A stretch of DNA of 64,000 nt. Source: Heptranchias perlo (lineage: Eukaryota). Positions within the stretch are counted from its first letter, which is position 1, and every line of letters starts with the position of its first letter. A model generated the notes under the pieces. The model searched no databases and was not told the DNA's origin. It was given only the letters and a program-made list of their open reading frames with translations. The stretch lies in NCBI RefSeq assembly GCF_035084215.1, contig NC_090351.1:28582001-28646000 (forward strand). Reading direction: 5' to 3'. Positions 1 through 64,000 of the stretch are shown piece by piece. The position numbers and the translations under genes are program-made.

Positions 1-382
1 TACTTGTCCTGGATCATGAATGGGGTGCTCCAGTCATATGAAATCTTTTCAACAAGAGTTTTATCTTGAGGATGGTAACCTCTGCCATTGCCTTCAATTG
101 CAGCATTGTATAGATAAATGACATATCTTTGTGCACTCACTGGCATCTAAATGTTGGTTACATTTTTAAATATAGTGTTTGTGAAGTCCCTGTAAGACAC
201 GACTCTAATATCATTAAAAGTGAATTTTTAAAAGGCCCCATGCCAGTTGTAATCATGGTGTGAAAAGTTGAGATGCAGGTGGTAATTTTTAACTTAACCC
301 ATCGACTGGAAATGGCTGGGTTCGGGTTGGCCGCCCATTTTACAGCCCGCCTGATTTATTCTCCAATGGAGAGTTTTTAAAA

Positions 383-606
383 TTCATTCTTGGGATATGG
401 GTGTCGCTGGCAAGGTCAGCATTTATTGCCCATCCCTAGTTGCCCTGAGAAGGTGGTAGTGGACCTTCTTCTTGAACCCCTGCAGTCCGTTGTGTGAAGG
501 TGCTCCCACTGTGCTGTTAGGTAGGGAGCTCCAGGATTCTGACCCGCGATGATGAAGGAACGGTGATATATGTCCAAGTCGGGATGGTGTGTGACTTGGA
601 GGGGAG
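383..606 (-). mobile_element. family A LINE 3' fragment
   Basis: similar to 9385-9610. Confidence 0.85.
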
Positions 607-1960
607 CTTGTCTGGGTTGTCAATCCTCTCTGTCCCTCAGCACTTGGGGACAAAGAATTGCTGTAATCACTCTGTACAGTAAGAGCAGAAACATCTTCAT
701 TCTGAATGTCTTTATGATATTGCTACATAGCAATCAGAAACAGGTCTTAATTTGTTGTGCAGATTTCTGTTTTCCCTGCTCATGCGCAAGAGCTGTTCTG
801 TGATCAGTTTCTATTTCCAAAGTATGGGCAACACATGGATCCATATTCAACTGGCTAAGTTATCAGAAACCAATTGGATAAGTAAAGAGTAGAAGGATCC
901 AGACATGGCAATGATGCAGAAAGGAGATGAAAGTAATCTTTATATAAATGGCATAATTAGAAAGGTGGTTTATTTTCCCTTTTCCTATCATTTTAGATTC
1001 TTTAGTGTTGTGTTATACTTTTGGGTACTATTTTACGCAATATATTAGGATTGATCTGAGGAGATTGAATTAATGTCAACAGCACATATTACTAAATATT
1101 TACTTGATCAATATCTGCGTTTTGGCACCATTCAGTGCAATGCTATAATTTTCTAAATCATTCATTTTTAAAACTGTAATTTTAACATGTTAATGAAGAA
1201 ATCTTTTTTTTCTTAAAACAAAATGTAGGTTGCATGACTTTGATATTGTTTAAACTTGTAAATATGCTGTCTGTTGTTTGTACTTGGTTACTCAGAGCTG
1301 GACTTTACCTATTCACAGACACAGTATCTTTTGTAGCTTTTGTTAAGTCTCTGTAAATGTGTGTTAAACCACGAGAACCATGAACTTTTTGTTAACTTAA
1401 ACTGTAAATGGTTCTGGTACCAAACGTTTTACGATCAAGATTGCAACATTTGTCCTTAAAATAATCTGGCTGCCTCCAGTACTATCTGCCAGTATATTCA
1501 CAGGCCAGCAGTCACATTTGGAGTGAATTGCCCTGAGCTTATTTTGGGTTTGGAAGGCTGCTTCATACTGGCACCTCCAAAATCCGATCTGAGTTCGGGT
1601 GCACAGTGAAATCCTGACATAATGACATATGCAAGATGACATCATGCTGTACGCATACAAAAAGTTTTGTTAATCATTAAAAATATTTTAACGTTATTTT
1701 CCCAGGAGGAGAATGATTTTAGACATTTTATAAACGTGTTCCTCACTAGCTCTGCTTACCTTTTCCCTTTGGGACCCAAACTGCAGAAGACCAAGGTAAC
1801 ACTGCAGTTTGAGATCTGCAGTTCAGGAGCTGGGGCTTCCAGAGTCAGGCTTGGAGACTGATTTGATCTGCCACCAACCCTATTTGCACATCATCTTTAG
1901 CATCACTACAAAGTGGGAAGCTAAAGAAGATGTATGAATGCCACTTGGAGTAATGAAAAG

Positions 1961-2572
1961 AAAGACTTGCATTTATATAGTGCCTTTCACAACCTCAGAA
2001 CGTCCTAAAGCGCTTTTACAACCAATGAATTACTTTTAAAGTGTATCTGCTGTTGTAATGTAGGAAACGTGGCCGCCAATTTGTGCACAGCAAAAGGTCC
2101 CACAAACAGCAATGAGATAATAACCAGATAATCTGCTGTAATGATCTTGGTTGAGGGATAAATATTGGCCAGGGCACTAGGGAGAACTCCCCTGATCTTC
2201 TTTGAATAGTGTCATGGGATCTTTTATGTCCAAGGCAAACGAGGCCTCAGTTTTACATAGAATGTACAATACAGAAACAGGCCATTCGGCCCAATAGGTC
2301 CATGCCGGTGTTTATGCTCCACACGAGCCTCCTCCCTCCCTACTTCATCTAACCCTATCAGCACATCCTTCTATTCCTTTCTCCCTTATGTGTTTATCTA
2401 GCTTCCCCTTAAATGTCTCATCTGAAAGACGGCACATCCGACAGTGCAGCACTCCCTCAGTACTGCACTGAAGTGTCAGATTAGATTATGTGCTCAAGTC
2501 TCTGGAGTGGTTGTTGAACCCACAGCCTCTGACTCAGAGGCGACAGTACTACCACTGAGCCAAGGCTGACAC
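1961..2572 (-). mobile_element. same SINE family, interrupted by a CR1 3' fragment (2255-2414)
   Basis: reverse complement of the 25641 SINE; other copies at ~23030-23480, 32030-32480, 37330-37460 and 60940-61330. Confidence 0.8.
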
Positions 2573-3176
2573 CTTAATGAAGGAATGAGCAAGGCAATTG
2601 ACTAGAATAAGTGTTTTCTAAATTAATTTGTACTGGATAACATTGATCTTACAGATAATTGTGGAGCCTTTGGGAGTAGGTGAAAATCATACTGGAAGAA
2701 GGATCTGAACATGTGTTAAATATTCACTTCATAAATAAAGTCGTTGCACAAATCCCATCTCCACTCAAATTGATTCAGAAATCTAGAGGTCAGTATTACA
2801 TGTTATGAAAAAGCACAAATAAATAATTGTTTATGTGGCACTCAGACTAGCTGAGATGCACCCTAGAATCCTCAAGGAAAAGAGTGCATAAAGAATTATG
2901 TTCTGGTTGGTATTTTTAAAAATTCCATCAATACAGAATCTTTTAAAATTCCATCATCAATAAAGTCTTAGCTTCAGACTGCACAGATACCTAAAGCTAC
3001 AGCTTCCAAAGACACGAGTGAAATAGGCCCAAACACATTCCATGTGTATCGTTTATTGATCAAGGTGGGTTGAGGTTTTATTGATCTATAAAACTCTTCA
3101 GAACAAATTAACATAAATTTAATAGTTTGATTCAATCTTAAAAGATTGCAACAGTGACAATAAAAAGCCTTTAGTA

Positions 3177-3340
3177 TTATTCACTGTCAACACAATCTTC
3201 TAACTTTGCAAATAGGTTGTTTTGCAAGGTGTTGATTTCCTGTTTCTTTTCTGTGAGCTGCTCTTTAAGTTCATTGATTTTCTTTTGCTCTTTAAGAATT
3301 TTCTTTCCAGTTGCCATAAGAGGAACTAGACAGGCATGCC
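3177..3340 (-). CDS. Cys-loop/coiled-coil exon of the Gla gene (donor at 3185 or stop at 3177)
   Basis: ttttcag|GG HACLVPLMATGKKILKEQKKINELKEQLTEKKQEINTLQNNLFAKLEDCVD(S|gtgaat or SE*); phase-1 start fits the previous exon; minus-strand AATAAA at 3077-3082 and 3052-3057. Confidence 0.65.
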
Positions 3341-4863
3341 CTGAAAATAGAATCAGAATATTACTGTTACTCAGACCAAGGGCATAGTTACTATAGAATT
3401 GTCATTAGAATGGATTTACAGTAGTGGTGTGATAAAGTTTTAATTACATTTTGTTGTAATGACAGTTACCTAGTTGTGATGTAAAAGGAATAGATGTAGA
3501 AATAAAGCAGTATATGCAGATACTGAGAGTAAAACTGCATGGACCCATACCAAAACTGCAACCCTGGTAGTTCAGGGACATATGCCATCTATAGTATGCA
3601 ACTCATCACTGTTAGCCCATTAGAAGCTGTAGCCTATGTTTCCTGCTATTGCAGAGTGCTTTGAAGACCATCTGACTCAGATGACCACCTTCATAAACTA
3701 TATTACGCAAAGCTGAAACCATAAAAGCACAAACACTAATCTTACACGGTTCTCATGGTGGTGACGATTCAGAAACAAGTATAAACTGGCAGTGGGATGA
3801 CAACATGAATTACCCCATATCAACTGCCTTACACCCCTGTACTACCCATTGCATCTTGCTCATAATGCTTGAAATATGTTCTCACCACTGTTCCAACTTT
3901 CTATTTTAAGTCTGAGCATGTGTTCACATTATATAATTGCACACATCTCGCATGCATATCACAAAAAATATTTCAGATATATGGGTTTTCTTTAAACACC
4001 AATTTCTAGGAAGCCATTTTCCTTTCTTGCAACTATGACGTCTAGGAAATAGAATTGATTATGATGCTTTAGTTCCATGATGAATTTAGTAAGAAGGTCC
4101 CTGCAATCTTCAAGACTGCTGTTCCATGGAGCTACACTACAAATGTATTGTGCACATATGCCATTTAGACCAGAATTGATTGTGGCTGATGCACTTCATT
4201 CCTGTCTATCCAAACAAGGGCTTCAGCTGTGTTCAGGAATAAAAAGACTGTGTTTACCCTGATCATCAGCTGGGACAAGAAAGTAACTTCTGATTGGTTG
4301 AGGTACTTCCATTGGTTGGAAGTTCAGAGAATAAGTTTAGTGCTCTACACTCCCCACTAAGTTACTTAAAAAGCCTCCAAAGCATATGAAGTAAATATTC
4401 TAATTAGGAATTATTATTATGAAAGGTAAACCCTTCTTATCCTATAACTGGGATATGAATCTGGCACAAGAGGATTCACAATTTGTCAATACTGGCAGAC
4501 TGTTTGGATCTGATATATCAAATTTGAAATATTAGAACCAAGCAATCACCTCATTGTTTAAATTAAAAGCACCTTCATAAAATTATCTGTGCTAACAGGC
4601 TTGCTTGTTAACATGTTTACAGTGAATGGAAACTGGAAATTTTTTGGCCACAAAGATTTTGCTGTCTCAATCGTTCCTCAATCGTTAAGTATTGTTTGGA
4701 AGCAAGATTCATTTAACCAACACTTTTTAAACTAAATTATGCTGGAATTATTTCTAAATTAAAAACATTTAGGGGATCACACAATTTCTTTACCCTGTTT
4801 ACATTCAATGTTTCTCCAGTTCTGTTAAGTTACTGAACCAAAAAAAGAATCAATCATACATAC

Positions 4864-4894
4864 TTCCATGAATATAATCTTCCCAGAAGACTTC
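4864..4894 (-). CDS. aromatic-stack mini-exon of the Gla gene
   Basis: tctctttcctttgtag|GAA GTC TTC TGG GAA GAT TAT ATT CAT GGA A|gtatgt = EVFWEDYIHG (FWxxY), phase 0-1. Confidence 0.82.
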
Positions 4895-7800
4895 CTACAA
4901 AGGAAAGAGATAGATTTTACTTCAAGAACTTTAAGAAATGTAAATCACAAATAAAAACATACCTACAAAGACTTTATCAACAATGATAACAAATTACATT
5001 TATATAGCTCCTTTAAGGTAGAAAAACATCTCAAGGAATTTCACAGAAGTGTAAGCAAAATGGATGTCAAGTCAAAGAAGGAGATAGGTTTTAGAAGGGA
5101 TGACCAAAAGCTTGGTCAGTGAGGTGGGTTTTAAGAAAGGTCTTAAAGGAGGAGGTGATGGAAAGGTGTAGGGGTTCAGGGAGCAAATTCCAAAGAGAGT
5201 GATCCTTCAATCTGGTGTTCCAAGCAGGGAGCGGCACTTGTAGTGATATCGCAGCCCATGATTTTCTGTCTGTAAAAATTAAGTGGGCCACACATCCATG
5301 ATTTAGTGAGATACACTCGCTGTGAACTTCGCTCCCCACTTAAGAGCACTGGATTACATAATCACCCCTTAAACACTGTGCAGTCTTTTTATTGCCCATT
5401 CCTGTTTACCAGCCTGATATAAAATAAATAGGTTAGCATATTAATTAGACCCATAAGGGTAGATTTTATGACTGGGCCTGTTCTTTGGGTGTAAATTGGG
5501 CACTGCAAATTGGAAAACTGAGTGGAGATCTGCTGCTCCAGATCGCTGCCCTTTTAGTGTCTTCAATTGGGATTACACAGAGTGTAGAAAGCCCTCAGTA
5601 ATTTGTGGGCGGATGCTTATGAAAGAGTGCATGATGGCACCATGATGCGATTCATGCAAGTTTCATCATTTCTTCCCATTTCACGTCATTTCCTTTATCT
5701 GCTCATGTGAGCTGAATGTTCAGGCTTGGCCTGGTGGACCTCCAAAATGATATCAGTTTTAAAGAGACCAGTAGTGAGAGTGCAACATTATCAGGCCATT
5801 GCTAAAGCTTTTCTCTTGTGTCTTTTTCCCTGTTGCCATGAGTTGTTGTGTAGAGCCTTCCTAACTATTGCTGTGGTGCTGCCTTTATGTCCGTTCCCAT
5901 GATGCCATAATGGGTTTTCCATTGGAAATTCTCTTACGTCTTTGTTTTTTTTGGGAGGAAGACTGACAGAGGGATGCCCAGCAGGTAGGACTGAACCTGA
6001 AACACTCAGAACCTACCCGCCAGTGACCCAACACTGGAATATACAGGCAAAGGCACACTCTCATCTGTTATTGGCTTCTTATTCCTGTAGTCATAAACAA
6101 AGTGCCACAAGGGTTAAAAGCCCCAACATAGCAATGCACGTGGCCATTCTGCCTTTTAAAACGTACCCGAGACCCCAGTAAGTAGCGTGCAAGTTGTGGA
6201 AACATTAATAGCCCCATGTTTTCTAATAGGTGAGCTACAACATTACATGGCTTCTTTGGAAGATGTTAGGTGTGCCATACGTTAGTATAGGGTGCCTTGT
6301 GATGGTGTGATTAAGGCTAGATTTCATAAATGAGAAATATACATACAAAGTCCAGGTGCAGCTCTTAGAGGTGAAAGTACCTGTTACTAGTATGCCATAA
6401 CATTTAATCTGATGCAACCAAATTCGGAATGCACCTATTTTTGAAAATTTCCGAGGGTGGAAAATTTCTTGCACAGCTGACTGACTGACCTCCTCACCAG
6501 TGACACCACATTGACTTGCTCAGTGACTTTGTCCCACACATGCCTCGCTTTTGAAGAGGGTGCCCCTTGATCCAAACGTGACAGCTCTCCTTCGCTGCAG
6601 CTCCCTCAGTATCTCTGCCCTGGTCACTTGCACTCCTTCAGTCCATGTCCCCCTTCTGTCAAATCTTGCAACTCAGCACTTAGCTGCATCATATTATAAA
6701 TTACGGCATACTAGATTGGTTATACACTGGTCAGCAATCCTTGAAGGCACAACTGCAGCCCTTTAAATGTGCTGCTGTTCAGATATCCCACTCCAACACC
6801 CTTTTCGCTCACAGAGGATTTCCCCAGGTTTTCCAATGTCCCCTCACTTAAATGCAACCGGTGCGCTCCCAGTGCAATTCACATTACACATAGGAAAGGC
6901 AGAGGTTGGGATTCCCTGGGCAGATGCAGAAATGTGCCGATGCAGCTTCTTAAAACAGGACCTGCACTCCCTGTTGGTGGCAAAGTTTGAAACCTGGGCA
7001 TTTTCTAGTGTGCATTGTGTTGAGATGAGGCAGGATGCTGCTAATGGCAGGGGGCAGGGAGGACAACCTATATCAGGCGAAAAAGTCAGGGGAGCAAATA
7101 AAAATCCAAAACAAAGAACCAAGCAATGGTGCAATGCCCAGAAACCAAAAACGGCAAAAAGAACAAGACTAATCTCATCAAAAACTTTATAGTTCTAAAA
7201 ATATTTCCTGCAAGAGTGCACTTTGTTCCAACTTTTAAAGATGCCCAGAGGAGGCCTCCCACCACAGGAGCAAAGCATTGGAATTCAAGGGTCAGTAAAG
7301 ACACACCCCTAACTTGCTCCAAAATGAATGCACTAATGAGGCTTGCACCATGGAACCGCACAAGCCTCCTTCACCCCCAGCATTGCCCCACTGGAAAGCT
7401 CACAGCTAGTGAAAATCAAGACGCAAGGCAAAACACCCTTGTTCTCCGCCCCTTCCCTGCGTCTGGCACATGCCTGCATATGTAGATGGGATCTCAGCCC
7501 CTGTTACCTGCACATTGCTCAGTTCATGCAAGGGATGCATGGATAATATTTCAATTAGCAGGACTCACTAGATACCAGTTGGTCCATGACCTGTGGCGAT
7601 GACATGAACTGTGTGCACTTGCCGGTACAAAATTTAACCAATTATTCCCGCCACTCGTGTGCCATTGTTTCTACCTACAGTAAACAGGTAATATTTTTGT
7701 GCACCAATGACAAAAAATTAGAACTTTCCCTTGCTGGGATGCATCAGTCTCCAGCTGTCAGGCTTATATCTCTACTCAGTACTGACAGAGACAAACTGCT

Positions 7801-7941
7801 GGTCCATCCAATACATTATCCTGAACCAATTTGTAACCCACCCCAACTATGCCAGAGAGTGTCTCCTTGACCTGTATAAAATAACATTTCAAATGAAAAA
7901 AATTAGATCAAACCAGATTTGAATAAACTTTAAATCCTTAC

Positions 7942-8093
7942 TGTGTTTTTGTTATTTTGAAAAACCTCTCTGGCCTCCTCGAAGGAACAAATATTTTCAA
8001 TACACTTTCTTTCCAGATTCCCTTTCTTAGGTTCCTGGTACGTACTGAAAGGCCAGGACAGGAACATAAAAGCCGTTGATTTCTGTAAAAACA
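7942..8093 (-). CDS. propeptide + Gla-domain exon of an unnamed vitamin-K-dependent protein (gene or pseudogene)
   Basis: tatttag|TG TTT...: (V)[50 protein letters not shown]|gtaagg; carboxylase-recognition F/A/L spacing, GNLERx[11 protein letters not shown]; canonical phase 1-0. Confidence 0.88.
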
Positions 8094-8499
8094 CTAAATA
8101 ATAACAATAAAGACAAGTTTACTCCTCAGTATCTCTCTGAAGAGGATGTGGATTCTGTCTTCATTTTATTTTACAGGAAAATGGAGAATGCATGATGTTA
8201 AGCCACTAAACACAGACTTCACAAGGATTTAGTAACTCCTGAATAAGAGTAAGTAAACTTTGTAGATCTCACCATAAATACTTATGCATGCTTATCATCC
8301 CCATTTTACTCGAATAGCTTGTGTTTTGGACCTGCAGTTTGCAGACATTAAACTTCTCGCACTCTTCTGCACAGCTCTGACATCCAGCTCTACCCCTCCC
8401 CCACTTCATCAACCCTATAACCACCCCTGTGCTGTCAGACTGCTTGTCCAATGTCAAGTCATGGATGAGTCAAAGTTGCCTTCAACATTGAGAAGACTG

Positions 8500-9150
8500 A
8501 ATTCATCCTTTTGGTCCCAACCATAAACTCCATCTCTTTCCCCGACCACTTTCTAAGGCTGATTTAAACCTTGCAAAACCATGGTCTCCTGTTTGACCCA
8601 ACACTGAGTTTCAAACCTCACATCCTATCTGGCATCAAAACTGCAACATTGCTCACCTCTACCCATACCTCACCTCCCCCGCCCCCCCCACAACTGACAC
8701 TGAAACCCTTATCCATGCTTTTGTAATAACTAGCCTCAATTTCTCCGATATCCTCCTTGCAAACCTCCTCTCCCCTCCCCTCGGACTCGGCTGCCCATAT
8801 CCTGTCCCGTTTGCCCATCACGCCCATCCTCACTGGCTTACAATGGCTCCCTATTCCCAACACATTGAAATTAAAATCCTTATTCTTGACTTCAAATCCC
8901 CCTACAGCCTCATCTCACCCTACTTCTACAGACTCTTCCAACATTATGTCGTCTCCCGTACCCTTCATTCACCTAACACTGGCCTTTTGTGCGTCGTCCC
9001 TCCCTTTGCCTCATCACTGGTGGTAAAGCATTCAACTACCTCAATCCTGCTCTCTAGCATTCTCTTACTAAATACTTCTGCCCCTCTGCTTCTCTCTGCA
9101 CCTTTAACAACCCATCTTTTTGACAAAACTTTTGGATATCTCGCCTGACT
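8500..9150 (+). mobile_element. decayed L2 LINE 3' region
   Basis: PITPILTGLQWLP..I..KIL motif; similar pieces at 51740-52080 (+), 63700-64000 (+) and 4990-5200 (-). Confidence 0.7.
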
Positions 9151-9376
9151 CTTGCAACATGGCATGATATCCACTCTTTTATTCCTTTTATCTACTTATC
9201 TTCTTTTTTTCTTCCTCTCTGAAAAGTGCCTTTGCATTCCAGGATGATCCTGGAGTAGAAAACAGTTTTTGGCAAAGGAGACCAGTGCCCGATAGTGCTT
9301 GATGTGGTCCAGCCAGATCTGGCGATGAACGGCTGAACCAACAACACCAAGAGCAGAAAATCTGGCCATTTAAAAA

Positions 9377-11085
9377 TTTTTTTTAATTCGTTCATGGGAT
9401 GTGGGTGTCGCTGGCGAGGCCAGCATTTATTGCCCATCCCTAATTGCCCCTTGAGAAGGTGGTGGTGAGCCGCCTTCTTGAACCGCTGCAATCCGTGTGG
9501 TGACAGTTCTCCCACTGTGCTGTTAGGAAGGGAGTTCCAGGATTTTGACCCAGCGACGATGAAGGAACGGCGATATATTTCCAAGTCGGGATGGTGTGTG
9601 ACTTGGAGGGGAATGTGCAGGAGGTGTTGTTCCCATGTACCTGCTGCTCTTGTCCTTCTAGGTGGTAGAGGTCGCGGGTTTGGGAGGTGCTGTCGAAGAA
9701 GCCTTGGCGAGTTGCTGCAGTGCATCCTGTGGATGGTACACACTGCAGCCACAGTGCGCCGGTGGAGAAGGGAGTGAATGTTTAGGATGGTGGATGGGGT
9801 GCCAATCAAGCGGGCTGCTTTATCTTGGATGGTGTCGAGCTTCTTGAGTGTTGTTGGAGCTGCACTCATCCAGGCAAGTGGAGAGTATTCCATCACACTC
9901 CTGACTTGTGCCTTGTAGATGGTGGAAAGGCTTTGGGGAGTCAGGAGGTGAGTCACTCGCCACAGAATACCCAGCCTCTGACCTGCTCTCATAGCCACAG
10001 TATTTATATGGCTAGTCCAGTTAAGTTTCTGGTCAATGGTGACCCCCAGGATGTTGATGGTGGGGGATTCGGCGATGGTAATGCCGTTGAATGTCAAGGG
10101 GAAGTGGTTAGACTCTCTCTTGTTGGAGATGGTCATTGCCTGGCACTTATCTGGCGCGAATGTTACTTGCCACTTATGAGCCCAAGCCTGGATGTTGCCC
10201 AGGTCTTGCTGCATGTGGGCTCGGACTGCTTCATTATTTGAGGGGTTGCGAATGGAACTGAACACTGTGCAGTCATCAGCGAACATCCCCATTTCTGACC
10301 TTATGATGGAGGGAAGGTCATTGATGAAGCAGCTGAAGATGGTTGGGCCTAGGACACTGCCCTGAGGAACTCCTGCAGCAACGTCCTGGGGCTGAGATGA
10401 TTGGCCTCCAACAACCACTACCATCTTCCTTTGTGCCAGGTATGACTCCAGCCACTGGAAAGTTTTCTCTCCGATTCTCGTTGACTTCAATTTGACTAGG
10501 GCTCCTTGGTGCCACACTCGGTCAAATGCTGCCTTGATGTCAAGGGCAGTCACTCTCACCTCACCTCTGGAATTCAGCTCTTTTGTCCATGTTTGGACCA
10601 AGGCTGTAATGAGGTCTGGAGCCGAGTGGTCCTGGCGGAACCCAAACTGAGCATCGGTGAGCAGGTTATTGGTGAGTAAGTGCCGCTTGATAGCACTGTC
10701 GACGACACCTTCCATCACTTTGCTGATGATTGAGAGTAGACTGATGGGGCGGTAATTGGCCGGATTGGATTTGTCCTGCTTTTTGTGGACAGGACATACC
10801 TGGGCAATTTTCCACATTGTCGGGTGGATGCCAGTGTTGTAGCTGTACTGGAACAGCTTGGCTAGAGGCGCAGCTAGTTCTGGAGCACAAGTCTTCAGCA
10901 CTACAGCTGGGATGTTGTCGGGGCCCATAGCCTTTGCTGTATCCAGTGCACTCAGCCGTTTCTTGATATCACGTGGAGTGAATCGAATTGGCTGAAGACT
11001 GGCTTCCGTGATGGTGGGGATATCGGGAGGAGGCCGAGATGGATCATCCACTCGGCAATTCTGGCTGAAGATGGTTGCAAACGCT
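9377..11085 (-). mobile_element. young 5'-truncated LINE, CR1/L2-group RT (family A)
   Basis: long open RT frame: ANYRPISLLSI, QFGFR, LDIKAAFDRVWH, GVPQGSVLGP, FADDCT; A-rich 3' tail. Confidence 0.95.
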
Positions 11086-12262
11086 TGCTGTATGTGGGAC
11101 CTTGCTGTGCTCAAATTGGCTGCCTCATTTGCCTACATTACAACATGACTGAACTTTGAAAGTATTTCAATGGCTGTGAAGCACTTTGGGACATCCTGTG
11201 GAAGTGAAAGACATTATACAAGTGCAAGTTTTGTCTTAAAGATCTTTTTGAATATCCATTAATCCCACCTCTCCACTCTCAGTTTCCTAACAGCGATTTA
11301 ACTTTTGGTATTACACGAGCATTCCCGTGTTATCCTGTGCTCGAAGATCATGACCTTTTCTATGGCTCACAAATAAGCTTAAAAAAATCCTCAACGAGCC
11401 AATCTTTCACTGAAATTGTGGCATTTCTGGTTCAGTCTTATTGGTTGATTAGTAATAAAATACCATAGTGCTCCAACCACCATTCTAGTACTGAATTAAA
11501 GTTACATCTAAGTCAGAATTCTAATAAATTATCTTATAAAATAATTAGCAGTTGATACTTTTAATGTATTGTATTGATACAGAAACATGATCCTCAGAAT
11601 CCCTCTCAATTAAACTATTAATTATAAAACTTACAGGAATTTGTCAGGCAGCACCCATAGAAAAGCAACAGGATTGTTACATTCTTGAAAATGACCGTCA
11701 TGGTTGAGATTCAAACTCTTTCCTTTTTTATAAGCACTGGGACAGTGAAGACCAAAGTTGTACGAGATGGTTCCACTCCTCCTCTGTTTGCTCTTTCATT
11801 GTTTATGTAACCGGTGTTTTTGCTCATTCCAATATTTTAGTTAATAAATAACAAGATATGTTCTAAAGCTGCATTGGCACAAAAATGCACCAAACTTCGT
11901 CTCTGATGCAATATCTTCAACACTGCAGGTATCAGTAAACTATTTTGTCATATTATGTGGGTGATTTTATTGTACGGTGCGGCATACAACTGCACTACAC
12001 CAAAATATAACTTACTGAATGGATCAACAGTTATCTATTGGAGCTGTTTAGGTTGAGTGTTCTTTGTATCTGCCATACCACAGCGGAACCAGAGGGTTTA
12101 AACCACATAACATATGGAACCTATATCACGTTATTTGAATATGTACTGGGTTCTACTGCCGTAAAACAGTGTGTTATTTCTCAGTAAAACCATTCCATGG
12201 TAGAAGTTTGCAAACACCCCTCCTTTTATCATGTAATACAAAGCCACATGATAAATATTCAC

Positions 12263-12337
12263 CAGCAATAAATGCTTGCAGTACTAACAAAATACAGGTT
12301 ACAATGGAAGAAAAAAATCAACTGGACAAAGAAACAT
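12263..12337 (-). other. candidate signal-peptide exon of the Gla gene, frameshifted in a T7 run
   Basis: MFLCPVDFF/SSIVTCILLVLQAFIA G|gtgaat needs +1 nt in the run at 12311-12317; phase-1 donor completes the GTG (Val) of the Gla exon. Confidence 0.4.
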
Positions 12338-13739
12338 GCAGAAACTGCAGTCATTCAGCTGATGATGCAATGGCCAAATAACACACAAGTAAAAAAGTTC
12401 AAGCTGCATTTGTGGCTTTAGGTGAGGATGGCAATCTTGAGAGGGCAAAGCCCCAGAATAGATGCCCGAGTTCATACAAGGTAGTAACACTTAGGGTTCT
12501 GACAACTGTTCACATTGCTCCGTATTATCATTACTAGTCTTCTACATGGAATGTGATTGTAGCATATATTTTTATTAATTTGCTTTGCTCTTCTCTACAC
12601 CAAGCATTATCCCAGGCTTCAACCAATCTTATGCTATAACTGTCCACCAGGTGATGCAGGAGAGCAGCCCAGGCTGCCTTCAGCACCCAGGATTGGAATC
12701 TTGCTTCATAAGAAAGCTTAAGGATGAACCTGAGCCTCACTGTCCCACTCTGTGGCACAAAATGTTGGAGCTCTGGCACCTTACCTATATTATGGCTTCT
12801 TAACATGAAGCTTACAGTAATCTGACCCATCATTATATTTTTTTCCAGAAAACTTTACAATAGGAAAACTCTCAAACACTAATTCATGTTCTCTTAAAAG
12901 TTGGGATAAATTCATTGACTTAAAAAAAGTAGTGGGAAAGGTGAGGATGAGTTCTTCAGGCAATTTAAGAGACATTTGCTGTAGTAACAGCTGTAATAAT
13001 GCAGGATTTCAACTATCCCAAGATGAACTGGGATAAGAAACCTTTATGGTCAAAATAAGAAAGCATTCTTAGAATGAAAGAGGACTGTTCTTTTTATCAG
13101 TATGTTAACAGGAAAGGGAGCAGTGCTAGATCTGGGTCTGGGTAATGAAGCAGGACAAGTACTTGACCTGGAGAGATGGTGGGATAGAAATTGGACCTTG
13201 TTGCACCCATTTTACTGGTGCAATGAGGGTCTATTTCAGGGAACAATGTCCTACACCCTAAGAACACCTGGAAGTCATCCGACCTGGTATTGGGATGGGC
13301 AATTCGTCAGGTGTCCGAAGCGGCCACTCAAAACAGGCGCCAGGCCCCTAATTAGCAAATGCAAATGGCCTAGCATCTGTTGTAGGACTCATCAGGAATT
13401 CCTGCTCCGCCCAGGTTTTCCAGGCGTGGATGTAGCCTGGCAAGCGACTGCAACCAAAAAGGTTTGACGTGGAGCCAGGAGAAGCAGGAATGCTAACCCC
13501 GGCTCCACAACATTCCCAAGGGCTGCTGACAGCTCATGATCTGCTCCCCTCCCATTCTACTACCCTCCCCCGCTTCCAGGACTGTGGAGGCAGGGCAGGC
13601 CCAAATAATGTTAATGCATCCCGGGGCCTAATTTTGGTGGGGTGCACGCTCCATGCACGGTAAATGGACCTAAGGGAATTTCCACCCCCAATATTTTTGA
13701 AATAGTGATCATATTGATTAAGAAGATGCTGCCAAAGTC

Positions 13740-15360
13740 ACAGTAAAAGAGGAGGTAGCTGAGATAGTGGATGGGCTAAAAACTGCTAAAGAGGAAGTTC
13801 TAGAAAAGCTGGCTGTACTTAAAGTAGAAAATTCACCTGGTCCAGATGGGATGCATCCTAGGTTGCTGAGGGAAGTAAGGGTAGAAATTGTGGAGGTACT
13901 GGCCATAATATTTCAATCCTTAAATACAGGGGTGGTGCCAGAGGACTGGAGAATTGCAAATGTTACACCCTTGTTCAAAAAAGGGTGTAAGGATAAACCC
14001 AGCAACTACAAATCAGTCAGTTTAATCTCCGGTGCAAAATTAATAGTCACTTGGACAAGTATGGATTAAGAAAAGGAAAGCCAGCATGGATTTGTTAAAG
14101 GCAAATCGTGTTTAGCTAATTTGATTTAATATTTTTGATGTGGTAACAGAGAGGGTTGATGAGGGCAATGCGGTTGATGTATATATGGACTTTCAAAAGG
14201 CATTTAATAAAGTGTCACATAATAGGCTGGCCAGCAAAATTGAAGCCCATGGAATAAAAAGAGGGAGTGGCAGCATGGATACGAAATTGGCTAAGTGACA
14301 GGAAACAGAGAGTAGAGGTAAAAGGTATTTTTCAGACTGGAGGAAGGTATACAGTGGTGTTCCCCAGGGGTCAGTACTAGGACCACTGCTTTTTTTGATA
14401 TATATTAATGACTTGGTCTTGGGTGTACAGGGCACAATTTCAAAATTTGGAGATGACACAAAACTTGGAAGTGTAATAAACAGTGAGGAGGATAATGGTA
14501 GTCTTCAAGAGGACATAGACAGGCTAGCTGAATGGATGGACACATGGCAGATAAAAATTAACACAGAAGTGCGAAGTTTTGGCAGGAAGAATGAGGAGAG
14601 GCAATACAAACTAAATGGTACAATTCTAAAGGGGGTGCAGGAACAGTGAGACCTGTGGGTATATGTGCATAAATCTTTGACGGTGGCAGGATATGTTGAG
14701 AAAGTGGTTAAAAAAGCATATGGGATCCTCAGCTTTATAAGTAGAAGCATAGAGTACAAAAGCAAGGAAGTTATGTTGAACCTTTATAAAACATGGTTTT
14801 GGCCACAACTGGAGTATTGTGTCCAATTTTGGGCACCACACTTCAGGAAGGATGTGAAGTCCTTGGAGAGGGTGCAGAAAAGATTTACTAGACCGGTTCA
14901 AAGGATGAGGAACTTCAGTTACGTGGATAGACTGGAGAAGCTGGGGTTGTTCTCCTTAGAGCAGAGAAGGTTGATAGGAGATTTGATAGAAGTGTTCAAA
15001 ATCATGAAGGGTTTAGATAAAATAAACAAAGAGAAACTGTTCTCATTGGCGGAAGGGTCGAGAATCAGAGGACACAAATTTAAGACGATTGGCAAAAGAA
15101 CCAAAGGTGACATGAGAAAAAAACTATTTTACGCAGCGAGTAGTTATGATTTAGAATGCGCTGCCTGAAAGGGTGGTGGAGGCAGATTCAATCGTGGCTT
15201 TCAAAAAGAAATTAGTTAAATATTTGAAGTGAAAAAATTTGCAGTGCTATGGGGAAAGAGCAGGGGAATAGGACCAACTGGATTGCTCTTACAAAGAGCC
15301 GCCATGGGCTTGATGGCCGAATGGCCTCCTTCTGTGCTGTTACCATTCTATGATTCTATT
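13740..15360 (+). mobile_element. 5'-truncated CR1 LINE
   Basis: SPGPDGMHPRLLRE, FGDDTKLG, LEYCVQFWAPHFRKD; ttctatgattctat tail. Confidence 0.93.
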
Positions 15361-15374
15361 ATGTTCACATTGAA

Positions 15375-16820
15375 CATAGGAACAGGAGTAGGCCAGTCAC
15401 TCACACCTGTTCAGACATTCGATTAAATCATGGCTGATCTGCATCTTTATTCCATTTACCCACCTTGGTTCCATTTAAAAAAAATCTATCAATCTCAACT
15501 TTGAAATTTTCTATTGACTCAGCCTCAACAGCTTTTTTTGCAGCGGGGGGGGGCGGTTCCAGATTTCCACTACCCTTTGTGTGAAGAAGTGCTTCCTGAC
15601 ATCACCCCTAAATGGCTAGCTCTAACTTTAAGGTTATATAATAATAGAATGATACAGCACAGACAGAGGCCATTTGGCCCATCATGCCTGTGCCGGCTCT
15701 TTGAAAGAGCTATCCAATTGGTCTCATTCCCCTGCCCTTTCCCCGTAGCCCTGTAAACGTTTCCCCTTCAAGTATTTATCAGATTCCCTTTTGAAAGTTA
15801 TTACTGAATTTGCTTCCACCGCCTTCTCAGGCAGTGCATTCCAAATCATAACAACTCACTACGTAAAATAATTTCTCATCTCACCTCTGGTTCTTTCGCC
15901 AATTACCTTAATTACCAATGTCCTCTGGTTACCAACCCTTCTGCCACTGGGAACAGTTTCTCCTTATTTATTCTATCAAACCCTTCATGGTTTTGAACAC
16001 CTGTTAAATTTCCCCTTAACCTTCTCTAGTCTCTCCACATTACTGAAGTCCCAGAGCCCTGGTACCATTCTTGTAAATCTCCTCTGCACCCTCTCTAAGG
16101 CCTTAGCATCCTTCCTAAAGTGTGGTGCCCACAATTGGACACGATATTCCCACTGGGGCCTAACCACTAATCAGTGAACCTCTCTCGCCTCTAGCTTTCA
16201 ACTTCTTTCTCTTGCTATTGCGATCTTGTCACTCTTGGCTTTATCAATGCTACTAACATCAGTGCTCCTCTTGTCCCTTCTAAGCAGCAAATACACCACT
16301 ACACGCACTTCCTCCTCCACGCACTATGCTGAAATCAAGAATCACCAGTCACACGATCTCCTACTCCACCTCATCTTTCCTAGGGCGTCAAAATTGTGCA
16401 ACTCCATATGTTGCTCAATCTTCCTCCTCCAATCTATAGGGCGTTAAAACCAAAAAAAGTTTCATTTAAGCACTAAACTGTCTGAGGTGCCATCTATGCC
16501 ACCTTGTTCTGCACTTCCCCACCAGAGGAAATAGTTTCTATCTACCCTATCAAATCCTTTAAACATCTTAAAACACCTCAATTAGGTCACCTTAATCTTC
16601 CATACTTAAGGGAATACAAGCCTAGTCCATGCAACCTGTTTTCATAATTTAACCCTCAAATCCCCACTATCATTCTGGTGAATCTGCACTACACCCCCTC
16701 CATCATCAATATATCCTTCCTAAGGTGCGATGCCCAAAACTGAATGCGGTACTCCAGATGCAGTCTAACCGGGGCTTTATACGACCGTAGCATAATCTCC
16801 ATCCCTTTGTACTCCAGCCT
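15375..16820 (-). mobile_element. cluster of CR1 3' fragments
   Basis: several CR1 3'-end and RT C-terminal fragments (EYRVQLWAPHFRKD). Confidence 0.75.
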
Positions 16821-19800
16821 TTACTGAAAATAAAGGGGAAAGGAGTCATAGGACTGGAAAGTAGCTCATTCAAAAGGGAAGGGATCTAGCCCATATTAAT
16901 TGATTGGAATGGCAGATTCCTAATTGGTATGTATTTAACCTGTACCCTACAAGCTGGGTAGGATACATGTTAAATACATTCCAATTAGGAGTAAATGGAA
17001 TGTCAGAGGCTGGGGTTCCATGGATAACAAGTAAAATGAGAATAAAAATGGTATATGATAATGCAGGGGATATAATAGAAGAAAAGGGATGACAAAGCTT
17101 GGTTGAAGAGGTGGAATTTGAGAAGCTGTTTTTAAACAAAATCAAAAATGGTGAATTGAAGAAGTGGGAGGGAGGGAGTTTCAGAGAATAGGACCAAAGC
17201 AACTGAAGCCTTTGCCTCTAACGATGCATGAAGGGGTGCACAAAAAAAATAATTATATATGGAACTTCCCCAAATTCCTTTGCTAATTCAATTAATTTAC
17301 ATTCCTTCCCCCACCGTTAAGTGTCTTAAAAACAATGCTTTTACTACAATTCTTTTTTAATTAATTGGTCTCGTCTAATTGATGAACAAATATGACACAT
17401 GGGATGCTTTTTAAAAGGACTATTCAGTTTGATGAGGAAACACTTGTGAAGGATGGTTGAAGAAATAAAGTTTGGCTAATACAAAAGATATATTGGTGAG
17501 TGTTAATATCTGGCAGTCTTATAGAACGACCATACCTAGAAGGTTACTATTCATAAAAGTGATTTATTTCTTCGGTCCTTTGAACAGCTATCCCACGTTT
17601 TAGGATGGTTGCAAGCAGTTGTGACCCCATTCATACATGCATCAAAAAGTGAAAGTACTGATGATTACTCAATATTATTGGTCATGAACAACACTGAATT
17701 GGAAAAGAAATCAGTAACTGTTTCTTTTAATACCTTGTACATTAATGTGAACATTAGCCAAAACCCTTCAGATATTGTTAAACCAATTTCGACAGGAAAA
17801 CAGGAAAAATTCACCAATTGATGAAAAATACAGATCAACCACAATGGCAGAGGCAGAATTTTTTTTTGGGGGGGGGTGGGGGAGGAGTATTTGAATATGA
17901 GCTTATCAGACAAAACAAAACTACTTTTTAAAAAGGCCTATGTTTCAAATAGGGAATTCACAATAATGTTCAAATGGAAACATTATTCAATTAATAAAAC
18001 AAATAGAACAAATGAAAAGAAAAAAAAACAAAAAACGACAGAACAGTCTCGTCAGACAAAAGCTCTAAAGCACTAAGTCCAAGTGCTGATTATGTGTTGC
18101 TAGTCTATCAATAACTTCCCTACTAATTACCGTATTATCCCAGTTACATTTAGAAGCGTAAGCCCAACTAATCAGTTTTCACTGGTCGAATTATGGGACT
18201 GACTAGCTCTGGATGAACATCCACTGTTTTTGTGTTCTATCAAGTTCACGTTAAGGCAAGTTCTTTCGAAAGGAGTAGTGGTTTGATTTTTTTTTTAAAA
18301 CACTCAAATTTTGGGGGGTGTTTGAACACGCCCCCTGTCTATGCCCATGATAGACAAAAATTCAAAATAAGGCCAAATGAATGAATGCTCAAATACGTTT
18401 TTTTTTAAAAACAGTATAATTTAAAGATTATAAACATTTATATTACTATTTAATACGGCACAGGACTTAGTGTCCTCAAATATACATCAATATAAAATGG
18501 CACATGTTACAGGCTTTGTGAAAATGAAATGTCAGAATTACCAGAATATTCTTTGAAGTTGCTTCTATAATAGAAAAGGCTTTTTGTTGGCTTTCATAAA
18601 AGGTTTGATCAAAAATAAAATGATGTGCAACTGAAATAGGACAATCATTTATGGATATTTCCACCTTTGACCATCACCACTCATTCTAACGACATGCGTG
18701 AAACACTGCATTGATTGTATAGTATGAAAGTCAAAATAGATCAAATCATGAATATTCACTTCAAGTAAGCAGATGAATGTTAATCAGCTAATCGTATATA
18801 GCCGTTTTGTATATCACTAATATTTAAATTCTGATGGACCTGTAATATAATGAGCAAAGTTGCTATAAATACACAGAAACCAAGATTATTCCCTTATATC
18901 AGTAAATAACTGATTTTAATCTTCTGAAATCCCATGGTACCACATCACCGCTCACCAAATTACATAATTTGCAGATTTCTGATGTCCAGATAACATCCTC
19001 ACCATTAAAAACAGCAAGAAATCATTTTTATATAGAATTATGTACACTGGAGTGTGTTGCAGATCAGAAGCTAATCACTAGATTGAAAGGATATTAATAA
19101 AATGTAGTTATGATAAAAGTCACTGTTTCATTGCATTTTTAACAGCTGTGTGTACTGAAAAAAAAATTAAATCATGCAATCTTATATAGTATGTGTCATC
19201 CTTCAGTTACACAGATTAATTAGCAAATCCTTAACTTAGTATTTTGCATCCAAAGTATACAATGATTGTTGCTTCTTTGCCATTTCATTCTTGTATCTCA
19301 CTTGCAAATATTTTTTAAAAAAAACAAAAAAGTTAACTTGATGAGAAAAGTATTTCAATTATGAATTAGCTGCATCCAAGATAGAACAGGGAGCAAACTC
19401 TGTTGGAAGCTACGAGGGTCATGTTAACAGGCCTTTTGAAATCACTTTAGTTCATTCATATACCTTTTAAAAGAGCTCCATGATGCCTTTCATTAAATAC
19501 TCTCTCCTAGTCTCTGGTTACACATTTCTGTTAAGTGCAATCTCTTCATCTTATCACACGGTTTCAGTTGACAGGTTTTTTTTGAAAGCCAAGCCCATTG
19601 AAGCTGACACAGGACATTCCAAGTTCTACTCCTGACTTACAAAAATCCAAGGCCGAACACAGAACTTTGTCTGGGGACACTGGCACCCAATGTTTTCTCA
19701 AAATGTCACATATATTAAGAGTCTACAGCACAAAACAGCCCTTGTTGAACAGCTTCAGTGTCTCAGTAGCTGAACAATGGGAGTACCAAGACTTCATACA

Positions 19801-20140
19801 AACCCAGAAATTGATTCCAAAATTAGATCCCATTGTGAACATTGGGATTAAATTGCTATAAACCATATCAGATCTTGGAGAATTCAACATTTTCCTGATT
19901 ACAACTATAGGCAGAGACTGGGCAAATGGGGAAAAAAATCCACACAGAATAGAAACTTTAAGGAGCTCAATTTCCAAAAAAAAGTCAACTTCATAAGTTG
20001 CAACATGGTAACATTCCATCATCACTAGTAGGACAAGCATATTAACCATATAAATTAAAAAGTAATCATTATTTTACATTCACTTTTTGGAATTTTCACC
20101 TAGAGTTAACAGTTCTAATGATTGGGAAGGAAGTGTCTTT

Positions 20141-20368
20141 TTACTGGGCTGGCAGGGGTTGTGCCATGTGCAGGTTCGGAGGTTGAATTTGCCATGGTTC
20201 ATGTCCTTGGTTTGTTTGTAAGAGGTGGTAGAGCTGCTTCAGGTGAGTCACAATGTTATCTTTAATGTCTGGGGTTGAGATCTGCAGCCTGATGCTGCCA
20301 CTGTCAAAAGAACGTGTAAATTCACCATTGAACATCTCGTAAATCATCCGTGCAACAACTGGTACAAC
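20141..20368 (-). CDS. IRF6: IRF6 last coding exon
   Basis: [47 protein letters not shown]...PAQ*; tttcag|GTT; spliced CDS totals 1380 bp = 459 aa. Confidence 0.97.
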
Positions 20369-21604
20369 CTGAAAGATCAGGACATAAAATCAGAACATTA
20401 TTAATTAGGCAGGGAAAATAAAAAACAGTTTACTGTTTGCTACAGACCATGTAGCTGCATCGAGCTTCAAAATCCCAAACCCATCCCCACATAGTCATGT
20501 GCAATCTACTATTATAAAACACAGCATGTCCTGTACCTCCCTCCCACGCAACCTCTACCACTGTGAAGCATAAGAGCAGCAATGTTGTGGGAATACCATC
20601 GCCCATCATCCTGACTTGGACATTTTTTGTTGTTCCTTCATTGCTACTGGGTCAATATCCCAGAATTTCCTTCCTACCACCATCACCAAGGACTGCAGTG
20701 ATTCAAGAAGGCCCACCACCACCTCCTCAAGGTAACTAGGGATGGGTACTAATTGCGGCCTTGCCAGTGTTGCCCACATCCCAAGAACAAATATAAAATA
20801 AATGCATGCTGTCAACTGAGTAAGCTATTGGCTCAATGACAGCAGAGCTGGTTTCGGAAAATTGAACAGATAATTTTAATGATGTTGGAGCTGGAATTAA
20901 TTGGTCTAGATAACTGCTCAAATGGGGTGCGTGTCCCATACCAGTAATATACAACTCCCAAAGATACCCTGTGGTACGGCCAGGTTGCTACTAATACATT
21001 GTGTTTATTTTTTTTCTTAAATTAGGAAATTTAACAGTTCCCTGCCCCCAGATACTTAGATGCAATGGACTTTTACCAAATGGAATAGAACAAAAAAAAT
21101 GAAAGTATTGTTTTTACTGCTAAACATCCTGACCTTGAATTCAGTTACGACTTTAAAAAAAAGTGGGGATTTAGATTTGAAAATATCACTTAAAATGAAC
21201 TGTTGTAAAGCAAGAGGCAACTAAAGGATATGATTACTAAAAATAAGCAATAAAAGCTGTAATGCATTTTGTTGAAATTCATTTTAAAGAATTAAAGCTG
21301 AGTTTTGGAATGTTTTTTCAGTTCTCAATTTTAGATTTTAAAAAAATAGGGGACTTGGTTATTATTGACTTACACAGTAAGTACATATGTAGAATCTAGC
21401 TACATGCACAACATATCTTACATACTTATAATGGCAGAAATCTGAAGTTACACATTGACAATTAAGTCAGATTTATAACTTGGATGATACATTTCACAAA
21501 CCGAGATTCTCTTTGCAAAATTGTACACTTCAAATAAAGTGTGCATTTTGCGTGGAAACATGACCAATAATTTATACTGATGCAAAACCCAGGATGTCTG
21601 TTAC

Positions 21605-21723
21605 CTGCACCATTATTAGTTTTCTCTCTTTAGGCTTCCCATCTGGCCACTCTTCCCCAAAGCACATGTAAATCTCAAATGATGGTACTTTATTACTTTG
21701 TCCCCTTTGAAGATCAATCAGAT
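21605..21723 (-). CDS. IRF6: IRF6 coding exon 7
   Basis: (D)[39 protein letters not shown]; ttgcag|AT, CAG|gtaa; 119 bp. Confidence 0.96.
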
Positions 21724-22264
21724 CTGCAATTAAAAATTAAAATATGTTAGCTGATTTGTATGTGTAAAGTCACAAAGTTCCAATTTACAGACATGGTCAG
21801 TAATATTATTAATGGTTAATAATAAAACAATGTTGGAGACACTCAGCAAGCAACAAATTTCAGCATCAACCTCATAATTAGTCTAGCCCTTGGAGGAGAG
21901 CACTGCATCAATGGATGAGATCAGAGACACCACAAAAATTGTTTTTCCTTCCCCCTCTCCCACATATTCTCCTTTTATCCCCATGTCCAGCTTCCGCTGG
22001 CCGATGGGAGAACCAAGGAATCAAATTTCTCTCATCTGGAAAGAGAACAACTATAAGTTGAACTATTTCACATCTAAGGAAAACAACACAGGGGATAAAT
22101 AACTTTTGGGGGTGGGGGTGGGGGGCAGGGTGTGAGATAGAAGACAGGACCATCATACACCAAATGCAATAGGGAATTTCTTGCTTTGGAGAGTACAGAA
22201 ATGAAACTAACTTTGTTTAACCTATTTAATTTATAGAATGTTACTGAAGAATTAAACAACTCAC

Positions 22265-22657
22265 CACTTAAGAAGGTTTCCAGACAAAAGAGTTTGACTT
22301 TCTTCTGCCTTTCTATGACATGTGGGGTAGCAGTTCCATTTGCACAGGGTCCTGACCAGTACACCTTACACTGACACAGGCGAATGGCATAGATTGCATG
22401 ACCACTCACTTCCAGGATCAGTCCTCGGTCCATCACATCCAGTAGGCGGTTTGTGAAGAGACGTTGCTTTTCATTTGAGATATGCTCTGTTCCAGGAAAT
22501 TTCACTTGTTCAAGGGAAACCGGACCAAACAACTCCTCCTGGTTTGGCATTGGTCCCAAATCCCCATAAAAGAGACGGCATCCCTGTGGATTGCTGATGT
22601 TTAAGGTTGGTCCCAACTCTTTACCTCGGTACTGGAACTGGATTTCGAGGTCTGTCA
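22265..22657 (-). CDS. IRF6: IRF6 coding exon 6 (IAD/SMIR domain)
   Basis: (M)[15 protein letters not shown]...[21 protein letters not shown]...[18 protein letters not shown]...LFCLETFLS; tatag|TG, AGTG|gtgag; 393 bp. Confidence 0.98.
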
Positions 22658-23690
22658 CTATACAGAATTTGGGGGGAAAAAAGTATGAATCAAAGAGTTC
22701 TATATTTTAAAGCTCATGAAATTCAAGAGAACTCTTTCACAATATTTTTATAATTTGAAAGATGATTAGATCCACACCCACAGTGAATGCGTGAATATAC
22801 ATTTACTTAATTGAAATTTTTTAAAGCAGATTCCTCTTTACTGCAGGTTTTTGTTGTCAATCTACCTTCATTTATGCTCTTTAACCTTAACATGTGTACG
22901 CAGTTTATCGTTTTGTCTCAGTCAGATGCAAACGTTCACAGCTTGCTTTAAAATTCCCATTAAACTGCACATTTTACACCAATATATTTTCCCCCAATAT
23001 ACTTTCATCTTAATAATTTCCTGGGGAATCAGCTGGGCTCAGATAGCAACGTTCTCAGCTCAAAGTCAGAACATTCTGCCTTCAAGGCTCTCTTTAGGAA
23101 TGTGATGATATAATCTAGGGTGACATTCCAGGGCAGTAGTGTGAAGAATTGCATTGTGGGTGGTGCTGTCTGTCAGATTATATATTAAACCAACACATCT
23201 GCCAGTTCAGGTGTATTAAGGATCCCATGGCAATATGGAAAGAAGAGCAGGGAGTTCTCTTGGTATCTTGGATAACATTCTTCCCTCAACTGTAACCACT
23301 AACTTAAAAACAGGTTAACAAGTCATTTATCTCATTGTTGTTTGTGGGAATTCACTGTGCACAAAGTGTCTGTTGCATTTTCTGACATAACAGTCATCAC
23401 ATCTTCAAGTCATTCATTGTACATCCAGCTCGTTGAGATTTCTAAGATGTGATAAGGCGCTATATATATATAAAGCAAGTCTTTCTAATAAGGATATTGT
23501 GGTAAACCTAGGTTGACTATTAGTATTTAGCATGTTTTTAAGCAAGATGATAGAAAATGCAATTAACTGTGAATGAGGCGAAGGGTTGCAACGAAGTTCA
23601 CTTATTAGGGCAGGAGGGGAAACAGTATGGATATAGAATGACAGGTCAATCTTGGATTCGGTTTTGGCAAGCAACAGGTTTTTTGCTTAC

Positions 23691-23834
23691 TGGGCAATGA
23701 GCTGATCCAGGTTTCTGGAGTGCTGAATATCTCTGCTGGCAAATGTGGATCAACCTGCAGGATCTGTTCTGGCTCGTTCTTTATCCACTCATTGGGAGAA
23801 CAGCTGGTCACACTTGGAGGGGCCATAGGAGAGT
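23691..23834 (-). CDS. IRF6: IRF6 coding exon 5 (linker)
   Basis: (D)SPMAPPSVTSCSPNEWIKNEPEQILQVDPHLPAEIFSTPETWISSLP; ttgcag|AC, CCCA|gtaagc; 144 bp. Confidence 0.93.
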
Positions 23835-24309
23835 CTGCAAGGTTCAAATTACACAATTAAGAGTAATCATCGATGCCATTTAATAAAATATCAACTTTGA
23901 TTTCTAAACAATTTTTGTACCATCCTTTATTACATCATTCACGATTTACATTCATTTTTGTGTAATTTAGATCAGCTTTTTAAAAAAAAAAGTTTGATTT
24001 CAGGATGTGGGCAACATTGCCAGGGCCACATTTGTTGCCCATCCTAGATGCCCCGAGAAGGCATTGATAAGCTGCCTGCTTGAAGCAACTGTGTTACATC
24101 TGACAGGCTTGCTGGGCCACTTCAGCGAGAATCAAGAATCATCTCGAAGAGGAGGATTAGAGTCATCTACAGGTTTTGATTAAGCTTAAAGTTGTATTAA
24201 CGCTGTAAATAAAGGTGCCTGGATTTATTCAAATTCAAAATCGTACCTGAGTTATAATAGAATGCTGAGAGAATTTACAAGTTTACTACACAGTGCATTT
24301 TACACAGAA

Positions 24310-25420
24310 ACATATGAACATAAGAAATCGGAGTAGGAGAAGGCCATATGGCCCCTCAAGCCTGCTCCACCATTCAATCAGATCATGGCTGATCTTCAAC
24401 TTCACTTTCCTGCCCGATCCCCAGATCCCTTGATTCCCCTAGAGACCAAAAATCTATCTATCTCAGCCTTGAATATACTCAACAACTGAGCATCCCTAGC
24501 CCTCTGGGGAAGAGAATTCCAAAGATTCACAACCCTCTGGAGTAAAGAAATTCCTCATCTCAGTCTTAAATGGCCGACCCCTTATCCTGCGACCATGCCC
24601 TCTAGTTCTAGACTCTCCAGCCAGGGGAAACAACCTCTCAACATCTACTCTGTCGAACCCCCTCAGAATCTTGTATGTTTCAATGAGACCACCTCCCATT
24701 CTTCTAAACTCCAGACAGTATAGGTCCATTCTACTCAATCTCTCCTCATAGGACAACCCTCTCATCCCAGGAATTAATCTAGTGAACCTTCGTTGCACCA
24801 CCTCTAAGGCAAGTATATCCTTCCTTAGATAAGGACACCAAAACTGTACGCACTATTCCAGGTGAGGTCTCACCAAAGCCTTGTACAATTGTAATAAGAC
24901 TTCCTTACTCTTGTACTCCAACCCCCTTGCAATAAAGGCCAACATACCATTTGCCTTCCTAATTGCCTGCTGTACTTGCATGTTAACTTTTTGTGTTTCC
25001 TGTACCAGGACACCCAAATCTCTCTGAACACCAACATTTAATAGTTTCTCACCATTTAAAAATTTTTAATATTTCTATTCTTCCTACCAAAGTGAAGAAC
25101 CTCACATTTCCCCACATTATACTACATCTGCCACCTTCTAGCCCACTCACTGACCCAGTGTCCTCCTCACAGCTTACTTTCCCACATAGCTTTGTATCAA
25201 ACTTGGATACATTACACTCAGTCCCTTCATCCAAGTCAATAATATAGATTGTAAATAGCTGATCCAAGCATTGATCCTTGCAGTACCCCATTAGTTACAG
25301 CCTGCCAACTTGAAAATGACCCATTTATCCCTTCTCTCTTGTTTTCTGTCCGTTAACCAATCCTCAGTCCTTGCTAACATGTTATCCCCAACCCCATGAG
25401 TCCTAATCTTGCGAAACAAT
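24310..25420 (-). mobile_element. CR1 LINE fragment in an IRF6 intron
   Basis: VQRRFTRLIPGMRGLSYEERL; acataagaa 3' tail. Confidence 0.9.
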
Positions 25421-25640
25421 TATTTCTTGAAAATAATTAACCCAGCCAGAGTGATCGCTACAGTGCAGAATGTTGGATTCTTAATTGGGAGGTTCAACTT
25501 CAAAGTCCTAGTTTCTGTTGAACCTGGGAATAGAGGAAAAACCAGCCACCAAGGTGTTACTTGTCTCGCCTCTCAAGAATGTCGCCTAGTATCTGAAACA
25601 AGTAGTATTCCTACAGCTTGTGAAGAGATCCACATACTGG

Positions 25641-26095
25641 TGTCAGTCGTGGCTCAGTGGTAGCTTTCTCACTGCTGAGTCAGAAGGTTGCATGTTAAAG
25701 TCCCACTCCAGAGACTGGAGCAGAAAATCTAGGATGACAAACCAGTGCAGAACTGAGGGAGTGCTGCACTGTCAAAGATGCCATCTTTTAGATGCAACAT
25801 TAAACCGAGGCCTCGTCTGCCCTCTCATGTAGATGTAAAAGATCACATGGCACTATTCAAAGAGCAGGGGGGTTCTCCTTGATGTCCTGGCCAATATTTA
25901 TCCCTCAACCAATACCTAAAAATAGATTATCTGGTCATTATCACTTTGCTGTTTGTGGAAACTTGCTGTGCGCAAATTGGCTGCCGTGTTTCCTACATTA
26001 CAACACTGACCGCACTTCAAAAGTACTTCATTGGCTGTAAAGTGCTTTGGGACATCCTGAGGTCATGAAAGGTGCTATATAAATGAAAGTTCTTT
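25641..26095 (+). mobile_element. tRNA-derived SINE with Deu-like core and L2-type tail
   Basis: A-box TGGCTCAGTGG at 25650, degenerate B-box ~25695, CCCTCAACCA and GCTGTGCGCAAATTGGCTGCC core, GCTATATAAATG tail. Confidence 0.8.
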
Positions 26096-26169
26096 TTTTC
26101 TATACTGTACCAACCTGCACTTTTGTCCACAAGTATAGATAATGGGGAGGGAGGAGCAAAACCCACAAA

Positions 26170-28300
26170 CCACTGTGCTAAATGGGATAGATTCAGAACA
26201 GATCTAGCAGCTTAAAACTGGGCATCCATGAGGCGCTGTGGGCCATCAGCAGAAGCAGAATTGTATTCCAGCACAATCTGTAACCTCATGGCCCAGCATA
26301 TTCCTCACTCTACCATTACCAACAAGCCAGGGGATCAACTCTGGTTCAATGAGGAGCAGCACCAGGTGTACCTAAAAATGAGGTGCCAACCTGGTGAAGC
26401 TACAACACAGCTCTACATGCATGCTAAACAGCAGAAGCAACATGCTATAGACAGAGCTAAGCAATTCCACAACCAACGGATCAGATCAAAGCTCTGCAGT
26501 CCTGCCATATCCAGTCGTGAATGGTGGTGGACAATTAAACAACTAACGGGAGGAGGAGGCGGCTCTGTGAACCCCATCCTCAATGATGGCAGAGTCCAGC
26601 ACGTGAGTGCAAACGACAAGGCTGAAGCATTTGCAACCATCTTCAGCCAGAAGTGCCGAGTGGATGATCCATCTCGGCCTCCTTCCGATATCCCCACCAT
26701 CGCAGAAGCCAGTCTTCAGCCAATTCAATTCACTCCACATGATATCAAGAAACGACCAAGTGCACTGGATACAACAAAGGATATGGGCCCCGAAAAAATC
26801 ACGGCTGTAGTGCTGAAGACTTGTACTCCAGAACTAGCTGCGCCTCTAGCCAAACTGTTCCAGTGCAGTTACAACACTGGCATCTACCCGACAATATGGA
26901 AAATTGCCCAGGTATGTCCTGTCCACAAAAAGCAGGACAAATCCAATCCGGCCAATTACCGCCCCATCAGTCTACTCTCAATCATCAGCAAAGTGATGGA
27001 AGGTGTCGTCGACAGTGCTATCAAGCGACACTTACTCACTAATGCTCAGTTTGGGTTACACCAGGACCACTCGGCTCCAGGCCTCATTGTAGCCTTGGTC
27101 CAAACATGGACAAAAGAGCTGAATTCCAGAGGTGAGGTGAGAGTGACTGCCTTTGACATCAAAGCAGCATTTGACCGAGCGTGGCACCAAGGAGCCCTAG
27201 TCAAATTGAAGTCAATGGGAATCAGTGGGAAAACTCTCCAGTGGCTGGAGTCATACCTGGCACAAAGGAAGATGGTCGTGCTGCTGAAGGCCAATCATCT
27301 CAGCCCCAGGACATTGCTGCAGTAGTTTCTCAGGGTAGTGTCCTAGGCCCAACCATCTTCAGCTGCTTCATCAATGACCTTCCCTCCATCATAAGGTCAG
27401 AAATGGGGATGTTCGCTGATGATTGCACAGTGTTTAGTTCCATTCAAAACCCCTCAGATAATGAAGCAGTCTGTGCCTGCATGCAACAAGACCTGGACAA
27501 CATCCAGGCTTGGGCTGATAAGTGACAAGTAACATCCGCGCCAGACAAGTGCCAGGCAATGACCATCTCCAACAAGAGAGAGTCTAACCACCTCCCCTTG
27601 ACATTCAACGGCATTACCATCACCGAATCTCCCACCATCAACATCCTGGAGGTCACCATTGACCAGAAACTTAACTGGACCAGCCACATAAATAATGTGA
27701 CTACAAGAGCAGGTCAGAGGCTGGGTATTCTGCGGCCAGGGACTCACCTCCTGACTCCCCAAAGCGTTTCCACCATCTACAAGGCACAAGTCAGGAGTGT
27801 GAGGGAATACTCTCCACTTGCTTGGATAAGTGCAGCTCCAACAACACTCAAGAAGCTCCTCACCTTCCAGAACAAAGCAGCCCGCTTGATTGGTATCCCG
27901 TCCACCACCCTAAACATTCACTCCTTTCACCACCGTGGCTGCAGTGTGTACCATCTACAGGATGCACTGCAGCAACTTGCCAAGGCTTCTTCGACAGCAT
28001 CTCCCAAACCCACGACCTCTACCACCTAGAAGGACAAGGGCAGCAGGCACATGGGAACAACACCACCTGCACGTTCCCCTCCAAGTCACACACCATCCGC
28101 ACTTGGAACTATCTCACCGTTCCTTCGTCACTGGGTCAAAATCCTGGAACTCCCTACCTAACAGCACTGTGGGAGAACCTTCATCACACGGACTGCAGCG
28201 GTTCAAGTAGGGGACTCACCACCACCTTCTCAAGGGCAATTAGGGATGGGCAATAAATGCTGGCCTTGCCAGCGACGCCCACATCCCATGAACGAATTTT
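26170..28300 (+). mobile_element. family A LINE in an IRF6 intron
   Basis: highly similar to 9377-11085 with frameshifts and stops; same 3' end. Confidence 0.95.
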
Positions 28301-28838
28301 AAAACAAATTTGTAGAAACAAAATTATTTCTGGTTCTGCACCAATTTTTAAAATCAAACAACAAAATGGGAAAAGTCCCCACAAGGAATCTTATCCTATC
28401 TAAAAATGTATGCTGAATGAGATTACTAAGCATTAATCTAATTAATTACTTTTATTTTGTTCTGTTCATTAAATTACGGACCAAGTCTCAGCATTAAGCA
28501 TATCCTGATGCACCACCTTCAGTAAAGCTGCCTCCATTCTGCCTCGACCTTAGAAGAGCACTCCCACTGCACCAATATCATTTTCTCCATTTCACACACC
28601 AGCAATATTCTGTCCTCATCATGAGGCTGCCAAATTGTACGCGCTAGGAAATGCCAGACCCATTTCACTCTGGATGCTTATAGTCAACAGAGAACCAACT
28701 GGGTTGACTTCAAACACAGATTCTAGAGATTTTTTAAAAAGTATTTTATTCCACTTCACCATTAATGTTTTATTACAAGATCCTAATAGTAAAATAATAG
28801 ATTAGATTCACACCGATAATAGCTCTGGGTTCACTTAC

Positions 28839-28872
28839 CATTTAAATTCAGAAATGGAAAGCTTTCTTGCAT
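28839..28872 (-). CDS. IRF6: IRF6 34-bp mini-exon
   Basis: atacag|ATG CAA GAA AGC TTT CCA TTT CTG AAT TTA AAT G|gtaagt = MQESFPFLNLN, resembling IRF6 IQDTFPFLNIN; required to restore phase between neighbouring exons. Confidence 0.88.
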
Positions 28873-29568
28873 CTGTATATAAGAGAGGAAATGAACATAA
28901 ATATGAGAGCAGTCCTTCTTTTAAAATTACCTAAATGACCAAAGACCAATATTTTCATAAATGTGGAGTGGTCTATCGTTGAAGAATTTGAGTATATGCC
29001 AACTGTGTTAATTAGAATATAGGCCGACTGCATCAATTCCTTTAGAATATATGCTGATGCCATTATTTCCTGACAATCAAGGGTTGATTTGTCACTGGAT
29101 AAAACTGCATTGGTTACATCATAAATTTTACAATCACCACACATCAGCTGGTACACAGCACAGCTTCTGCTGGCATTCACAGTGAAAACCAGCATCAGGA
29201 AAAGTGCAATAAACCACCCCTGAAAACAATATAGATCATCAAAAACAGCAAATATACAAGAGTGATTTGAAGACTATAATTTCAAGTTCAGATACAAATT
29301 TCCACCCACATCCACTTTCCAGTAGGGATCCTTACACAGCAATCAGGAGCAAGAATCCAGGCTGATTTTTTCCTCTCTAGCCTACGGCCACTAAGGGCAA
29401 CTGTAGTGACCCTACAGCTGTACTTGCCACAAATTGAACTGGGGACTTTGTATTGTGTGATTTGGTTCTGCACCTGATGGTGACTTCACCTACCAAGCCA
29501 TCCAGTTTGAATTTGCCACAGTACCCTTATCATGCTCGAAAATCCTGTTTCAAAGCTTGTCCACTCAC

Positions 29569-29651
29569 TTTAACTTGAGGCTGAGAAGAGCTCACGTCAC
29601 CATCCTCTTCATCTTCCAAATCTATGTCATTTTCTTCCCAAGGTACTGATC
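29569..29651 (-). CDS. IRF6: IRF6 coding exon 3 (acidic linker)
   Basis: (G)SVPWEENDIDLEDEEDGDVSSSQPQVK; ttttacag|GA, AAA|gtgagt; 83 bp, phase 1-0. Confidence 0.9.
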
Positions 29652-29834
29652 CTGTAAAATACAAATTATATTGTTATATAATAAATTGAAAGACCTAATG
29701 GGTTGTCAGATTTAATTGCAAATCAATGCCCTCAGTCGTGCCTTTTCTACAATGACTGAAGTAAAACCTATTATTTACTATATGTGCAGTGTATCTTGGT
29801 TCCTGGCAGCAGTCTCATGCCTTTGTGAAGTTGT

Positions 29835-30056
29835 GATGTGGAGATGCCGGTGATGGACTGGGGTTGACAATTGTAAACAATTTTACAACACCAAGTTATA
29901 GTCCAACAAATTTATTTTAAATTCCACAAGCTTTCGGAGGCTTCCTCCTTCGTCAGGTTTCTACACCGTTCACCTGACGGAGGAAGCCTCCGAAAGCTTG
30001 TGGAATTTAAAATAAATTTGTTGGACTATAACTTGGTGTTGTAAAATTGTTTACAA
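29835..30056 (-). mobile_element. Penelope pLTR fold-back insertion in an IRF6 intron
   Basis: inverted arms ~29869-29958 and 29972-30058 with ~13-bp spacer; shared PLE tail; 13-bp TSD TTTGTGAAGTTGT at 29822-29834 and 30057-30069; hammerhead motif 29925-29959 (-). Confidence 0.88.
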
Positions 30057-30449
30057 TTTGTGAAGTTGTACTTTCTTTACAGATAACTAGATTTTATTTT
30101 TTGTTTAAGGCTAACGTTGAACTGAAAACAAATAATTTACTTGTTTTAGGCCCGAGAATATTTGGCTCTTCAATCAGTTGAAAGCTCAGGCCTAGTGTCA
30201 ATGACAATTGATCTTACGGTTACAGTATATTGTAATTTGACCCCTTGTGATTTAATTGGCTTTTTTCTCCTATCCCAATACAAAACCTACTGAATTACTG
30301 ATTCCTGCTCCCAGTCTGCTACAACTTGCAAGCATAAACAAAAATTACATCAGCAAAGTTCCAAAATGACAACTGTTTTTAAGCACTTAGGCCTTTTTTA
30401 AAAAAAACCTTGCCAGTACCAGCTGTTACAACTCAAAGCAATTTCCTAC

Positions 30450-30654
30450 CTGGATTACTGTGTGTGCCATTGCTCTGTGGGATATCACACACTTCGTAAA
30501 TCTTAAGAGGATTCATTGGAACCTCTTTGGTTCCATCATAAATTAGGTTAAATTCACGACTTTTATTAAGCGCACATCGGAGCTGTGCTTTCCACTTGGC
30601 TGGATCTGGGTCATCAATCCCTTCCTGATACTTTCCAGTTTCTACTGCCCATGC
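30450..30654 (-). CDS. IRF6: IRF6 coding exon 2 (C-terminal half of the DNA-binding domain)
   Basis: [59 protein letters not shown]...; ctgcag|GCA, CCAG|gtagg; 205 bp. Confidence 0.97.
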
Positions 30655-31250
30655 CTGCAGATAAAATACATTGGTATTAATATTTTAAGTGACCCTGATT
30701 TGTAGATTTAGACCAAATCATTCCTTTCTCCTTCCACTCCAACTCCTACTGGTCCCACAAAAATAATTTTTTTTAAAAAACGTACCCTTTTCAGCATCGC
30801 CGGTGAAACTGGTTGGCGAGTACAAGGCGCACACTCTGACCACTTCTGTCCTAAAATGCCAATCGGGGTCCAATATATGATGTTGTAGGACCTTCATTTG
30901 CATATTGAAAGGGACCTACCACCTGAATCTGGCAGGCACTTTGGCTGCCCAGTGGTAGGCCCGTGAAATTGGCAGCGGGCACAGCATTGGTATTAACTGG
31001 ACGGCAAGTCTATGGATCCCATTTTGAGGTCATTAACACTGATTTCAGCAAATTAAAAAATTGATCCCATTGTTACTCAGTGAGCAGTGACTAATCTTGT
31101 TCCATGTAGTGATTAACTATACAAGATTTCCCCATAGACTTTTGGGCATATTTTTTGTTTCTGTTCAATAAAATAATTTTTTTTTAAAAAAACTTTCCAT
31201 GGTCATTATAAACCAATTTACTCTAACTTTATCCACAGAGAAAATTATCA

Positions 31251-31385
31251 CCAGAATTTTCAACTTCAGCCCAGTTATACACCCCACCCGATTTTCCTTA
31301 CCATTGAATCAATAGAAAGGAAAAGCCAGACAGGGTGTACAACAGGCAGTCGATCGGATACCCCAGCTGAAGTTGAAAGTTTTGC
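31251..31385. mobile_element. MITE (Harbinger-like)
   Basis: TIR CAGAATTTTCAACTTCAGC / GCTGAAGTTGAAAGTTTTG; related copies at 63062-63179 and ~278-372. Confidence 0.6.
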
Positions 31386-32192
31386 CATGTAAAAATCCTC
31401 TGGAGTATAGTTTCTTCTGCACGCAATGTTAAATAAAATTTACTTTACTACACCGAGGAAAATATACCCATTTATAATAACTTGGTCCTTATCAGTTATT
31501 TTCATTTAACAGGCTCCTGCACTTGGGCCTGTTTCCAATCAGAAGTACAAATGTGCACATCATACCTTTCCAACAGTTGCTAGCGTTTATGGGACTGTTG
31601 TAAAAAAAAAAGTTAAAAGCTCTAACAATTATTTTTCATCTCTTTGCACGATCTTTGCCTTTTCAGATTTTAGTTACAGGATACTTTGCCATTCTCACTC
31701 ATTATGATGCTAAGGGAAATACAATAAATGGTAAACATTTACAAATGTGGGAGTTATGTTTGTATTACTCATTAGAATAACAGATTGTTTCCTTTATCAA
31801 TTCTTGATTTATAATTTGCAACTCTGTTTTGTTACCATTTTAGTTAATCTACTTCCACCCTAACAAATGGACTGAAAATTTACAAGCAGAAAAGTCTTGT
31901 TACCACTGATCTTTGATCTTTTAACTCAACTTAGGAGACATTACGTTCAGTGGATCAGTCCACTGAGTCTTCTGCCCACAGCTACCTTTCTGAACAAATA
32001 CAGATTTGACACATCTAAATCTCAAAGGTCAGCTTCACTCAGTCAGTAGCATGTTTGCTACTGGATCAGAAGATTAGGGCCCGTACTACAAACCAGAACT
32101 TGAGCACATAATCCAAGCTAAAGTCCCAGTGCTATCTTGTAGGTGAGATGTTAGACTGAGGTCCCGTCTGCATATTCCAGTAATTAAAAATC

Positions 32193-32274
32193 AAACCAGA
32201 CCTGGGAAAAGGCCACTGTCCACTTGGGCCAACAGCCAAGGTTTCAGACGCACCCTGTGTGGATGTATTGCCAC
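32193..32274 (-). pseudogene. intronic partial duplicate of IRF6 first coding exon
   Basis: aligns to 32861-32942 with ~9 substitutions; ATG->GTG and TGG->TGA. Confidence 0.92.
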
Positions 32275-32768
32275 GGTCATGTTGTGAGCACTATTGTTTT
32301 ACCCAACATTCCTCCCTCAACCAATACCACAGAAAACATTGGTCATTCATCTCATTATTACTTCTGAGGTACTACTGGTGCAAAATAGCTGCCATGTTTG
32401 CTGGCACTTCTATAGTAATTCATTCCATGAAGTACTTTAGGACATTTTAATATGATAAGGTGCTGTAAAAATGCAATATTACTAAATGTAAGATTTACAT
32501 TAATGCTCCAAGCCAATTAAAACAATTTTATAAGTTATCTGAGGAATAAATGGCGGTGATGGGATGTAAGCAAACAACCTATCTATAAAACAGTGCAAGT
32601 TTGTTTAAGGTGTATAAATGTGCTAAAGGTAACCAACTTTTCCATTCAAAATTAACCAGCTATCTTTAGTGTGGCGGGTCTGTTTACAAGAACGATTTGG
32701 AAAACAATGTTACGGAAGTTAAGTCATAAATCCCATACAATTACAATGAGTTAAAACCATGGCTTCAC

Positions 32769-32942
32769 CTTAAAGATAGTGCTTTCTTCCTCTTGAGGAG
32801 GACTGTGGCGAGTTGCATGTTTCCAAGGAATTTGGAATCGTTTATTTTCCCGGTGGAGCCAAACTAGACCTGAAAAAAGGCCACTGTCCACTTGGGCCAC
32901 GAGCCAAGGTTTCAGACGCACCCTGCGTGGATGTATCGCCAT
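32769..32942 (-). CDS. IRF6: IRF6 coding exon 1 (N-terminal half of the IRF DNA-binding domain)
   Basis: [58 protein letters not shown]; acceptor ttcag|ATAATG at 32945, donor AAG|gtgaag; 174 bp. Confidence 0.97.
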
Positions 32943-34612
32943 TATCTGAAACAAGAACTCTTCTTATTTAAGAAGAAAAATAAAATGGTCATGTTGTGAA
33001 ATACAAGATTCACGGTGTGATTTCAACAAAACTGATTTGTAAGTGAAGATGTGGAAACACTGCTTTAACCTACTGAGGTGATAAATTAGTGTTACAAACA
33101 CACAGCTAGACATTTTAGTTCTAGGGGCAGTTCCCATCCAATCCAGTTTTGCTAATTTCACTGATTTGATCCAAGGAATACACAGTGAAAAACAAATAGA
33201 TTTTTACAATTACATTTATCAGGGCAATAAATCACATGTTTGAGTGCATTTCCACCACCAGTTTTAAACTAACCAATTCCAATTGTAGGAAATCACAAAA
33301 CAGGATGGTTGGATAAACAAAACAAGGTTCGGTCTCAATGCTCTTTGTTTACAATAATGTGCAGTGTAACATGCAACACATTAGATCAAAAAAAAATTGT
33401 TGTTGCACACTAAGAGAACTGAGTTGGGAATTAATATTCTGAGGTTGCAATTACACATCATGCCAATTTTATAATTACAGTGTTAATGCAGCCTAAATCC
33501 AGAGTCAGGGACCTACTGCACACTGGAGCAAGACTCCATAGAAGTGAGAGACTTGCTCTGCTTCCCTCTGAAATCAGGTCAGGTCTTAAATCCACATTCA
33601 CACTGCACAATTTGGGTGACAGTTATGAAGCAGAAACTGCTTTGCACCAATGCAAAGCCTGCAGTGTAAATGTGCCCAGAGGCTGTACACCAGAGGTTTT
33701 AAAGCACTAAAGCTGCATTTCTAATGATCAGTAGTAGCTGCAGTGCGAGTTCCACCCAGACAGTACTTGGATTAAGTTGCCTAGCTCTTGTCTGGAACAG
33801 TAATGGTGATATCTAGGAGAAAGCTCAGCACCTGGTTACACACATCCATAGCTCCTCCCCTCCAGCAATTAACATTTAAGTAGTGTACAGAGGCAGCAAT
33901 CTCAGTCTCTAAACATTTATCAGGTAGATTAAGGACCCAGAGACCCTGTAAGCACTTTGTAAACTGGGTCTGACACCACATCCATTTACGTTCCATGCAA
34001 AACGAAAGCAGTGGATACTGCCCCCTCAGGGAGTCTCACTCCTTTCTTCCGGAGTCAGGTGAGGCCCTAAATCCAGATTCACACTACAGGTTTATCGCCA
34101 GAGAGGAGTGAAAGCCGCTTGGCAGCATAAAACGCATCCGAATGTTTTTATAAAATAAGTAGTGTAACATTAAACTGGTGACACGCTGTTAGGTTGAAGT
34201 GAGGGTTCAGGAGAATCGACACTCGGGGATTTAAACGACGGGTTTTTAAATGCTGGGAGGGGCAAGTAAAGGCGAGAATAAATTCGGATTTCTGCAGTGA
34301 AATAGCAGCGGGACACGCCTGGGCAAAACTAAGAGGCACAATAAATCCATACAGAAATCATCTTAAAACTATCTACAGTTATGTGTGGAGGAAAATTCCT
34401 TTCTTGATCCATCAAGCGGAAGTAACTCAAGGACCCACCGGTGGAGAACACACACCCTACGTCCAGCTGAGTAACACAGGGTGGGAATTTCTCCCTCTCC
34501 CATCGGGACAGGCACGGGATTTTAACCCGGTCCCCTTTCTGGGCTGGAGGGAGGGAGAAAGGCAATGACACCAAGTCAAAACCCCGAGATCAAGAGTTCG
34601 CATTCCTTTTAC

Positions 34613-34669
34613 CTTCTCGTCGATTTCCAGCTTGTGATCCCGGAAATGTTTACTTTACAGAGTCGTCTC
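34613..34669 (-). other. IRF6: candidate IRF6 5'UTR exon 2
   Basis: ttgcag|GAGACG...GAGAAG|gtaaaa, 57 bp; IRF6 is known to have two non-coding 5' exons. Confidence 0.55.
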
Positions 34670-35771
34670 CTGCAATAATGGAGCCAAGAAACACACAAAA
34701 AGTCAGTTTCACCGTTCTCAGCCCGCACGGTTTGGTGTCGGTGTCTCCAAAATGTTCTCTGGTGGTTCCTGATTTGGTAAAGTCTAGATTAACGAGAGAG
34801 CAGTCTGTCTCCCGAGGTTGGTCTGGATTTTACCAACTTCGTTTCCCCACCCCTAACTTTCTCCATAAATTTCTGTTGTAGAATCTACGTCAGAGCCAGA
34901 GAACACCGCACCCAACTCATAGATACTATGGAGAAATAGAGACATAGAAACACTTAACAAAAATATGTGACAACCCATGGCATAGCCCAATAAACAAAAA
35001 TAAACTGATGTGTCTGACTGTGTGGAGTCAAATAGTCAGACACAATAAACAACCACTGAAAACACGTCTGACACAATAAAGCCACAAAAGCTTCTTAAAC
35101 GTTTTAAGAGTTCAAAAAGAACGAGGTTTCCGAAAAGGAAACAACCTGAAAATAGTCCACAAAAGAGACAATAAAACAGGTAAATACGAAAGGGGAGCGG
35201 AGAGGAGGGAATCGTGCAGAAACACTGGATATTGAACCAAAACCAATCTAAACCTTGAAATGAAACATCGATTTTAAATATAGATCGATCAAATACCCCG
35301 TTGCACGTTTACAATAATATCCCCTGATCAAAATCGTAGCTCCTTCAGATATTTACATACATTTTGTTCAATAATAAAGCATTTCTAATGATATGTTAAA
35401 GAAAAACAGAGGCTCTTTCGCAGGAATCTCTCGATATATATTACAGTAGGTTATTGATGAATTGCAAATTTCAAAAAATTTTGGCATAGAAAAATAACTT
35501 CCAGCAGAGACACAAACGTATGATTTAAAATAAAGAAATAGTAAATAAAACTTGGATAAACGAGGAATTATAAAGTGTAAACATACGGTGAACACACTAG
35601 CTACTACCAAAGATTCAGCGAATACACATAAACACTGTCGCACCAAAATCCGACCAACAGAGTAAGGGGAGAAAGTCCAGGCACCAAGAAAGTAACGAAA
35701 ACAGTGTCCACAAATTGTTCATATACTAGCACTAAAATCGCTGGATCAATAGGTACAATGCATACACTTAC

Positions 35772-36020
35772 CTCGCAGTCTGCAGTAGCACAAATGCAAG
35801 CAGTAATTGACTCTTGATTCCTCACCCAGACTGTTTCTAAATGTTGATCCTGGTTAGTCTCGGTTCACCGCAGGTATGTGCAGTGACTCATCCAGTCACA
35901 TGAGTGTGTGTTTCCTGTGCTGGTTTTGCTACATTTACCTGCCCAGTTTCGCTTAAAAAAACTCGAATGTGTAATCTTGAGTCACTTACTGTAGCTTGAC
36001 TAACAATTAACGCACCTGCG
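35772..36020 (-). promoter_or_regulatory. IRF6: candidate IRF6 first exon/promoter
   Basis: strong donor GCGAG|gtaagtgt at 35772; AP-1 motifs TGACTCA 35884-35890 and TGAGTCA 35978-35984, CACCTG E-box at ~36013, CTGGTT GRHL-like half-sites; locally higher CpG; TSS not determinable. Confidence 0.5.
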
Positions 36021-36175
36021 ATTGAAACAGGCTGGAATGGGTGCTGTGCAATGTGCGACCCAAACTGTCAATCGGCCATTTGCGCTCTTCGTTCATCTAC
36101 ATAAGAATGTAAGAAATAGGAGCAGGAGTAGGCCACATGGCCCCTCGAGCCTGCTCCGCCATTGAATCAAATCAT

Positions 36176-36842
36176 ACGTTGCAGGAAAGGATGCCCCTGA
36201 GCATGGTACATTGGCGAGACCATGCAGACACTGCGAACTGTGAACGGACACCGCGCAACAATCGCCAGACAGGAGGGATCCCTCCCAGTCGGGGAACACT
36301 TCAGCAGTCAAGGACATTCAGCCACCGATCTTCGGGTAAGCATTCTCCAAGACGGCCTTCGAGACACACGACAATGCAAAATCGTCGAGCAGAAATTGAT
36401 AGTCAAGTTCCGCACCCATGAGGACGGCCTCAACCGGGATCTTGGGTTCATGTCTCGCTACACGTAACCCCACCAGCGAACAAATGTTATCTGTTTTTAA
36501 TACAACGGGTCATTCTCTGTCTTTCTCTTCCTTTCGGATGTTTTTCTCTCTCTGTCTTTTGTTCTGGCCGTTTGTATATTCGGTGGTCCTGTAGGTAACA
36601 TCTCTCTGTCTGAACACTTTGATTGCCTTGACAACGGGCAGTTGGAAAGATTATCTGTAATCACCAGGTATTGTTCTCTGATTATAAATGCGGTAACGTT
36701 CAAGGAATCCCACACTTCACCTGACGAAGGAGAAAGCCTCCGAAAGCTTGTGATTTTCAAATAAAACAGTTGGAATATAACCTGGTGTTGTAAGATTCCT
36801 TACATTTGTCAACCCCAGTCCATCACCGGCATCGCCACATCA
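36176..36842 (+). mobile_element. 5'-truncated Penelope-like element (GIY-YIG endonuclease C-terminus + pLTR)
   Basis: WYIGETMQTL..HRATI..PVGEHF..H..DL.V..EQKLIVKFRTHEDGLNRDLG; 13-bp TSD TGAATCAAATCAT at 36163-36175 and 36843-36855; inserted into a CR1 3' end. Confidence 0.9.
36717..36753 (+). ncRNA. minimal type-I hammerhead ribozyme motif
   Basis: TCAC-CTGACGA-A-GGAG aaagc CTCC-GAAAGCT-T-GTGA: core boxes, stem II, palindromic stem III, stem I. Confidence 0.8.
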
Positions 36843-37669
36843 TGAATCAAATCATGGCTGATCTTCAACCTCAACTCTACTTTCCCACCCGATCCCCATA
36901 TCCTTTGACTCCTTTGCTGATCAAAAATTTGTCTAACTCAGCCTTGTATGTATCAATGACTCAGCCTCCACAGCTTTTTGGGGTAAAGAATTCCAAAGAT
37001 TCACGACCCTCTGGGAGAAGAAATTCCTCCTCATTTCCGTCTTAAGCAGACGACTCCTTATTCTGAGACTACGCCCCCTAGTTTTAGATTCCCCCATGAG
37101 GGGTAACATCCTCTCAGCATCTACCCTATCGAGTCCCCTCAGAAACTTGTGTGTTTCAATAAGATCTCCTCTCATTCTTCTAAACTCCAAAGAGTATAGA
37201 CCCAACCTGTTCAATCTTTCCTCATAAGACAACCCTTCCATACCCAGAATCAACCTAGTGAACCTTCTCTGAACTGCCTCCAATGCAAGTATGTCCTTCC
37301 TTAAATAAGGGCACCAGAACTGTACGCAGTGCAGTCCTCCCTCAGTACTGCACTGAAGTGCCAGCATAGGCTTTGTGCTTAAGTCTCTGGAGAGGGACTT
37401 GAGCTCATGATCTTCTGACTCCAAGGCATGAGTGCTACCAATTGAGCCAAGGCTGACACCACTGACCAACTACATGGCACTATAAAAAGCTAAGAAGAGA
37501 TGCCATAACTCAGAGTGAGGCTTGGCTGGGAGGTAAGTGTTCTGAAATCACTTTAAATCAATTTTTAAAAGTTAATTTCAGTTATAAAAATGTTGTAAAA
37601 TGCAATAAAAAATCATTTCCAGTGTCTGCACATCCCCTTTTCCACTGAGATGTCACCAGAGGACATGAA

Positions 37670-37880
37670 AAAATGAGCCCAAAACTTTGAGGATGGGGAC
37701 CTGCTGGATGGAGCTTCAGTGAGACTGGTTGCTGAGGACACCATGGGCGAGTGTCCCCCGCGAGGTGAGCCAGGTGACGTGGGGGAAGATGATCGAGAAC
37801 CCGAGCACCACGTTGGTAATTCCACACTCGGGCGACCAGTTCCGGAAGAAGTGCAATGACCTGACCACAATAAGCAAGGT
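37670..37880 (+). mobile_element. Myb/SANT (trihelix) remnant, likely from a Harbinger transposon
   Basis: TWGKMI...HSGDQFRKKCNDL resembles the W..I.....R...QCRKKWNDL motif; followed by a gtaagc donor. Confidence 0.55.
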
Positions 37881-39271
37881 AAGCTTTAATTCAGAAAACA
37901 GCATTTTAGTAAAAGCAATAGAGAAATTAATCAAAAGTTGTCTATCTCTGTAACAGTTTTTTTAAAAGAAAGGCTTGAGCTGAAAAAGAGTTGTCTGTCC
38001 TTTTAATTCAATGTTGGGGGGTGGTCAGGTGATTTCAGGCTGAGATGTGCTTGTTTACTCAGGGCAGAACCCAATTTAAGGTAATTTAAAGGCAATTTAA
38101 AATCATAAAAGACCATTGCTGGGGGAAACAATCTTTTCAAAGTGGGCTGCTGATGAATTTAACAGCTTCATGTCTCTGCTGAAGAAAACATTGCACGAAA
38201 ACGGACATAAATCCAGCAAATTCACGATTGCCATTGACGGCAATGGTGGACGGAGCTTTGAAAGTGGACTTTGCTCAGTTTAGGTGAGGATATCGGTGGA
38301 GTGACACAAATGTCTAAGCAAATTGTGGCACAGTGTAACTCATGGCATAACACACTTATTCTGTTATTTTCTGGAACTTTTACATTTGAGTAATGGCACA
38401 CGCTGTTGATGCTTCACTAATATGGCACAAGTTTCCAGCAAATTCCAGTCCACTGTCTCCCATAGTGTGCCTATTTTGCCTTTGTATGAATGGGACTATA
38501 TATTGATGTCAATGGTGGTGACAAAGGGAAAGATTTAAAGTAAAGAACTTGCATTTATAGAACGCTTTTCATGGTTTCAGGACGTCCCAAAGCTATTTGT
38601 AGAATAACAATGGAAAAATTGTGTGAGTTGGGTTTCGACACACCAACTAGATCATCACTTCCCTAAAAGCTACTTTAATAGTTACTCTTCCCTTTCACAG
38701 ATGCAATCTACTCCTCCAACCCCTCCCCCTACAACTCACAGAGATACCCTTCCCCTCCAAATCCTCCCAGGGTTACACTTTCATTATAAATCCCTCAAAT
38801 TCACTGCCCCCCCCCCCCAACATTTCAGAGACACTTTCCCTTCCGATATCATCGCCGATTCACAGTCACACTCTTTCCCTCCAACATCCCCCCAGTTTGG
38901 ATACTCACTGCTCCCCAAACTTTCCAGTTCACATAGGATCTGTCTCTCCATCCACCCCCTTCCCGAAGTTCATTCTGGCACTTTTCTCCCTCTCTCCCAA
39001 TTCATGGTGTCACTATTCTTTCTTCTACAGCTCACATTAGCACTCTTATCTCTCCTTCCTCCCATGTCAGTGCTGTTCCTGGCTCCCCACCCCTTAAGTA
39101 AAACCCCTGACCACCCTACATCCAGCACTACTCCCAGGCTTTCTTCCCTCCCCCCTACCTTGCCTCATTGCAGTTTCTAGCCTTTATCGCCATCACTGGT
39201 TCCCCTCTTCCATCTCCCAGGTGCCCCATCCTATCAGCACCACTCCCAGGTTGTACCCCTTAGTACCACTG

Positions 39272-42044
39272 CCTGGCTTCAACATGCTAAACGTCTGCTT
39301 CTTGGTGGTTTTTAACCAGGGAGATACTAACAATATACCATCCAACATGAAAAACATGTCATGTGTGCTCCAGGACATTGACAGTGAAGCATTGACGATT
39401 AGCTAACAATCTTGAAAATCAATAAATATTTCAGATGGATGAAGTATACCCCAGGTTACTTGAAGACACAAGAGTGGAAATTTGTAAAGCACGAATTGTT
39501 ATATTTTTGGATATTTTTTGCCATTCTTTTCCTAGATAGTTTGTCTACATTACAACAGTGACTACACTTCAAAAGTACTTCATTGGCTGTGAAGTACTTT
39601 GGACTGCCCTGAGGATGTGAAAGGTGCTATATAAATGCAAGTTCTTTCTCTTCTTTCATTCTTTCAATATTTTAGATTATTCTCAGAGGGAGCATAAGTG
39701 CAACAATCTAACCAGCTCTTCTTGAACATGAAGTCAGTGAGGCTTTTACCTCCAGGTAAACTACTGCCCAATCTCAAGAGCTGTACTTGATAAGAACTTG
39801 TGTCTAACAGGGTGACCCATTCTTCTACATTTGTAAACTAATTTGAGGTTTCCCTTCTTCCCTTAGTTATTTGTACCTGATGAAGTTTAACTTATGCAAT
39901 GCCCAGAGGGCACAGTGAGACCCTACTGATAGAATACAATGAAAGCAGAGGGCTATGAATATGTTTAAAGTGCTTGCCATCTGGAAAGATCCACCTCCAG
40001 GGATTTAATGAAGAAGCAGCTACTAATTTTCACCACTTCCAATAAATCATCCACCATCTGTATCCCCAAATACTTAATTACACCTGAGGACTCTCCGAAA
40101 GGCTTTAAAATACAACATCTAAGATCACAGCTGCAGGGATGTGCAGTAACCTTGGACTTCACCCAGTAACTTTATACCTTTAGAGGCCTCCAAACTACTC
40201 TATCACTTCCAACAATTTGGTGACGTTAACAGCTGTGTATTGCAAGAAGAAAGCATATTATTCACATATAGAGAAATCCAGTGTTCACTCATAACTATTT
40301 TTGGTCACAGATGTCATTGCAAGCCCCTAAATGGTTGCAGGCAATAATGCATAGGTGATTTACTTGCTGACATGTTGTCAGCATGAGGCCTGAGCCATTT
40401 TGAGGCCCAGGCCTCATTTACATGCAGCTGGTGAGCTGCGGCATCCCTCTGCAACACACCGGTTGTAGGAGGGTGGGAAATCCACGGGCTCCCATGCTGA
40501 GCCAGCTGACGGTTGAAGCCTGGGGGATGGGAAGGCAATCCCAGGGGACCAGGGACTGGCAGGCATTGGGCTAGAGTTTGTATGTGGGCACAGGAGGAGC
40601 ACTCCGTGACCCTTTGAAAAAAAATTAAACATGACCTGGGTCATTTTATGAGTGGCCTAGGCCTCTCAATGCCTGGTACAAACGAACAGAGCATTCGCCC
40701 ATTTGTACCTCAAAATTGCAATCAGTGACCTTTTGTAGGACCCTGATTTGCTTATTACGAGTGGCCTCCCACCTGAACTCTTAATGGCCACCATCTCAGG
40801 ACCCTACCCAAGATGGTGGCAGCTGCAGCACCAGCTTAAACTGAGCAGTAAGTGATCCGATGCCATTTTTGGGCCACTATTGCTCCGTTTACACCAGGTG
40901 GAGCATGTTAAAATCAGCCCCATGGTTCCTATTTTGAACTGACTGAAAAAAAATGATGTTGGCTTTAGTTGTGGTTTCTTCAATTTTTATTTTCAGATAT
41001 GCTACTTTGCAAAGGATGATGTTGGCCTAAAGAATTTCCCGCATTTCTTCAAAGAACAGTCTCATGAGGAACATGAGCACTGCTGAGAAAATGCTGGGAC
41101 TGCAGAATTGCTGGAGAGGCAAGATGTTAAAATTGCTTTTATAGAAGGGTTACTGGAGCTCTTTTATAACATTTCAGTTTGACTGTACCACAAAAACAGC
41201 TGGAAAATGGGATGTGTTTGTACTTTTCTGTGATTTTTGTAGCATCCAAATATTGTGTGCACTATAATCTTTAACTTTACTAACCTGGGTACACTTTTTA
41301 TATTGAGAAATTGGAAAGAATTGGTGCAGCAACGGTCTGGAGGCAAAGCAAAGTGCTGTGGAACAGAATCTACTGGAATGACACAAACTTGCCTCCAGTA
41401 AGGCTGACTCTCATATAGGCCGTGAAATGTTGGATTTATGAATATTTGCATCCGAGAGTGAGAAACACTTAACTAAAATTAATTGGACACTTGTATCTAA
41501 AGAGTGCAGCATCAATCCTTAAGGCTAATTAAAAATATACCAATGACTTTAACAACTCCATTATTTCGAGCTAGCTGAATTGTGTACTCTCCTTAGCTAT
41601 TACAGCATCTGTCACAATGTATGTGAAACCAATCTAAAGAATTTATCTTCCAAGCAGATTCTCTTGAAGTTTGGAAATTTCATTTAACATCAAATTTTTG
41701 CAATTGTGCAGTGAGATAATTGACTGTTGAGCATTCCTCTCTGTGGATCTGAAACTGTCAATCCTAATCCTTCAGGTATTAAAAAGACTATGCCCTCTTC
41801 ATTTCTGAAGGAGGAAATGTATTAGAACAAATAGTATGGTACACAAAATTTGTAATTATTGTCAATTATAACTTATTTATTTCTGAAGAGTTAGGTATAT
41901 TACGTTCATGTATTTTCCCTTCTATTCCAGTTGTGTGATATTTTGGACATTCAATACTTGGATGCGCAAGTAAATACAATCAAAGAAACTGGAGACCACA
42001 TCATCAACTTGAAGTATCTAGGAGCTCCGAACAATGGAGTGGGA
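39272..42044 (+). pseudogene. unprocessed (intron-containing) ferritin pseudogene
   Basis: exon 2 40997-~41125 ICYFAKDDVGLKNFPHFFKEQSHEEHEH/AEKMLGLQN (frameshift at 41081); exon 3 41308-41414 ..NGLEAKQSAVEQNLLE*HKLASSKADSH; exon 4 41931-42044 LCDILDIQYLDAQVNTIKETGDHIINLKYLGAPNNG; weaker exon 1 ~39347-39416 (SCVLQDIDSEAL) and IRE-like 39272-39293. Confidence 0.88.
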
Positions 42045-42740
42045 AAGGACATCACTTCAGGAAGCTTCCTTAGCTCAACAATCTTCAGCTGCTTCATCAA
42101 TGATCTTCTCGCTAGCATAAGGTTTGGAGTGGGGCTGTTCGTTGATGATTCCAGTGTTCAGATCCATTCACAATGCCTCCGATAATGAAGCAGCCCATGC
42201 CAACCAACAGCAGGCCCTGGATAACGTCTAGGCTTGGGCTAACAAGTGGCAGGTAGCATTCGCACCACATAAATGCTAGGTAATGATCATCTTGAATGAG
42301 AAAGCCCAGCCATCTCCCCAGTGGGTCCATCATCACTGAGTCTCTCACCATCAATGTCTTGTGGACCCCAACTGACAAGAAGTTTAACTGGAAAAGGCAT
42401 GTCAACACCGTGGTTACAAGTGCAAGACAAAGGCTGGTTCCTCTGTGATGAATTGGTCACCTCCTGACCCCTCAAAGCATATTAACTATCTACAAGGTTC
42501 AAGTCAGGAGTATGATGGAAAATTCATCACTCGCCCTGATAGATGCAACCACAAGAACATTCAAGAAACTCAACGCTATTCAGGACAGAAAACTTTACTT
42601 GACACTGAACCCAATAGGTGGGATGACCATCACTAGAAAGACTACAGCAGTTCAAGGAGAAGGTCCACTGCCACCTTCTCACAGCAATTAATGATGAACA
42701 GTAAATGCAGCTTTGCCAGCATCACCCAAAGAGCAAGAAT
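42045..42740 (+). mobile_element. old family A LINE fragment truncating ferritin exon 4
   Basis: TIFSCFINDL..F.DD motif and family A 3' end. Confidence 0.8.
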
Positions 42741-43169
42741 TTTTTTTTAAGAAACGATAATATATTGAATGTCAACAATATATCTTGCTTAAAAAAATCC
42801 ATGGCTTCCTACAACTGTCAGTTTGTCTTTCAGTTGAACTTGTGTTTGTGTTATCCATCCAATTAGGTATAAGCAGGTTGGGTCAGTTTTCAAATGACTG
42901 GGCTAACGTGGGCGTAGGCTGGTGTACACAGCATAGCCATGTTTTATTTTTCACAGGAGACGTTACTGTGGTCGGACAATTGGCAATTCTGAAACCGAGG
43001 GGAACCCCATTTTAAAGAAGTGAACCCAGATACTAAGGAGATACTAAAGCTGCTGGACTTTGGCAGCTTTTTCCATCTGCAGGTCACACATCCTTTGGTA
43101 GGAATGGCCTACAAGACCCCAAGAATCTAAAATTATTTGTACCAAATTGTTCGAATTAAAATAGGAAAA

Positions 43170-46100
43170 TGGATCTTGTGCCATGTGGGAACTCCAGGAT
43201 GCTTCCCGTGTCCTGGACAACCACAGGTGCAGGAAGTGCCATCAGCTGGAGGAGCTCGAGCTCAGGATTTCGGAGCTTGAGCGGCAGCTGGCGTCATTGA
43301 AGTGCATCCGTGAGGTTGAGCGGTACGTGGAAAGTACGTTTCAGGAAGTGGTCACCCCACAGGTTAAGAAAGTGCAGGCAGAGAGGGACTGAGTGCCCGC
43401 CAGACAGACAGGAGTCCCTTGAGTGCATCTCGCTCTCTAACCAGTAGCATAGCACCTAGACCATAGCACTTTGGGTGGCTCAACTGTACAGGGGGGAGGA
43501 GAAAGGTCAGCGGAGCAATAGTGATAGGGGATTCTATAGTTAGGGGAGCAGATAGGCATTTCTGTGGCCGCAGACGTGATTCCAGGATGGTATGTTGCCT
43601 CCCTGGTGCCAGGGTCAAGGATGTCACTGAGCGGCTGCAGAACATTCTGGAGGGGGAGGGTGAACAGCCAGAGGTTGTGGTCCATATTGGTGCCAACAAC
43701 ATAGGTAGAAAGAGGGATGAGGTCCTGCAGGAAGATTTTAAGGAGTTAGAAAAGAGAGTAAGAAGCAGGACCTCAAGGGTAGTAATCTCCAGATTACTCC
43801 CAGTGCCACGTGCTAGTGAGTATAGAAATAGGAGGAAAGAGCAGATGAATGCGTGGCTGGAAAGATGGTGCAGGAGGGAGGGCTTTAGATTCCTGGGGCA
43901 TTGGGACCTGTTCTGGGGGGGTGGGTCCTGTACAAGCCGGAGGGTTTGCACCTCAACAGGGCCGGGACCAATATCCTTGCAGGTGGTTTGCTGATGTTTT
44001 TGGGGAGGGTTTAAACTAGCTTGGCAAGGGAATGGGAACTGAGTGTAGATTCAGAATCAGAACTGGAGATAGAAGGCAGAAAATGAGTAAGTGACTTAGG
44101 AAGGCAGAGGAAACAAAGGTTAGAAAAGAAACAGCGAGGGAGTTTGGCAGTGCTTAAAGGTATATACCTCAATGCAAGGAGTATAGTGAATAAGGCAGAT
44201 GAGCTGAGGGCACACATAGACACATGGCAGTATGATATCTTAGCTATTATAGAAACATGGCTTAAAGAGGGGCAGGAATGGCAGCTCAACGTTCCTGGTT
44301 ACAAGGTTTTCAGACAAGATAGAGAAGGGGATAAAAAAGGAGGTGGGGGGTGGCAATTTTAGTTAAAGAAACAATTACAGCTGTGAGGAGGGATGATATG
44401 TTAGAAGGATCATCAAATGAGGCCATATGGGTTGAGCTAAGGAACAAAAAAGGGACAGTCACACTACTGGGAGTGTACTACAGACCCCCAAACAGTCAGA
44501 GGGAGATAGAAGAGCAAATATGTAGGCAAATTTCTGAGAAGTGCAAAAACAGTAGGGCAGTAATAGTAGGGGATTTCAACTACCCTAATATTAACTGGGA
44601 CACAAACAATGTGAAGGGTATAGAGGGCCCAAAATTCTTAAATTGCATTCAGGAGAACTTTTTTTAGCCAGTATGTAGCAAGCCCAACAAGAGAGGGGGC
44701 AGTTTTGGATTTAATTTAGGAAATGAGGCTGGGCAGGTGGAAGGAGTATCAGTGGGAGAGCATTTTGGTGATAGTGATCATAATTCAATTAGTTTTAGCA
44801 TTGTTATGGAAAAGAACAAAGATAGAACAGAACTTAAAGTTCTCAATTGGGGAAATGCCAATTTTACTAAGCTGAGAAGTGATTTAGCAAAAATGGACTG
44901 GAAACAGCTACTTGAAGGTAAATCAGTGTCAGAGCAATGGGAGGCATTCAAGGGGAAAATTCAAGGGGTGCAGAGTAAACATGTTCCCACAAAGAAAAAG
45001 GGTGGGGCTGCCAAATCTAGAGCCCCCAGGATGTCAAGGAGCATAAGGCAAAAAAGGAAAGCTTATGTCAGACACCGAGAACTCAATGCTACAGAAAGCC
45101 TAGAGGAGTATAAAAAGGGCAGGGGCGAAATTAAAAAGGAAATTAGGAAAGCAAAGAGAGGACATGAAAAAATATTGGCAAGTAAAATCAAGAAAACCCC
45201 CAAAATGGTTTATAAATACATTAAGAGCAAGAGAATAACTAAGGAAAGAGTAGGGCCTATTAGAGACCAAAAATGTAACCTATGTGTGGAGGCGTAAGAT
45301 GTTGGTATGGTTCTTAATGAATACTTTGCATATCTCTTCACAAAAGGGAGGGACGATGCATTGTAGTGAAGGAGGAGGAGTGTGAAATATTGGATGGGAT
45401 AAACTTAGTGAGAGAGGAAATATTATGGGGATTAGCATCTTTGAAAGTAGATAAACCACCAGGGCCAGATGAAATGTATCCCAGGCTGTTAAAAGAAGCA
45501 AGGGAGGAAATAGCAGAGACTCTGACCATCATTTGCCAATCCTCACTGGATACAGGCATGGTGCCAGAGGATTGGAGGACTGCTAACGTTGTACCATTGT
45601 TTAAAAAGGGAGCGAGGGTTAGACCAAGTAATTACAGGCCAGTCTGTCTAACCTCGGTGGTAGGCAAATTATTGGAATCAATTCTGAGGGACAGGATAAA
45701 CCATCACTTAGAAAGGCTTGGAGTAATCAAGGACAGTCAGCATGGATTTGTTAAGGGAAGGTCGTGTCTGACTAATTTGTTTGAATTTTTTGAGGAGGTA
45801 ACAAGGAGGGTTGATGTGGGTAGTGCATTTGATGTAGTCTACATGGATTTTGATGTGGAGATGCCGGTGATGGACTGGGGTGGACAAATGTAAGGAATCT
45901 TACAACACCAGGTTATAGTCCAACAAATTTATTTTAAAATCACAAGCTTTCGGAGATTATCTCCTTCGTCAGATGAATGAATGAAAAGGTTCTCAAATCG
46001 CATATCTTATACTATGTTGGGACAGCATCACACCAATCAAAAGGTGTCGTTGTTATTCAAACAGGCCAGTCACGGAGAACAGCACGTCCCAGTACACTCG

Positions 46101-47347
46101 ATATACATTGTGTCTATCACACAGGCAGCCACATGGATTTTAGCAAGGCTTTTGACAAGGTCCCACATGGCAGACTGATCAAAAAAGTACAAGCCCACGG
46201 GATCCAAGGGAGAGTGGCAAGTTGGATCCAAAATTGGCTCAGTGGCAGGAAGCAAAGGGTAATGGTCAACGGGTGTTTTTGTGACTGGAAGGCTGTTTCC
46301 AGTAGGGTTCGGCAGGGCTCAGTACTAGGTCCCATGCTTTTTGTGAAATATATTAATGATTTGGACTTAAATGTAGGGAGCATGATTAAGAAGTGTGCAT
46401 ATGATACAAAAATTGAGTAAGAAGTTTGCAGATGATACAAAAATTGGCCGCGTGGTTGATAGTGAGGAGGAAAGCTGTAGACTGCAGGAAGATATCAATG
46501 GACTGGTCAGGTGGGCAGAAAAGTGCCAAATGGAATTCAATCCGGAGAAGTGTGAGGTAATGCATTTGGGGAAGGCAAACAAGGCAAGGGAGTACACAAT
46601 AAATGGGAGGATACTGAAAGGTGTAGAGGAAGTGAGGGACCTTGAAGTGCATGTCCACAGATCCCTGAAGGTAGCAGGACAGGTAGGTAAGGTGGTTAAG
46701 AAGGCATATGGAATACTTTCCTTTATAAGCCGGGGCATAGAATATAAGAGCAGGGAGGTTATGCAGGAACTGTATAAAACACTGGTTAGGCCACAGCTTG
46801 AGTACTGTGTACAGTTCTGGTCACCACATTACAGGAAGGATGTAATTGCACTAGAGAGGATAGATAGGAGATTTACGAGGATGCTGCCAGGACTGGAGAA
46901 TTTTAGCTATGAGGAAAGATTCGATAGGCTGGGGTTGTTCTCTTTAAAACAGAGGAGGCTGAGGAGTGATTTAATTGAGGTGTACAAACTTATGAGGAGC
47001 CTAGATTGAGTGGATAGGAAGGACCTATTTACCTTAGCAGAGAGGTAAATAACCAAGGGGCATAGATTTAAAGTGATTGGTAGAAGGATTAGAGGGGAGC
47101 TGAGGAAACATTTTTTCACCCAAAGGGTGGTAGGGGTCTGGAACTCACTGCCTGAAAGGGTGGTAGAGGCAGAAACCCTCAACTCATTTAAAAAAGTATC
47201 TGGATGTGCACTGAAAGTACCATGACCTAAAAGGTTAGGGACCAAGTGCAGGAAAGTGGGATTAGGCTGAGTGGCTCATTTTCGGCGGGCGTGGACACAA
47301 TGGGCCGAATGGCCTCCTGCTGTGCCGTAAATTTTCTATGATTCTAA
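43170..47347 (+). mobile_element. near full-length CR1 LINE (decayed)
   Basis: ORF1 zinc-finger/leucine zipper (CRKCHQLEELELRISELERQL) and SGNH esterase (VIGDSIVRG); ORF2 APE (YLNARSIVNK, GDFNYP, SDHN) and RT (GPDEMYPRLLKE, FADDTK); ATTCTA-type 3' tail. Confidence 0.95.
45852..46130 (-). mobile_element. Penelope pLTR fragment inserted in CR1 ORF2
   Basis: 11-bp TSD ACATGGATTTT at 45841-45851 and 46131-46141; hammerhead TCAT-CTGACGA-A-GGAG ataat CTCC-GAAAGCT-T-GTGA at 45940-45976 (-). Confidence 0.88.
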
Positions 47348-49704
47348 GTGCACATGTGCGAGTGCGACTAAGTAACGTGGTATCTCTGCATCGGTCGCAG
47401 CAAAAAGTAATAAACTCAGTCCTTATAACTCTAAATGTCTCATTTAAAGTCCTGTAGCGACTAACTTTTTACCAATTAATAGAAGTCTTTTCCCCACATT
47501 AAAATTTTACCCCCACGAAACAAAGTGTTCTAAAATTAATCAGAGTACAACATTTTTAAATCTAAGTTCCAAAATTTCCCAGGGGCAACATGTCCTTAAG
47601 ACTGCCTTCGGATTATCCTACTAGCATGAGGGACATTTTAAACTCGCTGCCCATATCCCTAATACTTTCCCACATGTAAGCCTTTATTTAAAATAATCAT
47701 GTTCTTTATGGTGACAGAATAGAACCATTAAGGTTCCACTTGGAATACTTCTTGTTCCTGTATGTATCCAAATACATTGAGTGAAAGCATCGCCTCCCGA
47801 GAATCGCAGTCGTAAATGTTCCTATATCGGTTCTATTTTCAATGGACACTTGTCACTTGCTAAATCCTTTTTTTATTCTGACACTGGCTATTCCCAATGA
47901 AAGCCCCAGATCGCCTTATTAGCGATTATCATCATAATCTGTGTTTAGGACTGATGACTAATATCTTTCTACTTGACCTCGATGAACGCCGCCCACTTAA
48001 GAACTTTCTTAAATTATATATGCGGTAAATTAAGTATTACCTCCTACTATGTTCCACACACGTACCTATTCTGATGGTGAGGCCAAATTCCATCTGAAAC
48101 TCTTTCCGAGGCTTGAAGTCTTTAGAAACCAAATCTTAGAAGTAAAACAGGGCTTCCAAACAGTTTGCAAAACTCAAGGTGACTGCATCTGGCATCACGT
48201 GGCGCCTAAAACCTTAAACCGGCCTTAAATCTGCAACTCTGTGCCTGCAAATACTTGGTCTTAATTTCTGCCTACTGTTTCACTGAAATATGTTAACAGG
48301 ATATTTTGGCACAATATTCACCAAATTACTATGATGATCTTAAAGATCCCAATTCCAAAACTCTTGAAGTATTTTAAAATATCTTATTTACTCCCCTTTC
48401 CTCCCTCAATCTATTTGATCAAGTCAATGCATATGGATCTGGGGAATGTTTTGTATAGTAGTATTATTTGGAGTAGATTACCCTCCTGGGTAATTGTGGT
48501 TAGCTGTCTCCGCTCATTCTCAACTTCTGGAGCGCCTGCAAATGAGCACTCTATCCTCCTCAGTCCCCTCAACAGCCCACCTCCAAGGTATTGCCCTCTC
48601 TCGGTTCCATGAAAACTTTATTGCAATGTCGACATTAAGAGTCAGCGAGTGCTTCTTGTAACAGGACCGCTGGAAATCAAATATTTAAAAGGCTCTATTA
48701 AGTTGGATACTTGGCAAACCAACATTGTTAGGTTTTCGTTTCCTGTCTTTCCAAATTGAATAGTTACAAATCAGATTGTTAAAGCATTTGTGGTGTGAGT
48801 TTTGAGTTTTTCCACAGCTCCATACTTGTGATGCCATAAAAGCATTTGAATTACAGCTAAAAGGTAACTGATACTGAATTATGAAGAATACTTGCATTGG
48901 TCCCTCAAGCAGCCCTGTATTTAGCCGCATACGCGTAGATATTTAGTGTACCCCATTATTCCGTATGAAAAAACTATTGGTAAAAAAAAATCAGAAGCGG
49001 CTATTTCAAGAGCATTCAATAATAAATAGGTAGAAGATAAAGCGCCCTCACGTAACAAAAATGTATTCTTATTTTGTCATATTTCTGAACATTCATTTTT
49101 GTGATTAACTGCTCTGCTGAAATGAATAGTTCTTTTATCCTATTTCACTATTCAAACAGGACCATCTCTGCGCTGTACCCTGGTATTGTCCCACTTGTCC
49201 AACTAAGGATTTTGCACTACTTTTAGTCAGAAATTGGCGTCTCTGTCGAACCAGCAGGTCCAACAGTTGATAAGAACGTTGAACCACACTACAAGGCGTC
49301 ACTTTTTTGGGATATCATATTCTTTATTTTCATTACTGAAAAGATCAATGCAATCTCGTAGGAACCGTTTCTACTTTTTCATTTAATTGGATTTTAAATT
49401 TATTCAACAATTAGCGGCTACCTGAGCAAAACACTGCACGTATGTGGGCTGGGGAGGGGTTTTCGCTCTAAGGCGAATGAAGGTCACTAAATATCATAGG
49501 ATGCTGAAGGGAAAGCTCATAATAAACTTAGCGCTCTTTAAGTAGGTATTGCCCTGCTTGAAGCTAGATCTGAAATCTCGCATTAATAAGAATGATAGCC
49601 CTTCGTGTCCAATAATAGCACAACACTGGAGAAGTGGCGAGGGGTGGTGGGATCAAACTCAGAACTCCCAGCCAGTGAAGTGGTTGTTGCATGTTCGGGA
49701 AGAT

Positions 49705-50085
49705 GTCTTCACTTTAGAAGGCCAATCCGACGGTGCTGAAGTGAGGTTTGATCAAAGTTCTGGGCTCTAAGACTGGTCAAGTCCGTATTCTGAGGGTTGA
49801 AGTGATCGTGGGAAGAGAATCCGAACTGTAGAAGGCCAACTGAAGTGAGGTTGCCCAGGGACAGAACATCTAGTCTCAGAAAGAGCAGTGTTGAGGTGAT
49901 CGAAGATACAAATCCTGGTTTTGGAAGACCTTTGGGGGTGAGGGTTTCTCGAGGACAAAACGCTCTGGAAGATTGAGCAGGAAGGCGATCGAACACAGAC
50001 TGACTTTGGAAGACAAACCAGCCTCCGTTAAGTTGAGGGTTGATCAAGGACAGAAGTTTGGAGTTCTAGAAGATCACTCAGTTAA
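49705..50085 (+). repeat. degenerate ~45-50-bp tandem repeat upstream of GCAP2
   Basis: recurring GAGG(GT)TGATCRAGGACARAA...(T)CTGGAAGA-like units at ~49738, 49791, 49842, 49893, 49940 and 50035. Confidence 0.45.
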
Positions 50086-50185
50086 GGTCTGACGAAAGGT
50101 CCTCGACCTGAAACGTTAACTCTGTTTCTTTCTCCACAGACGTTGCCTGACTTGCTGAGTTTCTCCAGCATTTTCTGTTTTTAAT
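50086..50185 (+). mobile_element. second Penelope-type pLTR remnant with a hammerhead motif
   Basis: CTGACGA-A-AGGTC ctc GACCT-GAAACGT-T-AAC at 50089-50120; palindromic AACGTT stem III. Confidence 0.65.
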
Positions 50186-50278
50186 TCCCGTTAAGGTGAC
50201 CGGGGTCTGGGGTTCTCGCCCTGAGAGACTGACCATTTCCTGTTGAAGTCTCTGCCAGAGTATCCCAGATCTGCAGCT

Positions 50279-50476
50279 ATGGGGCAGATGGCGAGTGCTG
50301 AGAGTAAAGGGGAAATAGGTGTTGCTGAGCTGCAAAACTTGTACAAGAAGTTCGTGATTGAATGTCCCAGCGGAACCCTTTTCTTTCACGAATTTAAGCA
50401 CTTTTTTGGAGTTTCTGATAACGAAGAAGCCGCCGACTACATCGAGAACATGTTTCGGGCATTTGATAAGAATGGG
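50279..50476 (+). CDS. GUCA1B: guanylyl cyclase-activating protein 2-type (GCAP2/GUCA1B or GUCA1B-like), exon 1
   Basis: [43 protein letters not shown]...MFRAFDKNG|gtgagt; Gly2 myristoylation site, CPSG motif in EF1. Confidence 0.93.
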
Positions 50477-51373
50477 GTGAGTGCGAGTCTGCTCTTTTGC
50501 CTGTAGCCCTTATAACCAACTGCAATCAACCAGAAATTATGAATGATTTGATTAATGGCAAATAAATGATGCGCTTCGTCGAGACGTTAAGCGGAGGTCT
50601 TGTCCGCCTGTCTGGTGGATGTTAAAGCTGTAATGTGAAGGCGATGGATTTGGAAAGACGCCTTCTAAAACCAGTCTAAAACCAAATTTGTGATTGACAT
50701 AATGTCCCGTTGATTTTAGTTGAATCAAATGGAAGGGGGCGGGGTCAGATGGAAAGAAAAGATCTCCAGAATGTTGAGAGGACACTTTTAAACCTGAAAA
50801 CGAAAACACTGCCCTTCAGTGGCCATTCGTTCTCTTCTGCAAATATGAAGTTGGACTATTAGTTTCATAAATGTTGCTAGCAAACTTGTACATGGTTCAT
50901 ACCTGTGGAGAAACGGTCAGTGATTTTGTAATGGTTTCTGGATGTATTGCTCAGTTCATCCTGAATTTGACTAAAAAAGATCTATATGTGGTTTTCTATG
51001 TGAGTTGAGCGGGATATTAGGATTCAAAAAATGTCAAAAATCAGAACCGAATAAATTTACAAGAAGGGAATGCAAATTTCGAATCAATTTAAACTTCAGT
51101 TTATGTTAAAAAAAACACTGTGGAAGAATTATCTGCAAAATATGTAATCGCCTATTGGGTAATAGACGAATGCAGAGAGAATTCCTCCGAACAGGTTAAA
51201 CTGAATTCCATTCTAACCTGTGGAAAGTATTTGGTACTTGTGTTAGAATGGTCAGCTGTCAATGATGCAATATAAGAAACTCGACAGGTTGTAAACCTAT
51301 CGCAGGACATGTTTTGATTCAGTCGGTAATTTTGATTCAGTCGGTAAAGAGCACCGATTTGTATTTCTTTCAG

Positions 51374-51523
51374 GATAACACCATCGATTTCTTGGAATAT
51401 GTTGCGGCACTCAATCTGGTTCTAAGAGGCAATCTGGAGCACAAATTGAAATGGACTTTCAAAGTTTATGATAAAGATGGAAACGGATCCATCGATAAAA
51501 CAGAGCTGCTGGAGATTGTGGAG
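51374..51523 (+). CDS. GUCA1B: GCAP2-type exon 2
   Basis: ttcag|[50 protein letters not shown]|gtctgt; EF2/EF3. Confidence 0.95.
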
Positions 51524-51605
51524 GTCTGTGTCTTCTTTATCTCTTTTCTTTCTGAATTGACATGTCCCTGGTGTCCGAATTCTGACACTTGTTCTTGTTA
51601 TGCAG

Positions 51606-51720
51606 TCTATTTACAGATTAAAGAAGGCTTGCCGCAAAGAATCGGAAGATGGGAATCTGCTCCTGACTCCAGAAGAGGTTGTAGAAAGAATATTTCAGTT
51701 AGTGGACGAAAATGGAGATG
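51606..51720 (+). CDS. GUCA1B: GCAP2-type exon 3
   Basis: tgcag|[39 protein letters not shown]|gtaggt; follows an 82-bp intron. Confidence 0.95.
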
Positions 51721-52558
51721 GTAGGTATAAACTTTGCCAGGTCACCGCCATTAACTCCAGCCCCCGCCCTGGTCACTGTCTCAGGCTGACCCAAACTGTT
51801 CGCAACCTTGGCATTCTGTTCCACCAGAGCTGAGTGCCAGACTCAATTTCTCCATCACAAAGATCACATACTTCCACCTCCCTAACCCCCACCTCCCTGC
51901 CATTGCTCACTTCCATCCAACCTCAGCCCACCTGCCACTAAAATCATCATGTATGCCTTTGTCACCTCCAGACTCCATTATTGGAATACTTTCCTGGGCT
52001 GGTTTCCTTCTATGAAGTTCAGCTCATCTAAAACTCTGCTGTTCCTATCCTATCCCGCGCCAAGTTCCACTTGTCCAACTCCCCAGAATGGCCTGGAAGC
52101 CTGATATCTTAAAAATGTTATACAGTTAAGAATATAAATATGGATGGACAGTGCCTGGGTGCCCCAGGAGTGGGTTAAGAGGAGGCCAGCAGAAGGAGAT
52201 AAGAACCGGATTGTATTTTAAATTTTAGAGGGGGGGGGGACGAGGTTGTAAAGTGACAAATCATTAAAGGAAAATAAATAAATTTAAAATTAGTGTAAAG
52301 AAAAAAGAAAATTTAAAACCTTAAGAAAAACCGAGATGACAGAGTTTCTGAAAATTTCCAGAAACCTTTTGAAACTCCACCTAGTGGTAGAAGTGTGCAG
52401 CTGCAGTGTGACCGATAACTTAATCGGGAAATCCTATCAAGGTGCCAACTAGAGGTAAGAAAACATAGAGATGCCCAAATAAGGAGTGCGCAACATACCT
52501 AGCAAATGTAACATATTATAGATAGATAAGTGTGACAACCCGTAACCCACACATCCAT

Positions 52559-53299
52559 GGCCCAGAAATTGCTGGAGTGGGGCACCTCGCAGTGAGCACC
52601 ATGGATTGGATCTTTCCCCTCACCCTTCAGATCGTATTATTTTTGCGCCACAAATTGCTGGAAATGTGAATTGATAATGGCACGGCGATGTCATCCGGGC
52701 ATCTATTACTTCGTGAACGTCAAGTCTTAACCAATGAAATTTAATGATAAAGAAACAGAGGGAACGACAGAAAAGGAAATAGGGTGAATTAGAGTCAAAT
52801 CAGGTATAGAAAGAGAAATAAAGATAGAGAAAGAAAGATTGGATTAAGGGAGAGAGAAAAAAGAGACAGAAAGGAAAAGTAAGAAACAAATTTTTAAAAT
52901 TAAAATTTTAATAACCTCTCGGAACAATTTACTACCTGCAGGAGTGAGACTCCACAGTTTCAATTGTTCCCTTTCTTGGCCTCCAAGGTTGAGTTTCACA
53001 TCAGGACCATAAATCACACCATTACAGGGTCTTTACTACATGAATTAGCAGCCTTAAATGTTTGCAGCAAGATTTATTCGTATTTACGCTGCAAATCCAG
53101 CAATTTCTTGAAACTCACCGGGAGGTTGATGGCAAGCTCCTGTTTTCGCGAGGCTAACAACGGAGCCAAATTGTCCAGCAATTTATGGTGATTCGCAACT
53201 CACAGTGTACCTCTTCCTCGCCACAAATTGAAATTTTTAATGCACTAATAACGGCCGGCGCCATGAACAGGCCATGATTTTTCCAGCAATTTCTGGGGC
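52559..53299. mobile_element. non-autonomous TIR element (PIF/Harbinger-like) in GCAP2 intron 3
   Basis: TIR GGCCCAGAAATTGCTGGA vs TCCAGCAATTTCTGGGGC (17/18); flanks cat/aat. Confidence 0.75.
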
Positions 53300-53394
53300 A
53301 ATATCACTCTTTAATTTAGCCATGTAAGTATGCTTTGAGTTATCTTATATTGTTTGTGTATCTGTAGCTTCATTGGTGTTTTTCCTTTTTGCAG

Positions 53395-53522
53395 GTCACC
53401 TATCCTTGGATGAGTTTATCGATGGAGCGCGGAGAGACAAGTGGGTGATGAAGATGCTGCAGATGGATATGAATCCAGGCGGCTGGATTAACGAGCAGAG
53501 ACGCAAAAGCGCTTTATTTTAA
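53395..53522 (+). CDS. GUCA1B: GCAP2-type exon 4
   Basis: ttgcag|(G)[41 protein letters not shown]; GCAP2-type C-terminus; total 591 bp = 196 aa. Confidence 0.95.
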
Positions 53523-54181
53523 ACCCCATGCAACAAAATCCCCAGAATTTAACACATTTTTAAATAATTAGATTCAAGGAATCTAAGACACAAACAGGTG
53601 TATAACATTACTTCTACATACCTTATGTACTTTTGATACCCTTTAAAAAAAATGTACCATGACTATTTCTCCTTAGAACATTTGTGACCCAACGGAGGGC
53701 GAAGCCTGGAAAAGTTAACGAGTTTAATTCTCTGAACTCTTTCAGTGTATTGGAGTATCTTTCATGTATGTGGCCTTTTCTGCAGTTTTCAGTCTCCTGA
53801 CTCTATCATATATATGCTCAAACATTAGAATTTGGTCCAGTTAACAGTTTGGTCTGCTGTACTCATACTACACTAATTGGCTGATTTTATTTGATTTTTT
53901 TTGTGTTTTTAGTCTATCAGTATCTACAACCTTGAAAAATACTGAACCAGTTAAAGGGAAATAGGTTTCTAGACAATTATCTATTTTACTTTTGAAGAGT
54001 ATATTTTACCTTTGAAATGCAAGTTGAGTCAAATTAACTTATATTGAATGAGTCAACGTGAAAGGTGAGGCAATGAAATGAATATTCTTTTTCAACCTCC
54101 TGAGAGACTGCAGTAGTTGTCCTACAGGGTCCTACTGTGGTCCCACAGTATTGACATGAATGGAGTTGTGAAGGTTTTGTG

Positions 54182-54238
54182 AATAAATATGTACAAATGT
54201 TTACAGAATAAACAAATACGACACTTTGTAATAATAAA
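54182..54238 (+). terminator. candidate polyadenylation signals of the GCAP2 gene
   Basis: three clustered AATAAA hexamers ~660-715 bp after the stop codon. Confidence 0.55.
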
Positions 54239-54377
54239 TGAACTTCATTGTCATTAGTATATTAGAATTCATAGTTTATGTGTGTGACTTCAGGAGTGTA
54301 TAGGAACAGGAGTAGGCCATTCAGTCCCTCGAGCCTGTTCCAATATTCAATTAGATCAGTGATGGCCAACCCCAGGC

Positions 54378-55094
54378 ATGCGCGCCACAAGTTTCACGCC
54401 TCTCTCCAGAGAGAGGCATGTCTCGGCACGCGGCCGGTCGAATGCGGGCAGATGGTGGCAGTTGCTGGCCTGGGATGTGAAGGACACTCAGCTCCGAGTG
54501 CATTACTTGATTAGCGAGCTGTACTCCTCAGAGGCCAAGCTCCACGGGATCCAGGTGGAGGCCAAGGTTCTTGACCGATCATTCCTCCCAGCCATCAGGG
54601 TGCAGGACGAGCTGTTCCCCAGCTGCGGCCTAGGCTGGGGCCTGAGCTCCCAGCAGCGGTGGGGGGACATCATCAAACGTACCTTCCAGCTGTGTGGGGT
54701 GAACCAAGAGCAGGTATTGTCCCCGCTCGCCGAGAACCTTTATCGGGGGTTCGGCAGCACTAGGAACTGGGAAGTGTTTGCCGATGTCAGGGACATTCTG
54801 ACTCACATGGCAGTCATCTCCAACTTTGACCATTGCCTGGAGCAGACTCTAGCCAACTGCAAGCTGTGGCAGCATTTTGACTATGTGTTGACATCGGACG
54901 ACATTGGGGCTGTCAAGCCAGATCCCCGGATCTTTGTCAAGGCAGTGGGCATCGCCCAGGTGGAGCCCAAGCAGGCCACACATGTAGGAGACGATGTGTG
55001 GAAGGACTATTTGGTGGCCAGGACTATGGAGAGCTACCTGATCTGCAGAGAGGAGGAGGAGCCTGTCGGGGTGAAGGGACTGGTTCCCAGGTGA
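54378..55094 (+). pseudogene. HDHD3: HDHD3-like HAD hydrolase copy inside the hAT element (open frame, decayed)
   Basis: LLAWDVKDT (motif I), AVISNFD (motif II), KPDPRIF (III), HVGDDxxxDY (IV); apparent ~8-aa deletion before AVISNFD; R->W/H/C changes typical of CpG decay; start codon lies in transposon subterminal DNA. Confidence 0.85.
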
Positions 55095-55239
55095 GATTTG
55101 GCTTATCCCTTAGTGGGGGGGAGTTAGCTGTTGTGAGTTGGTGAGTTAGTGTAAATTTGACTGATATACAGAGGTGGGGGGGGGGGGGGTCCTGTCTCCC
55201 TCCCTCCCCAGAATGCGCCACCTGTGAGCAACCACTCAA

Positions 55240-56625
55240 TGCGGGCGTCGCTGGCAAGGCCGGCATTTATTGCCCATCCCTAATTGCCCTTGAGAAGGTG
55301 GTGGTTCGCTGCTTTCTTGAACCACTGCAGTCCGTGTGGTGAAGGTTCTCCCACAGTGCTGTTAGGCAGGGAGCTCCAGGGTTTTGACCCAGCAACGATG
55401 AAGGAACGGCGATATATTTCCAAGTCGGGATTGTGTGTGACTTGGAGGGGAATGTGCAGGTGGTATTGTTCCCATGTGCCTGCTGCCCTTGTCCTTCTAG
55501 GTGGTAGAGGTCGTGTGTTTGGGAGGTGCTGTTGAAGAAGCCTTGGCGAGTTGCTGCAGTGCATCCTGTGGATGGTACACACTGCAGCCACTGTGCGCCG
55601 GTGGTGGAGGGAGTGAATGTTTAGGGTGGTGAATGGGGTGCCAATCAAGTGGGCTGCTTTGTTGTGGATGCTGTTGAGCTTCTTGAGTGTTGTTGGAGCT
55701 GCACTCATCCAGGCAAGTGGAGAGTATTCCATCACACTCCTGACTCCTGCCTTGTAGATGGTGAAAAGACTTTGGGGAGTCAGGAGGTGAGTTACTCGCC
55801 ACAGAATACCCAGCCTCTGACCTGCTCTTGTAGCCACAGTATTTATGTGGCTGGTCCAGTTAAGTTTCTGGTCAATGGTGACCCCCAGGATGTTGATGGT
55901 GGGGGATTCAGCGATGGTAATGTCGTTGAATGTCAAGGGGAGGTGGTTAGATTCTCTCTTGTTGGAGATGGTCATTGCCTGGCACTTGTCTGGCCCGAAT
56001 GTTACTTGCCACTTATCAGCCCAAGCCTGGATGTTGTCCAGATCTTGCTGCATGCGGGCACAGACTGCTTCATTATCTGAGGGGTTGCGAATGGAACTGA
56101 ACACTGTGCAATCATCAGCGAACATCCCCATTTCTGACCTTATGATGGAGGGAAGGTCATTGATGAAGCAGCTGAAGATGGTTGGGCCTAGGCACTGACC
56201 TGAGGAACTCCTGCAGCAATGTCCTGGGGCTGAGATGATTGGCCTCCAACAACCACTACCATCTTCCTTTGTGCTAGGTATGACTCCAGCCACTGGAGAG
56301 TTTTCTCTCTGATTCCCATTGACTTCAATTTTACTAGGGCTCCTTGGTGCCACACTTGGTCAAATGCTGCCTTGATGTCAAGTGCAGTTACTCTCATCTC
56401 ACCTCTGGAATTCGGCTATTTTGACCAAGGCTGTAAGGTCTGGAGCAGAGTGGTCCTGGCAGAACCCAAACTGAGCATCGGTGACCAGGTTATTGGCGAG
56501 TAAGTGCCACGTGATAGCACTGTCGACGACACCTTCCATCACTTTGTTAATGATTGAGAGTAGACTGATGGGGCAGTAATTGGCCAGATTGGATTTGTCC
56601 TGATTTTTGTGAACAGGACGTACCT
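55240..56625 (-). mobile_element. family A LINE nested in the hAT element
   Basis: RT motifs LDIKAAFDQVWH and FADDCT. Confidence 0.93.
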
Positions 56626-57238
56626 AGATCTCTCATCTGTTGACATTATTTTCAAAAAGGAGTCTAATAATTAACATTTTGCTGTGGTGTTTTGGTGATA
56701 TTTTATTCTGAAACAAACATTTTCCTTCATTTGACCAGTTTCACTTGTGTTCAGTATTAAAGAATACCATTTTCCACATCACACTCTTCACCTCAGTGTC
56801 CTGTACTGGTGAACATATGTGAGTTGCAGTGACACTAAGGTGAGATAACTGTGTTTGTCTCGGATCAAGCCAGCAGTTTCTTGTGCTGAACGGAATGGAA
56901 TGGAAGAATAAGAGGAAGATAAACGTTATTGATAAAAGCACCTTATGACATCTCTCCGTAATGTCTGAGCTTCACATACACAATGAAGTACACTGAGGTG
57001 TAGCAGCAAGCAGGTTCAAAAGCCACACTAAGTATGTAAGATTGCCATGTTTAATTTTTAGACCTAGTGTCCATTACATAATTATTAGCCCTATAACAAT
57101 TGTTGGAGTTATTATTATTTGTTTTATTCAGCTAAGATTGTGAAGTTTAAAAAAATAGTATTGTTCATGACAAGCGGCACGCCTGCACATTCTAGTTTCA
57201 CAACGTGACACTCCTTTGCAAAAAGTTGACCATCACTG

Positions 57239-58750
57239 AATTAGATCATGGCTGATTTGTACCTCAACTCCATTTACCTGCCTTGTTCCATATCCCTTGA
57301 TACCCTTACCTAACAAAAATCTATCAATCTCAGTCTTGGAAATTTTAATTGACCCAGCATTCATAGCCTTTTGGGGGAGTGAGTTCCAGATTTCCACTGC
57401 CTTTTGTGTGAAAAAATACTTCCTGATTTCTCTCCTAAATGGTTTAGCTCTAAATTTAAGATTATGCCCTCCTGTTCTGGATTGTACCACCAGAGGAAAT
57501 AGTTTCTCTGTATCTATCCTTTTGAATCCCTTTATCATCTTAAACATCTCAACTGCCTGAACTCAAGGGAATACAAGCAAAAGTTATGCAACCTGTTCTC
57601 ATAATTTAACCTTTCAAGCCCTAGTAGCATTCTGGTAAGTCTGCGTTGTTTTTTTTTTATTCGTTCATGGGATGTGGGCGTGGCTGGCGAGGCCAGCATT
57701 TATTGCCCATTCCTAATTGCCCTTGAGAAGGTGGTGGTGAGCCGCTTCCTTGAACCGTTGCAGTCCATGTGGTGAAGGTTCTCCCACAGTGCTGTTAGGA
57801 AGGGAGTTCCAGGATTTTAACCCAGCGACAATGAAGGAACGGTGATATATTTCCAAGTTGGGATGGTGTGTGACTTGGAGGGGAACGTGCAGGTGGTATT
57901 GTTCCCATGTGCCTGCTGCTCTTGTCCTTGTAGGTGGTAGAGGTCGCAGGTTTGGGAGGTGCTGTCGAAGAAGCCTTGGCGAGTTGCTGCAGTGCATCCT
58001 GTGGATGGTACACACTGCAGCCACAGTGCGCCGGTGGTGAAGGGAGTGAATGTTTAGGGTGGTGGATGGGGTGCCAATCAAGCGGGCTGCTTTGTCCTGG
58101 ATGGAGTCGAGCTTCTTGAGTGTTGTTGGAGCTACACTCATCCAGGCAAGTGGAGAGTATTCCATCACACTCCTGACTTGTGCCTTGTAGATGGTGGAAA
58201 GACTTTGGGGAGTCAGGAGGTGAGTCCCTCCAAGGCCAGTATATCTTTCCTGAGGTTTGGTGCCCAAAACTGAATGCAGTGCTCCAGCTGGGGTCTGATC
58301 CAGGCTCTGTACGACTGAAGCATCAATTCTTCACTTTTGAATTCCAGCCCCCTTAAGATAAAGACCAACATTCCATTAGTTTTTTAAAATACATTTTGTA
58401 CCTGTGCACTAGCTTTTATCAATTTATATACATAGACACCCAAATCCCTTTGCTCCTCCTCTGCTCCTAATCTCTCACCAATAAGAAAATATTCTGATTT
58501 GTCTTTCTCAGATCCAAAGTGGATAACCTCACACTTCCCCACATTGAACTCAATTTCCCACAGTTTTGCCCATTCACTCTATGTCCCTTTGTAACTTCCT
58601 GCTCCCATCTACAACTTACTGTGCCTCCCAACTTAGTGTCATCCACAAACTTGGATATACAACTCTCTATTCCTTCATCCAAGTCATCAATATATATGGT
58701 GAGAAGCTGAGGCCCCAGTGCAGATTCCTGGGGAACACCACTTATCACAT
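57239..58750 (-). mobile_element. CR1 fragment (3' tip at 54296-54356) split by the hAT element and by a nested LINE at 57649-58225
   Basis: FKMIKGFKRIDTEKLFPL..., FVDDTKLGG; sequence resumes across both insertions. Confidence 0.85.
57649..58225 (-). mobile_element. family A LINE 3' fragment
   Basis: near-identical to 9380-9955, with poly-T tail. Confidence 0.93.
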
Positions 58751-58759
58751 TCTCGTAGA

Positions 58760-60000
58760 CAGGTTAGTAGATTGGGGAGACAGATGTTACATGAAATCTA
58801 ATGTGGAGAAATGTAAGTGATACATTTTGTGAGGAAAAATAAGGAAAGGACATATACACTAGGTGGTAAACATTTAAATGGAGTAGAGGAGCACAGACAG
58901 TTAGGGATTCAGATACATAAATCTTTAAAAGTGCACAGAAAATTTGATAAATCTGTAAAAAAAAAAATGTATAAGGGATTATGAGTTTTATAACAGAGTG
59001 TATAGTGTACAAAAAAAGAGGTAATGCTAATCTTAAGACCATGGAGTAGGTGCAGAAGAGATTCACAAAGATAATATCAGGGATGAGAGGTTTTAGTTAT
59101 GAGAGATTATAGAATCATACAGCACAGAAGGAGGCCATTTGGCCCATTGTGCCTGTGCCGACTCTTTAAAAGGGCTATCCAATTAGTCCGACTCCCCTGC
59201 TGTTTCCCCACAGCCCTGCAATTTTTTCCTTTTCAAGTATATATCCAATCCAAGTATATCAAAAATATTATAGATTTTTTTTTTTAATTGTCTGTTCTTG
59301 GGATGTGGGCTACACTGGCAAGCCAGAATTTATTGCCCATCCCTAGTTGCTCTGAAGGCGTAAGAGTCAACCTCATAGTTTAGGATTGGAGTCACAAGTA
59401 GGCTAGAGCAGATGGTGTTGGCAGATTCCCTTATCTGAAGGACATTTGTGAACCAGTTGGGTTTTTATAACAATCCAGCAGCGGTCATGGCAATTATTCT
59501 GGTGCTAGAATACAAGTAACCAGGTTTTTATTTAATTCTATTTCACAACTTGCTATGGTGGGATTTAAACTCACAACCTCTGGGTTGCTAGTCCATTAAG
59601 CTACTGTAACCATAAGATTGGGCTTATTTATTAGAATAAAGGTTAAGAGGGTTCTGATAAAGATGTTTAGAGTTATGAATGGTTTTGATAAGGTAGATTG
59701 GAGGAAACTATTTCCACTGGTTGGTGAGTCAATAACTAGAGTGCATTAAATTTAAGATCATCATCAATAGAAAGAAGAGGTTAGAATTTTGTTCCGCAGA
59801 GATGTAGAATGTCCTACAAGAAATACAGTGAAAGCAGACTCCGTAATAGCTTTTAAAAGGGAAGTGGATAAATATTTGAAAAAGAAAAAATTAAAGGATA
59901 TGGGGAAAGGGCAGATGAATGGAAATAAGTGAATAACTGTTTCAGAGAGTAAGCAAAAGCATGAATATGCTCCTTCTATCCTGTAAGATTCCATAATTCT
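58760..60000. mobile_element. old CR1 fragments in both orientations with nested LINE 3' pieces
   Basis: degenerate CR1 RT C-terminal and 3'UTR motifs. Confidence 0.65.
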
Positions 60001-60627
60001 TTGTAAACAACATTAAATATCGGATATAATAAGGACTTTGGATTTAAATGATGCTGCATTTCAAAGCTTTTTGATGTGGATTTTATTTCATGACTCAAGT
60101 GCATAATTCAAGAGTTACATGTGAACTTACAGGTACAGTAAAGTGGTTATCAAAAGGCTTAGCATGCGCTATAATGTTTACATAGCATATTCTTTAAATT
60201 AATTGTTACAATTGTTTTTGTTGCTTATAAATGGGTTTTTGGACAATTCAGTTATGTGGAGAGACTTGATAATCATCAGGGGATGTGGTGCCCCACAGTC
60301 TTTTGTGAGGTATCCTCATTCAGTATTTTAAGAGTAAAGATCTCAGAAGCATCAGCTTAATTGATTGAAATGTGGTCAGTCTGTGGGCTAGGAGTAGCAG
60401 CCATTCAAACCTATCAATGGTTAAAACTCCTAATCGCTATCCAGTGACCCCCTGATGGAAATGAATGAGTGTAGATGTCAGGTTGGCTCTGATGCTGATC
60501 CATGATAAAATAACCTGCTGGAACTCACTATCAAGGCTCATAAATTAATACTGGCCACTTGGATAAGTATGCACCTGGTGTCCATAGAGCTGAGCCCCAG
60601 AAAGGAGTCAATGCCTTCAGGAAAGAA

Positions 60628-60893
60628 TTGTAAACAATTTTACAACACCAAGTTATAGTCCAGCAATTTTATTTTAAATTCACAAGCTTTCGGAGATTTT
60701 CTCCTTCCTCAGGCAAATGTTTCAAGATCTCCTTGAAGCCTACGCGTAGGCTTCAAGGAGATCTTGAAACATTTGCCTGAGGAAGGAGAAAATCTCCGAA
60801 AGCTTGTGAATTTAAAATAAAATTGCTGGACTATAACTTGGTGTTGTAAAATTGTTTACAATTGTCAACCCCAGTCCATCACCGGCATCTCCA
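60628..60893 (+). mobile_element. Penelope pLTR perfect palindrome with two hammerhead motifs
   Basis: 60626-60863 is a perfect 238-bp palindrome centred on ACG|CGT; hammerheads at 60773-60809 (+) and 60680-60716 (-); TSD CTTCAGGAAAGAA at 60615-60627 and 60894-60906. Confidence 0.92.
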
Positions 60894-63061
60894 CTTCAGG
60901 AAAGAAAGAAGAGAATAAAGAAAGACTGCGATTTAAAGAGACTTGGATTTATCATGTACCTTGGAAACATCTCAAAGTGCTTCACATCCAATGAATTAGT
61001 TCGAAATATAGTGATTGTTGATATGTAGGCAAATGTGGCAGCCATTTTGTGCATAGCAAGATCCCACAAACAACGACGTGATAAATGACCATTTAATCTG
61101 TTTTTGGCAGCATTGATTGAGAGAGGAATGTTGCCCAGGACTTTTGAAGAACATCTGCCCTTCTCTGAATAGTATGATGGGACCCTTAACACCCACCTGA
61201 GCCACGTGAACAGGCAGTAGGGCGCTCCATTTAATGACTTATCTGAGGGGCAGCAGCTCCAACAATTCAGCACTCCTCAGTACTGCACTGTGAATAAACC
61301 CAAATTATGAGTTCAAACTCCTGTTATGGATCTCAAGAGGAGGAGAGAGGGGAAAACTGGTTACATAGTTTGCTAACACAGTCATAGAAAATAGTAGTTG
61401 AAATGTCTCAAGCCTTCACTGACTTGCTGTAACAGATTGTGGTTGATCTCTTTCTGTACTGAGGTCAGACACGGTAATCTGTTGAAGTTGACATCAGTTC
61501 ATCAATCCACTTTGTTTCATCCTATTGAAATTAACCCTAAATTGGAGTCACAAATCATTTGTTCTGGCTTAAATAAAGAAGGCCCACCTTTAGCTGATTC
61601 TGAATTAATTAATTTTTGTTGGCCTTCCTTCCCGGAAGCAGGTCCACAAAGTAATCAGAACAAAGCATTTCTGCTGCAATCTGAATTCTCCCTTTTGCAT
61701 TAAATTACTTAAATAATCTTCCCAGCTGAATGAAAAGAGCAAGGGAATTTTTCCTTTTTTAATTAATAAAATATCAAATCTGTTCCAGGAAATCCTCATA
61801 TTTAATGGCTGCAAAACATTTTCTATATATAGTGGTGAATATTCTAAAATAAAGATTATGAAATGAAGCCTGTAGAGCCCAGATTTTTTAGGGGAGGGGA
61901 GGATTCCCAATTGCCCAAAATTATGAAAAAATGATAATCATTGCAAAAAACAGTAACACTGAACATAAAGTTGTTGTTTGAAATAATACAATGCAGGAGC
62001 TCATCAGCACAATATAGTTTTTACTGAACAATAAGCATTACATTAATTTATAGAGATATTGAAAGACATCATTCTTGCAGGGTACCCCATTAATGGTAAC
62101 ACTGTCAAAAGATATATAAGCAGCTTGTTTAATGGGGGACCCACCTTTTATTCATCTATAGTTATGCTCATTATGGGATTCTATGACTATGGAAAATGAA
62201 TCAGTCACACAATCAAATTCAGACAAGGGAACACAGTGTCTCTTTTTGAATTATTTTACAAGATGAGTCATACGATTGAATTACTCATATGAATTACTTT
62301 AATGTGAACATGTTGATGCTGTCACACATTTACTCACCTAGTCAAACTTGATAGAGTGCCACCATCTATCAGTTATATGATTCTTTAGGGGTGGGGTCCC
62401 TCTGCCAGAACACTACTGTTGGGGTGATTTGCACCCTTGATGTCGACCTGTTTTTTTTCTTCCACCAGACTCCCAGACAACTGGAGCCTGATCCGCTTTG
62501 CTGGTTTTTAATGCTACCCTTTCTACCTATCCACCTTTAGCTATTCACACATTCTTTGTCTTGTATGTGTCTTTTATTTCTCTCATAATGCATCCTTTAG
62601 TCTCCTGCTAATATCACTTCTGCCATTTAACCCTCTCCTGTTCTTCACCCAAGCACTTCACAGGTCATTCAATTTTTTCCTTTGTGTGTGTTTTTATCTC
62701 CTTTTGTAACTTCGGTGGAAGATGGATGGAACTCTCGGAGAAACACCGCAAACGTGGTAGTATAATTCAGGGGTCAGGTCCTGACCTGACTCCCAATCAT
62801 ACTGAGGGCAAGCGCTGTGAGACTGCTTCTCCAGTAGGCTACCTCACATTGCTTGAGCTTCATACTGGGTGGAGTATTATGTGAAGCTGGTATCTCTGCT
62901 CACTTTATGTTTAATCTTCTTAATATGATGAGTAAATTGATACTCCCACCTGCTTCCTACATTAAAAAATATTTGACAAGGGAGCGGAGCTTTGTGGAAA
63001 AGCAAACAGGATATTAGAACGTATAGCTAGGATGATACAATACAAAACAAAGAGCACCATA

Positions 63062-63179
63062 GGGGGTGAAATTTAACTCTGAGCAGTAGTGATTGCCGCC
63101 CATTATACAACCTGCCCGATTTTCCTTTTCATTGACTGCTGCCAGTTTTTTACCCCCACCAAAGTTGAATTTCATCCCC
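63062..63179. mobile_element. MITE (Harbinger-like)
   Basis: GGGGGTGAAATTTAACT / AGTTGAATTTCATCCCC termini; internal similarity to the 31251 copy. Confidence 0.6.
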
Positions 63180-63189
63180 ATAGTGTCCC

Positions 63190-63640
63190 TGTACAAGACC
63201 TAGGTTAGACCCCATCTACAATACTGTGTTCAGATCTGGTCCTCTCACCTGATAGGAGATATAGAGACCCTAGAAAAGTTTCAGAGGAAGTCACTAGATT
63301 AACACCCATTTTAAAAACCCCTAACTACCATGATAGGCTCAGGGAGCTGTGTCTCTTTAACTCTAGAACAACGTAGATTTTAGGGAGATTTGATTAAAGT
63401 ATTTCAAATGATGAAGGGACTAAACTGTGTACATGTGGACAGATTATTTGTATTACATAAATTAGAGAGAACCAGGGGATATGCATACAGGCTGCATAAG
63501 TACAGAACTAGGTTAGATGTCAGGAGGTTTTTCTTTTCCTTGAGGATTATTTGAAATAGATTGCCGGTTGGTGCAATGGATGCAGATTTTCTGCAAACTT
63601 TCAAAAGTGAGTTAGACAAGGTCATGGAGGAGGTTGATAT
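63190..63640 (+). mobile_element. old CR1 fragment
   Basis: LYKT.VRPHLQYCVQIWSSHL..DIETLEK.QR motif. Confidence 0.75.
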
Positions 63641-63699
63641 CACTGTGTACAAAAGGAAAGTGGGATGTTGGGTAATGTACCTCCAGTCTTCCACCCTCA

Positions 63700-64000
63700 A
63701 TAACTTGAGCTCATCCAAATTTCTGCTGCCTGTATGCTAACTCACGCCAAGTCCCGTTCACCCATCACCCCTGTGCTTGCTGACCTACATTTGCTCCTGG
63801 TCTGGGAATGCATTGATTTAAAAATAATCATCCTTGTTTTCAAATCCCTCCATGACCTCGCTCCTCCCTATCTCAATAACCTCCTCCAGCCCTACAATCC
63901 TCAGCAATCTCTGCACTCCTCCAATTCCTGTCTCTTGCGCATCCCCGATTTTAATCGCTCCACCATTGGCGGCCGTGCCTTCAGCTGCCTAGGCCCTAAG
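63700..64000 (+). mobile_element. L2 LINE 3' fragment
   Basis: LELIQ.SAA..LT..KSRSPITPVLADLH motif. Confidence 0.8.

Follow-up and report, generated by a model that had tools for sequence, protein, structure and literature searches.

A spliced Gla gene with a predicted coiled-coil tail beside IRF6 in Heptranchias perlo

Results

A four-exon Gla gene, first of a cluster of three

The stretch of DNA analysed here (the window) comprises 64,000 nucleotides of Heptranchias perlo, contig NC_090351.1, positions 28,582,001 to 28,646,000; coordinates below are counted from its first letter. It contains a real, spliced, protein-coding Gla gene. Three Gla genes without a protease stand in tandem between IRF6 and C1orf74, and this one leads the row. 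Four minus-strand exons encode a protein of 137 residues, with a reading frame that is intact over 414 bases and, once joined, identical to the NCBI Heptranchias perlo model P0001. The coding part of exon 1 (11701-11635, minus strand, phase 1) encodes the signal peptide, residues 1-22; it was located by tblastn of P0001, has a GTAAGT donor and joins in frame to exon 2. Exon 2 (8093-7942, phase 1-0) carries the carboxylase-docking propeptide together with the Gla domain, exon 3 (4894-4864, phase 0-1) is a 31-base aromatic-stack (FW..Y) exon, and the coding part of exon 4 (3340-3177, phase 1-stop) encodes a predicted coiled-coil helix, approximately residues 86-136, with the conserved Cys133, and then a stop. 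Exons 2-4 are flanked by AG/GT ends. An earlier note on this DNA had proposed three phase-compatible exons, with their translation, between 3177 and 8093; exon ends, phases and frame bear out all three, and the extent has to be enlarged to take in the signal-peptide exon. Its general description, of an unnamed gene for a small, putatively secreted Gla and coiled-coil protein adjoining IRF6, lacking a furin site and four core Glu, holds.

Each gene of the cluster has its own signal-peptide exon. Gene 2 carries a related coil exon, and gene 3 encodes two EGF-like modules and then stops without a protease; a C1orf74-type gene lies 6 kb further on. A 264-kb region, read on its minus strand, contains neither of the protease motifs GDSGG and TAAHC. 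A coil profile run over the 6,731 open frames of this region had no hits other than gene 1 (E 1e-25) and gene 2 (E 0.14), and a search of the coil exon against its own genome returned one match, itself. A neighbouring coiled-coil gene was considered as the source of the coil and rejected, as neither search gave a donor.

Transcripts and the end of the gene

The joints 4893/7941 and 3339/4863, corresponding to the junctions 7942/4894 and 4864/3340 of the earlier note, are present with GT-AG ends in contigs of two (X1 and X2, from one sample of one study) of three RNA-type runs, none of them on record as RNA. The third run, X3, has no cover on the exons and speaks neither for nor against expression. 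Contig depth was 241.9 in X1 and 9.6 in X2, values not used for ranking genes or tissues, and model P0001 may share the same underlying data. In both X1 and X2 a contig has a loose end at 8093 that agrees with the 3' end of the signal-peptide exon, and run X1 contains spliced contigs for all three cluster genes.

Three codons past Cys133 lies a relic phase-1 GT (3183-3184, minus strand). The earlier note had left a choice between a stop at 3177 and splicing onward at 3185. The sole contig spanning the site, from X2, reads from 3339 to 3059, through both the GT and the stop codon, and no joint from 3185 is listed, both of which favour the stop. The 3' untranslated region (3052-3176, minus strand) contains two AATAAA signals (3082-3077 and 3057-3052), as had been announced, although about 95 and 120 bases downstream rather than directly after the stop. 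That exon 4 is nevertheless often internal, splicing into the next gene to give a multi-Gla chain, we regard as very unlikely. The GT after 3185 is phase-compatible, the deep contig of X1 stops short of the site, at 3241, and 10 of 15 relatives (gene models) finish with Gly/Ser-Lys/Glu-stop, as expected where a donor is read through. Moreover, cross-gene splicing does occur within the cluster, since in X1 the gene 2 coil exon is GT-AG joined to an inner acceptor of the gene 3 Gla exon, as in NCBI model P0020. Against this reading stand the X2 contig itself, the separate signal-peptide exons of the cluster genes, and four of the 15 relatives, which have an Asp or Thr codon incompatible with GT and still end in Lys-stop.

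An optional 42-bp phase 1-1 exon that had been suggested at 4000-4041 (minus strand) was rejected: both spliced contigs skip it and its donor is weak. The segment sits inside a stop-broken FLD...RKP frame, and a similar frame occurs elsewhere in the region. We take the FLD...RKP motif to be that of a retroelement reverse transcriptase. A DNA search with the 42 bases matched only itself, which leaves the motif as the basis for a retroelement reading; the segment is likely part of a decayed retroelement.

A Gla head without the canonical membrane-binding features

The Pfam Gla domain (PF00594) is recognised in exon 2 at E 2.7e-13; the score, 50.3 bits, exceeds the cut-off of 27. The carboxylase-docking residues, expected at -16, -10 and -6, are present as F24, A30 and L34, in register with intact relatives. 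A30 and L34 are conserved in at least 90% of alignment rows, the furin and omega-loop segment being the least conserved, and Glu 19, 26 and 29 are invariant in the alignment. The RxxR propeptide cleavage site is absent, as the earlier note had stated: exon 2 measures 152 bases, compared with 161 in the two paralogous exons, and in the DNA alignment the 9-base deletion falls over the furin site. The note had also counted about four canonical Glu as replaced; these are factor X positions 6, 16, 20 and 32, which are Q, K, N and Q in H. perlo. Six of ten core Glu are retained, the joint-lowest count in the coil-type family, a number that is compatible with relaxed selection too. AlphaFold gives the Gla half low confidence, with pLDDT below 50 for residues 14-55.

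Membrane-binding Gla domains have 9-13 Glu (range from PMC9669250), canonically including positions 6, 16 and 20, and a preceding RxxR; the H. perlo head has neither. For factor IX, PMC8911121 reports that a propeptide left on the chain disturbs both the structure of the Gla domain and its binding to membranes. With both the cleavage site and key calcium residues lost, the usual membrane grip is therefore likely impossible, and the head has likely lost canonical membrane binding; the protein likely works through its tail instead. Judged from sequence, the head alone is degenerate in this protein, and a similar loss recurs in other lineages.

A retained propeptide also evokes a mineral regulator resembling matrix Gla protein, in which this form would bind calcium phosphate through the surviving C-terminal Gla cluster and influence how shark cartilage, teeth or vessels calcify. 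In PMC8006282 the furin site is described as typical of Bgp and not of Mgp, where it is typically missing. The kept docking residues, the invariant Glu 19, 26 and 29 and the absence of the furin motif from eight of the 18 proteins with a coil (a partial model among them), on at least three separate branches, would all suit such a role. We nonetheless consider it unlikely, as the Gla domain is of clotting-factor type and the ExxxExC motif, which the same paper names for Bgp, has lost its two Glu in H. perlo (K52, N56).

A terminal exon with a predicted coiled coil in the place of a disulfide loop

Two AlphaFold2 monomer models predict one continuous helix of about 50 residues, spanning 86-136 and 88-135, with pLDDT of 83-98 (blocks over residues 91-140) in one and 76-93 in the other. 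Across the coil-type alignment, heptad a positions are hydrophobic in 124 of 126 cells, and I105 and L112 are invariant. Cys133, itself at an a position, is present in 15 of the 18 proteins and lacking in three. Residues at 94 and at half of the six d positions (101, 115 and 129) are polar in most of the proteins, and charges at e and g are mixed, which leaves a simple homodimer uncertain. Pfam coil matches on the protein all fell below the cut-off. Foldseek found nothing in the PDB at E 0.001 or better; of its 16 weak rows, 13 were Gla chains. The ESM Atlas returned no feature match for residues 74-137 and, by structure, generic helices only; for P0046 it returned protein Z-like and factor VII-like clusters. 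We consider it likely that the protein is secreted and assembles through its coiled coil into an oligomer linked by disulfides, and that its Gla head is non-canonical.

Exon 4 shares position and phase with the loop exons of GAS6, protein S and a candidate prothrombin in the same genome, and all four end in hydrophobic-x-x-Cys-hydrophobic-x followed by a phase-1 GT. Thus, the parallel in exon layout that the earlier note had drawn with prothrombin and protein S/GAS6 holds for position, phase and 3' register. Of the 19,689 Cys codons in the region, 46 have this motif together with the donor, a count decided on once the match had been seen. Profile-profile comparison with the loop exons gave probabilities of 1.9% (3 sequences) and 2.5% (24 sequences). 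Descent of exon 4 from a loop exon is plausible because of the common motif and splice register, and on these sequence features we hold it to be fairly probable.

Whether such a loop would be closed around a helical insert, by a Cys87-Cys133 bond within the chain, is a different matter. The loops of protein S, GAS6 and prothrombin have two conserved Cys 15-30 residues apart, whereas the H. perlo pair is 46 residues apart in one predicted helix, or about 69 angstroms at 1.5 per residue, and it is held apart in both models. Four myliobatiform rays do carry a Cys at the loop-type first position, and the shared exon position, phase, motif and donor register all fit a loop. However, the first Cys is present in just 5 of the 18 proteins and missing in 13, including that of Heterodontus, and the profile comparison argues the same way, so that an intrachain bond appears highly improbable. 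Of the proposal that a Cys...Cys loop had been expanded into a coiled coil, the predicted heptad coil stands and the intrachain loop does not.

A coil-type family in sharks and rays

Our family alignment is made up of 18 proteins of the coil type, drawn from 17 species of sharks and rays; P0137, P0265, P0004 (partial), P0037 (isoform with an insert) and P0040 (different tail) were left out, and a related type was also found in a chimaera. The 18 form one branch with support 100/98 and share a plan that H. perlo fits: signal peptide, pro-Gla, FW exon and a terminal heptad helix ending in K-L-x-x-C. Nine of them retain the furin motif and all ten Glu. In a Gla tree of 65 rows and 73 columns the H. 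perlo row sits on an unresolved fork, with no sister family resolved, and the three cluster genes were not recovered as one branch. Searches of the literature found no published name or description for the IRF6-linked Gla-coil family, which is apparently undescribed in sharks and rays; family peptides gave no matches in one catshark semen supplement.

This breadth of relatives, with the near-invariant hydrophobic a positions, overturns the suggestion of a decaying lineage-specific paralog. A narrower version, a still-transcribed copy under relaxed selection and heading for loss in the H. perlo lineage, would account for the reduced Glu count, the deletion over the furin site, an end branch of 0.44 against a median of 0.23, and a dN/dS of 0.46 between genes 1 and 3, above the 0.29 between genes 2 and 3 (43 codons). 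It is quite unlikely in our view: the frame is intact, the transcript is spliced and every dN/dS estimate is below 1. Furthermore, the closest relative, that of Heterodontus, is identical to H. perlo at 29 of 49 coil and 9 of 11 FW-exon positions and has an equally short, furin-less head segment.

Discussion

In this study, we have described an enzyme-less Gla protein of 137 residues. The reading that we favour, by a slight balance of probability, is that it forms an oligomer through its coiled-coil tail, with an interchain bond at Cys133, and that its head retains the propeptide and no longer binds membranes in the canonical way. According to this model, the signal peptide would direct the chain into the ER, where the carboxylase, docked at F24, A30 and L34, would modify the six remaining Glu. 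Lacking an RxxR site, the propeptide would be retained, by analogy with matrix Gla protein. The tail helices may then pair in parallel into a small oligomer, likely locked by the Cys133 bond. For relatives with an intact head, such an oligomer would be a multivalent, non-catalytic binder of calcium and phosphatidylserine, which could compete with, or bridge, clotting-type surfaces. The H. perlo copy would act mainly via its coil, alone or mixed with that of gene 2, as a weak-binding or modulating subunit.

A more far-reaching scheme would see in cartilaginous fishes a separate enzyme-free vitamin K-dependent system. Its three tandem genes would supply two related coil subunits in disulfide-locked homo- or hetero-oligomers, with the number of working Gla heads tuned by repeatedly evolved, disarmed subunits that retain the propeptide; the coil would be a rebuilt protein S/prothrombin loop exon, and gene 3 (Gla-EGF-EGF) a surviving protease-free clotting light chain. 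As a whole we find this scheme rather unlikely.

The vitamin K-dependent proteins of vertebrates are a short and well-studied list, to which an enzyme-free combination of Gla domain and coiled coil adds an architecture, currently hidden behind automatic names such as 'factor X-like'. By their sequences, the Gla-coil proteins are candidates for natural, small, multivalent binders of phosphatidylserine or mineral, and the H. perlo protein offers a test of how a Gla domain behaves with its propeptide retained. The exon remodelling and likely gene conversion bear on the assembly of clotting factors. These ideas are testable: proteomics of shark plasma is already available, and a protein of this size can be expressed with carboxylase.

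A number of known systems share parts of this design. With factors VII, IX and X, protein C and protein Z, which are Gla-EGF-EGF-protease proteins (PMC9643190, PMC9669250), the H. perlo protein has in common a signal peptide, a propeptide and a clotting-type Gla domain, but its gene stops after the coil exon, with no EGF-EGF-trypsin part. Its best sequence matches among solved structures are the Gla domains of factors X and IX, which explains the database names 'factor IX-like' and 'X-like'. Like matrix Gla protein and osteocalcin, it is small, non-enzymatic and, by prediction, secreted, and like Mgp, as described in PMC8006282, it has no furin site after the docking residues; it differs from both in its clotting-type Gla domain and exon layout, its coiled-coil tail and the loss of the ExxxExC Glu pair. 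PRRG1-4 are likewise Gla proteins without a protease, although the H. perlo protein combines a signal peptide with a charged helix, and has neither a membrane segment nor PY motifs. PRRG-like Gla exons, so labelled by similarity, lie elsewhere in the H. perlo genome. Separate genes for protein S, GAS6 and prothrombin are also present in this genome, on other contigs. It is with these last three that the order and phases of the first three exons agree; in contrast to their loop exons, exon 4 is terminal and encodes a heptad helix of 50 residues, and the EGF, laminin G, kringle and protease modules found among them are absent from the H. perlo gene.

Gene structure and transcripts

The three minus-strand exons proposed in the earlier note for this Gla gene (gene 1), namely a propeptide and Gla exon at 8093-7942, an FW exon at 4894-4864 and a coil exon with the stop at 3340-3177, were recovered at the same positions and with the same translation. 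Exon 2 matches the Pfam Gla domain (E 2.7e-13), and its PDB sequence matches are the Gla domains of factors X and IX. A protein search found an NCBI model of Heptranchias perlo (P0001, 137 residues, 'coagulation factor IX-like') that adds a signal-peptide exon at 11701-11635, minus strand, outside the coordinates first proposed; the four exons, joined by coordinate, give a 414-base frame identical to this model. Intron 1 contains an open, reverse-transcriptase-like frame of 646 residues on the minus strand (9192-11132), presumably a LINE.

Window positions 2500-8400 were compared with contigs of three coded runs from one sample, presumed to be RNA. GT-AG joints at 4893/7941 and 3339/4863, the junctions predicted from the sequence, are present in contigs of two of the three runs, and in the same two runs a loose contig end at 8093 fits exon 1. 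An optional 42-base exon at 4000-4041 had also been suggested; both spliced contigs jump past it, its donor is weak, and it lies within a stop-broken FLD...RKP frame that we take to be a retroelement motif, so it was rejected. As for the choice left between a stop and onward splicing from exon 4 at the GT after 3185, the contig of run X2 argues against the latter, since it extends to 3059 and crosses the GT, the stop codon and the first AATAAA; the X1 contig, though of greater depth, stops at 3241, short of this site.

A cluster of three genes

Of the 21 matches that a search of the H. perlo genome produced, two are Gla exons located 5 and 19 kb past the window start. Three genes with separate signal-peptide exons were then mapped in the window plus 200 kb of sequence beyond that start. 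Gene 1 encodes Gla and coil; gene 2 encodes Gla, an acidic linker and a related coil; gene 3 encodes Gla, EGF and a short EGF-like module followed by a stop, and both gene 2 and gene 3 keep RxRR. Across these 264 kb, the minus strand contains neither a GDSGG nor a TAAHC protease motif. In run X1, exon 1 of gene 3 is spliced to its own Gla exon at two acceptors, giving the full exon or, at the inner acceptor, dropping the propeptide. In contigs of this one sample the inner acceptor also receives the coil exon of gene 2, in agreement with the NCBI two-Gla fusion model P0020 (positions 965, 1014, 3104 and 6152 of piece L022, about 28562965-28568152 of contig G000:C30).

A DUF4504 gene, which we take to be C1orf74, lies 6 kb after gene 3. 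Upstream in the window are IRF domains (19500-30700, minus strand; presumably IRF6), and the window also contains an EF-hand gene (50225-51833, plus strand; presumably of GCAP type) and a HAD-hydrolase-like frame (54363-55094, plus strand). The protein S, GAS6 and prothrombin genes are on other contigs; a protein S-like and a GAS6-like gene stand in tandem, ~34 kb apart (G000:C6:110609001-110673000, pieces L045-L049). Gla exons of identical translation occur on chromosome-scale and small contigs (C11:5432101, C521:12626 and C551:11174; C11:5069926 and C691:21581), likely as assembly duplicates.

The family

Protein searches revealed three builds. The coil type is represented in the alignment by 18 proteins, drawn from 17 species of sharks and rays after exclusion of five models that were partial or odd; the linker-coil type by nine proteins, Callorhinchus milii among them; and the EGF type by sharks and rays plus records P0046, P0153 and P0165, which carry Gla, two or three EGF modules and the terminal short EGF-like motif of shark gene 3. 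P0046 groups with linker-coil rows (94/84) in a tree built from exons 1-2 (65 rows and 73 columns, with many forks left open), and P0153 and P0165 fall outside the cluster groups. The Gla-EGF build without a protease may predate sharks. The ray EGF-type models P0141, P0044 and P0045 show either repeats within the protein (the Hemitrygon model has two Gla blocks) or a deleted furin/omega-loop segment; annotation may have joined tandem copies here.

Against 265 gathered proteins, the coil profile has matches at E <=10 only in shark and ray proteins; the chimaera coil was matched by tblastn. Among 27 coil-bearing proteins, the 18 of the coil type form a single branch (100/98). The nearest relative of the gene 1 protein is from Heterodontus (55%), with an equally short segment that lacks RxxR. 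Gene 1 and its relatives represent a real, conserved and apparently unpublished architecture: no paper on this family was found by title or abstract start, in a search whose coverage leaves out most subscription journals.

The coil tail

For the segment with the K/E/Q/L heptads, AlphaFold2, with 6 and 18 sequences, predicts a single helix (residues 86-136 and 88-135). The better model has block pLDDT 83-98 for the tail and low confidence for the Gla half. With Cys counted as hydrophobic, 124 of the 126 cells at heptad position a hold a hydrophobic residue; d108, d122 and e130 are hydrophobic, and d94, d101, d115 and d129 mostly polar. The earlier reading of exon 4 as an intrachain Cys...Cys loop, as in prothrombin or protein S, is unlikely, because the predicted helix is continuous and a Cys near the exon start occurs in only 5/18 coil-type proteins, whereas Cys133, at an a position, occurs in 15/18. 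An interchain bond at Cys133 is likely on the same grounds, and the helix would serve for oligomerization.

The Gla head

The loss of about four canonical Glu and of RxxR also stands: six of ten core Glu are kept (positions 6, 16, 20 and 32 are lost), and exon 2 is nine bases shorter than the paralogous exons, over the furin site. The furin motif is missing in 8/18 coil-type proteins (one a partial model) and accompanied by all ten Glu in 9/18; it is present in 9/9 linker-coil proteins. A30 and L34 are retained in at least 90% of alignment rows. In the exon 1-2 tree, coil-type and EGF-type rows of the same lineage cluster (Mustelus, 99/98; batoids, 98/92; S. canicula, 94/89; carpet sharks, 91/87), with the Heptranchias and Heterodontus coil-type rows outside that branch. 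This grouping, seen in short alignments, suggests that gene conversion has recurred and that the furin site was lost independently at least three times, and disarming of the head appears to be recurrent across coil-type lineages. A copy under relaxed selection is a rival reading of gene 1; its dN/dS of 0.46 against gene 3 and 0.16 against gene 2 (43 codons) hints at continued constraint.

Discussion

Most likely, the gene 1 product is a secreted, partly carboxylated protein that would retain its propeptide and use its helix to assemble into oligomers. Those relatives whose head is intact would be multivalent, enzyme-free binders of calcium and phosphatidylserine, and the gene 1 copy would act through its coil, possibly together with gene 2; a mineral regulator is a rival proposal. 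In factor IX, failure to cleave off the propeptide disrupts both the Gla structure and membrane binding, and the omega loop is destabilized by Glu changes (PMC8911121).

Comparison with the known loop exons bears on the origin of exon 4. Against descent from such an exon, its profile matches 24 loop sequences with a probability of only 2.5%, and the Gla tree does not place the family. In the H. perlo genes for GAS6, protein S and candidate prothrombin, the loop exon closes with hydrophobic-x-x-Cys-hydrophobic-x and then a phase-1 GT. Exon 4 shares both the motif and the register of the GT; in a post hoc test, this combination was present at 46 of the region's 19,689 Cys codons. Ten of the 15 relatives that carry this Cys terminate in Gly/Ser-Lys/Glu-stop, the ending expected if such a donor were read through; four have Asp or Thr, whose codons cannot include the GT. 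On balance, we favor descent of exon 4 from a loop exon of the protein S/prothrombin type, the GT after 3185 being a relic donor.

Follow-up and report, generated by a model that had tools for sequence, protein, structure and literature searches.

Capture of host DNA by TIR elements has been described widely enough in animals, with 370 Pack-TIRs, 208 of them hATs, reported from 100 genomes, that the initial annotation of the present locus goes too far in stating that such capture has seldom been documented in vertebrates (PMC8277862). In the part of that survey drawn on here, only 4 of the 370 are multicopy, the cargo has a median length of 224 bp, the cargo of multicopy elements is usually short and non-coding, and the elephant shark, the one cartilaginous fish surveyed, has none (PMC8277862). 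Among the cases in the same part, Pack-hAT-N8_XT of Xenopus tropicalis carries 291 bp of the CAPSL 5′ UTR, while Ssk-FB4 of Drosophila melanogaster is a young, polymorphic and translated MULE-like element (PMC8277862). In addition, hobo_AC of Anolis, a member of the hobo clade, illustrates how vertebrate hATs can absorb genomic DNA, including LINE fragments, and still transpose; its cargo is described, in the portion of the account cited here, as TE fragments and anonymous DNA with no host coding region (PMC3014272).

The element analyzed here, from the shark Heptranchias perlo, lies at 54349..57246 of the window (the whole stretch of DNA that was analyzed, 64 kb in length) and is a genuine hAT-type insertion. 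The two arms of this one TIR element enclose sequence that is not of TE origin, the hallmark of a Pack-TIR. Like Pack-hAT-N8_XT, it is a non-autonomous hAT in which the arms flank host DNA, and it has an 8-bp TSD, a distant parent and, in all probability, several copies; it differs in its host and in its cargo, which measures about 1.2 kb and includes nearly a whole coding region. It shares with Ssk-FB4 the capture by a TIR element, and the apparent amplification, of a near-whole protein-coding gene. However, unlike the fly element, it has hAT ends and its cargo is ~10% diverged, C-terminally truncated and apparently decaying neutrally. The rare traits here are the multicopy status and the near-whole coding cargo, and the case looks like a vertebrate multicopy Pack-TIR with almost a whole coding region. 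We found no report of an HDHD3-carrying transposon or of a shark Pack-TIR in the literature, mainly open-access papers.

The element is bounded by an 8-bp TSD, the left (54349..54356) and right (57239..57246) copies of which match exactly, and by 14-bp TIRs (54357..54370 on the forward and 57225..57238 on the reverse strand), which are identical at 13 of 14 positions. Both had been picked out in the initial annotation, and both hold. An 8-bp TSD combined with 14-bp TIRs at one mismatch or fewer occurs only once in the 64-kb window and in none of 20 Markov-simulated windows. The insertion splits a CR1-like fragment on the reverse strand, the left half of which (54300..54348), a 3′ end fragment, is recognized from copies in the window and in public contigs, and the right half (57247..57547) from comparison within the window. 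If the element and one TSD are excised, these flanks join into a single continuous CR1-like 3′ piece, which aligns across the junction with the unbroken copies at 15376 and 24327, and up to it with one at 36116. Other CR1 copies in public contigs likewise jump from about 54340 to 57239. The CR1 fragment is therefore cleanly split, as first proposed, and this clean target site indicates that the unit was inserted by a transposase. An assembly artefact was rejected on the basis of an independent contig (possibly from the assembly's own sample) that matches 54723-54999 with one difference.

The 8-bp TSD, the short TIRs beginning with YARNG and the repeated subterminal motifs in both arms are all features of hAT elements. 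The ends are similar to those of hAT-HT1_AC, which we take to be the same family as OposCharlie1/OC1. Against the printed consensus of this Charlie-related family and its MITE, the first 16 nt match at 15/16 positions on the left and 14/16 on the right, and the TSD agrees at four of the six fixed positions of NTCTAGAN given in the cited portion of that source (PMC3014272). The window element contains neither a transposase nor internal homology to hAT-HT1_AC. In a comparison with 55 loci that have hAT-HT1-like ends, the match extends over only ~45 nt at about 78%; the OC1 families are, in the part of the source used, 90–95% identical among themselves (PMC3621081). With the similarity confined to these ~45 nt, we do not file the element as a member of hAT-HT1/OC1. 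One of the 55 pattern matches, L013, looks like a chance bacterial match. The TA at positions 4-5 of the TSD follows the Buster-type nnnTAnnn rule (PMC3517528) at this one site, and TA occupies the same positions in 14 of 15 related elements, some of which are one insertion seen twice. No partner transposase was found, and two fragments of related elements show no Pfam match at E 0.1; hence, it is their ends and TSDs that link the related elements to a hAT transposase.

The subterminal motif GGCACGC, noted at both ends from the outset, has just two exact occurrences in the window (54425 and 57176), one per arm and both on the forward strand, i.e., in direct rather than inverted orientation. 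The CpG-rich left arm (54371..54460, forward) contains four exact or decayed motifs of this type (54375, 54393, 54415 and 54425) and an imperfect palindrome at 54395-54420, with its border to the cargo falling somewhere within about 54437-54460. The first 48 nt of the left end align to a profile of the 15 related TIR/TSD elements (E 0.002), the rest being without a match. The right arm (57002..57224, forward), the left border of which we infer, is more repeated than the cargo and holds a decayed motif at 57207 beside the exact one. Here contig depth rises 4–6 fold from bin 56982, and the parental DNA records 6/14 no longer fit after 57001. The related elements share this motif layout; a search for a cargo-free consensus element yielded only the rise in depth over the right arm.

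Between the arms lies captured coding sequence of the housekeeping gene HDHD3 (54461..55089, forward), corresponding to parent residues about 4–223 of 239 when compared to the RNA-like parent contig record 25. It is ~10% diverged from that record, with 64 other letters and 30 gap letters over 629 nt, and has in-frame deletions of 21, 6 and 3 nt. At the protein level the copy lacks the first 3, the last ~16 and 10 internal residues of the parent and has 33 private substitutions. The nearest relative of its product, in which HAD domains are found, is shark HDHD3, and it is 78% identical to HDHD3 of Heptranchias perlo (P0002; human structure 3K1Z). The two share 12 residues absent from 10 other cartilaginous fishes, and at the three segments deleted from the copy the letters of the parent contig encode exactly the residues of P0002. 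The parental copy is thereby identified as RNA-like record 25, DNA records 6/14 and protein P0002. A reading of 54600/54601 as a derived allele common to the copies was rejected: several other sharks have Met at this position, and it is the parent that changed later. The contig that carries P0001 is 42.9 Mb long and the one that carries P0002 is 37.6 Mb long, which, together with the single HDHD3 match in the window, places parent and copy far apart, provided that both contigs belong to one assembly. The near-complete HDHD3 region and the lack of a transposase recognized initially are both upheld, with no transposase remnant detected in six frames or by profile.

The cargo is in fact larger than was first seen, since HDHD3 3′ UTR or downstream DNA was captured too, and most of the segments first described as unidentified unique DNA (55095-55235 and 56626-57170) can now be assigned, the ~57002-57238 portion to the right arm. 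Immediately downstream of the coding part, 55090..55238 (forward) is probably parental 3′ UTR that remained after the loss of the last ~16 codons: in bin 55056-55162, both RNA-like runs cover 56 nt, of which 34 are coding, such that at least 22 nt within 55090-55162 match the parent. The segment 56629..57001 (forward), with an ATTAAA at 56756, is captured 3′ UTR or downstream DNA, as indicated by public contigs. RNA-like HDHD3 contigs of the same depths (184.2 and 144.5) recur at 56659-56693, and DNA records 6/14, which span 56629-57001, carry the 7-nt insertion of these contigs. The parent contig extends over 54461-55089 and again from 56629 onward. A six-frame reading of 55085-55245 and 56620-57240 produced nothing recognizable. 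In one study, the RNA-like contigs end at ~56695 and 56729, and 56768-56981 is uncovered while the parent DNA goes on; such ends fit a poly-A site near 56780, which we do not count as evidence.

The two cargo segments are separated by a 5′-truncated LINE piece (55239..56625, reverse) encoding the C-terminal part of the RT and 89–93% identical to other copies in the window. The presence of a LINE was correctly noted initially; its description as a later insertion is inferred, as ~28 nt of its 3′ end, tail included, are missing and no TSD was found around it, and the same applies to the order of its arrival and the C-terminal loss. No joint skipping the LINE occurs among the best 15 of the 2,704 joints listed.

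The evidence for sister copies comes from public contigs of two DNA runs and two of the three RNA-like runs listed, with all reads from one sample; alleles and 30-nt overlaps may inflate the contig counts, and depth does not equal copy number. At 54672, 54680 and 54712, each of the two DNA runs has up to seven contigs, distinct from the window, that show the letter of the parent, while parent-only features are confined to one or two contigs, namely at 54590 (29 of a depth of 182.5 in DNA run X3) and the 7-nt insertion at 56679 (12 of 207.6). The junction of cargo and right arm at 57001 is crossed by two or more sequences that are not the parent and are about 89% identical. These (records 7/15, with 50 other letters, and records 8/16, with 34) share coverage of 56840-57001 with one another and with the parent records 6/14, and continue to 57126-57162, where the parent record fits no more. 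Further, those X3 contigs that have the letter of the parent at 55085 reach 44 nt to each side, past the 55089/90 break, whereas the RNA-like contig there ends after 5 nt, at the break. This crossing suggests that the C-terminal loss is common to the copies. In all, there are roughly four to eight HDHD3-like sequences, the parent included. Among the contig pieces listed, the longest sister pieces end at 57126-57162 and the end bins are swamped by CR1, with no sister TIR or different TSD among them; when shorter proteins encoded by sister copies were sought, there was one candidate, with no match. These sister contigs, with their cargo and arm, support the earlier suggestion of multiple copies, and from such sequence comparisons the element is very probably a multicopy Pack-hAT.

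We consider it likely that a non-autonomous hAT captured DNA of the HDHD3 locus and amplified, with the cargo decaying neutrally thereafter. Under this proposal, an element with Buster/Charlie-type ends would have acquired about 1.2–1.4 kb of the host locus, comprising nearly all the coding sequence and the 3′ UTR, with some further DNA downstream probably included, most likely by DNA-level template switching while the element was being repaired or replicated. As both arms were retained, it could have been moved by a transposase supplied in trans, and transposition would have spread it to several loci soon after capture, with the window copy jumping into the CR1 fragment downstream of GCAP2.

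A different origin, in which a hAT MITE that already existed received an HDHD3 mRNA or cDNA by insertion or copying and then transposed together with it, appears rather unlikely. It would account for an intronless cargo that begins at the first codons and is, where identified, mostly exon sequence, and the 72–87 nt of the parent transcript that do not fit upstream of 54461 recall a 5′-truncated retrocopy; a comparable doubt surrounds ARF6-MER20 in the cited part of the survey (PMC8277862). However, the 3′ border near 57001 lacks an A-tract, with A runs of at least 5 present only at 56654, 57149 and 57220, and a poly-A-type signal occurs 245 nt within the cargo, yet homology to parent DNA extends to 57001. 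Likewise, no cargo TSD was found, nor any repeat of at least 7 nt between 54400-54470 and 56985-57180, although 10% decay could mask a short one. Intron loss does not discriminate between DNA and RNA capture, as the parental coding DNA seems unbroken in the parent-allele DNA contigs over 54546-54807; HDHD3 presumably has a single coding exon. The initial annotation had pointed to a poly-A tail and TSD belonging to the cargo, along with a lack of other cargo-bearing copies, as the signature of a retrocopy in a MITE, and the locus does not show that signature. Quite improbable, in turn, is a single-copy Pack-TIR made in place by gap filling in a resident MITE, with the other HDHD3-like sequences being unrelated duplicates or alleles. 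Such gap filling is the commonest route in animals, as far as the cited part of the survey goes (PMC8277862), and the listed pieces include no sister TSD, but the two distinct non-parent sequences with the same cargo-to-arm transition at ~57001 are, at about 10% divergence, too far apart for alleles, and no parent lies within the window.

Returning to capture at the DNA level followed by amplification, the 238-codon frame (54378..55094, forward), consisting of 27 codons of arm or junction DNA fused to decayed HDHD3, would be a by-product of an ATG arising in the arm by CpG decay and the chance absence of stops. The initial annotation rightly saw that the frame is open and starts at an ATG in transposon DNA, but its hint that the chimeric frame matters is countered by the neutral decay. 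That ATG lies in a CpG-decayed subterminal motif, with C in place of its T in 49 of 55 related left ends. Among the polarized changes, 33/36 fall on the copy branch and 3 on the parent branch (2 ambiguous; p=2e-7), an 11-fold excess, and invariant sites are not spared (11/63 changed columns vs. 22/148 elsewhere, p=0.68). The domain is incomplete: a core segment of seven residues and the last ~16 at the C-terminus are gone. The copy does retain D33, T37, S148/N149, K180, D205 and D210, residues that we take to represent HAD motifs I–IV; nevertheless, the chance of keeping six given residues at 17% change per site is about 0.33 by simple arithmetic. All three internal deletions are in frame, with no stop, and the simulated chance of having no stop alone is 0.10–0.23. 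NCBI and UniRef both list the protein of the copy. As to transcription, no RNA data set was listed as containing this stretch, and at every listed coding-site difference the RNA-like runs (two of three) have the parent-type contig only; such contigs show presence rather than absence and do not count as evidence on expression. Three AATAAA signals at 54182-54233 precede the element, which argues against the read-through from GCAP2 suggested earlier. Hence, a functional chimeric HAD hydrolase gene under selection, possibly expressed by such read-through, is hardly credible despite its open frame, retained residues and database record. From its pattern of substitutions, the window copy is probably a decaying pseudogene rather than a working gene, and its open frame looks accidental; the recording of such a frame as a protein calls for caution.

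There is a slim chance that a hAT, its ends resembling those of a horizontally transferring family, spread a near-complete host enzyme gene into a small shark family with at least one member that is both transcribed and translated, be it this copy, through its CpG-decay start codon, or a sister with less damage. If so, the case would parallel Ssk-FB4 in a vertebrate, with DNA transposition having given rise to a new gene family. With the examined copy seemingly a pseudogene, the importance of the case lies in genome evolution and not in new function. Several equally old copies and a known parent make both the capture mechanism (breakpoints, microhomology, DNA vs. RNA) and the fate of the duplicates testable. 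If the proposed history is true, hAT elements can serve as gene-duplicating vehicles in sharks.

The element at 54349–57246 is bounded by an exact 8-bp target-site duplication (TSD; 54349–54356 and 57239–57246) and by 14-bp terminal inverted repeats (TIRs) agreeing at 13 of 14 positions, a combination that is the sole one in the 64-kb window and appeared in none of 20 simulated windows. Deletion of the element and one TSD copy yields an unbroken CR1-like 3′ fragment, alignable to uninterrupted CR1 copies elsewhere in the window, and other CR1 copies in public contigs skip over the insertion site. The motif GGCACGC occurs exactly twice in the 64 kb, once per arm in direct orientation, with decayed versions at 54375, 54393, 54415 and 57207. 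Thus, the re-check bears out the initial annotation with respect to the TSD, TIRs, GGCACGC at both ends and the split CR1, and equally regarding the transposase, no remnant of which was seen within the element, including with a profile from related elements. The left arm also displays an imperfect 26-nt palindrome (54395–54420; 85%), 40 nt ahead of the cargo, which may form a hairpin or be a fragile site; speculatively, it could have served as the latter under the model in the accessible text of PMC8277862.

Compared with the published TIR of hAT-HT1_AC from lizard, the two TIRs agree at 15/16 and 14/16 positions; the available portion of PMC3014272 places that element near the Charlie elements. 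The TSD has a central TA, as described for the Buster group in that of PMC3517528; for OC1, the part of PMC3621081 at hand reports 90–95% identity between families. A left-end pattern search recovered 55 metagenome loci, 15 of which retain the two ends plus a TSD of one mismatch or fewer (14 with central TA), this count including several cases of one insertion in different assemblies. The 55 loci constitute a family of decayed TIR elements of 1.6–2.5 kb whose ends resemble those of hAT-HT1 and whose TSDs have a central TA; they come from metagenome assemblies, and their DNA presumably belongs to host animals. We posit that the element likely works as a Buster/Charlie-type hAT and do not assign it to hAT-HT1/OC1, because its similarity to the related loci is confined to ~45 nt at 78% and two fragments from the related metagenome elements have no Pfam match.

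The closest protein to the decayed copy is the shark HDHD3 P0002 (78%; source name Heptranchias perlo). As 12 residues are common to these two and absent from 10 other cartilaginous fishes, the capture took place within P0002's lineage. Public contigs were compared over 54200–57400 in four of seven runs, all from one sample. An RNA-like contig of 1135 nt spans 54461–55089, differing by 64 letters and a further 30 gap letters. It is the parent, since the P0002 residues that the copy lacks are precisely those encoded by its three extra segments (21, 6 and 3 nt). Contigs of the same depths as the parent RNA-like contigs (144.5 and 184.2) are also found at 56659–56693, and a DNA contig sharing their 7-nt insertion fits 56629–57001, followed by 186 letters without fit; on these grounds 56629–57001 is HDHD3 3′ UTR or downstream DNA. 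With 22 further parent-like nucleotides within 55090–55162 (from bin arithmetic), the supposedly unique DNA shrinks by both stretches. By sequence inspection, a splice-donor-like GT lies exactly at the break in HDHD3 homology, with a pyrimidine tract and an AG at 55210–55211, making a 121-nt intron at 55091–55211 one conceivable reading. An ATG at 54452–54454, 10 nt upstream of the first parent-matching codon (the parent spacing being 12), may be the original start, shifted out of frame. At 54983 and 56659 every compared contig differs from the window, at 54983 including one otherwise window-identical contig; the window letters reflect an allele, another individual or an assembly error.

The LINE earlier described as a later arrival is present (55239–56625), but its TSD and ~28 nt of its 3′ end are missing and its lateness can only be deduced; insertion followed by deletion is the simplest reading. 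Copies of the family at 9371–11086, 26625–28314 and 57650–58230 show 89–95% identity and have intact T-tails on the + strand, and a family frame at 9192–11132 is open for 646 codons. In no contig carrying the parent letter at 56659 is that site farther than 31 letters from the contig end, the pattern predicted if the sisters (other HDHD3-like, non-parent sequences) were without the LINE, and a weak hint that they are.

The parent letter at 54672, 54680 and 54712 is carried by seven contigs per DNA run, versus one or two contigs with a small depth share for parent-private features (54590, 54601 and insertions at 55025 and 56679), counts that alleles and overlaps can inflate, with depth not equating to copy number; hence, the bulk of the HDHD3-like DNA is neither parent nor copy. 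Two non-parent records (7/15 and 8/16), ~89–90% identical to the window, overlap mutually and with the parent record at 56840–57001. Because they extend to 57126–57162, beyond the end of the parent fit, they share the cargo-to-arm junction. From ~57002 contig depth rises 4–6 fold, matching expectation for an arm common to cargo-free elements. Contigs of one DNA run with the parent letter at 55085 extend 44 nt either way, over the 55089/90 break, which suggests that the C-terminal loss is older than the amplification; an allele of the element's locus could mimic this signal. The initial suggestion of multiple copies thus gains at least two non-parent sequences with a shared junction; among the matches listed, no contig extends as far as the TIR or TSD of a sister. 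We estimate 4–8 HDHD3-like sequences including the parent. Sister-to-copy and parent-to-copy distances are about equal, which would fit an amplification burst soon after capture.

An RNA route, with HDHD3 arriving as a retrocopy, tempers certainty about the mode of capture: the visible stretches of the parent's own coding DNA look uninterrupted, the 5′ leader of the parent transcript does not align ahead of 54461, and a short poly-A tail could be masked by 10% decay. However, a search for the poly-A tail and TSD that the initial annotation associated with a retrocopy found no A-tract at the cargo 3′ border, the two border zones share no repeat of at least 7 nt, and ATTAAA is located 245 nt inside the cargo; capture from DNA is favored for these reasons.

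The 238-codon frame with HAD domains is present, but the hint that it is meaningful is not supported. When changes were polarized against 10 outgroups, the copy branch received 33 and the parent branch 3 (2 ambiguous; p = 2e-7), columns invariant in 15 homologues were no more spared than the rest (11/63 vs. 22/148 changed, p = 0.68), and codon positions 1/2/3 account for 13/10/14 of the 37 substitutions listed (64 in all). Missing are seven core and ~16 C-terminal residues, and the ATG at 54378, within the first subterminal motif, is a CpG-decay product, because C stands in place of T in 49 of the 55 related ends. These features make retention as a functional gene very improbable, despite retained catalytic-type residues, three deletions all in frame, a copy protein on record in NCBI and UniRef, and a stop-free frame in only 10–23% of neutral simulations, which several copies and a reading drawn to open frames bring within chance. 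A transposon-made, expressed gene family appears scarcely more probable. Read-through from the GCAP2-like gene (51266–53522, + strand; an EF-hand exon and a last exon matching PDB 1JBA) is not expected, since three AATAAA signals (54182, 54207 and 54233) precede the element. About 30 kb from that gene lies an interferon-regulatory-factor exon (22074–22706, − strand; Pfam IRF-3, E 4e-46), which we take to be IRF6-like.

According to the accessible text of PMC8277862, 100 animal genomes contain 370 Pack-TIRs. Of these, 208 are hATs, only four are multicopy and none is from elephant shark; the median cargo measures 224 bp, and Ssk-FB4 is the whole-gene case. The accessible text of PMC3014272 describes hobo elements of lizards that incorporate genomic DNA. 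Among the papers listed in our literature searches, none reports an HDHD3-carrying transposon or a Pack-TIR in sharks. Taken together, this is, with fairly high confidence, a real non-autonomous hAT with most of HDHD3, very probably multicopy, whose cargo is in neutral decay; as a Pack-hAT it belongs to a kind already known but rare.
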